A stretch of 34,550 nt of DNA from contig CAZHFK010000004.1 of assembly GCA_964531215.1 (NCBI GenBank), positions 1-34,550 on the forward strand, written 5' to 3'. Of this stretch, positions 1 to 34,550 are shown piece after piece. The notes beneath the pieces are model-generated. The model was not told where the DNA came from. It ran no database searches and saw only the letters and a list, made by a program, of their open reading frames with translations. Position numbers and translations under genes: made by a program. Source of the DNA: an uncultured Gammaproteobacteria bacterium (GTDB taxonomy: Bacteria; Patescibacteriota; Patescibacteriia; CAIXNZ01). The first letter of the stretch is position 1. The number at the start of each line of letters is the position of its first letter.

Positions 1-205
1 TATTGTTGATATCATACATGCCCAAGACTCCTTTACCTGCTTTTTCGCTTGATTCGGGCAGGATTTCAATTACCTGCGTTTCCAGCAAGGCCTTAACCTG
101 TTCCTGATACTGTTTTTTTAATTCAAAAAGATTCTCCAGGCGTTCCTGGGTTTCGCTTAGTTTTGGCTGTTCAGGTTTTTTGTACTCAAATTTGGGTAAT
201 TCCAT
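1..205 (-). CDS. Hypothetical protein, 5' part only (runs off window edge)
   Basis: Manual translation from ATG at 205: MELPKFEYKKPEQPKLSETQERLENLFELKKQYQEQVKALLETQVIEILPESSEKAGKGVLGMYDINN, open to position 1. Confidence 0.7.
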   Translation of the reverse strand, partial: MELPKFEYKKPEQPKLSETQERLENLFELKKQYQEQVKALLETQVIEILPESSEKAGKGVLGMYDINN

Positions 206-417
206 ATTTATTTAAATTATTTGACAATTAGGTAATTGGGTTAATTAAACTTTGGGCGAAAATGCCCTTTCAAGAACTGACAGGCTTTAGCCTTTTAAAT
301 TAAAATCCTAAAGATTGAAATCCGCAAAAAACCAATTTTTTATTTGAAACTTATTAACAAATAAAAATAACAAAAAAATAATCTCGGATATGTTTATTGT
401 TAAAATTTATCAATTTA

Positions 418-1341
418 TTAATCGTTAATTTCACTTTCAATTTCTGTTTCGGCTTTCGATTTATCTTTAATCTCAGCTCTAACTCTTGATTCTATTTTTT
501 GCAAAGCTGACTGCCCCTCTGAAGTAGTATGATACCAGCTATTACTTTCACTAAAAAGCTGTTCACTTTCGGCGGACAATTTGGCTGGATCATTTTCTTC
601 TAACATAATTTTAACAAATAGATCTGTCGCAGAAGACTGATCTTTAATTGGCAATATCTTAACTAATACACTTTTAACCTCTTTTTTATCCAAACCAATA
701 CTTACCAAAGATTTTAAATCTGATTCTTTTATCTTATCAGCTGATTTTATCTTGCTAAAAAATTCTTTAATTTTATTTTTATTAGCAACCAGAGTTTGGG
801 TCAATGCTTCTGATTTTTTTTGAAAATAATTACGTGATTCTACCATAGCTTTATCCTTTATCTTGGCATTAACTTCAGACTCAGCCAAATCCTCTTTATT
901 TTCCCTTTTTTCTCTTTTTTCTCCAGCTTCCGGGGTCTCGGCAAAAATAAAAGACAAAGACTGACCTTCTTTACTGGCTGTAATGCCAATATCCGCAACT
1001 TCTTCTACCTTATAACCCAATTCGCTCAAAGTTTTTTTAATTTTATCTTGACTATCAGCTGTAATTAAAAAATATTCACCTTTTTTAGGAAACCCTTCCA
1101 AATCCATATTTTTAGCACTAACTTCCATTATATCCTCGGGATTTTCAGAAAATAAATCGGCTATTTCAGTCTTATCATTATTTTCTAAATAATCTTCAAC
1201 TAATTCAAATTTGCTTACTTCCAACTGATCACCGGTCATTGAATTAGCAACCTTGACTTCCTGACCAGGCAAGCCCGTCTCATAAGTCTTAATACTCGGT
1301 TCTTTCTTCTTATTTAATTTTTCATTAACCTGTTCTGGCAT
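418..1341 (-). CDS. Hypothetical E/K-rich protein
   Basis: 307-aa ORF, 17 bp downstream of pyrG, no recognised motif. Confidence 0.7.
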   Translation of the reverse strand: MPEQVNEKLNKKKEPSIKTYETGLPGQEVKVANSMTGDQLEVSKFELVEDYLENNDKTEIADLFSENPEDIMEVSAKNMDLEGFPKKGEYFLITADSQDKIKKTLSELGYKVEEVADIGITASKEGQSLSFIFAETPEAGEKREKRENKEDLAESEVNAKIKDKAMVESRNYFQKKSEALTQTLVANKNKIKEFFSKIKSADKIKESDLKSLVSIGLDKKEVKSVLVKILPIKDQSSATDLFVKIMLEENDPAKLSAESEQLFSESNSWYHTTSEGQSALQKIESRVRAEIKDKSKAETEIESEIND

Positions 1342-1358
1342 AATTTCATAATTAATTA

Positions 1359-2978
1359 TTAATTAATAGCTGCTTTTATAAATGCGCCAAATAACGGATG
1401 AGGCTTTAATGGCCTTGATTTAAATTCCGGATGAAACTGGGTGCCGATAAAAAATTTATGTTCAGGAATTTCAATAATTTCCACTAAGTTATTATCCGGT
1501 GATAATCCGGCCAAAAGCAAACCTTTTTCTGTCATTTTGGCACGATAAGCATTATTAAATTCATAACGGTGACGATGTCGTTCCGATATCTCTTTTTGAC
1601 CGTAAGCTTCAAAAGCTTTTGACTTTTCATTTAAAACACAAGGATAAGCACCCAATCTCATTGTTCCCCCCATATCTTTATCGGCAATTTTCTTTTTCTG
1701 ATCAGGCATTATATGAATAACCGGATTTTTACAATTGGGGTTAACCTCTTCTGAATTAACATCCTCTATTCCCACAACATTACGGGCAAATTCTATAGTT
1801 GCCAATTGCATACCATAACATAAACCCAAATAAGGTATATTATTTTCCCGGCAATATTGAATGGCCGTTATTTTACCTTCCACACCCCGGCTACCGAAAC
1901 CGCCTGGTACAATTATGCCATTAAATTCCTTTAATTCTTCTATCTTTTCGGGATTTTTTTCGTATTCTTCGGTGTTAAGCCAAGTTAATTCCGGTAAAAC
2001 ATCATTGGCCCAGCAAGCATGTTTTATAGCTTCAATCACTGAAATATATGAATCAGCCAAAGTAAAATCACCTGTTGCAAAATATTTACCGGCAATACCG
2101 ATTTTAACCTTTTTATCTAATTTTTCAATTTTATTAAGTAAATCACGCCAATCCTGGAGATCTTTTTGCTGAGGTTTTAAATTAAATGATTGTAAAATTT
2201 TATCTCCCAAACCTTGGTCATCAAAATTAATCGGAATTTTATAAATATTATCAACATCAGGCGCTGAAATGGCATTATCTTTGGGAATATTACAAAAAGT
2301 TGCCAATTTTTTACGCCTAATTTCATCAATCGGCTTAGCTGAACGACATAATATAAAACTTGGGAAAATACCGGTTGAATTTAATGTTCTAACCGCATTT
2401 TGGGTCGGTTTGGTTTTCATTTCACCTACTTTTGAAGGTATTGGTAAATAACTGACCATAACAGTCATCACATCGTCAGGCACTTCTGTTTTTAAAATAC
2501 GAATCGCTTCTAAAAACAAAATGTTCTGATACTCACCAACAGTACCGCCGACTTCAATAATTGTAAAATCAGCTTCAGCCAAATCAGCTGCTTTTTTAAT
2601 TCGGTCAATTACTTCTTCCGGTACATGAGGTACCACTTCTACACATTTACCGCCGTATTCCAAATTCCTTTCTCTTTGAATTACACTTAAATAAACCCGA
2701 CCGGTTGTCATGTAATTAGGCGAATTAATGTCCTGATCCAAAAATCTTTCATAATTACCAATATCCTGATCGGTTTCATCACCATCATCAGTTACAAATA
2801 CTTCGCCATGCTCTGTCGGGTTCATAGTCCCGGCATCAACATTAATATAAGGATCGATTTTAATAGCTGTAACATTATAACCCTTTGATTGCAAAATTTT
2901 ACCAATAGAAGCGCTGGCCACACCTTTGCCAACTCCCGACATTACACCGCCAACCACAAAAATAAATTTTGAAGACAT
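1359..2978 (-). CDS. pyrG: CTP synthase
   Basis: GGVMSGVGKG, KIDPYINVDAGTMNPTEHGEV, glutaminase GLCYGMQ, ERHRHRYE, QFHPEF. Confidence 0.99.
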   Translation of the reverse strand: MSSKFIFVVGGVMSGVGKGVASASIGKILQSKGYNVTAIKIDPYINVDAGTMNPTEHGEVFVTDDGDETDQDIGNYERFLDQDINSPNYMTTGRVYLSVIQRERNLEYGGKCVEVVPHVPEEVIDRIKKAADLAEADFTIIEVGGTVGEYQNILFLEAIRILKTEVPDDVMTVMVSYLPIPSKVGEMKTKPTQNAVRTLNSTGIFPSFILCRSAKPIDEIRRKKLATFCNIPKDNAISAPDVDNIYKIPINFDDQGLGDKILQSFNLKPQQKDLQDWRDLLNKIEKLDKKVKIGIAGKYFATGDFTLADSYISVIEAIKHACWANDVLPELTWLNTEEYEKNPEKIEELKEFNGIIVPGGFGSRGVEGKITAIQYCRENNIPYLGLCYGMQLATIEFARNVVGIEDVNSEEVNPNCKNPVIHIMPDQKKKIADKDMGGTMRLGAYPCVLNEKSKAFEAYGQKEISERHRHRYEFNNAYRAKMTEKGLLLAGLSPDNNLVEIIEIPEHKFFIGTQFHPEFKSRPLKPHPLFGAFIKAAIN

Positions 2979-3017
2979 ATGTATTTGTATATTAGTTTAT
3001 TAGTATATTGTTTAAAT

Positions 3018-3045
3018 CAAAAAAGAGAGCTGTTGCTCCCTTTTT
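3018..3045 (-). terminator. Probable intrinsic terminator after rplI
   Basis: aaaaaagagagc-tgtt-gctccctttttt hairpin with A/T tracts. Confidence 0.55.
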
Positions 3046-3050
3046 TATAT

Positions 3051-3497
3051 TTAAGTTTCTCGTTCAATGGTTAAACCTATATTAGCTGAGACATCGTCGC
3101 TAAAAATAATATTAATATCATAATAACCAAGCTGCTTGATTGGCTGATCCAATTTAATAAACTCTGCAGGAATATCATAATTGCGATTTTTTAATTCTTG
3201 GGCAATATCAGCTTCTTTAATGGCAGCAAAAAGTGTTTTTTTATCATCAGCTTTAGCTTTAATGATAATTTTCAAATTATTAATTTTTTTTGCTAATTCC
3301 TTATATTGCTTTACTTTATTGGCTGTTTTTTTCTGTTGTTTCTGTTTTTTAAACTCAAGCTGGTTGATAACTGATTCAGTGGCAACTTTTACCAAACCTT
3401 GTGGTAATAAAAAATTACGAGCATAACCATCAGCCACTTCTTTAATTTCACCTGTTTGTCCTAAATTAGGCACTTTTTTTAATAAAACTACTTTCAT
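3051..3497 (-). CDS. rplI: 50S ribosomal protein L9
   Basis: MKVVLLKKVPNLGQTGEIKEVADGYARNFLLP signature. Confidence 0.98.
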   Translation of the reverse strand: MKVVLLKKVPNLGQTGEIKEVADGYARNFLLPQGLVKVATESVINQLEFKKQKQQKKTANKVKQYKELAKKINNLKIIIKAKADDKKTLFAAIKEADIAQELKNRNYDIPAEFIKLDQPIKQLGYYDINIIFSDDVSANIGLTIERET

Positions 3498-3609
3498 AAA
3501 TAAAAAAATTAAGCTATTAATCTTAATTCCCCCTTTAATATATTTTACATAAAAAAAAATGTATTGGCAAATTCTTGATAATTGCTAATTTCAAATTAAC
3601 AATTTCCAA

Positions 3610-3978
3610 TTATTTGCCAAATAAGCGACTTAAAAAACCGCCTTTTTCTTCTTCTTGCTCACTACTCCCAGCTCTTGCTTCTTGCATTATTAAATTATAA
3701 ATCCTTTGGGCTTCTTGCTTAACCAAATCCGAATCATAATCACCCGAATGAGCTTTTTGGCCTTGATAAGAAGCTTGCTTTTGATCAATATGCAAACTTA
3801 AAATTAACGGATCTTCAGAATTAATATACATATGAAACCGCGGATAAAAACCTGACTGGCCTAAACGACGAGAATAACTGCGTTGCTCAGCTCTGGGATC
3901 ACGCACTAAGCCATAACCGCAACGGCGAATTAATTGATCAGTCGGTATATTGAATTTTTGTTTAAAATTAAGGTTCAT
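3610..3978 (-). CDS. Hypothetical protein (start revised to MNLNFKQ)
   Basis: ORF with YPRFHMY/LHIDQ motif; ATG at 3978 overlaps the hicA-like stop (ATGA). Confidence 0.7.
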   Translation of the reverse strand: MNLNFKQKFNIPTDQLIRRCGYGLVRDPRAEQRSYSRRLGQSGFYPRFHMYINSEDPLILSLHIDQKQASYQGQKAHSGDYDSDLVKQEAQRIYNLIMQEARAGSSEQEEEKGGFLSRLFGK

Positions 3979-4220
3979 AATTCTTTTTTTATATCTTGCC
4001 AATTAACATTACTAATTTCTTCTATTTCTTTAATTACATAAAACAAAACATCTTTTCTTATTTTTACTGGCACTGTCACAGACTTATCATTTGCCGGCCA
4101 AATTATTTTATAATGACTACCATCACCACCCTTTTTATCTATAATAAAACCGAGTCGCTTTAACGCCTTGGTAAATTTTCTACGCTTAATTTCTCCTGGC
4201 AATTCGCTAAGCGAGGGCAT
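3975..4220 (-). CDS. hicA: HicA-family toxin (start revised to MPSLSELPG)
   Basis: 81 aa, basic; KALKRLGF...GGDGSHYKI...VTVP matches the HicA dsRBD-like pattern with catalytic His. Confidence 0.8.
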   Translation of the reverse strand: MPSLSELPGEIKRRKFTKALKRLGFIIDKKGGDGSHYKIIWPANDKSVTVPVKIRKDVLFYVIKEIEEISNVNWQDIKKEL

Positions 4221-4533
4221 AAGCTTCTTGATTGGCATTAACTTTATGCAATCCAGCTTTATTAGCAAATGAAGAAGGAATCTCAAAAGAGGTTAAAATC
4301 GCATCTTTGATCTTTTTATCTAATTCTTTTTCATTTTCTGCAGAGGTAATAATTGAACCATACTTGAAATTTGTACTAACAGCAATTACTTCGTCGTCTT
4401 TTCTTTCAAATTTAAAATTAATCGGTTCATAAATACGAAAATAATGCTCCAATTCATAAAGACCACTGGGCACATATTCTTTTCCCCACAATTTCTTCAA
4501 TAAAATATCTTTCATTTTTCTTGTAAATGACAT
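4207..4533 (-). CDS. HicB-like antitoxin (N-terminal partial RNase H-like domain only)
   Basis: EVIAVS...IITSAENEKELDKKIKDAI resembles the HicB N-domain; overlaps the hicA start; start 4533 or 4515. Confidence 0.6.
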   Translation of the reverse strand: MSFTRKMKDILLKKLWGKEYVPSGLYELEHYFRIYEPINFKFERKDDEVIAVSTNFKYGSIITSAENEKELDKKIKDAILTSFEIPSSFANKAGLHKVNANQEAYALA

Positions 4534-4541
4534 GATAATCA

Positions 4542-4571
4542 AAGTTAACACAATTTAACTATATATGTCAA
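4542..4571 (-). promoter_or_regulatory. sigma70-type promoter with overlapping palindrome (possible TA operator)
   Basis: Minus strand TTGACA (4571-4566), then TG-n-TAACTT; AGTTAA-n6-TTAACT at 4543-4560. Confidence 0.5.
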
Positions 4572-4658
4572 TTATATCATATTATTAAAAAAATATAACG
4601 TTAGGAATGACAATGTGGGACGAGGATAGATTGTTCTTTAAGTATATTAAGATTCATA

Positions 4659-5012
4659 TTACTTCTCTTTTTCAAATTTCACTTTAAAAATCGGCATATA
4701 TTTATTCCCCCATTCATCAGTAATCTCCACTGTTTCGCCTTTCATTAATTTATTAAAAGCCAAATCACTAATCATTTCGTTATCAGTATCTATATCCAGT
4801 TTCAAATCTTCCAATTTTTCAAAATCTTTAACCATTGACTGCTTGATAACATTTTCTATTTCTTTTTTTTGCTGTTTTAATGATTCCAATTCATCCTTAA
4901 TTTCCTGATATTCCTGATTATTGGTTAGTTCATCTTTATAAGCCTGACGAATTGCTTTTTGTTCTTCTTTAAATTGATTTATACGATCATAAATTTCCTG
5001 TATTTTTGACAT
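4659..5012 (-). CDS. Coiled-coil hypothetical protein
   Basis: 117-aa E/K/Q-rich ORF ending GETVEITDEWGNKYMPIFKVKFEK. Confidence 0.75.
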   Translation of the reverse strand: MSKIQEIYDRINQFKEEQKAIRQAYKDELTNNQEYQEIKDELESLKQQKKEIENVIKQSMVKDFEKLEDLKLDIDTDNEMISDLAFNKLMKGETVEITDEWGNKYMPIFKVKFEKEK

Positions 5013-5090
5013 GCTTTTCTAAATTAATCATTAAGATTAATTTATTATACACAAAATTATCAAACAGCTCAATTGTTGATAAATTATAAA

Positions 5091-5167
5091 GTTGTTATTG
5101 GTCTGGCTTGAACTATATAAAAATCCCAATTTTTAAACTTTTGAGTCATAGCCCATTCAATATCACA
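5091..5167. repeat. Direct repeat copy A (77 bp, orphan copy of the 3' end of the PEP/pyruvate-binding gene)
   Basis: Identical to 5659-5735; the adjacent 5084-5090 also encodes T-L-stop with synonymous codons. Confidence 0.95.
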
Positions 5168-5178
5168 TAACAGTCGTT

Positions 5179-5207
5179 ATGTCATCCTGAATATATGAAG
5201 GATCTAC
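5179..5207 (+). repeat. Left REP-like inverted repeat
   Basis: atgtcatcctga-atatat-gaaggatctac; reverse complement of 5614-5643 except for the loop. Confidence 0.85.
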
Positions 5208-5257
5208 GACCCCATTTAGACGAGAATCATTTATAATCTCTACCGGACATAACGACC

Positions 5258-5548
5258 TTATTTAATTATATCATCGTAAAAATCGCGAAAATCAGGATTC
5301 ATTGATTGTATTAAAGCTATTTTCTTTTTTCTTATCCATCCCTTTATCTGTTTTTCTCTGGCAATAGCTTGATTTATATTGTTATATTCTTCAAAATAAA
5401 CTAATTTAGTGACATTATATTTTTTAGTAAATCCCTCAATTAATTTATTCTTATGTTGATATACACGACCAACTAAATCGCTTGTCACTCCAGTATAATT
5501 CACTGTGTTATAATTATTCATCATAATATATATCCAATAAGAATTCAT
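5258..5548 (-). CDS. GIY-YIG nuclease family protein (start revised to MNSYWIYIM)
   Basis: YWIYIM..NTVNYTGVTSDLVGRVYQHK..GFTKKYNVTKLVYFE..AIAREKQIKGW.R.KK, the small standalone GIY-YIG pattern. Confidence 0.93.
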   Translation of the reverse strand: MNSYWIYIMMNNYNTVNYTGVTSDLVGRVYQHKNKLIEGFTKKYNVTKLVYFEEYNNINQAIAREKQIKGWIRKKKIALIQSMNPDFRDFYDDIIK

Positions 5549-5613
5549 AATATTAATATCTAAGAAAAACATAATGTCTATCAAATATTCAAGTATTAAA
5601 AAAATGAGTAATT

Positions 5614-5643
5614 GTAGATCCTTCGACACGCTCAGGATGACAT
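5614..5643 (-). repeat. Right REP-like inverted repeat
   Basis: gtagatccttc-gacacgc-tcaggatgacat. Confidence 0.85.
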
Positions 5644-5651
5644 TATGTTTT

Positions 5652-6629
5652 TTAAAGTGTTGTTATTGGTCTGGCTTGAACTATATAAAAATCCCAATTT
5701 TTAAACTTTTGAGTCATAGCCCATTCAATATCACAAGGATGGCCGTAGTGTTTTTCAATCTTCTGACATATTTTACCCAAATCAACAATCTGTTCATCGG
5801 TTAATTTTTGTTTTTCCCTATCTTCTGAATCAATAGTAATCCAGTGATTGCCACCGTTTTCTGTATTATCACGAACAATTTTTTTATCCTGTTTGGAAAT
5901 ATTAATATCAATTATTTCCCAGTCATCTTTATTAATCACATAAGAATCAGGCGTAATCTGACCACCAACAATAGCCTCACCCAAACCATAACCGGCTTCA
6001 ATTATCATTTGATTATTATCTTTAGTTACCGGATGAACTGTAAAGGTAATGCCTGAAATATCAGATTCAATCATGACTTGAATAACCACTGCGACTGAAA
6101 CCTTAATTTCTCGCATACCTTTTTCCATCCGATAAACAATGGCTCTCGGCGTAAAAAGTGAGGACCAACATTTTTTAATATTACCAATCAAATGATCTTG
6201 GTCAGTATTTAAATACGACTCCAATTCTCCTGCCCAGGAAGCAGTAGATGAATCTTCAGCCGTCGCACTGGAACGTACTGCAACCCAACGTACATCTCCG
6301 CCAGAGGCGGATAATTTTTTAAACTCTGCCATTATTTCTGTCTGCAAATCCTCTGGAAACTTAGCATCATGGATTAAATCAGCAATAGTACGTGAAGCCT
6401 CGTCAACAGAATTTACATCTTCATAATTAACTTTATTTAACTGCGCTTCAATTTCCTGAACTAAATCAGTTTCCGCTAAAAACTGATCAAAAGCTGAAGC
6501 AGTAACCACAAATCCGGGCGGCACAGGAATACCGGCCTGAGTCATTTCACCCAAAGAAGCGCCTTTACCGCCGGCGAGATGAGTGTCGGTTTTATTTAGT
6601 TGTGTGAAATTTTTGATAAAGTCTGACAT
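5652..6629 (-). CDS. PEP/pyruvate-binding (ATP-grasp) domain protein; N-terminal module of the PEP synthase/PPDK family
   Basis: GGKGASLGEM, VPPGFV, VAVRSSATAED, EAGYGLGEAIVGGQITPD, DIEWA, QARPIT; lacks the His and PEP-binding C-terminal domains. Confidence 0.9.
   Translation of the reverse strand: MSDFIKNFTQLNKTDTHLAGGKGASLGEMTQAGIPVPPGFVVTASAFDQFLAETDLVQEIEAQLNKVNYEDVNSVDEASRTIADLIHDAKFPEDLQTEIMAEFKKLSASGGDVRWVAVRSSATAEDSSTASWAGELESYLNTDQDHLIGNIKKCWSSLFTPRAIVYRMEKGMREIKVSVAVVIQVMIESDISGITFTVHPVTKDNNQMIIEAGYGLGEAIVGGQITPDSYVINKDDWEIIDINISKQDKKIVRDNTENGGNHWITIDSEDREKQKLTDEQIVDLGKICQKIEKHYGHPCDIEWAMTQKFKNWDFYIVQARPITTL
5659..5735. repeat. Direct repeat copy B (77 bp, within gene 3' end)
   Basis: Identical to 5091-5167. 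Confidence 0.95.
6297..6311. repeat. 15-bp palindrome in-frame in CDS (encodes SASGG)
   Basis: tccgcc-aga-ggcgga; exact reverse complement at 26136-26150. Confidence 0.8.
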
Positions 6630-6911
6630 ATAAGTTCATTATACTAATATATTGAGTTTAATATAATTTATTAAAATTAGCAACCAATTATTCAATTTTA
6701 TCGCCTAAAATTAGCCTAAAAAACAAAATTGAACAAAAAAACTATTGACAAATATTTACTCTTGTGATAAGTTATTATAATCTTTAAATATAAACAAAGG
6801 AGGTGTTCTTTGTAATCAATAAATATTTAATGGGTAAAGAAACAAGTTAGCTTGCGTTTTAATGTAAGCTTGGGAAAAATCAAACACAAAAGGAAAGAAA
6901 GGAGAGAAAAC

Positions 6912-8039
6912 ATGAAGAAAAAAAGGCTTTCCCTGATGGCAATGGTATTGGGCATAATCATGACCATGGCAATCGGCTGCGGCACGGCAGAAGACGGCTA
7001 CAACAACGTTCCCCAAAACCCGATCGTAGGTCCCGAAGAAATCGGCGAAAACCCGGCCCCGAATCCCAGCGACACTGAAAACGTGAGCGTGGCCATTGAG
7101 TTCACGGACGAATACCTGTCCACCAACACCGAACTGGCCGAATGGATGGCACTCAAGGAAGCTGAGCAGACCTGCGAAGAAAGCGGGAATATCTGTCCCC
7201 AGCTCGTCACGGGCGCCCCGCCTGTCCAGATCTTCGGTACCCTGGTCTCGCAGGATGCCTGGGAAGACGATACTCGCTGGAATCCATGGGATACGACCCA
7301 GGCCAACGTGAGAGACGTCTCCGCCTTTGTCAGTGGCAACGTGTTGACCATGTCGTTTACCGTACCCGTGGGACGTTATTACCATCTGGGCTACATAGTC
7401 CAAGGCGTGATGATGTTCCACAATATCTCGGTCAACGGTACGACCATTAACAGCTTCTGCACGCTGGGCGACCCGGTAGATTATTGGACTTGGGGCGTCG
7501 CGGCCTTTAAGGTCAATCGCCTCAGTGACGGCTCGATCGTGGTTGAGGAGAGCGAATTCTGCAGCGAAACCGGCTATAACGCGCTCTGGACATTGAGCGG
7601 CGTGTCCCAGGACAACCCGCTATACAGCGACAGTCCCTCGGTATTGCCCTACGATGACGGTGCTGACGGAGACGACGAAGGCCCGATCATGATGTCCAGT
7701 AACCTGATCTACAATTCAACGCCGGTAGAAATAACCAACTTCAACGCGGCCAGTGCGAGATACGAAGCAGACTTCTATTTGCTCGAGGGCATGGCCAGCC
7801 GGTTTGCCTGCTATCATCCGGGACGTGAAGTCACTGGCAGCGCCGACGTACCCTGCGCCGACCAGAAACTGACTCTGACACCTCTGCCGTCAGGAACCGC
7901 CGGAGCCTCGCAGGAACTGCGACATGCGGAAAACTTCCAGACCACATTGCCGGCATACTACGAGTTCACCCTAAACGGCATCACCAGCGGTGTGCTCGAC
8001 CAGGACGCCAATAACCGCGATACCGTCCTCGGTATCTAA
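6912..8039 (+). CDS. GC-rich acidic putative lipoprotein (start revised to MKKKRLS)
   Basis: Basic N-terminus, hydrophobic stretch and lipobox-like MAIGC; purine-rich RBS ggagag; GC content far above flanks. Confidence 0.8.
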   Translation: MKKKRLSLMAMVLGIIMTMAIGCGTAEDGYNNVPQNPIVGPEEIGENPAPNPSDTENVSVAIEFTDEYLSTNTELAEWMALKEAEQTCEESGNICPQLVTGAPPVQIFGTLVSQDAWEDDTRWNPWDTTQANVRDVSAFVSGNVLTMSFTVPVGRYYHLGYIVQGVMMFHNISVNGTTINSFCTLGDPVDYWTWGVAAFKVNRLSDGSIVVEESEFCSETGYNALWTLSGVSQDNPLYSDSPSVLPYDDGADGDDEGPIMMSSNLIYNSTPVEITNFNAASARYEADFYLLEGMASRFACYHPGREVTGSADVPCADQKLTLTPLPSGTAGASQELRHAENFQTTLPAYYEFTLNGITSGVLDQDANNRDTVLGI

Positions 8040-8056
8040 ACCGTTTTTCTTTACCC

Positions 8057-8088
8057 AAAAGCCCTGTACCATTCGGTACAGGGCTTTT
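8057..8088. terminator. Bidirectional intrinsic terminator
   Basis: aaaagccctgtacc-attc-ggtacagggctttt between convergent genes. Confidence 0.9.
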
Positions 8089-8108
8089 TACATATTTAAA
8101 ATTAAAAT

Positions 8109-9380
8109 TTATTCTTGATTATCCATTAAAACTTCTAGAGCTTTATCCATTTGCGGATCCAAATCTTGATTAAAATCTTCAACTGTTAATTCCACTTCTA
8201 TATCCGGCTCTACACCGTCGCCTTCAATTGTATTTTCATTGGGTGTTAGCCATTCAGCTACTGTTAATTTAATTGAAGAGCCGTCTTTTAAAGGAAATAA
8301 TGTCTGCACAGAACCTTTACCAAAAGTGGTTTCACCAATTAACGTTGCCAAACCATAATCTTTTAAAGCACCGGCTACAATCTCCGAACCGGAAGCACTG
8401 CCTTCGTTAATTAAAACTACCGTAGGAAAATCCTTAAGCCTGGCGCGACCATTAACCTTATGGGGTTTTAATTTTCCATCGGCTGATTTTTCATAAACAA
8501 CTACCTTATCCTCCACCCATTCAGCAGCGACATTAATTGCCGTATCTAAAAATCCACCCGGATTATTGCGTAAATCCAAAATAATACCACGAGGATTTTT
8601 ACTGATACTTTCCAAAACCGCCTGATTAAAATCATCTTTCGTATCTTCATTAAAATAACGAATTTCCAAATGAACTATATTATTTTCTAATAATTCCCAT
8701 TTAACACTTTGAATATCAATAGTTTGCCTGGTAATCTTAATTTCCTTGAAATCATCCAAACTATCGCGACCGATTGTCAAAAAAACATCGGTACCTTTAT
8801 GGCCTCTGATTTTTTTAACGGCATAATCCAAACTAATCCCGGTCGTATCCATACCGTCAATGGCAAACACTTTATCACCACTTCGCAATCCGGCTTTTTG
8901 GGCCGGCGAATCAGGTAAAGGCGCGACAATGGTTAAACGATCATTTTTTATAGCTATTTCAGCGCCAATCCCTTCAAAAGTACCGGCTAATTCGTCATTA
9001 AAATCTTTAGTTGTTTCCGGATCAAAAAATACCGAATGAGGATCAGCCAACGAAGCCACGCTGCCCGCCATTGAACCGTATAATAATTCTGTTTCATTGA
9101 CCGGTTGATGGACATAATTATCTTCAATAATCTCCCAAACATCCCAAAAAAGTTCAAAATTAAGATCTTTTGATAAAAATTCCGGTTTTCCTCCTTTATT
9201 ATAAACTGAACCATGCTCATCATTTTTATAAACTATTTCTGGTTCACTGGTCTGGCGACCAATTAAAATTCCTAGAATAAAAACAATAAAAACAATCAAT
9301 AAAATAGCGTACTGCTTTACAAACTGTTTAAAAACACTATCCGATTGATTTTTTGATTTAAATAATCTTGGTTTAGGCAT
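8109..9380 (-). CDS. ctpA: S41 family C-terminal processing peptidase
   Basis: N-terminal TM, PDZ (FEGIGAEI), LDLRNNPGG, SASGSEI, TFGKGSVQ. Confidence 0.93.
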   Translation of the reverse strand: MPKPRLFKSKNQSDSVFKQFVKQYAILLIVFIVFILGILIGRQTSEPEIVYKNDEHGSVYNKGGKPEFLSKDLNFELFWDVWEIIEDNYVHQPVNETELLYGSMAGSVASLADPHSVFFDPETTKDFNDELAGTFEGIGAEIAIKNDRLTIVAPLPDSPAQKAGLRSGDKVFAIDGMDTTGISLDYAVKKIRGHKGTDVFLTIGRDSLDDFKEIKITRQTIDIQSVKWELLENNIVHLEIRYFNEDTKDDFNQAVLESISKNPRGIILDLRNNPGGFLDTAINVAAEWVEDKVVVYEKSADGKLKPHKVNGRARLKDFPTVVLINEGSASGSEIVAGALKDYGLATLIGETTFGKGSVQTLFPLKDGSSIKLTVAEWLTPNENTIEGDGVEPDIEVELTVEDFNQDLDPQMDKALEVLMDNQE

Positions 9381-9444
9381 AAAATAAGTTAAAAATTATA
9401 TCTATATTTTAACAAAATAAAATTAATCTGGCAAAATTTAAGAC

Positions 9445-9473
9445 TTGATTATTTTTCTAAAATCTACTAAAAT
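9445..9473 (+). promoter_or_regulatory. sigma70-type promoter for murA
   Basis: TTGATT-17 bp-TAAAAT. Confidence 0.55.
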
Positions 9474-9496
9474 AAAAACATAAATTTTATAAAATT

Positions 9497-10753
9497 ATGG
9501 AAAAATATATTATTAATGGCAATAATCAGCTATCAGGTGAAATCAAAGTTGCCGGTGCGAAAAATTTAGCTCTAAAAATATTTCCGGCAACAATTTTATC
9601 AGAACAAACTTGCCTAATAAAAAATGTACCGGAAATCGAAGACACGCTCCGTCTTTCGGAAATCATGGAAGATTTAGGTGTTAAGATTAAAAAAAATAAT
9701 CCCGGTCAATATACCGTTGAAACTAAAGATATTACCAAAACAGAATTAAATAATGAATTGGTTAAAAAATTACGCGCCTCAATTATGCTGGCCGGACCTA
9801 TGCTGGCTCGCTTTGGCCGGGTTACCTTGGCTCATCCGGGTGGCTGTATAATCGGCAAAAGGCCGATTGATCTTTTTCTTGAAGGGTTTCAAAAGCTAGG
9901 TGCTCAAATGATTGATAATGGCGAAACTTATACTTTAAAAGCTGATAAATTACTCGGTAATAAAATCATCCTGCCCCAAGTCAGTGTCACTGTTACTGAA
10001 AATTTAATGATGGCTGCGACTTTGGCTCAAGGCACCACTCAAATCAAAAATGCTGCCATGGAACCCGAAATTAAAGCTTTGGCTGATTATTTAAACCAAC
10101 AAGGCGCCCAAATTACAGGTGCCGGTACTCCGGAAATAACTATTGAAGGCGTTGAAAAATTAAATGCCGGCGAATTTGAAATTATTCCTGACCGTATAGA
10201 AACAGGCACTTTTACTATTTTAGGCTTAATTACCAATAGCAATATTAAAATAACCGATTGCCAGCCCGAACATATTGAAAATCTGCTTTATTCTCTAAAA
10301 AAAGCCAATGCTCAATTGGAAATCGGCACTGACTATATTATTACAAAACCCTCAAAATTAACCTCTACCAATATTATAACCCATGAATACCCCGGATTCC
10401 CCACTGATTTACAAGCACCGTTTACTGTTTTAATGACCCAGGCCAAAGGTTTAAGCCTGATTCATGAAACAATTTTTGACGGCCGGCTTTTTTATACTGA
10501 TATCCTCAACCAAATGGGGGCCAATATAATTATGTGTGATCCACACCGAGTAGTTGTCCAGGGCCCGACTCAATTATATGGCCGGAACGTAGTCAGTCCT
10601 GATTTAAGAGCCGGCATGGCTTTGGTTTTAGCTGCTTTATCCGCTAAAGGCACTTCTGTAATCGAAAACATTTATCAAATTAATCGCGGCTACGAAAATC
10701 TTATTGAAAGATTACAAAAACTTAGTGCCGATATTAAACAAATTAAACAATAA
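9497..10753 (+). CDS. murA: UDP-N-acetylglucosamine 1-carboxyvinyltransferase
   Basis: GAKN, LRASI, PGGCIIGKRPID, DRIETGT, YPGFPTDLQ, DLRAG. Confidence 0.98.
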   Translation: MEKYIINGNNQLSGEIKVAGAKNLALKIFPATILSEQTCLIKNVPEIEDTLRLSEIMEDLGVKIKKNNPGQYTVETKDITKTELNNELVKKLRASIMLAGPMLARFGRVTLAHPGGCIIGKRPIDLFLEGFQKLGAQMIDNGETYTLKADKLLGNKIILPQVSVTVTENLMMAATLAQGTTQIKNAAMEPEIKALADYLNQQGAQITGAGTPEITIEGVEKLNAGEFEIIPDRIETGTFTILGLITNSNIKITDCQPEHIENLLYSLKKANAQLEIGTDYIITKPSKLTSTNIITHEYPGFPTDLQAPFTVLMTQAKGLSLIHETIFDGRLFYTDILNQMGANIIMCDPHRVVVQGPTQLYGRNVVSPDLRAGMALVLAALSAKGTSVIENIYQINRGYENLIERLQKLSADIKQIKQ

Positions 10754-10755
10754 TT

Positions 10756-12135
10756 ATGAATCTGAAACAAAGAAGAATCATCATGATCGGTTTTATCTTG
10801 GCTTTTTTTATTTTAGCGCCAATTTTAATTTTTTATGCTTCTGGTTATCGTTTTGATCTTAAAAGAAAAAAAGTTTTAAGAACCGGGACTTTAATGGTAG
10901 AAGCCAAAGATATTAAAGATGCTCAACTTTATATTAATGGCCAACTGCACGAAGAACCGTTTGATAAAAAAATATTCATTTATAATCTTTTACCCGGCGA
11001 ATATAATATTAAATTGGACAAAGAAGGCTATCATGCCTGGTCCAAAAAAATCATTATAAATAGCGGGCTAACCACTTTTGCCAAGGATATTATCCTCTTT
11101 CAAGATAATATCCCGTTACAAATTATTGACGGACAAATTAGTGATTTTAAAATTTCACCTGATTGGCAAAAAATTGTTTATATTATCCAAAAACAGCCCT
11201 TTTCAGAATTATATGTTTATGACCTAAATACAAAAAATAACACCTTACTTTATCGTGTTTCACAAATTGACAAAATGAAATTAAGCTGGGCAGCCAGCAG
11301 TAAAAAAATATTATTTAATTTTAATGACAATTATTTGGTTTTTGATGTTAATAATACAAATCAAGCCAAAGATTTAAAACAGCTACTTGATTTCCAGCCT
11401 CAAAAAATAAAATGGGACATCTCAAGCGACAATTTGCTTTATGCTAATAAGCAAAAATCCATTTGGCAGATTGATTTGGTCAGTCAAACCAGTCAGCTAT
11501 TATTTGAAACGGAAAAAAATATAAATTTTGAATTTTTTATTGAATCAAATGATATTTTTTATATTCAGCGAGAAGATAATCGTGATATTTTGTTTAAATA
11601 TAATTTAAATTCTAACACCACTAAAAAAATTACCGGACTTAACAGGTCTGATAATTATGAATTTATTGCCAGTAGTAATAATTTCATTGGTTTACTGGAT
11701 TTGGATTTGCAAAAATTATTTTTAATTCAAAAAGTTATATCTGACTTGGAAACCAATATCAGCAGCCAAGACCCGATTCAAGAATTTGATGCCAAAAATG
11801 CCATATGGGATCCCAGGGAAAAACAACTTCTAATTTATAATGATTTTGAAATTACCACTTATAATGCCAAAACAAACGAAAAAACATTTATCAACCGTTA
11901 CGGGCAAGAAATAAAGAAAGCTGACTGGTATCCAAACTTGAATTACATAGTAATTTTATTTGAAACTAAAACAGAAATAATTGACTTGATTTTAGGTAAT
12001 GGTGTGAGAAATTCCATACAATTAGTCGAATTTGATGACCTTAATGATTTTTATCTGGACAAAAAAGGGGAAAATATTTATTTTAACGGCCAAATCGGCA
12101 AACAGCAAGGAATTTATCGTTTGGAAATAAAATAA
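10756..12135 (+). CDS. Membrane-anchored PEGA-domain / beta-propeller-like protein
   Basis: N-terminal TM, YASGYRF, LLPGEYNIKLDKEGYHAWSK (PEGA-like), repeated SPD/W-S motifs. Confidence 0.75.
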   Translation: MNLKQRRIIMIGFILAFFILAPILIFYASGYRFDLKRKKVLRTGTLMVEAKDIKDAQLYINGQLHEEPFDKKIFIYNLLPGEYNIKLDKEGYHAWSKKIIINSGLTTFAKDIILFQDNIPLQIIDGQISDFKISPDWQKIVYIIQKQPFSELYVYDLNTKNNTLLYRVSQIDKMKLSWAASSKKILFNFNDNYLVFDVNNTNQAKDLKQLLDFQPQKIKWDISSDNLLYANKQKSIWQIDLVSQTSQLLFETEKNINFEFFIESNDIFYIQREDNRDILFKYNLNSNTTKKITGLNRSDNYEFIASSNNFIGLLDLDLQKLFLIQKVISDLETNISSQDPIQEFDAKNAIWDPREKQLLIYNDFEITTYNAKTNEKTFINRYGQEIKKADWYPNLNYIVILFETKTEIIDLILGNGVRNSIQLVEFDDLNDFYLDKKGENIYFNGQIGKQQGIYRLEIK

Positions 12136-12142
12136 TATAAGT

Positions 12143-12176
12143 AATAAAAAATCGCTTCAATAAGCGATTTTTTATT
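12143..12176. terminator. Bidirectional intrinsic terminator
   Basis: aataaaaaatcgctt-caat-aagcgattttttatt, perfect 15-bp stem. Confidence 0.88.
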
Positions 12177-12193
12177 TTATTTAATTTTATATC

Positions 12194-12916
12194 TTAAATA
12201 TTTTGTTTTTGCGCCATTTTTAAATTAGCTTGTAATAAAATTGAAAAAGTATCAAGATCAAACCAATCTTTTTTCAAAATATTATAGCCTAATTGATTTC
12301 TTTTCAAATAATAATTATTAACATCAGTAATTTCCAGTTCACCTCGAAAAGACGGCTGTAAATCATCGATAATTTGCCAAATTTGATTATCATACAGATA
12401 TAAACCGGTAACAGCCAGATTTGACTGAGGTGAAACCGGTTTTTCTTCAAAATCAATTATTTTATTATCTTTAATAACCGCTATATCGAATTTTTCCGGC
12501 TGATCCACTTCTTTAAGAAAAATCCTGGCACCTTGATTTTGCTTTTCAAAGTTTGAAATTATTTCAGTAATATCATCTTCTATAATATTATCGCCCAGAA
12601 CAGCCACAATTTTCTCGCCTTTGGTTAATTTTTTACAAGTTCGCAAAGCATCAGCAATACCAGCGGCTTGTTTTTGCACTACAAAATTAAAATTAATATT
12701 GACAAATTGACCATTACTGGTTAAAAGCTGTTTAAAAGAATCCAAATGCTCTTTACCGGAAACAATAATAATATCTTTCAAACCGGCTTTAATTAAACTA
12801 TTTAAAGGATAATAAATCATTGGTTTATTATAAACCAATAATAAATGTTTATTAACTACTTTGGTAACCGGATAAAGCCTGGTACCGGCTCCCCCGGCTA
12901 AAATTATTCCTTTCAT
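12194..12916 (-). CDS. Sugar-phosphate nucleotidyltransferase, RmlA/SpsI-like paralog (divergent)
   Basis: GIILAGGAGTRLYP, LGDN, EEKP, RGELEITD; several motif substitutions. Confidence 0.88.
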   Translation of the reverse strand: MKGIILAGGAGTRLYPVTKVVNKHLLLVYNKPMIYYPLNSLIKAGLKDIIIVSGKEHLDSFKQLLTSNGQFVNINFNFVVQKQAAGIADALRTCKKLTKGEKIVAVLGDNIIEDDITEIISNFEKQNQGARIFLKEVDQPEKFDIAVIKDNKIIDFEEKPVSPQSNLAVTGLYLYDNQIWQIIDDLQPSFRGELEITDVNNYYLKRNQLGYNILKKDWFDLDTFSILLQANLKMAQKQNI

Positions 12917-12935
12917 AATAATAAAAAAACTGTTT

Positions 12936-13661
12936 TTAGATAATTAATTTATCCTGAAGTTTATTTTTAGCTAAATTTTGCGCCTCCAAGAGACTGTCAA
13001 ACGTACCCGCATCAATCCAATCACCTTTAACCATGGCCACGTCTAATTCGCCTTTTTGCAAATACCAGTTTTGAATATCAGTTATTTCCAACTCACCTCT
13101 ATCACTCGGTTGTAAATTTTTAGCGGCTTGAACAACACGCCGATCAAAAATATAAAGCCCGGTTAAAGCATAATCACTCATCCATTCCTGTGGTTTTTCC
13201 TTGATTTCAACTGCTTTCATATTTTCATTAAATTTTACTACACCAAATCTTTCCGGATCATGAACTTTTTTAACAAAAACTTTACCACCCTTTTGAAAAT
13301 TTTTAATCTCATCTGTAAAATCGTCTTCAAAAATATTATCACCCAAAATCATGGTCACATCTTCTTCATCAATAAAATTTTCACCAATAATAAAAGCTTC
13401 GGCCAAACCGCCTGGCTTATCCTGGATCTCATAAGTAAATTTGACACCGAATTCTTTCCCACTCCCCAGTAAATTCAAATAATCCCCGGCGCGCTCAGGT
13501 GAAACAATAATTAAAATTTCCTTAATACCGGCCTTAATTAAAGTATTTAAAGGATAATAAATCATCGGTCTATTATAAACCGGCAATAATTGTTTGCTTG
13601 TTACTTTGGTGCAAGGTCGCAGTCTGGTAGCAGCACCTCCTGATAAAATAATTCCTCTCAT
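12936..13661 (-). CDS. rmlA: Glucose-1-phosphate thymidylyltransferase (short form)
   Basis: GIILSGGAATRLRP, SKQLLPVY, LGDNIF, PERFGV, RGELEITD, WIDAGT. Confidence 0.9.
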   Translation of the reverse strand: MRGIILSGGAATRLRPCTKVTSKQLLPVYNRPMIYYPLNTLIKAGIKEILIIVSPERAGDYLNLLGSGKEFGVKFTYEIQDKPGGLAEAFIIGENFIDEEDVTMILGDNIFEDDFTDEIKNFQKGGKVFVKKVHDPERFGVVKFNENMKAVEIKEKPQEWMSDYALTGLYIFDRRVVQAAKNLQPSDRGELEITDIQNWYLQKGELDVAMVKGDWIDAGTFDSLLEAQNLAKNKLQDKLII

Positions 13662-13663
13662 AA

Positions 13664-13730
13664 ATTTGGCTTATAGCTTATAGCAAATAGCCAATAGTAT
13701 CAACTATTAACCATATGCCATTAGCTATTT
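13664..13730. repeat. Inverted array of degenerate heptamers (NNATRGC)
   Basis: atttggc ttatagc ttatagc aaatagc caatagt / actatta accatat gccatta gctattt. Confidence 0.65.
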
Positions 13731-14567
13731 ATCATTTGCCAAATACTCAGCTAATGCTTCTTGCCAATTCCTTAATTGCGGTAGTTTAGTATTTATTAAA
13801 GCTGAATAAGCCGGACGCTGGGCCGGTCGAGGAAATTCTTTTGTTGAGCAAGGCTGTAAATCAATTTTAATTTCAGCCAATTCAAAAATTTTCTGAGCAA
13901 AATCATGCCAAGAAATCCCGCCGGTTTTTGTTTCATTTGTTACATGATAACTGCCAAAATCCAAATTATTATCTAAAATATATCTAATTTGCTCAGCCAA
14001 GTCAATTGTCCGGGTCGGTTTGCCAAACTGATCATTAACTACTTTTAAACTATCTTTTTCCTGAGCTAATTTTAACATGGTTTCTACAAAATTATTACCT
14101 TTTTTACCATACAGCCAAGAAGTCCGAATTAAATAATAGTTATCGGCTTTTTCCTTTAAAAACAACTCGCCTTTTAATTTTGACCGGCCATAAATATTTA
14201 AAGGATCAATTGCCTGAGAATCTTCAGTATAGCCTTGTTTATTCTGACCATTAAAAACATAATCAGTGGAAATATGCATTAAAGTCGTGTCCATTTCTTT
14301 TGTTATTTCTGCCAAATAACCGACTGCCAAACCATTAACTTGCATGGCCAAATCCTGATTTGTTTCACAGCCGTCAACATCAGTATAAGCAGCGCAATTA
14401 ATAATAATATCCGGTTTTAAATTTTTAATTTTAGAATTAACCTGATTTTGATCAGTAATATCTATTTCCGGCTGGTCCCATAAAATCAAATTAAAATCAG
14501 CCAAGATTGTGCGTAAATCCTGGCCTAACATACCCTGGGCACCTAAAATTAAAATTTTTTTATTCAT
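13725..14567 (-). CDS. rmlD: dTDP-4-dehydrorhamnose reductase (start revised to MNKKILILG)
   Basis: GAQGMLG, NCAAYTDVDGCE, HISTDYVF, YGRSK, PAQRP. Confidence 0.95.
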   Translation of the reverse strand: MNKKILILGAQGMLGQDLRTILADFNLILWDQPEIDITDQNQVNSKIKNLKPDIIINCAAYTDVDGCETNQDLAMQVNGLAVGYLAEITKEMDTTLMHISTDYVFNGQNKQGYTEDSQAIDPLNIYGRSKLKGELFLKEKADNYYLIRTSWLYGKKGNNFVETMLKLAQEKDSLKVVNDQFGKPTRTIDLAEQIRYILDNNLDFGSYHVTNETKTGGISWHDFAQKIFELAEIKIDLQPCSTKEFPRPAQRPAYSALINTKLPQLRNWQEALAEYLANDK

Positions 14568-14607
14568 ATATTGTATTTTAAAATAAACTTTAAATTTAAG
14601 CAAATCA

Positions 14608-14659
14608 AAAGCCCTTTGTTTTTCCATTGTTTATGATACAATGTTTAACAAAGGGCTTT
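14608..14659 (-). terminator. Long hairpin/terminator overlapping the stop of the upstream ORF
   Basis: aaagccctttgtt...aacaaagggcttt with inner cattgt/acaatg stem. Confidence 0.6.
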
Positions 14660-15085
14660 AATAAAGGCTTCAACACTGAAAGGATCTTCTCCGTCATCTT
14701 CCTCATTAGAAGAATGAGCCATTCGTTCCTTAACATTAAGGACGATTTGCAGGTTGATGATCGAAGACCAATCATACTGAGGAAAAGATTGCTGCGCTTC
14801 CAAGGCATAAATCCGAGCAAAAAGGATAATCTCCTTTTGCCGAGACAGATTTGCCTCTTCTTCGTAGAGTTTGGCCAAAATACCATTGACTATTGGCAGT
14901 TTAGCCGGATCCTGATTCAGCAGCCAATTAACTACGTCCGTAAAAGACTGTTGCTCTCTTCTTAAAGAAAAATCGGCAACAAGCTCTTCAAACTTAGACT
15001 CGTCAAATTTGTTGTTTAGCTGCTTGATATTGTTGATAAAGTACTGCTCTTCAAACTCGTCACTAAATATGTGTGCCAATTTCAT
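14645..15085 (-). CDS. Hypothetical protein (start 15085 ATG or 15079 TTG)
   Basis: AGGAGG SD upstream, own promoter, higher GC than flanks. Confidence 0.65.
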   Translation of the reverse strand: MKLAHIFSDEFEEQYFINNIKQLNNKFDESKFEELVADFSLRREQQSFTDVVNWLLNQDPAKLPIVNGILAKLYEEEANLSRQKEIILFARIYALEAQQSFPQYDWSSIINLQIVLNVKERMAHSSNEEDDGEDPFSVEAFIKALC

Positions 15086-15113
15086 CACCTCCTTTTTTGT
15101 TTTCTTATGTTTA

Positions 15114-15142
15114 AGAATATCGTAAAAACAACTTTTTGTCAA
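15114..15142 (-). promoter_or_regulatory. sigma70-type promoter (leftward)
   Basis: TTGACA-17 bp-TATTCT on minus strand. Confidence 0.65.
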
Positions 15143-15151
15143 CAAAAACTA

Positions 15152-15180
15152 TTGACATATTTTAAAAAAAATGATATAAT
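15152..15180 (+). promoter_or_regulatory. Consensus sigma70 promoter (rightward)
   Basis: TTGACA-17 bp-TATAAT with TGn extension. Confidence 0.85.
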
Positions 15181-15234
15181 TATATTATAAATACAATAAT
15201 TTTAATTAAATTTTTATTCTTAATTTTAATAAAT

Positions 15235-15846
15235 ATGAACTTTGAATCTATGCCAAACAATCAACCTCAAAATCCCTCTGACGAGGGCATTGAATTACCG
15301 CCAGAAGCCTTATCTGGCGAACCCGGTGATAAAATACCGGGTCTGGAAACTGAAGAAACAAAAGAAAGTGTAACCGGAGAAACAATGGAAGCTATGCAAA
15401 AATTCATTAACTGGGAAAAAGACATTGAAGAATTATCGCCAGAAGATATGCCTGAATTTATCAGCAAACTAGGCCAAGAAATGCAAAATGATAAATTGCT
15501 TAAAACCTATCCGGATCTCAGATTTAAGTATCTGGATGTTAGAGCTAAAGCTTTGCAAAAAGCCGGTCATCTTACTTTGGATATATTAAGCAAACCAGAC
15601 GAAAAGCCAATTGATAATGTTTTAAGAGAAATGAAAAAAGCCAAAGAAGCTAAAAGCGAAAAAGTTAAAAAATATATTTATGAAAAAAATGATGATGATT
15701 TAAATGCTATCATTAATAGTTACAAAGAACAATTAGCCAGTCCCGATATTTTAGCGGCTCAAAAAGAAAAAATCCAAAGTGATTTAAAAGATGCCCAAGA
15801 ATTAAAAGATACTGTTGAACAATTAAAAAATAACACGATACAATAA
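15235..15846 (+). CDS. Hypothetical acidic/helical protein
   Basis: 203-aa ORF downstream of a consensus promoter. Confidence 0.75.
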   Translation: MNFESMPNNQPQNPSDEGIELPPEALSGEPGDKIPGLETEETKESVTGETMEAMQKFINWEKDIEELSPEDMPEFISKLGQEMQNDKLLKTYPDLRFKYLDVRAKALQKAGHLTLDILSKPDEKPIDNVLREMKKAKEAKSEKVKKYIYEKNDDDLNAIINSYKEQLASPDILAAQKEKIQSDLKDAQELKDTVEQLKNNTIQ

Positions 15847-15880
15847 AAAAGAAGAGATCCATCAAAGGGTCTCTTTTTTT
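15845..15880. terminator. Probable bidirectional terminator
   Basis: aagagatcc-atcaaa-gggtctctt with A/T tracts between convergent genes. Confidence 0.6.
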
Positions 15881-16362
15881 ATTTCTGATTTTTTATGTTT
15901 TAATTTACGCAGTTTCTCGTGATGATAATATAAATACAATAACCAAGTTGCAATTATAATACCGATAGAATCAATTAAAACATCTTTATAATTACCCACT
16001 CTGCCCTGCACCAATGTCTGATGATATTCATCAGATATAGCATATAAAACAGCAAAAACAAAAGCCCAAAATAAATCCCAATAAACATACCTTTTTTCAG
16101 TATATTTAAGAATCCTAAAAATCAAAAAAGTCAAAACACCAAACTCAAAAATATGGGCAAATTTTCTAATAATCCAACCCCATTCATCGGTTGCGGATAA
16201 AAAAGTCAATGGTTGAGAAGACAAATAATAAATAGCCCCTGCCCAAATAATCAATAATAACCATTTTTCAAATTTTTGAAACTTTTTATTGGCTAAAATT
16301 AATTGCGCTTCTTCATGCTCAATTATCTTTTTAATTTTTGGCTTAATTTTTTCAAATTTCAT
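15862..16362 (-). CDS. VanZ family membrane protein
   Basis: IYYLSSQP, IRKFAHIFEFGVL, YAISDEYHQTLVQGR, DVLID. Confidence 0.9.
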   Translation of the reverse strand: MKFEKIKPKIKKIIEHEEAQLILANKKFQKFEKWLLLIIWAGAIYYLSSQPLTFLSATDEWGWIIRKFAHIFEFGVLTFLIFRILKYTEKRYVYWDLFWAFVFAVLYAISDEYHQTLVQGRVGNYKDVLIDSIGIIIATWLLYLYYHHEKLRKLKHKKSEIKKETL

Positions 16363-17369
16363 CGCTCTTGATATTGTTTTTTATAATATTCCTGGTATTG
16401 GCCTGATTTAACCCTTTGCCACCAGTCTTGATTATTTTTATACCAATCAATTGTTTCTTTTAAGCCGGTTTGGAAATCAATCTTAGGCTGCCAACCGAGC
16501 TCATTTTTTGCTTTTGTAAAATCAATTGAATAACGCAAATCATGGCCTGGTCGGTCTTTAACATATTCAATCATTTCTTCACCTTTATCCATTAATTTTA
16601 AAATTTTTTTAGTCAGCTCAATATTTGTCATTTGCCTATTCCCTCCCAGACAATAAGTTTCACCGATCTTTCCGTTTTTAATAATCAAATCAACTCCCTT
16701 ATTATGATCATCTACATGAATCCAATCCCTGATATTTTCCCCTTCTCCGTATATGGGAATTTTTTTATCCTCAATTAAATTAGTTACAAACAAAGGAATT
16801 AATTTTTCCGGAAACTGATACGGCCCGTAATTATTGGAGCAATTGGAAATTGTGATCGGTAAACCATGTGTATGGTAATAAGCCCTGACCAAATGATCAG
16901 CAGCGGCTTTACTGGCAGAATAAGGGCTTCTGGGATCATAAGGAGTCTTTTCAGTAAAAGCCGGCTGGTCAATAGTCAATTCGCCAAAAACTTCATCAGT
17001 GGAAATATGGTGGAACCTCTTATGGCCATTATTTTTGGCTGAATCTAAAAGCACTCTGGTTCCCTCAACATTTGTTCTGATAAAATCACTACTACCCATA
17101 ACTGACCTGTCAACGTGCGTTTCTGCAGCAAAATGGACAATTAAATCTATATCCTGACTAACCAAATCATTAACCAAATCAAAATCACAAATATCGCCTT
17201 TAATAAATTTATAATTATTTTTATTCTCAATATCTTTTAAATTTTCCAAATTACCGGCATAAGTTAATTTATCCAAATTAACAATAAAATCATCCGGATA
17301 ATTTTTTAGCCAGTAATGAATAAAATTTGAGCCAATAAAACCGGCCCCGCCGGTAACTAATAATTTCAT
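16359..17369 (-). CDS. rmlB: dTDP-glucose 4,6-dehydratase
   Basis: VTGGAGFIGSNF, DKLTYAGN, AAETHVDRS, STDEVFG, YSASKA, DRPGHDLRY. Confidence 0.98.
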   Translation of the reverse strand: MKLLVTGGAGFIGSNFIHYWLKNYPDDFIVNLDKLTYAGNLENLKDIENKNNYKFIKGDICDFDLVNDLVSQDIDLIVHFAAETHVDRSVMGSSDFIRTNVEGTRVLLDSAKNNGHKRFHHISTDEVFGELTIDQPAFTEKTPYDPRSPYSASKAAADHLVRAYYHTHGLPITISNCSNNYGPYQFPEKLIPLFVTNLIEDKKIPIYGEGENIRDWIHVDDHNKGVDLIIKNGKIGETYCLGGNRQMTNIELTKKILKLMDKGEEMIEYVKDRPGHDLRYSIDFTKAKNELGWQPKIDFQTGLKETIDWYKNNQDWWQRVKSGQYQEYYKKQYQER

Positions 17370-17370
17370 A
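17321..17370. repeat. Direct repeat, left copy (first 16 codons of intact rmlB)
   Basis: 49/50 identical to 20353-20402. Confidence 0.95.
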
Positions 17371-17415
17371 AAATATTTTTTTATATATTTAATTTATCAG
17401 CTTTAATAAAATTAA

Positions 17416-18456
17416 TCAATGAAGCCAGAATAAATTTTTCAAATCCTTGCCCAGCTTATAAGCATTCGCGTGCGACAAAACTCCTAGATATGATTGTAGC
17501 GATTGCTCTAATCTTACCGCGCTAATTTTACCTTTTTTATATTCATCAATCCTTGCGCCCAATTTCTTAAAAATCCGCTTTTTTGTTTTAGATCTGATAA
17601 GCCGGTGATGCGGCCTTAAAACATAACCCAAAAAATCAATGCCTTGGGAAAATTTGCGGATGCTTATTTTATTTGGGTGCAGCCTCAAATCAAGATTGTT
17701 ATTTAAGAATTTTTTAATCTCTAAATTTATAAGCTTCAAATAAGCCGTATCGTCTGCGGCTATGACAAAATCATCAGTATAACGAACATAAAATTTAACT
17801 TTTAAAATCTGCTTTACGAATTGATCCAGCTCATTAAGATAAATGTTGGCAAATAGCTGGGAAGTTAAATTACCGATAGGAATACCTCGTCGCTCAAATA
17901 AGGCAGAGTAATTTGTTTGGTAGCTCCCAATAATCTCTTTAATCAGCCAAATAACGTCCCTGTCTTTAATTTTGCGGCAGATAATCTCCAGTAAAATTTT
18001 ATGATTCACCGTATCAAAAAATTTTTTAATGTCGCATTTTAATGCATAGCACGGCTTGTGTCCATTGTCGCTGACTTGGCGCAGTATTTTAACTAAAGCT
18101 TCCACTCCTTTATGCGTACCCTTACCAATACGGCAAGAGAAGGAATTCGGGATAAAAGCTACTTCAAAAACTGAATTTAGAACAGAAAAAATTGCATGAT
18201 GCAAAACCCTATCCCTGACTTCTGCCTTGTAAATATGCCGCTGTTTTGGGTCATTGATGTAAAATGAGGTATAGGGGCTATGCCCATATGTTTTGGCTGC
18301 TAATTCTTCGTGCAATTTAAAGATGTTTTCTTCCAAATTCCATTCAAACTCCAAAACGTCCTTTTTCTTTCTTTTGTCTTTTTTAAATTCGTCCCAAGCT
18401 GAAAATAAATTTTCCAAGGATATAATTTTATTAAATAATTCATTGTAAAAACGCAT
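17416..18456 (-). CDS. DGR reverse transcriptase
   Basis: RDRVLHHA, SCRIGKGTH, KCDIKKFFD, GIPIGNLTSQLFANIYL, YVRYTDDFV, GIDFLGY; 346 aa with no maturase/endonuclease domain. Confidence 0.96.
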   Translation of the reverse strand: MRFYNELFNKIISLENLFSAWDEFKKDKRKKKDVLEFEWNLEENIFKLHEELAAKTYGHSPYTSFYINDPKQRHIYKAEVRDRVLHHAIFSVLNSVFEVAFIPNSFSCRIGKGTHKGVEALVKILRQVSDNGHKPCYALKCDIKKFFDTVNHKILLEIICRKIKDRDVIWLIKEIIGSYQTNYSALFERRGIPIGNLTSQLFANIYLNELDQFVKQILKVKFYVRYTDDFVIAADDTAYLKLINLEIKKFLNNNLDLRLHPNKISIRKFSQGIDFLGYVLRPHHRLIRSKTKKRIFKKLGARIDEYKKGKISAVRLEQSLQSYLGVLSHANAYKLGKDLKNLFWLH

Positions 18457-18840
18457 ATGGAAATTTTAGAAGCGCCGATTTATAAAAAAATCGTTGATCT
18501 TTACAAAACCCTGCATCTTTACAGGAATTCAATCCCTAAACAGGACCGCTTTACTATCTGGCAAAGATGCGAAAATACAGCGATTGAGATTTTAAACCTA
18601 TTGCTTTTATGCGCGCAACTGTCCAAAGAGCAAAAACTCGCGGAAATGGAGAACTTAAGCCGCCAATTAAACATTTTGAGAGTCTTGCTAAGGGTGGCAA
18701 AAGAGGTCAGGACAATTGACAATAAAAAGTACGTCCATCTGCAGATGATAATTGATGAAATTGGCAGACAGCTGGGTGGCTGGATAAAGTCGGTTAAAAA
18801 TCCTAAAGAAAATACCCCCGCTAAGGGCGAGGGCATTTAG
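18457..18840 (+). CDS. avd: DGR accessory variability determinant (Avd-like four-helix bundle)
   Basis: 127 aa, basic; IPKQDRFTI..R, LRVLLRVA, IDEIGRQLGGWIK; adjacent to TR and RT. Confidence 0.88.
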   Translation: MEILEAPIYKKIVDLYKTLHLYRNSIPKQDRFTIWQRCENTAIEILNLLLLCAQLSKEQKLAEMENLSRQLNILRVLLRVAKEVRTIDNKKYVHLQMIIDEIGRQLGGWIKSVKNPKENTPAKGEGI

Positions 18841-19265
18841 ACTGGTAAGAAAAAGAAGTTCCCAACGAGCGCGACGCGCAGGTTTTGATTGGAGTTGTCA
18901 TTCCAGTTGTTGTTGACATTGAGCCCATTGGCATTGAAATTGCCGACATTGACTCGGTTGCCATTGGAGTCCAGCGAAAATTTACCCGCTTCCATCATTA
19001 ATCACTGAAAGTTGAAGTTTACGTCCTTTTCAGAATTATATCTTCTCCTCTCTGTATTTTATTTGGGAGCAAAATCTTAGATAAACCAAGACGTCTCCGC
19101 CAGAAACGGGCAAGAAGTTCTTTTTCTATCTTTAATTGCGCGCTACCTGGCTCCGTAAAGACAGGTACTCTAGCAATCCCTAAGATAGGGACTTGGCGAG
19201 CTTGAGCCTTAACCCAAACTACATTAGCCAAGCCCAGAACCAGAATCGGTTCTGGGCAAGCAGTC
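18810..19265 (-). ncRNA. Inferred TR-containing DGR RNA (ends approximate)
   Basis: Extended -10 at 19273-19281, 5' hairpin 19232-19257, TR, 3' stem-loop 18813-18835. Confidence 0.5.
18864..18979 (-). repeat. DGR template repeat (TR)
   Basis: 116 bp with 14 AAY codons in the target frame (SLDSNGNRVNVGNFNANGLNVNNNWNDNSNQNLRVALV). Confidence 0.96.
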
Positions 19266-19272
19266 CATCTTT

Positions 19273-19281
19273 ATTATAACA
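19273..19281 (-). promoter_or_regulatory. Extended -10 promoter for the TR(-RT) transcript
   Basis: TGTTATAAT on minus strand just after the target-gene terminator. Confidence 0.6.
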
Positions 19282-19282
19282 A

Positions 19283-19326
19283 AATTTAAAAAATCCCGCA
19301 TCATATTTTGCATACAATGCGGGATT
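19283..19326 (-). terminator. Hairpin/terminator downstream of DGR target gene
   Basis: aatcccgcat-15 nt-atgcgggatt followed by a T-run on the minus strand. Confidence 0.7.
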
Positions 19327-19400
19327 GCTATTTTCTCATTTTCTGAAATTGAATTCAAGATTCAATTTTCAAAAAATCAAGAAAGTCAATGACTCAAGGA

Positions 19401-20192
19401 TCAATTTTCAAACTTCCGAACGAGCGCGACGCGCAGGTAAGGATTGGAGTAGTCATACCAGCCGTCGTAGACATTGAGCCCATCGGCATCGAAATCGCCG
19501 ACACTGACTCGGTAGCCATAGGAGTCCAGCGAAATGCCCCGGTGCCACCAGTCTTCGGCGATCCGCTCTCCATTATTGACCATGTAAATGGTCAAAATGG
19601 TTTCGCTAAAGACAGCCTCATGGCAACGTTCGTACTCTTTGCCAAGTTTGTCAATCTCTCTTTCCTTCTGCTTCCAGTTCAGGTTAGCGAACTGGCCGCG
19701 AAAATTGATGAGATAATAGCCGGGTTGGGCTTTATGGGTCGCCCATTTGTCTTCCGAACGTTCCAGCCACCAGGTGTTATCTTTGTAAAAACAGGGTTGG
19801 CTGTTTTGGCTGGTTCCGCGCTTGTCGTGCTGTTCTCGCAAGCTCAGGCCAAAGCAGTAGACTACTCGCCAGTCCTCGCCGCTTTTGTTTTGCTCTGCGC
19901 AGGCGCGCAGAGTCGCCTCACTGTAGCGGATGGCCATATCCTTTGGATCTTCCTTTATCCAGGCTTTGGCCGCCTGGTCCGCGGAGATGACTTTGTTCTG
20001 GCCGAGGATGTCTATGGCCTGTTCCAAGGTCAGAGAAACGTCAGAGGTTTCAGTCTGCGGCTTCTTCTCCAGAAAATTCTGCAAAACCGCCACAAACTCT
20101 TCCGGATCATGCGTCCCATCCAGAATGCCCTTTCCGATCTGTGTTTCCAGACTCCAAATCCTGCTCCTTATTTTTTCACTTACTTTCGGCAT
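19401..20192 (-). CDS. DGR target (variable) protein with C-terminal VR, presumably C-type-lectin-like fold
   Basis: AAAAGGAGG SD; the last ~43 codons contain the VR; GC-rich; no signal peptide seen. Confidence 0.92.
   Translation of the reverse strand: MPKVSEKIRSRIWSLETQIGKGILDGTHDPEEFVAVLQNFLEKKPQTETSDVSLTLEQAIDILGQNKVISADQAAKAWIKEDPKDMAIRYSEATLRACAEQNKSGEDWRVVYCFGLSLREQHDKRGTSQNSQPCFYKDNTWWLERSEDKWATHKAQPGYYLINFRGQFANLNWKQKEREIDKLGKEYERCHEAVFSETILTIYMVNNGERIAEDWWHRGISLDSYGYRVSVGDFDADGLNVYDGWYDYSNPYLRVALVRKFEN
19419..19534 (-). repeat. DGR variable repeat (VR)
   Basis: 101/116 identical to TR; all 15 mismatches at TR adenines. Confidence 0.96.
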
Positions 20193-20285
20193 TGCTCATG
20201 CCCTCCTTTTGTTCTTGCCCATTACTCATGGGGTTAGAGGTGTCTTGTTATTCGGTTGATAAATTACACGCTATTTTCATATAAA

Positions 20286-20314
20286 ATTATAGCATATTAT
20301 CTTAAAAAAGTCAA
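20286..20314 (-). promoter_or_regulatory. sigma70 promoter of DGR target gene
   Basis: TTGACT-17 bp-TATAAT with TGn extension. Confidence 0.8.
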
Positions 20315-20352
20315 CCCACAACCTAGTAATTTAACTAACTTTATATAAAAAC

Positions 20353-20402
20353 TAAAATTTGAGCCAATAAAACCGGCACCGCCGGTAACTAATAATTTCA
20401 TA
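20353..20402 (-). pseudogene. Orphan rmlB 5' fragment (direct repeat, right copy)
   Basis: Encodes MKLLVTGGAGFIGSNF, then diverges and stops after 34 codons. Confidence 0.9.
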
Positions 20403-20405
20403 TAT

Positions 20406-20473
20406 TTTTAGCTTAGAGCTTCAAGCATTGGACTTTAGTCAAAAAACTCAAAGCTTATTACTCATAGCCCAGA
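20406..20473. repeat. Inverted array of degenerate heptamers
   Basis: ttttagc ttagagc ttcaagc ... actcaaa gcttatt actcata gcccaga. Confidence 0.5.
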
Positions 20474-20532
20474 ACCAATTATTATGTTAAAATATATGTA
20501 TAATTTATCATAAAAATTTATTAAAATCAATT

Positions 20533-21009
20533 ATGAAAATTCCCATTAGAAAAGGTTTTAGTTTTGGTCTGACCTCAGCTGTGATTACCACCTTGGGCAT
20601 TATAGTCGGCTTAAATGCTTCAACCCAATCAAAGGTAGCTGTTATTGGCGGTATTTTATCAATCGCCATTGCTGATGCTTTTGCCGATGCTCTTGGCATT
20701 CATATTGCCGAAGAATCAGAACTAAATAAAGAGACCAAATTCCAATGGGTAGCTGCTATATCTGCTTTTTTAACCAAGCTTGTTTTTGCTTTAACTTTTA
20801 TTTTGCCTATTTTGTTTTTAAGTGATGAACAAGCGATTATTGTCAGTTTAATTTGGGGGCTGGGACTATTAAGTATTTTTTCTTATTATTTGGCTAAAAA
20901 ACAAAAAATCCAGCCCTGGAAAGCCATTGCTGAACATGTTTTAATTGCCATTGCCGTAATTATAATCACGCATTTTGTCGGTCAATGGATTCGTCAATTT
21001 TTTATTTAA
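20533..21009 (+). CDS. VIT1/CCC1-like membrane protein
   Basis: FSFGLTSAVITTLG, IAIADAFADALGIHIAEESE, multiple TM segments. Confidence 0.78.
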   Translation: MKIPIRKGFSFGLTSAVITTLGIIVGLNASTQSKVAVIGGILSIAIADAFADALGIHIAEESELNKETKFQWVAAISAFLTKLVFALTFILPILFLSDEQAIIVSLIWGLGLLSIFSYYLAKKQKIQPWKAIAEHVLIAIAVIIITHFVGQWIRQFFI

Positions 21010-21457
21010 TTAAATCAAAATTTCCATTAATAATTACGGGGCGCATGCCTTTAATTTCTTCAAAATAAGAAACTTTCTCAGGAATCGGTTTTAGCAAATA
21101 AATTGTCTTTTTTAACCAGCAAGCCACACCCATTTCCATTAAAGTATTCCCGCCAATATAACCGGGGATATTATTTTTGTCATAATTTAAAACTAAAATA
21201 CAATCAGCCTGACCGACTTTATCAAAATGCCAATTGATAGCTTCTTTTTTCCTCTGCCAAACCCAATCATCATTATCACCTTTTTCAATCATATTTTTGC
21301 GAATTTGATAATATTCTTCAACCGGAATAAAATCACCCGTCTCATTTTTCACCTGATGAGGCGGAATTAAAACTTGATGGCCAATTGCTTCAAGTTTTTC
21401 TTTCACTTCAATAACCTGAGGCCAAAATTTTATTGAGGCACAAATTGTGATAATCAT
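21002..21457 (-). CDS. Hypothetical protein, nucleoside 2-deoxyribosyltransferase-like fold (start revised to MIITICAS)
   Basis: ITICAS, HFDKV..ADCILVLN, GYIGGNTLMEMG.A. Confidence 0.65.
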   Translation of the reverse strand: MIITICASIKFWPQVIEVKEKLEAIGHQVLIPPHQVKNETGDFIPVEEYYQIRKNMIEKGDNDDWVWQRKKEAINWHFDKVGQADCILVLNYDKNNIPGYIGGNTLMEMGVACWLKKTIYLLKPIPEKVSYFEEIKGMRPVIINGNFDLIK

Positions 21458-21476
21458 ATTTTTTTCATTTAAAAAT

Positions 21477-22625
21477 CTATTTTTTGAATTTTTCAATAAA
21501 TCTTCTAAGTATATCTTCGAATAGTTCGACGTCTTTGTTTTTTGCCTTTTCAAGAACTCTTTTATATTCTTTGATAAAAATTTGCAAATTTTGATCAAGA
21601 CTTGAGATTAAATTTTCATCACCGCTAAATAAATATTTTTCTAAACTATTTATTTCTTTTATAATATTTTTAATTAAAGTTTCTGACTCTGATTTATTTA
21701 AGTGACTGACTATGTCTTTCATAGCCTCATTAAGCTCGCCATGTATAAAATTAATTCTAGCAGCTTCTTTTAACATTTCCTCTGTTTCACCAACATCTGA
21801 ATGTCCTAAAAAATAATCTGTATTAATCTTACCAAAATCAGTTTTATCAAAGAATTTTTTAAATTTATTATAATATTTTAGAGCTTCTTCCTTATTATAA
21901 TCATCTTCAGCAGTATTCTTATCTTGTGCTACTGTGTTCAAATAATCAATATTACCAAAAATAGAACCGATAACTTCTTTTTTATCTCTTATAATTATCA
22001 GTCTATAATCTGAAAAAGATTCATTAATTTTTAAAACTGGGACATTATTTAATTCAATAATTTCTGGATTGATTGGTTCAACTATATTATTTATTAAATC
22101 AACATAAACGAACTGTCCATCAGACAATTCAACTATATTTAAAATATGACCGACAGGAATACCATGATAATTTTTTATCCCCGCCTTATCTAACAGAGCT
22201 GATCCTATTAAAGTTGATCCAACACAATTAAACTGACCTGTTTCCCTAAATCTAGCTGGCCATGAATCCCACTTGGATCTTGGTTTTTTATTATTAGTCA
22301 TATAATCATTGACCTGACGTTGGCAGTCTTCAAGAAATTCTAATTCAAGCTTTGCTTTTTTTTCATAGTTAATTTCAGTTTCTATTTTACTAATTATTTT
22401 TTGAGAAGCTGCTATTCCCCAATCAGAAATAATATCATTGATTTCAGACATCAAACTATCATAAAAATATTCTTTTAATTCCCCAATTGAAAGCTTCTCC
22501 ACGTCAGCAGTTAAATTTTCATCCCCTACAATTAAAGCATGCCAAGCATCAATCATAATATCCTTTTCCTCCGGAGGAATTTCTTTGGATTTTGCTAAAT
22601 CATATTTAAATTCGATATTTTCCAT
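21477..22625 (-). CDS. Hypothetical protein, possible transglutaminase-like Cys-His-Asp domain
   Basis: FNCVG...GHILNIV...VYVD spacing. Confidence 0.6.
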   Translation of the reverse strand: MENIEFKYDLAKSKEIPPEEKDIMIDAWHALIVGDENLTADVEKLSIGELKEYFYDSLMSEINDIISDWGIAASQKIISKIETEINYEKKAKLELEFLEDCQRQVNDYMTNNKKPRSKWDSWPARFRETGQFNCVGSTLIGSALLDKAGIKNYHGIPVGHILNIVELSDGQFVYVDLINNIVEPINPEIIELNNVPVLKINESFSDYRLIIIRDKKEVIGSIFGNIDYLNTVAQDKNTAEDDYNKEEALKYYNKFKKFFDKTDFGKINTDYFLGHSDVGETEEMLKEAARINFIHGELNEAMKDIVSHLNKSESETLIKNIIKEINSLEKYLFSGDENLISSLDQNLQIFIKEYKRVLEKAKNKDVELFEDILRRFIEKFKK

Positions 22626-22631
22626 ATTTTT

Positions 22632-23036
22632 TTAATAATCTATTTTTCTTCTTAATTTCTTTTTCTCAGCCACTTTCTTTTTTTGTTGAAGTCTTTTTTC
22701 TTTGGCTGATTTACTGGGTTTAGTCAGAATGCGTTTTTTTCGCAGCTGTAAAGCCCGATTAACCAAATTATTTAATTTGATAATTGCTTCTTTTCTATTT
22801 TGAGCTTGAGAACGTTGGTCTTGAGCTGAAACAACTAATTCGCCTTTTTCATTAATGCGGTTATAAAGTTTATGCAAAATCTTATATTTTTGCTCAGGAG
22901 TTAAAATTTGCGAATTATAAACATCCCATTTTAATGTTACTTTTGTACTGGTTTTATTCAAATACTGACCGCCCCTCCCCCCACTACGAGAAAAAGTTAT
23001 CAATAATTCGTTTTCCGGAACCTTAAACTCTGGCAT
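22632..23036 (-). CDS. arfB: Alternative ribosome-rescue peptidyl-tRNA hydrolase
   Basis: FSRSGGRGGQYLNK, RSQAQNR, basic C-terminal tail. Confidence 0.93.
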   Translation of the reverse strand: MPEFKVPENELLITFSRSGGRGGQYLNKTSTKVTLKWDVYNSQILTPEQKYKILHKLYNRINEKGELVVSAQDQRSQAQNRKEAIIKLNNLVNRALQLRKKRILTKPSKSAKEKRLQQKKKVAEKKKLRRKIDY

Positions 23037-23056
23037 AATATTATTTTCTTAAAAAA

Positions 23057-23473
23057 TTAAGCCAACTGATTTTTAATTTTTTGAGCGATTTCTTCGGCTT
23101 CATTTTCTTCATACTGCTTACCCGGCCATTGAGTCAAGCCATCGCCTGATTTTCTTGGAATAATGTGCCAGTGTAAATGTGGGATAATCTGTCCGGCTAA
23201 GCGACCATTATTCAATTGCACATTAAAAGCATCGTACTCGTCAAAAGCTAAAATAATACCGGCTGCAACTTTGCGGGTAACCAAAATCATTTCTTGTAAA
23301 ATATTGTCATCAGCTGACAATAAATCATCATAATGTTTTTTAGGCGTAATTAAAGTATGTCCAGGATTAACAGGGTTGATATCCAAAAAAGCAATCACAT
23401 TTTCCGATTCATAAACTTTATGTGCCGGCTCTTCTCCGGCTGCTATTTTACAAAATAAATCGTCATTAGGCAT
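23057..23473 (-). CDS. HIT family hydrolase
   Basis: AFLDINPVNPGHTL, GQIIPHLHWHIIPR. Confidence 0.95.
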   Translation of the reverse strand: MPNDDLFCKIAAGEEPAHKVYESENVIAFLDINPVNPGHTLITPKKHYDDLLSADDNILQEMILVTRKVAAGIILAFDEYDAFNVQLNNGRLAGQIIPHLHWHIIPRKSGDGLTQWPGKQYEENEAEEIAQKIKNQLA

Positions 23474-23495
23474 AATTTTTTTATTTAATAATTAA

Positions 23496-23948
23496 TTAAT
23501 CTATTTTAAACGGTGAATTTTGATCATGTTCCCATCTAATTTCGTCTACTTCTGATTTTTTGAATTTACCGGCATAAAGTTTGTCGGGTAAATTAATGGA
23601 ATAAGCCGGCTTTTCAGAAATACATTTATAACCATGAACAACGCCTGGCGGCACCAAAACAGCAACAGGATTTTTTTCACCCACTTCAATAATCCGGTTT
23701 TGACCATAAGTTTCAGAAGATTTACGATTATCCCACAAATATAAAGCAAAATCACCGGGTCCCACAAAAACAAAAAAATCAGCTTGCTCTTTATGCTCAT
23801 GCGGGCCCCTACTAACACCGGGATTGGTCACAGAAACATAACTCATGACCGGCTGATAATCCATCTCGTCATTACGATAAACTTCTGCCAGCCAGCCTCT
23901 TTCATCTTCAAATTTTTTTAAATTTTTAATAATAACATCTTTAATCAT
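23496..23948 (-). CDS. rmlC: dTDP-4-dehydrorhamnose 3,5-epimerase family cupin
   Basis: DERGWL, RGPHEH, WDNRKSSETYG, VPPGVVHGY. Confidence 0.88.
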   Translation of the reverse strand: MIKDVIIKNLKKFEDERGWLAEVYRNDEMDYQPVMSYVSVTNPGVSRGPHEHKEQADFFVFVGPGDFALYLWDNRKSSETYGQNRIIEVGEKNPVAVLVPPGVVHGYKCISEKPAYSINLPDKLYAGKFKKSEVDEIRWEHDQNSPFKID

Positions 23949-23949
23949 A

Positions 23950-24324
23950 TTAACGTCCTTTAAAAATTAAAATTATAAAAAAGAAACAAATCACAAAACC
24001 GGCCAAGCCAATCAAAATACTTAAATAACCAAGCTGACTGGTTAAATAAATTAAAACAAAACCGATTAAAATTGCCAATAAAAATATTGTCAAATAATCA
24101 TAAAATTTCAATTTGTTTTCTTGGACCGGCAAAGGACTATATAAAGCGGTAATAATCCCCAATAAAATTAAAATTAATAAGTATAAATCCAAATCAAGAT
24201 AATTAAGAATAATCCGGGGTTTAAGTAATTCCAAAAAAGAAAAAACAATAAATAAAATAAAAAGTATTACAAACAAATCCCTGATAATAATTAAAATTTG
24301 ATCTTTATTTAATTTCATTTTCAT
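23950..24324 (-). CDS. Small 4-TM membrane protein
   Basis: Hydrophobic 124-aa ORF within operon. Confidence 0.7.
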   Translation of the reverse strand: MKMKLNKDQILIIIRDLFVILFILFIVFSFLELLKPRIILNYLDLDLYLLILILLGIITALYSPLPVQENKLKFYDYLTIFLLAILIGFVLIYLTSQLGYLSILIGLAGFVICFFFIILIFKGR

Positions 24325-25693
24325 AATATCTTAAATATTTTTTTAAATTCGTCATCAGTCCTTCCTGCCAAATAGGCTTTCTTGACAAAGTTATATTTAA
24401 ATTTTTAAGCAAAACTCCCTGAGCCGACGAGCTTAAACCCGGTACAGAAATTATAAATCGTAATTTGCCATTATCAAAATCTTTATCATGCAAATCAAAA
24501 CTGATATTATTAATATTAAAATCATTTTTACTTAAAGGCAAGTCATATTGAGTTATAATATAATTTATATTTTCCTTATCCAAATCGGTTGTCTTATATA
24601 AATTTTTAAACAACGGATTAAAATATTGTTCCTGCGAAAAGGCAAAAAGCCCTTCACCGGTAATCTGCAAATTGCCTTTGGGAATTGCAACTTCTTTTTG
24701 GCCGGGCTCAAAATCAAGATTATACTGCTGCCAAATTTCTTCAATATTTAAATTTTCTTGATCAATTTTAATTTTTTGCAAACCGTCATTAGTAGCGGCT
24801 AAAAAAGTTAAATTATTACTTTCAGTTATTAATTGGGCGGGGCTGACCAAATCAAAACCATTAACAAAACTTAAATATTGCTGCTTTGTCTTAATTTTTT
24901 TGGTTTGGACAAAATTATTAGTGGATAAAGCCAATTTATAATAATCAGTCGGCAACCCCTGCAAACCGGCTACAATCTTATTATTATTTGGTGAAAAAAT
25001 GGCAATATTATTATCTAAATTATCATAAACGTACAAATTGGTATTTTCTGAATTAATCTCAATTTCCTCACTGGCTAAATCAAATTCAAAATACAAGTCC
25101 TCCTCCTGGATATAAGTAAAAATTTCATATCCCCCGTTTAAAACTTTATCCAATTCCGATAATTGCTCGGTTGGCTGATAATTCTCCATTTTATAATCAT
25201 AATCCAAATTATAATTATAAGCGGCAATTTCGCTGACCGGCGGTAAATTATTTAAAAATTCTGCCAAAGACTTAAATTTTTTCTCACGCTGAAATAAAAT
25301 AATATTATTATTTTCCAACTTGGGCCAGGTCAATTGATTAATAATTTTATTATCCAAAGGCTGCAAATCCCAATTATACTCACCTGCTTGCGAACCGATT
25401 TCAATTAAATTATTGGAAAAATTTTTATATGTAAATTCTAAATCTATTTTAGCAAAATCACGCGGTAAATAAACGTCAAAATAAACCGGTTCTTGTTCTA
25501 TATAAACCGAATCAAAAACTTCAACTCTTTCTTGTGGCGTCAATAAAGAAACAAAAGGAGTAAATTTTCTAAAATCGGTTTTAAATGACAATTTGCCCAA
25601 TAAAGCAAAATCTTTAGACAGTATAAATAAGACCGAAGCTACGGCGGCAATAATTATGCTCAACCTGATTAATTTTAAATTATTCTTGCTCAT
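24305..25693 (-). CDS. Membrane-anchored hypothetical protein
   Basis: N-terminal TM, 462 aa, overlaps neighbours. Confidence 0.75.
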   Translation of the reverse strand: MSKNNLKLIRLSIIIAAVASVLFILSKDFALLGKLSFKTDFRKFTPFVSLLTPQERVEVFDSVYIEQEPVYFDVYLPRDFAKIDLEFTYKNFSNNLIEIGSQAGEYNWDLQPLDNKIINQLTWPKLENNNIILFQREKKFKSLAEFLNNLPPVSEIAAYNYNLDYDYKMENYQPTEQLSELDKVLNGGYEIFTYIQEEDLYFEFDLASEEIEINSENTNLYVYDNLDNNIAIFSPNNNKIVAGLQGLPTDYYKLALSTNNFVQTKKIKTKQQYLSFVNGFDLVSPAQLITESNNLTFLAATNDGLQKIKIDQENLNIEEIWQQYNLDFEPGQKEVAIPKGNLQITGEGLFAFSQEQYFNPLFKNLYKTTDLDKENINYIITQYDLPLSKNDFNINNISFDLHDKDFDNGKLRFIISVPGLSSSAQGVLLKNLNITLSRKPIWQEGLMTNLKKYLRYYENEIK

Positions 25694-27359
25694 ATTCTGT
25701 AAATTTAATTTTATATAAAGTTTCTGTTTGATTAATTTTAACCGGCGCCATTAATTCAAAACCATAATAATCATATAAGTTATAATTAAATTCATCAATA
25801 TATTCCCGACCTTCAAAAGCATAATAATATAAGGGCACATCGGCTTTTAATAAATCAGCCCAATAACCGGCTTCTTCAAAATTCCATTTGGCAATAACCT
25901 TTCTTTGCGGAAAAAATATTTTATCACTTCTTTGACTGATAATGACCGCTTCCGGCTCTGTTAATTCAACGATTTTTTTATTAATTTGATTATAATCCTG
26001 AGTATGCTGTTTTATATTTGCAAGATTATCATTGCCGCTCAAATAAACAACATCAACCGTAAAAGCAATAAAACAAAAAGCTAAAAAAGCACTTAGGGCG
26101 ATTTTAAATTTTTTACTTTTTTCGCCAAGAGCGGATCCGCCTCTGGCGGAAAACAAACCTATTAAATGTAAATAAAAAGTAGCAATAAAGGGCAAACATA
26201 AAATATAAATCGGCAAAAAATAACGGACATAAGAAAGGCCTATTTTATTTAATTGCAAGGTCATCTGATCTTCAAAAATCCAACTGCCATAATAAATAGC
26301 CAGATAAACCGCTAAGCAAAAAGTAATTAATAAATAAACCCCCTTGGCTTGTTTATGAAAATTTTTAATTAAAACAAAAATACCGATTACTGCCGGGATG
26401 AAAAGCCACCAAAATAATTGAATAAAATACTGATTAATGTTATGAATAATTGCGCCGGCTGAAAAACCAAAGGGCAAGATTAAAAATTTTATAAAATTAT
26501 ATATTGCTGATTGAGCAGTGGTTTGAAATTCCGGAGGCAATTGAGAAACAAGACCATTGCCTTGCTCCAATTGTAAATAGCCAAATGATAAATAATCACC
26601 ATAAGTAATTTGATTATAATAAAAAATCGGCAAAAACACCAAGCAATTCACTGTTATAAAAATTAAGATATAAGACCATTTTAATTTACGCCAATAAACT
26701 ATAGCTAAAAATAAAATTATACCCAAAACCCAAACAAACTCATTGGTCCTGATAATTAAAGCCAAAGCAATAAAAAAAGAACCCAAAATCAACCATAAAA
26801 TATTTCTGGACTTAGCTTTATTTAAATTTAATAAACAATAAAAACCAATCAGCAAAAAGCTTAAAAAACCAATATTGGGCAACATGCTTAAACTGGCATA
26901 ATACCACCAGGCCGGATTTATAAAAAATAAAAGCGCGCTTAAAAAAGCAATATTCGGCTTAAAAATTTTTAGTAAAATTTTATAAAAAAATAAACCGGAA
27001 ATAACTGCCAGAAAAGGTGTTAAAAATAAAATCAATTTAGCACCGACTATTTTACCGATTAAACCATAAATCAAAAGCATCCCCAAAAAAGAACCAGGCA
27101 CTAAATTATTTTGATATACATTAAAACTGCGCGGTTTGATTAAATTGGCGCCGACTTCATTCAAGGGTTCGTAAAAAGAAAAACTATTATTGGTAATATA
27201 ATTACCAATAAAAAAATAATTGGCAGTTTCATCAGGCCAGGTAAAGCGTGACAAACTATTGCCAAAGTTTAAATAAGAATAAATAAAAAAGAAAATCACG
27301 CCCAAAACAAGCAAAATCCCCAATTGTAATTTTTTATCGTTTTTTAACTTAACTAACAT
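25680..27359 (-). CDS. GT-C superfamily (PMT/ArnT-like) glycosyltransferase
   Basis: WPDETANY after first TM, many TMs, IRTNE, RYFLP. Confidence 0.75.
   Translation of the reverse strand: MLVKLKNDKKLQLGILLVLGVIFFFIYSYLNFGNSLSRFTWPDETANYFFIGNYITNNSFSFYEPLNEVGANLIKPRSFNVYQNNLVPGSFLGMLLIYGLIGKIVGAKLILFLTPFLAVISGLFFYKILLKIFKPNIAFLSALLFFINPAWWYYASLSMLPNIGFLSFLLIGFYCLLNLNKAKSRNILWLILGSFFIALALIIRTNEFVWVLGIILFLAIVYWRKLKWSYILIFITVNCLVFLPIFYYNQITYGDYLSFGYLQLEQGNGLVSQLPPEFQTTAQSAIYNFIKFLILPFGFSAGAIIHNINQYFIQLFWWLFIPAVIGIFVLIKNFHKQAKGVYLLITFCLAVYLAIYYGSWIFEDQMTLQLNKIGLSYVRYFLPIYILCLPFIATFYLHLIGLFSARGGSALGEKSKKFKIALSAFLAFCFIAFTVDVVYLSGNDNLANIKQHTQDYNQINKKIVELTEPEAVIISQRSDKIFFPQRKVIAKWNFEEAGYWADLLKADVPLYYYAFEGREYIDEFNYNLYDYYGFELMAPVKINQTETLYKIKFTEYEQE
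26121..26150. repeat. Tandem 15-bp palindromes in-frame (encode SARGG-SALGE)
   Basis: ttcgccaagagcgga tccgcctctggcgga. Confidence 0.8.
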
Positions 27360-27401
27360 AATATTCTTTATTTTAGCAAAATAATTAATTTTTTAAAATA
27401 C

Positions 27402-27430
27402 TTGACAAAAACACAATAAAATGTTATTAT
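27402..27430 (+). promoter_or_regulatory. sigma70 promoter
   Basis: TTGACA-17 bp-TATTAT. Confidence 0.75.
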
Positions 27431-27459
27431 TTAGCATCAATTTAAAAGGAGGAAATCAG

Positions 27460-27756
27460 ATGTTTGAAAGAAAAAAGAAGATGATCAAAGTCCAGTTAAC
27501 TTATGTATGTCGAACGATTGGTTTTATAGCAAAAAAAGATATTGAGATTCCCTATTTGCAAGAAGGGCTGGAAATTTCGCAAATTTTTGATAGCGTAGTT
27601 GAGGGTAATAATGAAGGTGAAATTTTTACTATTATCAAAATCCGATATCTTTTGAAAGACGATATCTATGTTGCTTGGGTAAAAAAAGAGTCGTATGATC
27701 CTGGTGATCGGTTTAACTTTGATGACGCAGGTTGGCATACAAAAATGCTACTTTAA
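27460..27756 (+). CDS. Hypothetical protein (start revised to MFERKK)
   Basis: AAGGAGG SD, own promoter and terminator. Confidence 0.75.
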   Translation: MFERKKKMIKVQLTYVCRTIGFIAKKDIEIPYLQEGLEISQIFDSVVEGNNEGEIFTIIKIRYLLKDDIYVAWVKKESYDPGDRFNFDDAGWHTKMLL

Positions 27757-27768
27757 ATCTGTAACATG

Positions 27769-27797
27769 AGCCCGTCTCAGTGAGACGGGCTTTTTTT
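27769..27797 (+). terminator. Intrinsic terminator
   Basis: agcccgtctc-agt-gagacgggct plus T-run. Confidence 0.9.
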
Positions 27798-27830
27798 ATT
27801 TAATAAATATTATGCTAAATTCACAAGATC

Positions 27831-27859
27831 TTGACGAAAATCAAAATAAATGATATTTT
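27831..27859 (+). promoter_or_regulatory. sigma70-type promoter
   Basis: TTGACG-17 bp-TATTTT with TGn. Confidence 0.6.
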
Positions 27860-27895
27860 CATATAATCAAAATATCAATTTAGGAGGTAATCAAA

Positions 27896-28360
27896 ATGGT
27901 AGGAATAGGAATGAGAATGGGACAATCTCTAAGACAAACGCAAAGATTGTCTAACAGATTAACAATTAACCAATACATGCGAATTTACTTTGGTGATTTT
28001 ACTTCAACTCCAAATGCAATCTGCCCCAAATGTGGGCATGAACTCAATGAAAAAGACATCAAGGCTGGTTTTTCTGATAATCCTCAGGAACTCAGGACAA
28101 CTTGTCCCAAATGCCAAAAAAAATTCTTGGCAAATCTCATCCTTGAATTTCAGGATGAAGAAAAAGAAACGGAAATAGTCAACTTTATTTGTCCAGAGCA
28201 AACCCTTGATCAAATGAAATCAATCAAACAAAGTCGCGGCTGTTTAGGAATCAAATTCTTATCTGAAAAAAATCGGCAGCTTTTCTACAACATGATCAGA
28301 CATTGGGGAACTTATGATAAAGCGCTCCAAGCCATGAATGATTATATGGTAGAAAAATAA
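27896..28360 (+). CDS. Zinc-ribbon hypothetical protein
   Basis: CPKC...CPKC pair; AGGAGGT SD. Confidence 0.8.
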   Translation: MVGIGMRMGQSLRQTQRLSNRLTINQYMRIYFGDFTSTPNAICPKCGHELNEKDIKAGFSDNPQELRTTCPKCQKKFLANLILEFQDEEKETEIVNFICPEQTLDQMKSIKQSRGCLGIKFLSEKNRQLFYNMIRHWGTYDKALQAMNDYMVEK

Positions 28361-28442
28361 GCCAGATTATCCAAAAATTATTTATAAAAAGGGATATCAT
28401 TAATGCCCTTTTTATTTTTGATAAATATGCTAAAATTAAAAT

Positions 28443-30494
28443 ATGTCTAAAATTTATCAAATTATAATAATTTTGGTTCTAATTTTAGCTATTTTATTAA
28501 ATATAAATTGGCTGCGTTCGGCTGATTTGGGTTTAATTGGCGGCTTGCTTTATATTTTAATTTTTAGTTTTTTATTAGGCAAAACTGCTTGGCCTGATTA
28601 TAGCCCGAGCAGTCAGCTGATTTTGGGCGGATTTAATTTAATGGCCGGCTACTCATTAATCGGCGCTCTAGTCTATTATTTTTATAAACTTGATCAACTG
28701 ACAATCAGCTTATTATTTATAATAATTTCCTTAATTATTATTTATTTAAGCTATAAAACTCAGCCAATTAGCAATTTAAAAAATAAACTGCCGAAAATAA
28801 AACCTTACAATCTTATTTTAATCGGTACTTATTTAATTTTAATTGCTGTTAATTTTTATTTACTCTGGCAGGCTCAAACCGTCAATGCCATTAATTCTCC
28901 CTGGCAAGTAATTAATCCTGCCTTTTTTATAATTTATTTTTTAGCCAGCCTTAATTTAATTTTATTGCTTTTATTTAACAAGAATTTTATTTCCAGTATT
29001 TTACTTGGCCTGCATTTTTTTCTGACAACCGGCATTGCTTTAATTGTTTACAAATTAGGCTATGGTTTTGATCCTTTTATTCATCAGGCAACCGAACAAG
29101 CCATTTATCAAAACGGCTTTATTTTACCAAAACCTTTTTACTATCTGGGCCAGTATTCAATTATTATTTTTTTGGCTCATTTACTGCAAGTCTCAATTGA
29201 CTGGCTTGATAAATTATTGGTACCGATCAGCCTAAGTTTGTTTTTGCCATATTTTATACAGCTAAGCCTTAATAAAACTTTCAAGTGGCCGAAAAGCCGT
29301 TGCCGGCTTTTGACTTTAAGTTTTTTGTTTCTACCGTTTGGTTTATTTATTGCCACCAATCCCCAAGCTTTGGCTAATTTGTTTACTATTATTATTTTAT
29401 TTTTATCGTTTTTATATTTAAAAGACAAACAAATTTCCTTTTACCTGCTTGGCTTTTTAACTTTAACAACGATTTTAATTCATCCAATATCCGGTATCCC
29501 GATTTTAATTTATTTAATTATTATCTGGTTTTTAAATAATAAAAATAAATTCAAAAAAATAATTTTGCCGGTATTTGTTATTGCAGCGGCTCTGGCTTTA
29601 CCGGCGGCATTAATTTTAAATTCTTTTTTATCGATTTATAAAATTGAAATAAATCTACAAAAGATTAATTTTTTCAAACTGCCGGACATATTTGCCCAGC
29701 AATTTAATTTTTTTCTTGACCTTGCTTATTTATACAAAAATTCAATCTATATTTTATTTATCATAATAGCTGCAATTACTTTGGTTTATTTAATTAAACA
29801 AAAAAAAGCCAAGCTATTTATGGCTTCAATATTAACTTTTATAATTTTGATTTTTAATGCTTATTTATTAAAATTGATAAAAATTTCCTATATTATAGAT
29901 TATGAACAAACTTATTTTTCCGAACGGGTTTGGCAGCTGGCTTTTTATTTTTTACTGCCAATAGTTATTTATGGTTTGTATTTATTTATTAAAATAAGCT
30001 TCAAGCGCGCTTTAATTTATAAATTTTTTATAATTTTATTATTAATAATAGCTATAACAGCCAGTCTGTATATTAGTTATCCTCGTTATGATGATTATGA
30101 TAACAGTAATTTTGTTAATCTTTCTCAATTAGATTTTACTGCTGTTGATTATATTGAAGCCAATGCCCAAGGCCGTGATTATATAGTATTATCAAATCAA
30201 ATGACTTCGGCAGCTGCTTTAAAGACTTTTGGCTTTAACCGTTATTATAATGATTATTATTTTTACCCTATCCCGACCGGTGGACAACTATACCGGTATT
30301 TTTTGCAAATGACCAATAATGCCAATCGGCAAATTATGCTGGAAGCAATGGCTTTAACCGAGGTTGAGCAGGCTTATTTTGTTTTACCAAATTATTGGAA
30401 TCAAGCCACAGTCATTGCTGAAAAAGCCGCTAAAGATGCCGAACTGGTTACCACAATCAATGAGCATATTTATATTTACAAATATTCAAAATAA
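28443..30494 (+). CDS. Large polytopic membrane protein, probable GT-C-like
   Basis: Many TMs, YGFDPFIHQA loop, C-terminal soluble domain. Confidence 0.7.
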   Translation: MSKIYQIIIILVLILAILLNINWLRSADLGLIGGLLYILIFSFLLGKTAWPDYSPSSQLILGGFNLMAGYSLIGALVYYFYKLDQLTISLLFIIISLIIIYLSYKTQPISNLKNKLPKIKPYNLILIGTYLILIAVNFYLLWQAQTVNAINSPWQVINPAFFIIYFLASLNLILLLLFNKNFISSILLGLHFFLTTGIALIVYKLGYGFDPFIHQATEQAIYQNGFILPKPFYYLGQYSIIIFLAHLLQVSIDWLDKLLVPISLSLFLPYFIQLSLNKTFKWPKSRCRLLTLSFLFLPFGLFIATNPQALANLFTIIILFLSFLYLKDKQISFYLLGFLTLTTILIHPISGIPILIYLIIIWFLNNKNKFKKIILPVFVIAAALALPAALILNSFLSIYKIEINLQKINFFKLPDIFAQQFNFFLDLAYLYKNSIYILFIIIAAITLVYLIKQKKAKLFMASILTFIILIFNAYLLKLIKISYIIDYEQTYFSERVWQLAFYFLLPIVIYGLYLFIKISFKRALIYKFFIILLLIIAITASLYISYPRYDDYDNSNFVNLSQLDFTAVDYIEANAQGRDYIVLSNQMTSAAALKTFGFNRYYNDYYFYPIPTGGQLYRYFLQMTNNANRQIMLEAMALTEVEQAYFVLPNYWNQATVIAEKAAKDAELVTTINEHIYIYKYSK

Positions 30495-30503
30495 AAAGGA
30501 GGT

Positions 30504-30881
30504 GTGATTTTGAAAATAACGCCAAAAACTTTACAGGAAATTTTTCAGGAGGTTAACCAAAAATATTTTGACAATCAATTAAGCATCAAGGAAATTAAAT
30601 GGGCCAAAGTCACTACTTTATATTCAAAGTATCCTTGCCGTTACCGTTTATGGGCGGTTTGTGAACCTGACACCAAGACAATTCATTTAAATGAAAACAT
30701 AAAAAAAATCAGCCGGCAAATGCCCGGATATGTTTTGGCCTATTTGATTTTTCATGAATGTATTCATTTACTTTACTTAACTCATTGTCCTTCATTTGCA
30801 GAAATTGAAAAAAAATTTCCGCAAATAAAAAAAGCCAATCAATGGCTTTTAGATAATGATAAAAAAATCATAACCGGGTAA
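30504..30881 (+). CDS. SprT/YgjP-like zinc metallopeptidase domain protein
   Basis: L..IF.EVN.KYF, YLIFHECIHL (HExxH), H...F; start GTG 30504 or TTG 30510. Confidence 0.78.
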   Translation: MILKITPKTLQEIFQEVNQKYFDNQLSIKEIKWAKVTTLYSKYPCRYRLWAVCEPDTKTIHLNENIKKISRQMPGYVLAYLIFHECIHLLYLTHCPSFAEIEKKFPQIKKANQWLLDNDKKIITG

Positions 30882-30904
30882 TCAAAATTTAAGATTACCC
30901 GGTT
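30872..30904. terminator. Hairpin between convergent genes
   Basis: aaccgggtaatc-9 nt-gattacccggtt overlapping both stop codons. Confidence 0.7.
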
Positions 30905-32337
30905 TATTTTATCTGACCGTTTTCAACGGCAATTATATTTGAACAAGCATAATTATCAGCCTGGTCAACACTGCAAACCTGATAATAATAACTGCCAACA
31001 CTGGTAATATTAACATTGCTATCAACTAGCTGTGGATTATTGGTTGTGCTAAACTGATCAGTCAAATAATTTGGATTGGTTTTACCAATTGAGCGTAAAA
31101 CAATATATTGCTTAAAATCATTTTCATTATTTTGCTCCCAAGTCAAACTAACTCCGCCAATAGAAATTGCCGCTGATAAATTAGGCGCTGTTGGGGGCGT
31201 AGTATCTTCTTGTGTATCTTCTTGTGTTTCTTCTTCCTGCTCTTCTTCATCTGCCGGAACTTGCATATTAACCACATTACCACAAACAACTTTATCATTG
31301 GTTTTGATTACACAAACTCTATAATAATATGACTCTCCAGAATCAATACTTTGATCCAAATAAGAATTGAGTCCCCGGCTTAAAGATGATTTTATCTCTG
31401 TATTATCAGGGTATTTCAAATTATTATCATTTTTTGATCTGACAATTTTATAATTTTTAAAATCAGCAGCATGATAAATTGACCAAGATAAAAATACGCC
31501 GCTCTGTTTTAAATCGGCCGCCAATTCCAAACTCTGATCAGTTACACTAAAAGCGGGTTCCTCGTCTTCTTGTTCTATATCTTCAGATTCAATTGGCTGA
31601 CCGATATTTTCATCCAAATCAAAATTCCATTGATACCATTCTTCACCGGTCAGATTATCAGGATTAAATTCTTGAATTTGCAACCTATTACTGATTGATT
31701 TATTAAAATCAATTAAAGCTTTCTGCTGATCAGCCAAACGTCTGGCTAAAAGCAAGCCTTGCTGATCATATACTTCAACAATCGGCTGGCCAGTGAAATT
31801 TAAAGCGGCCACAAACTGGGCTTCACTATTGGTTATTAACTCAAATTTATTGCTTAAATTTTTAACAATCAAATCCAAAGATTTGATTTGAAAATTATCC
31901 ACTTCTTGCAAATTATAATAACTACGGCCTTTTATCTGATCAATCATTATATTATCAGTCAATAAACTGTTTAAACTTATCTCCGTATTTTGACCCAAAC
32001 GAATAATTGACCCGTTTTCCAAATTCAAAACTGCCAAACTGTCTGAACCGGTTTTTATTTTATCACCTTGATGTAAAATTTTATCTTTAACAGCCGATTC
32101 ATAAGCCTGGCCATCAATAGACATTAAAACATCGCCTTGTGAAAAACCGAGACTAACCAATAATTTTTCCTGTAAATCCCGGTTAATCGGTGGCTCAACC
32201 TGATCATCAGGCTGATCAATATTAATCCGGCTAAAATAATTGGCATAAAACCAATAAATTAAAGCTCCTAAAGCTATAATAATTATTACAATTATTACCC
32301 ACTTCCAAGGATTGGTTTTACGACGATAATAATACAT
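30904..32337 (-). CDS. Membrane-anchored FecR-like + fibronectin type III protein
   Basis: TM; GDKIKTGSDS.A.L.LENGSIIRLGQNT (FecR-like); two LSW...YYYRVC FN3-like repeats. Confidence 0.75.
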   Translation of the reverse strand: MYYYRRKTNPWKWVIIVIIIIALGALIYWFYANYFSRINIDQPDDQVEPPINRDLQEKLLVSLGFSQGDVLMSIDGQAYESAVKDKILHQGDKIKTGSDSLAVLNLENGSIIRLGQNTEISLNSLLTDNIMIDQIKGRSYYNLQEVDNFQIKSLDLIVKNLSNKFELITNSEAQFVAALNFTGQPIVEVYDQQGLLLARRLADQQKALIDFNKSISNRLQIQEFNPDNLTGEEWYQWNFDLDENIGQPIESEDIEQEDEEPAFSVTDQSLELAADLKQSGVFLSWSIYHAADFKNYKIVRSKNDNNLKYPDNTEIKSSLSRGLNSYLDQSIDSGESYYYRVCVIKTNDKVVCGNVVNMQVPADEEEQEEETQEDTQEDTTPPTAPNLSAAISIGGVSLTWEQNNENDFKQYIVLRSIGKTNPNYLTDQFSTTNNPQLVDSNVNITSVGSYYYQVCSVDQADNYACSNIIAVENGQIK

Positions 32338-32350
32338 AGATTATATAAAA

Positions 32351-33529
32351 CTAAAGACTTAATATTTTATATACGTAATTTTTAATATCAAAATCCTTTG
32401 CTTTTATTTTAGCATTTTCTGCCATTTGTTCAAACTTATCCAAATTATAATAACTTTGATTGAGTTTATTAAGCAAACTAATTTTATTGCCGGGCTCAAA
32501 TAAATAACCTGCCATTCCTTCCTGAACTATCTCGGGTATACCGCCAAGTGAAGCGGCAATAACCGGGGTCGCGTATTTAAAACTGTCATAAACTACGCCC
32601 GGTGAATTTTCATAACAAAGTGAAGGCACAATAGTATAATGAATATTTTTAAAAACCTGCTTGCCCAACCGGTTAGCCGGAATAAAACCTAAAAATTCCA
32701 GCCAATCCTGACCGCCGTATTTGGCTTTTAACATCTGCTCCAAGCTACCCTTGCCAACAATAATCAAACGGCTATTATCAAGCTCATTAAATTCACTAAA
32801 AACATCCAATAAAAATAAAATGCCTTTATGTGGTTCCAACTGACCCAAAAACAAATAATTAACTTTTTTATCATTAAACTTTTTTTGCATTTCTTGGTTA
32901 TCTAAAACCAAAGGATTGGCTAAAATAACTTCTTTTGATTTTTTAAAAAAACCATATTGACGATAAAAATCCATCAGCCATTTGGAAGGCGAAACAACAA
33001 CTTCGGGACTGGAAAATAACCAACGAGTAATCAGATAATAAGGCGCTAAAAATAAAGATTGCTTTTCCTGATTTTTAATCAATAATCCGGTCGGATTTAC
33101 CAGCTGAACATCATGAATCGTATGAATATTTTTAATTTTTAATTTTTTAATCGCCGATAAAGTCAAATATCCCAAACCTTTTAAATTATGCGTCAGAACC
33201 AGTTCTGGTTTTTCTTTTTTTAAAATCTTTTTGACCTGGCGATACGAATGATAATTAAAGGTATCAATAATATGCCAAATAATTCTTTGCCAAAAAGGTT
33301 TTTGATTAATTTCAATAAAAGAAAAAATATTTTTCGGATAAAAACGGTAAACTTTAATATTATCCATTTCCTGGCAATAAAAATTTTTCTTATTGGGCTT
33401 GCCTGAAATAGTGATCACAAAAACGTCATGGCCGTTTTTTTTAAGTTCCTTGACTATAGTATTAAAAACCACTTCAGCTCCCCCGCGACGATAAGGTTTG
33501 TATAAACTGTTGATTAAACAAATTTTCAT
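32351..33529 (-). CDS. GT4 family glycosyltransferase
   Basis: GGAE, HTIHD, FLGQLEPHKG, PSLCYENSP, GGIPE. Confidence 0.92.
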   Translation of the reverse strand: MKICLINSLYKPYRRGGAEVVFNTIVKELKKNGHDVFVITISGKPNKKNFYCQEMDNIKVYRFYPKNIFSFIEINQKPFWQRIIWHIIDTFNYHSYRQVKKILKKEKPELVLTHNLKGLGYLTLSAIKKLKIKNIHTIHDVQLVNPTGLLIKNQEKQSLFLAPYYLITRWLFSSPEVVVSPSKWLMDFYRQYGFFKKSKEVILANPLVLDNQEMQKKFNDKKVNYLFLGQLEPHKGILFLLDVFSEFNELDNSRLIIVGKGSLEQMLKAKYGGQDWLEFLGFIPANRLGKQVFKNIHYTIVPSLCYENSPGVVYDSFKYATPVIAASLGGIPEIVQEGMAGYLFEPGNKISLLNKLNQSYYNLDKFEQMAENAKIKAKDFDIKNYVYKILSL

Positions 33530-33539
33530 AATAAAGATT

Positions 33540-34520
33540 TTAGCCTTTATAATTTATTTCCAAAATATCACAAGCGCCGCAAATCTTTTTTTGATTTATT
33601 CTAAAACGTTTCAAATCCACAGACTGCCATAATTCATTTATGTCTTTATTTAAAATATCACCTATTTCATGTTTGGGCAAAGCGCAGCAAGGCGTGGCCT
33701 GACCGTTGACATTGATATATAAATCTGACAAAGTTCTTAAACAAAATTTGCCACGACGATGCAGCCAAGGATAAACCTTTTTATAAATTTGGCGAGCTAA
33801 ACCGTCAAAAGCCAAATAAGGCAAAAAATCGACTTGGATTTTTTTATTTTTAGTATAATTTACCAAACGCTTAACAAATTCTTTTTCCTGCTGAGGAGTC
33901 GGCCTGTCAAATTGCTGAAAACGAATATCCAGTCTCGAAATTTTTACCCGGTCAACCCCGATATTTTCCGCATAATCAATAATCTTTAAAATATTGGCTT
34001 CACCGTTTTGCGGGTAAGTTGTTTGAAAATAAATCTGTGTCGGCTTGCCTAATTGATTTCTTAATTGAATTAACTTTTTAATATTAGCCAACTGGCCCGT
34101 AATTTCATGGCCAATCGTTTTATCGGTTGATTCCAGTTCATCGATAGAAAAAGTAATAGCTTCAATATTTTGCTCTAATAAAGCTTTAATTTTATTTTCA
34201 TCGAGCAAACTGCCATTACTGGTAAAACGAACTTTAAAACCTTGATCTTTAGCCAAGGCAACAATATCTAAAAACCGAGGATGGCATAAAGGTTCACCCC
34301 AGCCGGTTAAAATTAAATTGGGACATCGGCTGACATCTATTTTAGAAATTATTTTTTTAAATAAATCAAAATCCATATGCTGCAAATCAACTTTTAAATC
34401 AAAACGCTGGCACATCGGACATTTAAAATTACATATATTGGTAATACCGATCTGGATAGTTTGCGGATAAGCCGGCGGCCAATAAAATATTCGCCTGATA
34501 AATTCGCTTAAAATATTCAT
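33540..34520 (-). CDS. Radical SAM/SPASM(twitch) domain protein
   Basis: CNFKCPMC, GWGEPL, C-terminal C...PCC...CGAC. Confidence 0.92.
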   Translation of the reverse strand: MNILSEFIRRIFYWPPAYPQTIQIGITNICNFKCPMCQRFDLKVDLQHMDFDLFKKIISKIDVSRCPNLILTGWGEPLCHPRFLDIVALAKDQGFKVRFTSNGSLLDENKIKALLEQNIEAITFSIDELESTDKTIGHEITGQLANIKKLIQLRNQLGKPTQIYFQTTYPQNGEANILKIIDYAENIGVDRVKISRLDIRFQQFDRPTPQQEKEFVKRLVNYTKNKKIQVDFLPYLAFDGLARQIYKKVYPWLHRRGKFCLRTLSDLYINVNGQATPCCALPKHEIGDILNKDINELWQSVDLKRFRINQKKICGACDILEINYKG

Positions 34521-34550
34521 AATTGCTGGAAAATATTTTTTAATTGAACC

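Follow-up and report, generated by a model that had tools for sequence, protein, structure and literature searches.

An Ssn-family nuclease cassette beside a duplicated gene end in a CPR-like genome, and a probable origin of the duplication

The end of a host gene occurs twice around a small nuclease cassette in the window analysed here, a 34,550-nt stretch of DNA from a CPR-like genome (1.03 Mb, in a 71-contig metagenome-type assembly). Judged by its sequence, the unit is a nuclease cassette of the Ssn family, matching the NTS/SRM-ssnA architecture, and not a new kind of element. The spare copy of the gene end looks like the scar left by acquisition of this cassette. We consider it rather probable that this copy, one half of an 84-nt direct repeat, is the end of the resident PPDK_N gene, displaced downstream by integrated DNA of a relative, and that the Ssn cassette arrived in this one-sided way. 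The main text of the 2025 paper on the Ssn family leaves open whether and how the hairpin-gene-hairpin unit moves (PMC11893778), a question on which the present locus and four look-alikes offer comparative evidence; this speaks for general recombination after DNA uptake rather than for a transposase-like reaction.

Layout of the cassette and its nuclease

The host gene (5652..6629, - strand) encodes an intact, stand-alone PPDK_N (PEP/pyruvate-binding) protein of 325 aa (Pfam PF01326, E 5.1e-103), for which NCBIfam PEP synthase models match the N-terminal part only. Between its stop codon and the nuclease gene lies hairpin unit A (5565..5652, - strand). The nuclease gene itself, ssn (5258..5548, - strand), codes for a single-domain GIY-YIG protein of 96 aa assigned to the Ssn family (Pfam PF01541, E 3.7e-15), and is followed downstream by hairpin unit B (5173..5256, + strand). 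Both units are palindromic, with lengths of 84 nt (B) and 88 nt (A). Unit A is closed by an exact 14-bp stem (5565-5578 / 5639-5652), which the preliminary description had missed, and encloses a good SRM core at 5617-5641 that reads GTCAT... on the - strand. Unit B is closed by an exact 11-bp stem (5173-5183 / 5246-5256), the one described earlier, around a good SRM core at 5181-5204 on the + strand. Each unit also holds a second core, inverted and decayed. Beyond unit B lies what appears to be the remnant of a displaced PPDK_N 3' end (5084..5167, - strand; 28 codons + stop, ending ACA ACT TTA TAA), with neither a start codon nor a gene body upstream; its edge is 5 nt from the closing stem and 13 nt from the GTCAT. 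In the present genome, the remnant adjoins the upstream spacer of the next host gene (4659..5012, - strand), which encodes a coiled-coil-like protein of 117 aa with no family. The insert amounts to 568 bp and can be placed at 5091-5658 or, equally, at 5168-5735.

The 96-aa GIY-YIG reading frame reported earlier between inverted repeats is present, and the idea of a compact unit of nuclease and inverted repeats holds up. So does the lack of a transposase: no match to a transposase or integrase family was obtained among the 6 neighbouring proteins scanned, none of which matches an HUH Y1 transposase family such as might accompany the palindromes, and the gene between the repeats is the GIY-YIG one. 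Searching the whole window with Rfam at gathering thresholds gave no family. In scans of positions 4950-5800, promoter-like sites numbered 3, fewer than the 6.7 expected, and no terminator turned up.

PF01541 covers residues 4-76 and is the only Pfam match in the 96 aa of the protein, whose relatives (n = 30) range from 92 to 112 aa. Residues Y7, Y18, G20, R28, H32, E65 and N84 are invariant across 20 aligned relatives, and the conserved Tyr, Arg, His, Glu and Asn presumably play the roles that they have in the GIY-YIG catalytic fold. An NCBIfam search with the nuclease gave no match, and a search against the sequences of solved structures returned only 1zg2_A (UPF0213), at E 0.29. The main text of Chenal et al. 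(2025, Nat Commun; PMC11893778) describes an NTS-ssnA-NTS architecture in Neisseria meningitidis, with an SsnA of 94 aa and an NTS consensus of CGTCATTCCCGCGMAVGCGGGAATCYRG. In CDD, the Ssn system corresponds to cd10448 (GIY-YIG_unchar_3). This Neisseria consensus, in the form GTCATTCCCGCG-N4-GCGGGAATC, flanks five related loci (L070, L080, L107, L115 and L149) whose proteins are 47-57% identical. The assignment to Ssn is thus based on the single GIY-YIG domain, the flanking GTCAT hairpins and the relatives flanked by the Neisseria consensus. According to the same text, the characterised members cut only ssDNA, beside their own hairpin, and neither bind nor cut dsDNA (PMC11893778); by analogy, the present enzyme should bind its hairpin in ssDNA and cut a few bases 5' of GTCAT. 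A tree of 109 Ssn proteins, in which only 5 of the 106 inner branches are well supported, gives for the present locus a family-level clade made up of G000, G010, G007, G001 and G004; such a tree cannot prove transfer between phyla.

The hairpin motif and its distribution

The two good cores carry, in inverted orientation, the motif GTCATCCTGA-N6/7-GAAGGATC, whose pattern has 5 matches in the whole genome, while the control, the reversed pattern, has 0. These repeats had been called REP-like. They are not RAYT-type REPs but belong to an Ssn-related hairpin motif, with the order GTCAT, 5-bp stem, loop, complementary stem and C, whose pairing with the nuclease was published in 2025 (PMC11893778). 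The 5-bp stem of the present variant is A+T-rich. The published degenerate SRM pattern, which demands a pyrimidine/GC-rich stem, matches nowhere in the window or in the genome as a whole (0 in each, compared with 0-2 in shuffles), and it occurs near the gene in only 6 of 110 related loci. A+T-rich and ATTGC-type stems, which this pattern overlooks, are dominant among the relatives of the present protein.

The locus scan used a 6-sequence alignment, the 20-sequence alignment being too divergent. Hairpins number 250 in the 43,249 bp near the gene, whereas 202,365 bp of more distant sequence contain 30. In loci from other phyla (n = 80), they are found on both sides in 52 cases, on one side in 16 and on neither in 12, and the forward-upstream/reverse-downstream layout seen here is shared by 42 of the 80. 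The stems covary: among 153 candidates, picked regardless of pairing, 122, comprising 9 stem types, are complementary at each of the 3 variable positions, whereas 1000 re-paired controls average 29 and never exceed 43.

Folded as ssDNA, unit A (5560-5656) reaches -12.3 kcal/mol (z -3.9, with 0 of 200 shuffles as good) and unit B (5168-5260) reaches -10.8 kcal/mol (z -2.5, with 1 of 200 as good). For the 35-nt hairpin cores alone, z is -0.4 and -0.5, and 58 and 56 of 200 shuffles are as good. A loose hairpin rule applied genome-wide gives 28 matches, against 29-36 in shuffles, and is informative near ssn genes only; about 8 loose copies of the motif are present in the host genome, compared with hundreds in the published system.

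Two copies of one gene end

The direct repeat (5084-5167 / 5652-5735) is 84 nt long, with 96% identity, and includes the two identical 77-bp copies that the preliminary description had pointed out (77/77 in the inner part). Translation of either copy gives CDIEWAMTQKFKNWDFYIVQARPITTL-stop. The differences between them are synonymous and confined to the last two sense codons, which are ACT TTA in the orphan and ACA CTT in the working copy, the latter being the last 84 nt of the PPDK_N gene (5652-5735, - strand), ending ACA ACA CTT TAA. This distribution, with 0 differences in 77 nt and then 3 in the last 7, weighs against the displacement favoured below, which would need a crossover at the extreme end of the gene or subsequent gene conversion.

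Host-sequence direct repeats bracket the cassette at 4 of the 106 loci searched, the present one included. The others measure 75 nt (L151) and 36 nt (L131), both from a 3' end, and 45 nt (L104), from a 5' end. In addition, a PPDK_N orthologue in L050 is followed by a pair of hairpins without cargo and then by a 45-nt copy of the PPDK_N end. The preliminary description had suggested checking homologues for both features; at 93 of 110 loci, at least one hairpin is no more than 200 nt away from the gene. Since only 4 of 106 cassettes show a scar, most insertions leave none or have another origin. One further flanking repeat, of 26 nt, was seen at L095.

Across the five paired copies there are 20 differences, comprising 12 synonymous, 2 stop-to-stop and 6 non-synonymous ones, so that 14 of 20 are silent. 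A random-substitution simulation gives 3.7 +/- 1.8 silent differences, and 0 of 20,000 runs reach 14; the five pairs were chosen after being seen, and the simulated substitutions have no transition bias. The copies at L050 and L151 have diverged by 4-10%, with a silent bias, and no orphan 3' end has lost its in-frame stop codon. The silent excess and the retained stop codons constitute a mark of purifying selection on both copies, and the silent-biased differences favour recombination with the allele of a relative over fill-in transposition and homing.

In the gene-end displacement that we favour, the donor DNA from a relative would carry a PPDK_N end, a hairpin unit, ssn and a second hairpin unit. 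One side would pair homologously within the gene end, and the other would be joined illegitimately, about 13 nt outside the far hairpin, the resident gene end being pushed downstream and left as the orphan at 5084-5167. Such a process would correspond to homology-facilitated illegitimate recombination; an equivalent alternative would be one crossover with a circular molecule that contains the cassette plus the gene end. The working gene would therefore end in donor-type synonymous codons. The ending of the orphan is that of the G010 and G002 orthologues; that of the working copy is absent from all 8 orthologues, and a donor allele ending ACACTTTAA was not found. A metagenome scan with PPDK_N returned 4 loci, the closest 78% identical, with no strain-level empty or donor allele. 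The notion that the element spreads while restoring its target agrees with the intact gene beside a spare end, but the silent bias points to the allele of a relative and not to restoring repair. RecA could excise the cassette scarlessly via the two 77-nt repeats.

Sequence comparison also supports the view that the cassette has turned over at orthologous sites. Within the family, 8 PPDK_N orthologues were compared: two (G010 and G004) have ssn after the gene, two more (G013 and G005) have only hairpins there, and for the remaining four (G011, G002, G012, G009) neither was observed. G001, from the same genus, has an ssn that is 64% identical and lies behind a different gene, with a stop codon adjoining the same spacer. 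Its flanking proteins are 94, 83 and 87% identical, and an ssn at 64% beside neighbours at 83-94% argues for replacement rather than for in-place evolution.

More tentatively, Ssn cassettes in general may be mobile and spread among related genomes by natural transformation, with a hitch-hiking host-gene homology arm, the nuclease cutting the incoming single strand just outside the far hairpin and the free end so created then being joined illegitimately, with displacement of the resident gene end. The ComEC and DprA genes are present in the host genome, which bears on the plausibility of DNA uptake. If this were true, the direct repeats would make insertion reversible without a scar, and gene-end orphans beside hairpins would record transformation in uncultured bacteria, e.g., CPR.

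A local rearrangement, in which the hairpins stall replication and template switching or unequal exchange within the lineage duplicates the gene end without any contribution of foreign DNA, is an unlikely source of the repeat. It would suit the length of both palindromes (84 nt at -10.8 kcal/mol, 88 nt at -12.3 kcal/mol), copies that are identical over 77 nt, and a cassette that is also found at PPDK_N in two other genera and may, for this reason, be old here. However, it explains neither why three synonymous differences cluster at the extreme end of the present copies nor the 4-10% silent-biased divergence at L050 and L151, and the identities in G001 (64% for ssn, 83-94% for its neighbours) also speak against it.

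Transposition is distinctly unlikely. Here, Ssn would nick the two strands 36-84 nt apart, and insertion followed by gap filling would yield a long target-site duplication. The inverted terminal hairpins are IS-like, and the authors of the Ssn paper liken them to an insertion sequence in its main text (PMC11893778). The direct repeats do lie immediately outside the hairpin units, the present ones are identical at 77/77 nt, and their inner edge, GCCATCCTTG...GAATGGGC, is weakly motif-like, by eye only. Nevertheless, the repeat has no fixed length (36, 45, 45, 75 and 84 nt in the five cases) and is missing at 102 of the 106 loci. An orphan produced in this way would be identical at first and should then decay randomly, yet 14 of the 20 differences are silent and all 3' orphans keep the stop codon. 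Chance would also have to make the 7 nt beside the hairpin unit read Thr-Leu-stop in frame. Moreover, to our knowledge, GIY-YIG enzymes do not join DNA.

Read support for the duplication was assessed via contigs built from 31-mers in 4 runs (X1-X4), and these independent contigs confirm only one of the two junctions. An X2 contig (5091-5445) bridges the repeat and the left part of the insert, but positions 5647-5658, at the other junction, are covered by no contig in any of the 4 runs. An X1 contig extends 30 nt into the repeat; X1 represents a strain with 5 differences in 4600-5094, separate contigs of it continue from the repeat towards the insert and towards the gene body, and its depths are similar (3.6-3.8) for flank, insert and gene. 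One X3 contig joins 5090 to 5659, skipping 568 nt, which fits either an empty allele or a path through the repeat. As the repeat is 77 nt long, the occupied form already supplies all the 31-mers needed to build this contig, and the search for empty alleles therefore yielded no unambiguous one. The fragmented, 71-contig metagenome-type assembly, the uncovered junction and the X3 contig would all fit an assembly artefact, or occupied and empty alleles collapsed into one contig. This is very unlikely: the X2 contig passes from the repeat into the insert, the X1 contigs leave the repeat both ways at like depths, and the same layout is found at four further loci in other assemblies.

The nuclease-triggered homing proposed earlier, in which cassette-free alleles are cut and repair copies the cassette in, is the most improbable reading, since, despite a GIY-YIG fold common to I-TevI and Seg enzymes and the occupation of the same gene end in several genera, the protein is a single 96-aa domain without a DNA-binding domain, its characterised relatives act only on ssDNA and target the cassette's own hairpin and not an empty site (PMC11893778, main text), gene conversion yields no duplication where one of 84 nt is present, and unrelated genes adjoin the cassettes across the 110 loci.

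Under the displacement reading, a cassette landing inside a gene end brings along an allelic-looking replacement end. Start-less gene-end copies beside GTCAT hairpins can then be annotated as scars instead of pseudogenes of unknown origin. The main text of the Ssn paper only hypothesises mobility, and neither the word 'duplication' nor the word Patescibacteria occurs in it (PMC11893778).

Comparison with known systems

I-TevI and the Seg proteins share with the present nuclease the catalytic fold and the positions of the conserved Tyr, Arg, His, Glu and Asn. Unlike them, it has no DNA-binding domain and no intron, cleavage of the empty site is not expected, and a target duplication is present. 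The cassette also differs from an insertion sequence or MITE by having no short target-site duplication of fixed length. With the REP/BIME-RAYT and IS200/IS605 systems it has in common a small nuclease gene, dispersed hairpins and action on ssDNA, a comparison drawn in the main text of the Ssn paper (PMC11893778). The fold here is, however, GIY-YIG and not HUH, and because the good hairpins lie on opposite strands, only one site per strand should be cleavable, unlike in those systems. We know of no covalent-intermediate chemistry for GIY-YIG enzymes.

As in integrative elements with attL/attR at tRNA and other genes, direct repeats of a gene end bracket the insert, and the end borne by the element keeps the gene intact. 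Unlike in these, there is no integrase match in the 6 neighbours, the insert is only 568 bp long, and the repeat length varies from case to case. The rhs and CDI loci have orphan C-terminal tips, gene ends displaced by incoming alleles. The present locus resembles them in having an intact gene with a new end and cargo, followed by a start-less orphan old end, and in that both ends look to have evolved under selection. It differs in its cargo, a nuclease with hairpins rather than a toxin-immunity pair, and in its repeats of only 36-84 nt; moreover, since its two ends specify an identical or almost identical peptide, the exchange brings in no new function. The arrangement of one homologous and one illegitimate side is that of homology-facilitated illegitimate recombination, which is described as occurring in transformation (PMC3240628).

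The closest likeness is with the Ssn/SRM system of SsnA in N. meningitidis, which likewise has a GIY-YIG protein with one domain and some 95 aa, its gene lying between inverted, oriented GTCAT hairpins with covarying stems. The present locus differs from the published system in its CPR-like host, in an A+T-rich stem that is missed by the pattern, in its approximately 8 loose copies, and in that each arm is a longer palindromic unit.

Cassette layout at the end of the PPDK_N gene

The PPDK_N gene (5652-6629, minus strand) is intact and encodes a stand-alone PPDK_N domain protein of 325 aa (Pfam E 5e-103). The host-gene duplication announced in the preliminary description consists of two direct repeats of 84 nt (5084-5167 and 5652-5735; 96% identity, inner 77 nt identical). 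The upstream copy forms the genuine gene end (working copy), and the other is a displaced, start-less end (orphan copy). Both encode CDIEWAMTQKFKNWDFYIVQARPITTL-stop on the minus strand, the sole difference being ACT TTA TAA versus ACA CTT TAA. Between them lies the predicted 96-aa ORF (5258-5548, minus strand), for which GIY-YIG is the only Pfam match (E 3.7e-15); it is designated ssn, after the Ssn family of single-domain GIY-YIG nucleases.

The inverted motif described earlier, GTCATCCTGA-N6/7-GAAGGATC, was found at 5181-5204 (plus strand) and 5617-5641 (minus strand), and it occurs five times in the 1.03-Mb genome, versus none for the control pattern read backwards. The 11-bp stem (5173-5183/5246-5256) was likewise recovered, and its partner on the opposite side of ssn is an exact 14-bp stem (5565-5578/5639-5652). 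Each side, thus, carries a palindromic unit of 84-88 nt (B, 5173-5256; A, 5565-5652), combining a good motif with a decayed, inverted one. Folded as single-stranded DNA, the units reach -10.8 kcal/mol (B, z -2.5) and -12.3 kcal/mol (A, z -3.9); the 35-nt hairpin cores folded alone are not better than shuffles. The outer edge of unit A shares one base with the host stop codon, and that of unit B is 5 nt away from the orphan copy.

The duplication can be compared with outside contigs, built from 31-mers of four sequencing runs. Those of X2 and X4 match the window exactly, and their independence from it is uncertain; those of X1 and X3, from another study, represent a strain with 5 differences in 4600-5094. 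The junction between the repeat and the left end of the insert is supported by an X2 contig (5091-5445), and in X1, separate contigs lead out of the repeat, to the insert and to the gene body, at similar depths (3.6-3.8); the junction at 5647-5658 is covered by contigs of none of the runs. One X3 contig joins 5090 to 5659, the sequence expected of an empty allele, but the repeat exceeds the word length, so this join is ambiguous: 31-mers of the occupied form could also produce it. Neither a donor allele nor a certain empty allele was found among the orthologues, the metagenome scan, and the run contigs.

Other small GIY-YIG genes and hairpin elements occur in the same genome. On contig C55 (3491-4400), two such genes (matches over 78 and 67 aa, Pfam E ~1e-17) flank a tRNA-Tyr, and one of them is preceded by a copy of the tRNA's initial ~36 nt, interrupted by a 71-nt hairpin-rich insert. 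A third (C56, 4399-4617) is located between a tRNA-Leu and a tRNA-like sequence at the contig end, near a sequence that partially repeats the tRNA 5' region in inverted orientation. Cargo-less palindromic hairpin pairs occupy intergenic spacers on C10 (29020-29100) and C15 (7186-7330), where one arm has the stem ATTCT/AGAAT, not ATCCT/AGGAT, a compensatory change within one genome. A different G+C-rich repeat of ~60 nt (GGAAACCCCG...GAGTGCGGGG) stands beside identical hairpin motifs on C20 (2930-3130) and C58 (4320-4490). A degenerate Ssn-type motif pair on C21 (19528-19600) is read through in frame in a QueA-like ORF (...CRPSCHPEPVEASNEAGSKKNITFQHAQYD...), and resembles the in-frame palindromic elements of Rickettsia.

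Turnover of the PPDK_N locus

The locus has turned over among eight family orthologues of the PPDK_N gene: ssn lies directly behind it in two genomes (G010, G004), hairpins alone lie downstream in two (G013, G005), and neither is present within the stretch read downstream in four (G011, G002, G012, G009). G004 and the window have further-downstream genes in common, for a 130-aa protein and ribosomal protein L9. In G001, of the same genus as the window, ssn lies behind the partner gene (PEP-utilizers domain), not PPDK_N, and abuts exactly the spacer that adjoins the orphan copy in the window. The Ssn proteins of these two genomes are only 64% identical, compared with 94, 83, and 87% for neighbour proteins and 92% for the PPDK_N fragment, so the cassette has been replaced or re-acquired within one genus. 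The orphan ending, ACAACTTTATAA, is that of the G010 and G002 orthologues; none of the eight has the ending of the working copy.

The PEP-utilizers-domain gene, the usual neighbour, follows PPDK_N in G010, G013, and G005, and is also present in G001. It has no orthologue in the window's genome, only weak matches to other genes on C1 and C15; the window's PPDK_N gene has lost this neighbour. Between the 117-aa and 130-aa genes, the window carries a gene of the HicA toxin family (Pfam E 2.7e-7), whose upstream partner, encoding 114 aa, overlaps it (3975-4551). G001 has this pair too. A tblastn search of the 2.7-kb G004 locus, in which ssn is immediately followed by the 130-aa gene, gave no match to the pair. 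Directly upstream of PPDK_N, a 47-57% G+C island (6800-8000) within the ~30% G+C contig may be of foreign origin or reflect a chimeric join; its 395-aa ORF (6852-8039, plus strand) has a lipoprotein-like start and no Pfam match.

Recurrence and proposed origin of the gene-end duplication

The scar recurs elsewhere. On the metagenome contig L050, an orthologous PPDK_N gene (78% identical) is followed by a cargo-less hairpin pair and, beyond it, by a 45-nt copy of the PPDK_N end with its own stop codon. Host-sequence direct repeats bracketing the cassette were found in 4 of the 106 Ssn loci with usable flanks: the window, L151 (75 nt, from the 3' end of a gene for an ABC ATPase), L131 (36 nt, from a gene 3' end), and L104 (45 nt, from the 5' end of a gene resembling a restriction subunit; here the truncated copy is the upstream one). 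At the other 102, the flanking repeats are the hairpins themselves only, with no host-sequence repeat.

Over the five pairs of copies, the 20 differences comprise 12 synonymous, 2 stop-to-stop, and 6 non-synonymous changes. The 14 silent differences exceed the 3.7 +/- 1.8 given by random substitution (14 was reached in 0 of 20,000 simulations), for pairs selected after being seen and a simulation without mutation bias. Given this excess, both copies resemble gene ends that remained in use during their divergence, i.e., alleles of different lineages.

Such copies probably arose when a relative's DNA, carrying its own gene end and cassette, paired with the resident gene end; an illegitimate join of its other end, upstream of the region of pairing, would then have duplicated 36-84 nt. 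In the five cases, this other end lies 7-13 nt outside the far GTCAT, the start of the hairpin repeat. Homology-facilitated illegitimate recombination is described as having this outcome (PMC3240628), and a circle integrating by single crossover would yield an identical product to this one-sided recombination. In Neisseria, the family enzyme is described as acting during transformation, when it cuts incoming single-stranded DNA next to the hairpin (PMC11893778), and ComEC and DprA are present in the window's genome. From these two points, we speculate that the Ssn enzyme itself, assumed from its relatives to be active in the window, may make the free end for the illegitimate join. Fill-in of a staggered target site, as an origin of the repeats, ranks lower than one-sided recombination, as it leaves the silent bias, the kept stop codons, and the variable repeat length unexplained. 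Homing, the type of spread first suggested, also ranks lower, being a poor fit to a protein of 96 aa with relatives that do not act on double-stranded DNA.

Relation to the published Ssn system

SsnA of Neisseria meningitidis is described as a single-domain GIY-YIG protein of 94 aa, which binds NTS (CGTCATTCCCGCGMAVGCGGGAATCYRG), a hairpin repeat, solely in single-stranded DNA and cleaves just upstream of it (Chenal et al. 2025, PMC11893778). Ssn homologues are present in 36 of 61 related genomes, and also across many phyla, where the best 80 of 574 relatives were retained (53-67% identity). With the rule GTC-A[T/C]NNN-loop-complement-C, hairpins are ~39 times denser near ssn genes (250 in 43,249 bp) than at least 500 nt away (30 in 202,365 bp). 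In 93 of 110 loci, at least one hairpin lies within 200 nt of the gene. Among the best 80 of 574 from other phyla, hairpins flank both sides in 52, one side in 16, and neither in 12, with the inverted outward layout in 42. When the 3' half-site was picked regardless of pairing, full complementarity at the three variable stem positions was seen in 122 of 153 candidates, which represent 9 stem types (re-paired controls: mean 29, maximum 43).

The Neisseria consensus itself flanks several relatives. Nevertheless, the published degenerate pattern of Ssn-related motifs (SRM) has no match in the window and its genome, which counts against Ssn membership, and matches in only 6 of 110 related loci. 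On architecture and homology, the window's unit is classed as an Ssn family member whose hairpin variant the published pattern does not cover.

The nuclease-hairpin pairing is already published (PMC11893778). The main text of that paper, whose genome and locus lists are in supplements, contains neither 'duplication' nor 'Patescibacteria', and no later paper on movement of Ssn-hairpin units was found in the literature searched. The present analysis adds a second scar at PPDK_N, from a different lineage, a further three scars in Chloroflexota, and a test of silent substitutions. Chenal et al. report SRMs on both sides of 42% of SsnA homologues, and note the insertion-sequence-like look of this layout, with mobility put forward as a hypothesis (PMC11893778). 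The window's unit has the same architecture as the SsnA layout described there.

What the first reader, a model, noticed from the sequence alone, without database searches (positions are those of the whole stretch)
17321..20402. Integrase-free DGR cassette bracketed by a 50-bp duplication of the rmlB 5' end
Seen: 17321-17370 and 20353-20402 match at 49/50 bp; the one difference is synonymous (GGG/GGT). Both encode MKLLVTGGAGFIGSNF, but only the left copy continues as rmlB. The 2982 bp between them hold only the DGR, with no recombinase. Inference: the DGR entered at the conserved Rossmann-motif codons of rmlB and restored the gene, as att-site elements do. It could also excise by recombination between the repeats. 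This points to an unexplained route of chromosomal DGR mobility.
Basis: partly seen in the sequence, partly recalled or inferred. Interest (0 to 1): 0.85.

Follow-up and report, generated by a model that had tools for sequence, protein, structure and literature searches.

The report
Recombinase-free DGR cassette inside rmlB start
A 3-kb diversity-generating retroelement with no recombinase of its own sits in the first codons of a sugar-synthesis gene between two copies of those codons, and comparison with relatives shows it arrived by horizontal transfer, most likely through the host's own homologous recombination.

Summary
Window 17321-17370 and 20353-20402 match at 49/50. They bracket 2982 bp that hold only a DGR: target with VR, TR, bAvd and RT.

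It is a real insertion. The same-genus genome G001 has a clean empty site with one copy. G008, from another genus, has the same element at the same site with the same two junctions. Between G000 and G008 the element is 87.6% identical, but the flanks only 70-73%. The element is therefore younger than the host split.

G000 and G001 differ by a recombination tract. Their rmlB genes are 77% identical, against about 91% and 87% in the DNA on either side. Gain or loss therefore went with allelic replacement. G000 has RecA, ComEC and one Xer-like recombinase, and no serine recombinase.

The pattern recurs. Among 74 related CPR DGR loci with enough flank, 8 are bracketed by direct copies of host sequence: gene ends, two promoters, and a tRNA-Arg 3' end. 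A GIY-YIG gene in this window shows the same scar, so the RT is probably not the agent.

Best reading: a recombinase-free cassette that spreads by transformation and homologous recombination, using the 49-bp relic as a homology arm. Excision and circles were not seen.

The parts
16359..17369 (-). Intact rmlB (dTDP-glucose 4,6-dehydratase-type SDR, 336 aa). Its allele is only 77% identical to that of the same-genus genome G001.
   Evidence: GDP_Man_Dehyd 8.7e-87; for the allele divergence.
17321..17369 (-). Left repeat copy: the first 16 codons plus 1 nt of the functional rmlB.
17370..17415 (-). 46-bp spacer between the RT stop and the rmlB ATG. This is the element's end and the new upstream region of rmlB. 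It is 46/46 identical in G008.
17416..18456 (-). DGR reverse transcriptase, 346 aa. It contains IGNLTSQ and YTDD.
   Evidence: RVT_1 1.4e-23.
18457..18840 (+). bAvd accessory protein, 127 aa. It diverges from the RT with no base between the two start codons.
   Evidence: PF22296 7.5e-18.
18856..18979 (-). Template repeat (TR).
   Evidence: family D1; 15 of 17 mismatches at TR adenines.
19292..19326 (-). 15-bp-stem hairpin with a T run, downstream of the VR and the target stop.
19411..19534 (-). Variable repeat (VR), at the C-terminus of the target gene.
19401..20192 (-). DGR target protein, 263 aa, GC about 0.52, no Pfam family. Its nearest Atlas clusters are unnamed hypothetical proteins.
20286..20314 (-). 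Promoter-like site TTGACT-17-TATAAT (11/12, with TG) in front of the target gene. It is shared with the related element in G005:C4.
20353..20401 (-). Right repeat copy: a relic of the rmlB start. It heads a 34-codon dead-end ORF (20297-20401) and still lies behind the ancestral rmlB upstream region.
20402..20532 (.). Ancestral rmlB upstream and divergent intergenic region. It is homologous to the DNA directly upstream of rmlB in G001.
20533..21009 (+). VIT-family gene, the right-hand chromosomal neighbour. It is adjacent to rmlB in the empty-site relatives.

Best explanation
This is an active-type DGR cassette of 2982 bp. It runs from its own target promoter to 46 bp past the RT stop and was inserted 49 nt into rmlB. 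One copy of the first 49 nt, the relic, stays with the old promoter. The other copy heads the intact gene, which now lies behind the RT. The cassette has no mobility enzyme. I infer that it is carried from genome to genome as an insertion allele by DNA uptake and RecA-dependent homologous recombination. One crossover falls in the relic, which pairs with nt 1-49 of a resident rmlB. The other falls in rmlB itself or beyond it. On an empty target these two arms lie side by side, so a linear fragment and a plain double crossover are enough. A circle with a single (Campbell) crossover would give the same product. The relic lies in one of the most conserved stretches of the gene, so the arm still works between genera. 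Shown: the insertion, the empty site, horizontal transfer to the same site with the same junctions, the absence of a recombinase, and a recombination tract across the locus. Inferred: uptake by competence, RecA dependence, and how the first duplication arose. For that first event I suggest a one-sided homologous and illegitimate join of a donor fragment holding DGR plus rmlB at nt 49 of the recipient's gene.
For: (1) Empty site. In G001 the left flank (window 15200-17387, 84%) and the right flank (20353-21460, 86%) abut with one copy of the start. G001 has no match to the element at E<=1e-20. (2) Same site and same junctions in G008. Identity there is 2558/2920 = 87.6% for the element, 1033/1407 = 73.4% for the left flank and 742/1056 = 70.3% for the right flank. 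Third-codon identity is 77.7% in the RT and 55.5% in rmlB. Identity falls to background within about 100 bp outside the relic. (3) Recombination tract. My means of the rows for G000 against G001 are about 91% over 15200-16299, about 76% over 16400-17299 (rmlB) and about 87% over 20453-21452, with the break at the rmlB 3' end. Whole-gene rmlB identity is 77% within the genus, against 82-84% within two other genera. (4) The first 49 nt of rmlB rank 13th of 960 windows for conservation: 0.812 against 0.694 for the whole gene, 15 sequences. (5) G000 has RecA (8e-134) and ComEC (3e-54), one tyrosine recombinase and 0 serine recombinases. (6) There are no conserved termini. The 78%-identical element in G005:C4 and the 80%-identical L107 sit elsewhere. 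Homology runs only from the -35 of the target promoter to the RT stop. (7) The scar is not specific to RT cargo. A GIY-YIG gene in this window lies between two perfect 77-bp copies of a gene's 3' end, and a 306-aa ORF on C34 lies between 55-bp copies. (8) Cultivated Saccharibacteria are naturally competent, depend on comEC, and integrate DNA with arms as short as 221 bp (PMC10633639, passages read).
Against: No experiment or read shows the transfer itself. A 49-bp arm is well below the 221 bp shown to work in Saccharibacteria, and its efficiency is unknown. The two copies in G000 differ at only 1 of 49 positions. This fits a very close donor or later gene conversion, but it also fits a target-site duplication. 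It cannot be told which of G000 and G001 carries the replaced rmlB allele, so the tract may mark loss in G001 rather than gain in G000. In L078 the gene next to the DGR is at native identity to the nearest relative (81-91%), so allele replacement is not a general companion of these insertions. How the first duplication arose is not shown. One tyrosine recombinase exists in G000, and helpers outside the genome cannot be excluded.
Confidence: 0.58

Rival explanations
1. Site-specific integration by a recombinase supplied in trans, either the host Xer-like enzyme or a helper phage or island. The 49-bp rmlB start would act as attB/attP, as in cis-mobilisable elements that keep att sites but no integrase.
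For: The direct repeats duplicate a gene end and the gene is restored. The same site and the same repeat boundaries occur in two genera. One related cassette (L161) sits between two copies of the last 28 nt of tRNA-Arg(CCT), a classic integrase target. The repeat holds a small palindrome, ACCGGCGGNGCCGGT. G008, G001 and G005 have a second Xer-like recombinase, with another DGR beside it in two of them.
Against: G000 has only one tyrosine recombinase (275 aa open frame) and no serine recombinase. The seven other bracketed cassettes use seven unrelated sequences of 24-101 bp with no shared motif, so this reading would need many different helpers. The palindrome is simply the T-G-G-A-G codons and is imperfect in relatives. 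The second recombinase sits next to the same pgeF-like gene in three genera, with or without a DGR beside it, so it looks chromosomal. The closest RT on a viral contig is only 58% identical. The rmlB allele replacement is not expected from att recombination.
Confidence: 0.17
2. Retro-mobility. The DGR's own RT copies a read-through transcript of the cassette and the cDNA is inserted by target-primed or repair-linked synthesis. This would give target-site duplications of variable length, as in non-LTR retrotransposons.
For: An RT is the only enzyme in the cargo. The duplications vary in length, 24-144 bp. In the integrated state the old rmlB promoter could transcribe relic, cassette and rmlB start, giving an RNA with terminal repeats (inference).
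Against: The shared element includes its own -35/-10 promoter, which an RNA started there would lack. No 3' end is conserved between related copies, and in G005:C4 homology stops inside the last RT codons. No endonuclease is present. The repeat boundaries are identical in G000 and G008, which independent staggered cuts would not give. The same scar surrounds cargo without an RT. The second DGR of G000 has no bracketing repeat.
Confidence: 0.07
3. Old vertical insertion. The cassette entered rmlB once in the family's ancestor, was lost precisely from most lineages by recombination between the repeats, and merely evolves more slowly than its flanks.
For: Precise loss between 49-bp repeats is mechanically easy and would leave exactly the G001 arrangement.
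Against: Non-coding parts of the element are 87-100% identical between G000 and G008, while intergenic flank is 60.6%. Third positions are 77.7% identical in the RT and 55.5% in rmlB. 12 of 13 family relatives lack the cassette at rmlB, which would need many losses. The G000 relic is 48/49 identical to the live copy.
Confidence: 0.05
4. Assembly artefact. A separate circular or foreign contig was threaded into the chromosome at a shared 49-mer.
For: The genome is a 71-contig metagenome-type assembly. No listed contig bridges 20335-20354.
Against: The copies differ in the middle, so they share at most 25 exact bases. G008 shows the same structure, with a decayed relic. Contigs of two runs bridge the left junction.
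Confidence: 0.02

Closest known systems
Diversity-generating retroelements of Patescibacteria/CPR (clade 2 of Roux et al. 2021, PMC8144416, passages read; classification in Wu et al. 2018, PMC5758913, passages read)
   Same: It has an RT, bAvd, a TR/VR pair with adenine-specific differences, and a VR at the C-terminus of a small target without known domains. It is chromosomal rather than phage-borne.
   Different: The passages I read describe DGRs as retroelements that lost mobility and move on phages, plasmids or ICEs. Here the bare cassette is the transferred unit, lying between two copies of a host gene start.
Integrase-borne islands and ICEs that insert into gene ends and restore them, such as the Bacteroides DGR-carrying ICEs at tRNA-Lys (bioRxiv 10.1101/2024.11.15.621889, passages read)
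   Same: Direct repeats come from a duplicated gene end, the gene is kept intact, and the same site is used in different hosts.
   Different: No integrase, excisionase or transfer genes are present. The whole unit is 3 kb. Related cassettes use unrelated sites of variable length.
Minimal mobile elements of Neisseria (Saunders and Snyder 2002; the concept is recalled, and I saw the term and reference only in PMC1538595)
   Same: The cargo has no mobility genes and is exchanged between naturally competent relatives by homologous recombination in conserved flanking genes.
   Different: As I recall them, MMEs lie between two different conserved genes without duplication. Here one arm is a 49-bp duplicate of the neighbouring gene's own start.
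Campbell-type integration of a non-replicating circle, and homology-facilitated illegitimate recombination in transformation (de Vries and Wackernagel 2002; Prudhomme et al. 2002; both recalled, not read here)
   Same: The product has the homologous segment on both sides of the insert, or a remnant of the recipient's gene next to the donor's copy.
   Different: These are laboratory or single-event observations. Here the structure is inherited, transferred between genera, and recurs at other conserved genes.
Non-LTR retrotransposons (target-primed reverse transcription)
   Same: The cargo encodes an RT and the flanking duplications vary in length.
   Different: There is no endonuclease and no conserved 3' end. 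The promoter lies inside the unit, the boundaries are identical in two hosts, and the same scar surrounds cargo without an RT.

Membership tests
Diversity-generating retroelement | Reverse transcriptase of the DGR type | tested here: met
   RVT_1 at 1.4e-23. The translation holds IGNLTSQ and YTDD; that these are the DGR-type motifs is recalled. The best relatives are RTs of TR/VR-bearing loci.
Diversity-generating retroelement | TR/VR pair whose differences lie at TR adenines | tested here: met
   124-nt pair at 86% identity. 15 of the 17 mismatches lie at TR adenines.
Diversity-generating retroelement | VR at the 3' end of a target ORF; accessory Avd | tested here: met
   The VR (19411-19534) lies inside the ORF 19401..20192 (-), 10 nt from its end. 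bAvd PF22296 at 7.5e-18.
Diversity-generating retroelement | Ongoing mutagenic retrohoming (VR variants within a population) | tested here: inconclusive
   The laid contigs had depth 0-6 over the VR, and contigs drop rare variants.
Integrase-type integrative element (island, prophage, ICE) | Its own tyrosine or serine recombinase | tested here: not met
   Only the RT, bAvd and target ORFs lie between the repeats. The genome has 1 tyrosine and 0 serine recombinases.
Integrase-type integrative element (island, prophage, ICE) | att-like direct repeats, with an empty site in relatives | tested here: met
Integrase-type integrative element (island, prophage, ICE) | Excised circular form | tested here: inconclusive
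   No back-joint appeared in 4 runs of low-depth contigs. Contigs cannot show rare forms.
DDE or other transposon | Terminal inverted repeats and a target duplication of fixed length | tested here: not met
   No inverted pair lies at 17370/20352 among the 25 of 39 listed. Duplications are 24-144 bp in related cassettes. No termini are shared with the 78% relative.
Non-LTR-like retrotransposon | Conserved 3' end used to prime cDNA; endonuclease | tested here: not met
Recombination-borne cassette (minimal-mobile-element-like) | No mobility genes; the host has RecA and DNA-uptake genes | tested here: met
Recombination-borne cassette (minimal-mobile-element-like) | Recombination tract ending in the conserved flanks | tested here: met
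   The G000-G001 identity profile breaks at the rmlB 3' end and at the relic. The G000-G008 profile breaks at the relic.
Recombination-borne cassette (minimal-mobile-element-like) | Transfer depends on competence and RecA | not testable with these tools
   This needs genetics in a cultivable relative.

The most novel reading that the evidence does not exclude
Relic copies of conserved host gene ends act as portable homology arms. On this reading, bare DGR cassettes of Patescibacteria, and other small cargo such as GIY-YIG genes, form a class of recombinase-free mobile cassettes. They behave as natural knock-in constructs that cross genus boundaries by transformation and RecA, because one arm is a short stretch of highly conserved sequence (a Rossmann or P-loop start, the FtsZ core end, a tRNA 3' end). 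This would make DGR-driven hypervariability itself a transferable module in these tiny genomes.
Probability: 0.4. Interest if true: 0.8.

Novelty: new variant of a known kind. Interest (0 to 1): 0.68.

Why it matters
DGRs are very common in Patescibacteria. The literature I could search describes cellular DGRs as immobile, or as carried by phages, plasmids or ICEs. [quoted passage not shown]

This locus gives a concrete and testable case. The transferred unit is the bare 3-kb cassette. It lands in the same 49 nt of a conserved gene in two genera, leaves the gene working, and needs no enzyme of its own. The same scar occurs in 8 of 74 related loci with enough flank, at FtsZ, RF2, YchF, UvrA and tRNA-Arg among others.

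If the relic is indeed the homology arm, three things would follow. It would explain how accessory genes move between very small genomes that hold almost no mobile-element enzymes. It would give a signature for finding such transfers in metagenomes: a gene-end relic beside an intact copy. It would also suggest a design for knock-in constructs in Patescibacteria.

Tried and rejected
SDR starts as a general target. A protein motif for the SDR start was found in only 1 of 160 RT-related loci (L027, the same arrangement as G008), so I rejected this.

Common termini or att core. Cassettes at different sites align only over their coding parts, at 64-74%, and show no shared ends.

Phage vector. The best RT on viral contigs is 58% identical. 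This gives no support, but it is not evidence of absence.

Reads. Four runs of Logan contigs (X1-X4; two studies) were laid. No circle junction and no precise 3032-bp deletion was reported. One X4 contig joins 17373 to 20483 (skips 3109 bp, 31 nt on the shorter side). This looks like a relative with the short intergenic region seen in G005 and G004, and I give it little weight. A second joint (17542 to 21849, 21 nt on the shorter side) I regard as spurious. The parts without cover say nothing.

Crossover mapping. I compared the four repeat copies of G000 and G008 by eye. Too few informative sites exist to place a crossover. The G008 relic (39/49 to the G000 relic) is not significantly more diverged than neighbouring non-coding element DNA (144/160).

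Allele replacement as a general rule. It is not seen at L078.

L093 and the repeats in L163, L046, L048, L073 and L160 are duplicated target genes, promoters, paralogues or low-complexity coding sequence, not insertion scars. I left them out of the count.

L102 has a 144-bp ychF-start repeat, but its nearest empty relative lacks a larger 5.9-kb block. It lies outside the survey's 600-bp search range and is kept as a lead only.

Rfam and tRNA scans of the window found nothing. The Atlas gave only unnamed clusters for the target.

Literature. Searches, with passages, gave no description of DGR cassettes bracketed by host gene-end repeats. Paul et al. 2017 is not held, and supplements are closed, so an earlier mention there cannot be excluded.

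Full report
OBSERVATION. 17321-17370 and 20353-20402 agree at 49 of 50 positions, with a constant offset of 3032. The one difference is 17346 C against 20378 A, which is GGG against GGT on the coding (minus) strand. The coding part is 49 nt: the ATG and 15 further codons plus one base. The left copy heads a 336-aa ORF (16359..17369, minus) that matches GDP_Man_Dehyd at 8.7e-87 and Epimerase at 6.1e-65. It lies in an rml neighbourhood, with an RmlD-type gene at 13725..14627. The right copy reads MKLLVTGGAGFIGSNF, then 18 unrelated residues and a stop. A degenerate pattern of this start matches twice in the window, against 0.00 expected in 100 shuffles.

WHAT LIES BETWEEN. The 2982 bp hold a complete DGR and nothing else of size.
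- An RT lies at 17416..18456 (minus; RVT_1 1.4e-23; it holds IGNLTSQ and YTDD).
- A bAvd gene lies at 18457..18840 (plus; 7.5e-18). It starts back to back with the RT.
- The TR is at 18856-18979 and the VR at 19411-19534.
- The VR sits at the C-terminal end of a 263-aa ORF (19401..20192, minus). This ORF has no Pfam family and only unnamed Atlas neighbours.
- 15 of the 17 TR/VR differences lie at TR adenines.
- A 15-bp-stem hairpin follows the VR, and a near-consensus promoter (TTGACT-17-TATAAT) precedes the target.
- The target gene has GC about 0.52 in a genome of about 0.31.

IT IS AN INSERTION. The window is contig C4 of a 1.03-Mb, 71-contig genome, G000. In the same-genus genome G001 the left flank (window 15200-17387, 84%) and the right flank (20353-21460, 86%) overlap in one copy of the rmlB start. 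G001's rmlB is preceded by the DNA that lies to the right of the relic in the window. G001 has no match to the element at E<=1e-20. In 12 of 13 family relatives the 160 bp upstream of rmlB hold neither the RT end nor a second copy. The exception is G008, from another genus. There the same cassette lies at the same place, with both copies and the same two junctions. On one side the relic ends ...AAATTTT[A/G] and runs into [G/A]TTTTTATATAAAGTTAG. On the other side the element ends ...AAAAAATATTTT directly before the ATG.

THE ELEMENT IS YOUNGER THAN THE HOSTS. Table of G000 against G008:

| Region | Identity |
|---|---|
| Element | 87.6% (2558/2920) |
| Left flank | 73.4% (1033/1407) |
| Right flank | 70.3% (742/1056) |
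| 46-bp spacer | 46/46 |
| TR | 119/124 |
| Intergenic DNA right of the relic | 60.6% |
| Third codon positions, RT | 77.7% |
| Third codon positions, rmlB | 55.5% |

Identity drops to background within about 100 bp outside the relic. The higher identity of the first 200 nt of rmlB (87-89%) is also seen against G001 and G005, which lack the cassette there. It therefore reflects conservation, not co-transfer. The cassette thus reached at least one of these lineages horizontally and ended at the same nucleotides. Independent staggered cuts would not give identical boundaries. This points to integration guided by the repeated sequence itself.

A RECOMBINATION TRACT. G000 and G001 are about 91% identical over 15200-16299 and about 87% over 20453-21452. 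They are only about 76% identical over 16400-17299 (my means of the 100-bp rows), and the break falls at the rmlB 3' end. Whole-gene rmlB identity is 77% between them, no better than G000 against G008 (76%). Within two other genera it is 82-84%. One of the two genomes has therefore had its rmlB replaced, in a tract that ends at the DGR site. Gain in G000 or loss in G001 went with allelic replacement by homologous recombination. I cannot tell which of the two it was.

NO ENZYME OF ITS OWN, AND FEW IN THE HOST. G000 has one tyrosine recombinase (275 aa open frame) and no serine recombinase. It has RecA (8e-134) and ComEC (3e-54). G008, G001 and G005 have a second Xer-like gene next to a pgeF-like gene. 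In two of them another DGR lies beside it, and in the third none does, so I take it for a chromosomal gene. Related elements at 78-80% identity (G005:C4 and L107) sit at other sites without a duplication. They share with the window only the stretch from the -35 of the target promoter to the RT stop. There are no terminal inverted repeats.

HOW IT MOST LIKELY WORKS. On an empty target, nt 1-49 of rmlB and the rest of rmlB lie side by side. A donor fragment of the form relic, cassette, rmlB start and body therefore carries two collinear arms. A plain double crossover inserts the cassette plus one copy of the start. If the second crossover lies beyond rmlB, the donor's rmlB comes along, as the G000/G001 tract suggests. 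A circle with a single crossover would give the same product. The first 49 nt are among the most conserved windows of the gene (rank 13 of 960; 0.812 against 0.694), which would let the arm work between genera. Natural competence and recombination with arms down to 221 bp have been shown in cultivated Saccharibacteria (PMC10633639, passages read). A 49-bp arm is untested. The first duplication may have arisen when a donor fragment (DGR plus rmlB), anchored by homology at the rmlB end, was joined illegitimately at nt 49 of the recipient's gene. That step is inference.

After insertion the old promoter faces the relic and the target gene. rmlB lies 46 bp behind the RT with no terminator-like site between them in the region scanned.

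THE PATTERN RECURS. I fetched 160 loci by RT similarity, 80 from genomes and 80 from metagenomes. 74 of them have at least 2.6 kb before the RT and 350 bp after it. I compared the 600 bp after the RT with the DNA 1.4-5 kb before it. This gave a direct match in 11 loci and an inverted match in 6. Strong matches (at least 21 nt) were direct in 9 and inverted in 1. One of the nine (L093) is a duplicated target gene. One (L027) is the G008 arrangement. The other seven duplicate host sequence:

| Locus | Repeat length | Host sequence duplicated |
|---|---|---|
| L078 | 71 bp | ftsZ 3' end |
| L129 | 33 bp | start of an RF2-type gene |
| L115 | 40 bp | uvrA promoter |
| L161 | 28 bp | 3' end of tRNA-Arg(CCT) |
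| L032 | 24 bp | 3' end of an APH-type kinase gene |
| L035 | 101 bp | region holding a decayed ychF start |
| L095 | 73 bp | promoter region of a PHP-type gene |

None has a recombinase between the copies. For L078, relatives show the empty site: G044 and at least six more have the neighbouring gene next to the ftsZ end. There ftsZ is at native identity. The second DGR of G000 has no such repeat.

NOT SPECIFIC TO RT CARGO. A scan of G000 for nearby direct repeats found a perfect 77-bp pair in this same window, at 5091-5167 and 5659-5735. It duplicates the 3' end of a PPDK_N gene and brackets a GIY-YIG gene. On C34 a 55-bp pair brackets a 306-aa ORF. This argues for a host process rather than the RT.

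READS. Eight of ten listed runs hold part of the stretch, and two hold more than half of its words. Four were laid, as contigs only and at depth about 2-6. Contigs of X2 and X3 bridge the left junction. No circle or precise-loss joint was reported. One short-sided joint resembles a relative's empty site.

KNOWN WORK. The passages I read call DGRs retroelements that lost mobility and move with phages, plasmids or ICEs. Searches gave no account of bracketing host-gene repeats.

VERDICT. The finding is real and its reading is largely right. The mechanism is probably ordinary homologous recombination used in an unusual way. Interest 0.68; a new variant of a known kind.

Noticed in passing
window 5091-5167 and 5659-5735 (insert 5168-5658): A perfect 77-bp direct repeat duplicates the last ~25 codons of a PPDK_N gene (5652..6629, minus). 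It brackets a 123-aa GIY-YIG nuclease gene (5258..5629, minus; PF01541 7.5e-15). The ends of the insert look like short inverted repeats by eye in the sequence, not tool-checked. This is the same kind of scar as at the DGR, with cargo that has no RT.
   Followed up: partly
window 6852-8039: About 1 kb has GC 0.56-0.57 in a genome of about 0.31. It holds a 395-aa ORF with no Pfam family and only weak Atlas neighbours (score 0.83). From the spacing of two G001 matches I infer that G001 is collinear here, so it is probably not a recent insertion.
   Followed up: partly
window 18454-18459: The RT (minus) and bAvd (plus) start codons abut with no base between them, and the TR lies after the avd stop. 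A TR-to-RT transcript would therefore run antisense through avd. The same layout occurs in G005:C4 and many related loci.
   Followed up: no
G000:C3 (L208 5792-8263): G000 has a second DGR (target 225 aa, TR, bAvd, RT 351 aa) directly upstream of leuS, with no bracketing repeat.
   Followed up: partly
G000:C34 19-73 and 1088-1142; G000:C18 17775-17869/18764-18859 and 19256-19367/21483-21595: Further nearby direct repeats of 55-113 bp. On C34 and at C18 19256/21483 they duplicate a gene's 3' end; the C18 17775/18764 pair looks intergenic. They bracket one to four ORFs: a 306-aa ORF without a family, a methyltransferase, and small ORFs without families.
   Followed up: partly
L192 (G002:C3) 2538-3377: An orphan DGR-target-like gene (279 aa, 71% identical to the window's target over the VR half) lies between an HD-domain gene and rmlB. 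It has no TR, Avd or RT beside it and no rmlB relic. The same-genus genome G009 has the HD gene directly next to rmlB.
   Followed up: partly
L297 (G008:C65) 1225-4681; L298 (G001:C3) 556-2988: Another DGR lineage (RT 333 aa) lies tail to tail with a 315-320-aa Xer-like tyrosine recombinase gene near a pgeF-like gene. G005:C44 has the recombinase and the pgeF-like gene without the DGR. G000 has no such recombinase in its assembly.
   Followed up: partly
L067 2994-3075 and 6182-6263: A perfect 82-bp inverted repeat brackets a DGR cassette, next to tRNA-Gly and tRNA-Phe genes. This was the only strong inverted case among the 74 loci.
   Followed up: no
L078 3104-3160: A ~50-bp sequence just before the ftsZ relic recurs at 94-100% identity on four other contigs of the same genome (G041), so it is a small dispersed repeat.
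   Followed up: no
rmlB of G004, G007, G003: These three family members, from three genera, carry a second rmlB type. It is 78-81% identical among them but only 57-65% identical to the rest. G007 differs from its own genus mates G011 and G013, so rmlB is itself exchanged between lineages.
   Followed up: no

What the first reader, a model, noticed from the sequence alone, without database searches (positions are those of the whole stretch)
18421..18863. Inverted avd between TR and RT, head-to-head with RT at zero spacing (CATATG)
Seen: the RT start (CAT 18454-18456, minus) directly abuts the avd ATG (18457, plus), while TR and target are on the minus strand. In the BPP-1 prototype avd-TR-brt are co-oriented. 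Inference: a TR-RT transcript must cross avd in antisense, and any avd promoter or leader must lie inside RT coding sequence (a TATAAT is at 18421). The two RNAs would overlap, offering an antisense or transcriptional-interference control on mutagenesis. avd DNA may also double as the TR spacer RNA.
Basis: partly seen in the sequence, partly recalled or inferred. Interest (0 to 1): 0.8.

Follow-up and report, generated by a model that had tools for sequence, protein, structure and literature searches.

The report
Ordinary CPR-type DGR; template RNA rearranged
The backwards-facing avd gene is the normal, already published layout of diversity-generating retroelements in ultra-small (CPR) bacteria, but the work turned up a conserved folded RNA just upstream of the template repeat that may replace the usual downstream spacer RNA.

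Summary
RT (17416-18456, -) and avd (18457-18840, +) start back to back at CATATG. TR (18979-18856) and VR (19534-19411) lie on the minus strand.

The layout is not unusual. In 77 of 80 loci holding the closest RT relatives, avd sits inverted directly upstream of RT. Wu et al. 2018 already name this Architecture B3, "TR-(avd)-RT", found in 90% of their CPR set.

- **Antisense avd as spacer RNA:** it shows no conserved structure (0 predicted pairs).
- **An obligatory TR-RT transcript:** a strong terminator-like hairpin sits between TR and the avd stop codon.

Instead, a roughly 240-nt structured RNA domain lies immediately 5' of TR, behind a position-conserved -10 box. Across 37 pairs, 96% of cells are paired, against 45-50% in slid controls. 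One of its strands pairs with the 3' end of TR. A covariance model of its core hit 43 of 151 genomes of the class, and 42 of 53 hits lie 422-704 nt upstream of a DGR RT on the same strand. It has no Rfam match and did not turn up in my literature searches.

My boldest reading (inferred, probability about 0.45) is that this is a circular permutation of the Bordetella-phage DGR RNA.

The parts
17416..18456 (-). DGR reverse transcriptase gene (346 aa)
   Evidence: RVT_1 1.4e-23. 521 relatives were confirmed by tblastn in genome contigs; the best 80 are all Patescibacteria-type MAG records at 45-88% identity.
18457..18840 (+). avd (127 aa), inverted. Its start codon abuts the RT start codon.
   Evidence: bAvd PF22296 7.5e-18. 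NCBIfam NF033474 80.2 bits against a cut-off of 80. Homologues lie on the strand opposite to RT in 77 of 80 loci.
18454..18459 (.). CATATG junction of the two divergent start codons
   Evidence: Read directly. The spacing between homologous start positions has a median of 8 nt, and 59 of 71 loci fall within +/-30 nt. Spacing is -2 to 13 nt in the 27 loci with confident starts.
18421..18426 (+). TATAAT inside RT codons; candidate avd -10 box (not significant)
   Evidence: CTGAAA-16-TATAAT, 10 of 12 matches. The regional count of 11 is no higher than the shuffles (8.7 +/- 3.0).
18810..18838 (-). 29-nt hairpin (12 bp, -17.2 kcal/mol) followed by a U-rich tract to about 18803. It overlaps the avd stop codon. 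Read as a terminator of the TR RNA (and possibly of avd from the other side), or as an Avd-binding stem-loop.
   Evidence: Terminator-like by the scan. Across 65 TR-bearing loci, 55 have a hairpin of dG <= -10 within 70 nt after TR (control inside RT: 8 of 64). 31 of 65 also have >=5 U in the next 9 nt (control: 0 of 64).
18856..18979 (-). Template repeat (TR)
   Evidence: 124 nt, 86% identical to VR. 15 of 17 mismatches lie at TR adenines. It is the only TR/VR pair of this sequence in the 1.03-Mb genome.
18846..18863 (-). 3' end of TR (IMH*-like GGGAAC) plus a pyrimidine-rich flank; the 3' strand of long-range helix H7
   Evidence: 15 column pairs on 38 sequences are 73.2% paired, against 60.4% when shuffled (0 of 500) and 38-52% when slid. 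Covariation is 0.371 against 0.11-0.20.
18980..19217 (-). Conserved structured RNA domain immediately 5' of TR. It has hairpins H1 and H3 with mostly UACG loops, a purine-rich strand at about 19131-19114, the long-range helix H4 (19113-19102 with 18993-18982), hairpins H5 and H6, and an A-rich single-stranded motif.
   Evidence: Iterated nhmmer gives a single hit in 59 of 80 loci plus the window (19216-18962), always next to TR. RNAalifold finds compensatory changes in 28 of 29 pairs. 37 pairs are 96.0% paired against 66.4% shuffled (0 of 500) and 45-50% slid. Covariance model R1 scores 104.2 bits at 18979-19129. No Rfam match at E <= 1.
19232..19257 (-). 26-nt perfect hairpin inserted in the RNA leader. 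It is absent from the 88%-identical relative L001.
   Evidence: Comparison. Single copy in the genome.
19273..19281 (-). Extended -10 box TGtTATAAT; candidate promoter of the TR RNA
   Evidence: Read. 29 of 40 copies have a hexamer matching >=5 of 6 positions, 18-28 nt upstream of model position 1, often preceded by TG. The script missed the window's own box because of the 26-nt insertion.
19292..19326 (-). Terminator-like hairpin (15 pairs plus a T-tract) after the target gene
19401..20192 (-). DGR target gene (263 aa); VR at 19411-19534
   Evidence: No Pfam or NCBIfam family. AlphaFold model has pLDDT 89.8. The best Foldseek matches are weak (E 0.06, TM 0.64 over 110 columns) but are C-type-lectin-like domains.
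20286..20314 (-). Best sigma-70-like site in the region (TTGACT-17-TATAAT with TG), upstream of the target gene
   Evidence: 11 of 12 matches.
20353..20401 (-). Truncated duplicate of the first 16 codons of rfbB. Together with 17321-17369 it brackets the whole cassette.
   Evidence: spacing 3032. The same flanking repeat occurs in L001. Empty sites occur in 5 related genomes.

Best explanation
This is an ordinary member of the CPR/Patescibacteria class of diversity-generating retroelements, with the published cassette Architecture B3: target(VR) - TR - (avd, reverse strand) - RT. The inverted avd and the near-zero spacing between the avd and RT start codons are typical of this class.

I read the locus as four transcription units.
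1. **Target gene.** It has its own promoter-like site and a terminator-like hairpin.
2. **A self-contained non-coding 'TR RNA' gene.** It comprises an extended -10 box, a roughly 240-nt structured 5' domain, TR, and a terminator-like hairpin at the avd stop codon.
3. **avd.**
4. **RT.** avd and RT form a divergent pair whose promoters and leaders must lie inside each other's first codons.

The accessory RNA that RT-Avd needs is supplied by the 5' domain, not by antisense avd. A long-range helix (H4) closes 2 nt before TR. A purine-rich strand just upstream of H4 pairs with the 3' end of TR (H7).

**Shown:** the gene identities, the A-biased TR/VR pair, the recurrence of the layout, the structured 5' domain and its linkage to DGR RTs, the hairpin, and the absence of conserved structure in antisense avd.

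**Inferred:** where transcripts start and stop, that the 5' domain binds RT-Avd and positions priming, and how RT itself is transcribed.
For: **Layout**
- avd is inverted next to RT in 77 of 80 loci. The three exceptions are two contig ends (L007, L075) and L048, which has no avd.
- TR lies on the RT strand just beyond the avd 3' end in 64 loci plus the window, at -29 to +104 nt, with a majority of mismatches at TR adenines.
- Wu et al. 2018 describe B3 = TR-(avd)-RT in 90% of their CPR set.
- A second DGR on contig C3 of the same genome has the same order. Its RNA core ends exactly at the TR start.

**5' domain**
- H7 is supported.
- In an even sample of 151 genomes of the class, model R1 hit 43 genomes and the RT protein hit 52. 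39 genomes have both. 42 of 53 RNA hits lie 422-704 nt (median 549) upstream of an RT match on the same contig and strand.

**Independent transcription unit**
- A position-conserved -10 box occurs in 29 of 40 copies.
- Hairpin and U-tract statistics are, and the terminator scan.
- In L047 the RNA-TR unit is flipped while avd and RT stay head to head.

**Antisense avd**
- RNAalifold predicts 0 pairs.
Against: - There is no RNA evidence of any kind, so every transcript boundary is predicted from sequence.
- Only 31 of 65 hairpins meet both terminator criteria. Handa et al. (bioRxiv 10.1101/2023.10.23.563531, section 10 read in full) interpret stem-loops just downstream of TR as Avd-binding elements. 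The hairpin may therefore not terminate transcription, and read-through into antisense avd and RT remains possible.
- No convincing RT promoter was found inside avd. The conserved bases there are explained by the Avd N-terminal motif.
- H5 and H6 were picked by scanning the same alignment on which they were then counted. H7 is much weaker than H1-H4, and its alignment is imperfect.
- 13 RT-positive genomes had no RNA hit, and 4 RNA-positive genomes had no RT match at E <= 1e-30.
- RNAalifold on a coding region is a blunt test, so a short element inside antisense avd could be missed.
Confidence: 0.7

Rival explanations
1. TR and RT are made as one transcript that crosses avd in antisense. The antisense-avd stretch serves as the spacer RNA, and sense/antisense overlap throttles mutagenesis.
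For: - TR and RT are co-oriented with only avd between them.
- About half of the post-TR hairpins lack a clear U-tract (34 of 65 fail the double criterion), so read-through is conceivable.
- No independent RT promoter could be shown.
Against: - Antisense avd shows 0 predicted conserved pairs across 19 sequences, whereas the 5' side of TR carries a strongly covarying domain.
- TR has its own position-conserved -10 box.
- A hairpin with a U-tract sits at the avd stop codon in the window.
- In L047 the TR RNA is on the strand opposite to RT, which makes a TR-RT cotranscript impossible there.
Confidence: 0.15
2. The hairpin after TR is mainly the Avd-binding stem-loop of the DGR RNA, as at Sp3-33 in the Bordetella phage, and not a terminator. 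The RNA extends further 3'.
For: - The position is the same as in BPP-1, immediately after TR. Handa et al. report such stem-loops in 207 of 278 Avd-encoding DGRs, CPR included.
- The window's stem has 12 bp.
Against: - Many copies have the A-tract / GC stem / U-tract form of bidirectional intrinsic terminators, and they lie between convergent units.
- Their loops are not the UNCG type. It is the 5' hairpins H1 and H3 that carry UACG loops (20 and 21 of 42), like the BPP-1 Avd-binding loop read.
- The two roles are not mutually exclusive.
Confidence: 0.3
3. The conserved 5' domain has nothing to do with reverse transcription. It could be a 3'-UTR element of the target gene, or an unrelated small RNA that travels with the cassette.
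For: It lies between the target gene and TR. Its function has not been tested.
Against: - It always abuts TR. H4 ends 2 nt before TR in the window, and the core ends at the base before TR in the second DGR.
- It stays with TR when the unit is flipped (L047) and when avd is missing (L048).
- One of its strands covaries with the 3' end of TR.
- A terminator-like hairpin and a -10 box separate it from the target gene.
Confidence: 0.05
4. The CATATG junction is an assembly artefact.
For: The source is a metagenome-type assembly of 71 contigs. No reads could be laid on it.
Against: The same junction type occurs in 77 of 80 independent assemblies and in a paralogous DGR in the same genome.
Confidence: 0.01

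Closest known systems
Architecture B3 DGRs of CPR bacteria (Wu et al. 2018, NAR 46:11, PMC5758913)
   Same: The order and orientation are identical: target, TR, avd on the reverse strand, RT. The host group is the same, since the nearest RT relatives are Patescibacteria MAGs.
   Different: Nothing in the gene layout differs. In the parts of the paper I read (section 22 in full, plus passages), it does not mention the abutting start codons, a structured domain 5' of TR, or a terminator between TR and avd. Its supplementary tables could not be opened.
Bordetella phage BPP-1 DGR (Architecture B1: mtd - avd - TR - spacer - brt)
   Same: - The proteins are the same (RT, Avd), as are the A-specific TR-to-VR transfer and the GC-rich end of TR.
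- By my inference the RNA elements occur in the same order as described by Handa et al.: a UACG-capped stem-loop, a strand pairing with the 3' end of TR, a duplex strand, a small stem-loop, an A-rich single strand, a longer stem-loop, and a duplex partner lying just 5' of TR.
   Different: - In BPP-1 avd is co-oriented and upstream of TR, and the 140-nt spacer lies downstream of TR (read from AY029185).
- Here avd is inverted and downstream, the structured RNA lies upstream of TR, and nothing conserved lies downstream except one hairpin.
Rfam RT-10 motif (Weinberg et al. 2017, PMC5737381, section 22 read in full): the RNA between TR and brt of BPP-1
   Same: It is a structured RNA next to a DGR template, proposed to act in priming.
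   Different: Neither RT-10 nor any other of the 4227 Rfam families matches window 17000-20600 at E <= 1. The element also lies on the other side of TR.
Retron msr-msd non-coding RNA
   Same: This comparison rests on recalled knowledge of retrons. The topology is shared: a structured, non-templating part lies 5' of the template, and a strand of it pairs with the 3' end of the template next to where cDNA synthesis starts.
   Different: The RT clade differs, retrons have no TR/VR pair and no Avd, and no sequence or Rfam similarity was found. The comparison is an analogy only.

Membership tests
Diversity-generating retroelement (DGR) | Reverse transcriptase gene next to a template repeat | tested here: met
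   RVT_1 1.4e-23. The RT lies 400 nt from TR. The RT contains YTDD and a ...TSQLFANIYL... stretch. That these motifs are typical of DGR RTs is recalled, not tested.
Diversity-generating retroelement (DGR) | TR/VR repeat pair whose differences fall at TR adenines | tested here: met
   124 nt, 86% identical, with 15 of 17 mismatches at TR adenines.
Diversity-generating retroelement (DGR) | VR at the 3' end of a target ORF, usually in a C-type-lectin-like fold | tested here: met
   VR 19411-19534 ends 10 nt before the stop of ORF 19401-20192. The fold evidence is weak: Foldseek's best match has E 0.06 and TM 0.64, but the top matches are C-type-lectin-like.
Diversity-generating retroelement (DGR) | IMH / IMH* pair: a GC-rich identical stretch at the 3' end of VR and TR, followed by divergence | tested here: met
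   A 20-nt GC-rich stretch is identical in both repeats. It is followed by fixed non-A differences, GGGAAC in TR against CGGAAG in VR. The same C/G difference recurs in relatives. This is sequence evidence only.
Diversity-generating retroelement (DGR) | Ongoing diversification of VR | not testable with these tools
   No sequencing run was listed for the stretch, so no reads were laid.
Architecture B3 (Wu et al. 2018) | Core order TR - avd - RT, with avd on the reverse strand and no other accessory gene | tested here: met
   The definition was read in the Fig. 5 legend.
BPP-1-type DGR RNA (avd 3' end - TR - downstream spacer; Rfam RT-10) | Conserved structured spacer RNA between TR and RT | tested here: not met
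   0 predicted pairs in 160 nt downstream of the hairpin across 19 sequences. No Rfam hit.
BPP-1-type DGR RNA (avd 3' end - TR - downstream spacer; Rfam RT-10) | Stem-loop immediately 3' of TR (the Avd-binding element) | tested here: inconclusive
   A hairpin is present, but it looks like a terminator and lacks a UNCG loop.
BPP-1-type DGR RNA (avd 3' end - TR - downstream spacer; Rfam RT-10) | Duplex between the bases just 5' of TR and a distal strand (the 'cPRT Stop'), and a duplex between the 3' end of TR and a priming strand | tested here: inconclusive
   Helices with these positions relative to TR exist and covary: H4 and H7. Their partner strands lie upstream of TR, not downstream. Functional equivalence is inferred.
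Intrinsic (rho-independent) terminator | GC-rich hairpin followed by a U-tract | tested here: met
   Site 18828-18814 with tail ATTTTCTTTA. The full 12-bp stem has -17.2 kcal/mol. Termination itself was not tested.

The most novel reading that the evidence does not exclude
In the CPR class of DGRs the functional DGR RNA is a circular permutation of the Bordetella-phage RNA. The elements that lie downstream of TR in BPP-1 lie upstream of TR here, in the same order. They close on TR through helix H4 and reach round to the 3' end of TR through helix H7, which gives a retron-like topology.

The BPP-1 elements in question are the UNCG-capped Avd-binding stem-loop, the priming strand, the stop-duplex strand, a small stem-loop, the A-rich 'thumb ring' strand, and the RT-binding stem-loop.

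This would free the DNA downstream of TR from any RNA role. It would explain how avd could come to sit there inverted, why the TR RNA can be a separate and even flippable gene, and why surveys that fold 100 nt downstream of TR would miss the real RNA partner in the largest DGR clade.
Probability: 0.45. Interest if true: 0.75.

Novelty: new member of a known kind. Interest (0 to 1): 0.5.

Why it matters
The finding as handed over does not matter much. It rediscovers the standard CPR cassette layout.

The by-product could matter to people who study DGR mechanism. All mechanistic and structural knowledge of DGR RNA comes from one phage element, whose spacer lies downstream of TR. By a review I read (PMC8632793, passages), CPR bacteria hold about 40% of all distinct DGRs.

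If these elements keep their RT/Avd-binding RNA upstream of TR as a separate small gene, three things follow:
- Annotation pipelines and comparative RNA surveys should look there.
- The minimal unit for reconstitution or engineering becomes clear: an RNA gene of about 450 nt plus two small proteins.
- The priming mechanism can be tested on a naturally permuted RNA.

The covariance model and alignments made here give concrete helices to mutate. The cassette-sized insertion with empty sites in relatives also shows that these DGRs move as complete units.

Tried and rejected
- **Expression data.** The look-up of sequencing runs (kind rna) on 17380-20300 listed no RNA holder. Read laying was therefore not used, and no statement on expression is made.
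- **Rfam.** No family matched at E <= 1 on 17000-20600.
- **Full-length covariance model.** As the tool message suggested, I aligned only the core (A8) and built R1 with 124 positions and 16 pairs. H6 could not go into R1, because MAFFT places its 3' strand in different columns for the two subgroups.
- **Promoters for RT and avd.**
  - The junction sequences of 27 loci show only AT-rich gaps, plus bases explained by the conserved N-terminal peptides. I could not separate promoter signal from coding constraint and make no claim.
  - I first considered 'leaderless mRNAs because there is no Shine-Dalgarno'. I dropped this because only 3 of 26 long ORFs in the window have an SD-like motif (one of the 26 is the spurious ORF antisense to the target). 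Lack of SD is normal here.
- **Target fold.** Foldseek against the PDB gave no match at E <= 0.001. pdb_via_wide was tried three times and the machine was busy each time, so it never ran.
- **Literature.**
  - Seven searches found no description of a structured RNA 5' of TR in CPR DGRs, nor of abutting avd/RT start codons.
  - Paul et al. 2017 (Nat Microbiol), the main CPR DGR paper, is not held and could bear on both points.
  - Supplementary tables of Wu et al. 2018 and Handa et al. were not seen.
  - The Minerva preprint mentions DGRs only in passing.
  - The Mob DNA review, Roux 2021, Paul 2015 and MyDGR were checked by passages only and added nothing on orientation or the RNA.
- **Rows dropped.**
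  - TR/VR was not found by my blast routine in 9 avd-bearing loci, several of them at contig ends. 4 more gave repeats shorter than 90 nt and were left out of the 65.
  - A4 uses only the 42 near-full-length copies out of 60 nhmmer hits.
  - A5 uses the 38 of those that have a TR call.
  - A8 drops L067.
  - The antisense-avd test used 19 close relatives only.
Full report
**1. What is there**

The window carries a complete diversity-generating retroelement on the minus strand, with one gene inverted.
- The 346-aa ORF 17416-18456 (-) is a reverse transcriptase (RVT_1, 1.4e-23).
- The 127-aa ORF 18457-18840 (+) is Avd. It matches bAvd at 7.5e-18 and passes the NCBIfam equivalog NF033474 at 80.2 bits against a cut-off of 80.
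- A 124-nt repeat pair, 18856-18979 and 19411-19534, is 86% identical. 15 of its 17 mismatches fall on adenines of the first copy read on the minus strand. So 18979-18856 is TR and 19534-19411 is VR.
- VR lies at the 3' end of a 263-aa ORF, 19401-20192 (-). This ORF has no Pfam or NCBIfam family.
- An AlphaFold model of the ORF built on 44 homologues has pLDDT 89.8. Its best PDB matches are weak (E 0.06, TM 0.64 over 110 columns) but are C-type-lectin-like domains.
- The RT start (CAT at 18454-18456) and the avd start (ATG at 18457-18459) abut exactly, and TATAAT stands at 18421-18426.

**2. How unusual the layout is**

I took the 80 best loci encoding relatives of the RT. They came from one genome per species of GTDB, were chosen among 521 relatives confirmed by tblastn, and are all Patescibacteria-type MAG records at 45-88% identity.
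- A phmmer search with the window's Avd against all six-frame ORFs of these loci found a homologue on the strand opposite to RT, directly upstream of it, in 77 of 80.
- Of the three without, L007 and L075 have RT at the contig end. L048 has TR directly upstream of RT with no avd.
- I measured the distance between the codons homologous to the two start codons. This does not depend on start-codon choice. Its median is 8 nt, and 59 of 71 measurable loci fall within +/-30 nt.
- In the 27 loci with confident starts the gap is -2 to 13 nt.
- In 64 loci plus the window, a TR of >=90 nt lies on the RT strand just beyond the 3' end of avd, at -29 to +104 nt. In each, most mismatches are at TR adenines.
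- A second DGR on contig C3 of the same genome (RT 56% identical) has the same order.

**3. What is already published**

Wu et al. 2018 (PMC5758913; section 22 and the Fig. 5 legend read in full) define Architecture B3 as 'TR-(avd)-RT', with parentheses marking the reverse strand. [quoted passage not shown] They also remark that components on different strands require at least two transcription units.

That criterion is met.

**4. Does a TR-RT transcript have to cross avd?**

Several observations argue that TR belongs to its own small gene.

- **The hairpin after TR.**
  - Seventeen nt after the end of TR/VR homology there is a 12-bp, -17.2 kcal/mol hairpin (18838-18810, minus strand). It overlaps the avd stop codon and is followed by a U-rich tract. 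The terminator scan picks it up.
  - Across the 65 TR-bearing sequences, 55 have a hairpin of dG <= -10 within 70 nt after TR (mean -15.1). A same-sized control segment inside RT gives 8 of 64 (mean -5.7).
  - 31 of 65 also have >=5 U in the next 9 nt, against 0 of 64 controls.
  - Many copies have an A-tract before the stem and a U-tract after it, the form of bidirectional terminators between convergent genes.
- **The target gene's own terminator.** A 15-pair terminator-like hairpin follows the target gene at 19326-19292.
- **A -10 box for the RNA.**
  - Behind that terminator, a -10-like hexamer, often with an upstream TG, lies at a fixed distance from the conserved RNA described in section 5.
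  - In 29 of 40 copies, a hexamer matching >=5 of 6 positions lies 18-28 nt upstream of model position 1 (modes at 22 and 25 nt).
  - In the window the box is TGtTATAAT at 19281-19273. It is followed by a 26-nt perfect hairpin (19257-19232) that the 88%-identical relative L001 lacks and that is unique in the genome.
- **The flipped unit in L047.** There the conserved RNA and TR lie on the avd strand, opposite to RT, while avd and RT remain head to head.

So the conserved core is the divergent avd/RT pair, and the TR RNA behaves as a separate module.

None of this is transcript evidence. Read-through of the hairpin into RT cannot be excluded. I found no convincing promoter for RT inside avd.

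**5. Where the accessory RNA is**

*The region upstream of TR*
- The roughly 250 nt upstream of TR are conserved at the nucleotide level among loci whose RTs share only about 60% identity.
- Iterated nhmmer, starting from 22 sequences, found one hit in each of 59 of the 80 loci and in the window (19216-18962, minus). Every hit abuts TR.
- RNAalifold on 22 sequences predicts 40 pairs, 30 with compensatory changes. On 42 near-full-length copies it predicts 29 pairs, 28 with compensatory changes.
- A six-helix structure of 37 pairs is 96.0% paired. Shuffled partners give 66.4% (0 of 500 reach the observed value) and partners slid by 1-3 columns give 45-50%. The covariation score is 0.793 against 0.12-0.18.
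- Caveat: helices H5 and H6 were chosen by scanning this same alignment.

*Elements of the domain, from 5' to 3'*
1. Hairpin H1.
2. Hairpin H2/H3. The loops of H1 and H3 are UACG in 21 and 20 of 42 copies.
3. A purine-rich single strand.
4. The 5' strand of a 12-bp long-range helix H4.
5. A small hairpin H5.
6. A conserved A-rich single strand (CAAAUAAAAUACAG or a close variant).
7. Hairpin H6.
8. The 3' strand of H4, which ends 2 nt before TR in the window (18993-18982; TR starts at 18979).

*Pairing with the 3' end of TR (H7)*
- The purine-rich strand (about 19131-19114) pairs with the 3' end of TR and the pyrimidine-rich bases beyond it (18863-18846).
- 15 column pairs on 38 sequences are 73.2% paired, against 60.4% when shuffled (0 of 500) and 38-52% when slid. 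Covariation is 0.371 against 0.11-0.20.
- This helix is less well supported than H1-H4.
- It covers the fixed non-A differences between TR and VR, GGAAC against GGAAG. That fits cDNA synthesis starting 5' of it.

*The region downstream of TR*
- The 160 nt of antisense avd beyond the hairpin give 0 predicted pairs across 19 sequences.

**6. Independent sample**

A covariance model of the core (R1: 124 positions, 16 pairs) was run on 151 genomes drawn evenly from the class, the window's own genome included.
- It hit 43 genomes with 53 hits at E <= 0.001.
- The RT protein hit 52 of the same 151 at E <= 1e-30. 39 genomes have both, 4 have the RNA only, and 13 have RT only.
- 42 of the 53 RNA hits have an RT match on the same contig and strand, 422-704 nt downstream (median 549). 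That is the room needed for TR, the hairpin and an inverted avd.
- Of the other 11 hits, one (G019) has an RT match on the same contig and strand but 3655 nt downstream. The other 10 have no RT match on their contig at E <= 1e-30, and some lie near contig ends.
- In the window's genome, R1 scores 104.2 bits at 18979-19129. It scores 35.4 bits (E 6e-5) in the second DGR, where the hit ends at the base before that element's TR.
- No Rfam family matches the region at E <= 1. This includes the RT-1 to RT-19 motifs of Weinberg et al. 2017, of which RT-10 is the BPP-1 spacer.

**7. Comparison with the Bordetella phage RNA (inference)**

Handa et al. (bioRxiv 10.1101/2023.10.23.563531; sections 10 and 19 read in full, other passages) describe the following, in order, downstream of TR:
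1. An Avd-binding stem-loop capped by a UNCG tetraloop (Sp3-33).
2. The priming strand with A56, which pairs with the 3' end of TR.
3. A strand (Sp58-70) that forms the 'cPRT Stop' duplex with the bases just 5' of TR.
4. A tiny stem-loop.
5. Two adenosines.
6. A 13-nt single-stranded 'Thumb Ring'.
7. A long RT-binding stem-loop.

I read the BPP-1 sequence and could place these elements, including the C(UACG)G loop.

The CPR domain shows the same succession: UACG-capped H3, the strand pairing with the 3' end of TR, the H4 5' strand, H5, the A-rich single strand, and H6. The H4 partner lies just 5' of TR. The difference is that the whole block lies upstream of TR instead of downstream.

That is the pattern of a circular permutation. 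It gives a retron-like topology, a point that rests on recalled knowledge of retrons. I put it at about 0.45. It rests on element order and positions, not on any detectable sequence homology or experiment.

For their cross-phylum survey, Handa et al. folded 40 nt upstream of TR joined to 100 nt downstream. That design would not see this domain.

**8. Side observations**

*The cassette is an insertion*
- Its ends are marked by a 49-nt direct repeat with one mismatch, made of the first 16 codons of rfbB: 17321-17369 (the real gene start) and 20353-20401 (a truncated copy).
- The repeat is also present, more decayed, in L001.
- In five related genomes, including one of the same genus, rfbB starts 55-145 nt from the VIT-family gene that flanks the cassette in the window, with nothing in between.
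- The cassette is therefore gained or lost as a unit of about 3 kb. rfbB now lies 46 nt downstream of RT on the same strand.

*Shine-Dalgarno usage*
- Only 3 of 26 long ORFs in the window have a Shine-Dalgarno-like motif. The lack of room for one at the junction is therefore unremarkable.

**9. Verdict**

- The finding as written is a correct observation of a known, class-typical layout.
- Two of its three mechanistic inferences are not supported: the obligatory antisense-crossing transcript, and avd doubling as spacer RNA.
- The third holds by logic but is untested: promoters must lie inside the partner's coding sequence, so 5' interference between avd and RT is possible.
- The real interest lies outside the given coordinates, in the structured RNA domain 5' of TR. 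It is well supported as a structure and as a DGR-linked element. I did not find it described, but Paul et al. 2017 and several supplements could not be read.

Noticed in passing
window 17321-17369 and 20353-20401; loci L084, L085, L087, L088, L089 (empty sites); L001 2106-2154 and 5087-5135: The whole DGR cassette (about 3 kb) is bracketed by a 49-nt direct repeat of the first 16 codons of rfbB. Five related genomes have rfbB and the VIT-family gene adjacent with no DGR between them. The cassette was therefore inserted, or is lost, as a unit. rfbB now lies 46 nt downstream of RT on the same strand.
   Followed up: yes
G000 contig C3, locus L094 3343-5239: The same genome holds a second DGR (RT 56% identical) with the same B3 layout: VR 3343-3465, RNA core 3599-3739, TR 3740-3862, inverted avd about 3887-4219, and RT 4244-5239.
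   Followed up: partly
window 19232-19257 (-): A 26-nt perfect hairpin is inserted between the -10 box and the conserved RNA domain. It is absent from the 88%-identical relative L001 and is single-copy in the genome. Its effect on the RNA is unknown.
   Followed up: partly
L047 3263-4072; L048 3330-4000: These are variants of the class. In L047 the RNA domain and TR are on the avd strand, flipped relative to RT, with two VRs elsewhere. In L048 the RNA domain and TR lie directly upstream of RT with no avd.
   Followed up: partly
whole window: Only 3 of 26 ORFs of >=150 aa have a GGAG/GAGG/AGGA motif 4-20 nt upstream of the start. This organism seems to initiate translation mostly without a Shine-Dalgarno sequence.
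   Followed up: no
L001 3654-4018: The avd of the closest relative (Uhrbacteria MAG) matches in two overlapping ORF pieces, 3821-4018 and 3654-3869. This suggests a frameshift or a sequencing error in that record.
   Followed up: no
genomes G002, G091, G132, G142: The RNA core model hits these four genomes, but no RT match at E <= 1e-30 was found there. They may hold orphan or degraded TR RNA genes, RTs on unassembled contigs, or more divergent RTs.
   Followed up: no
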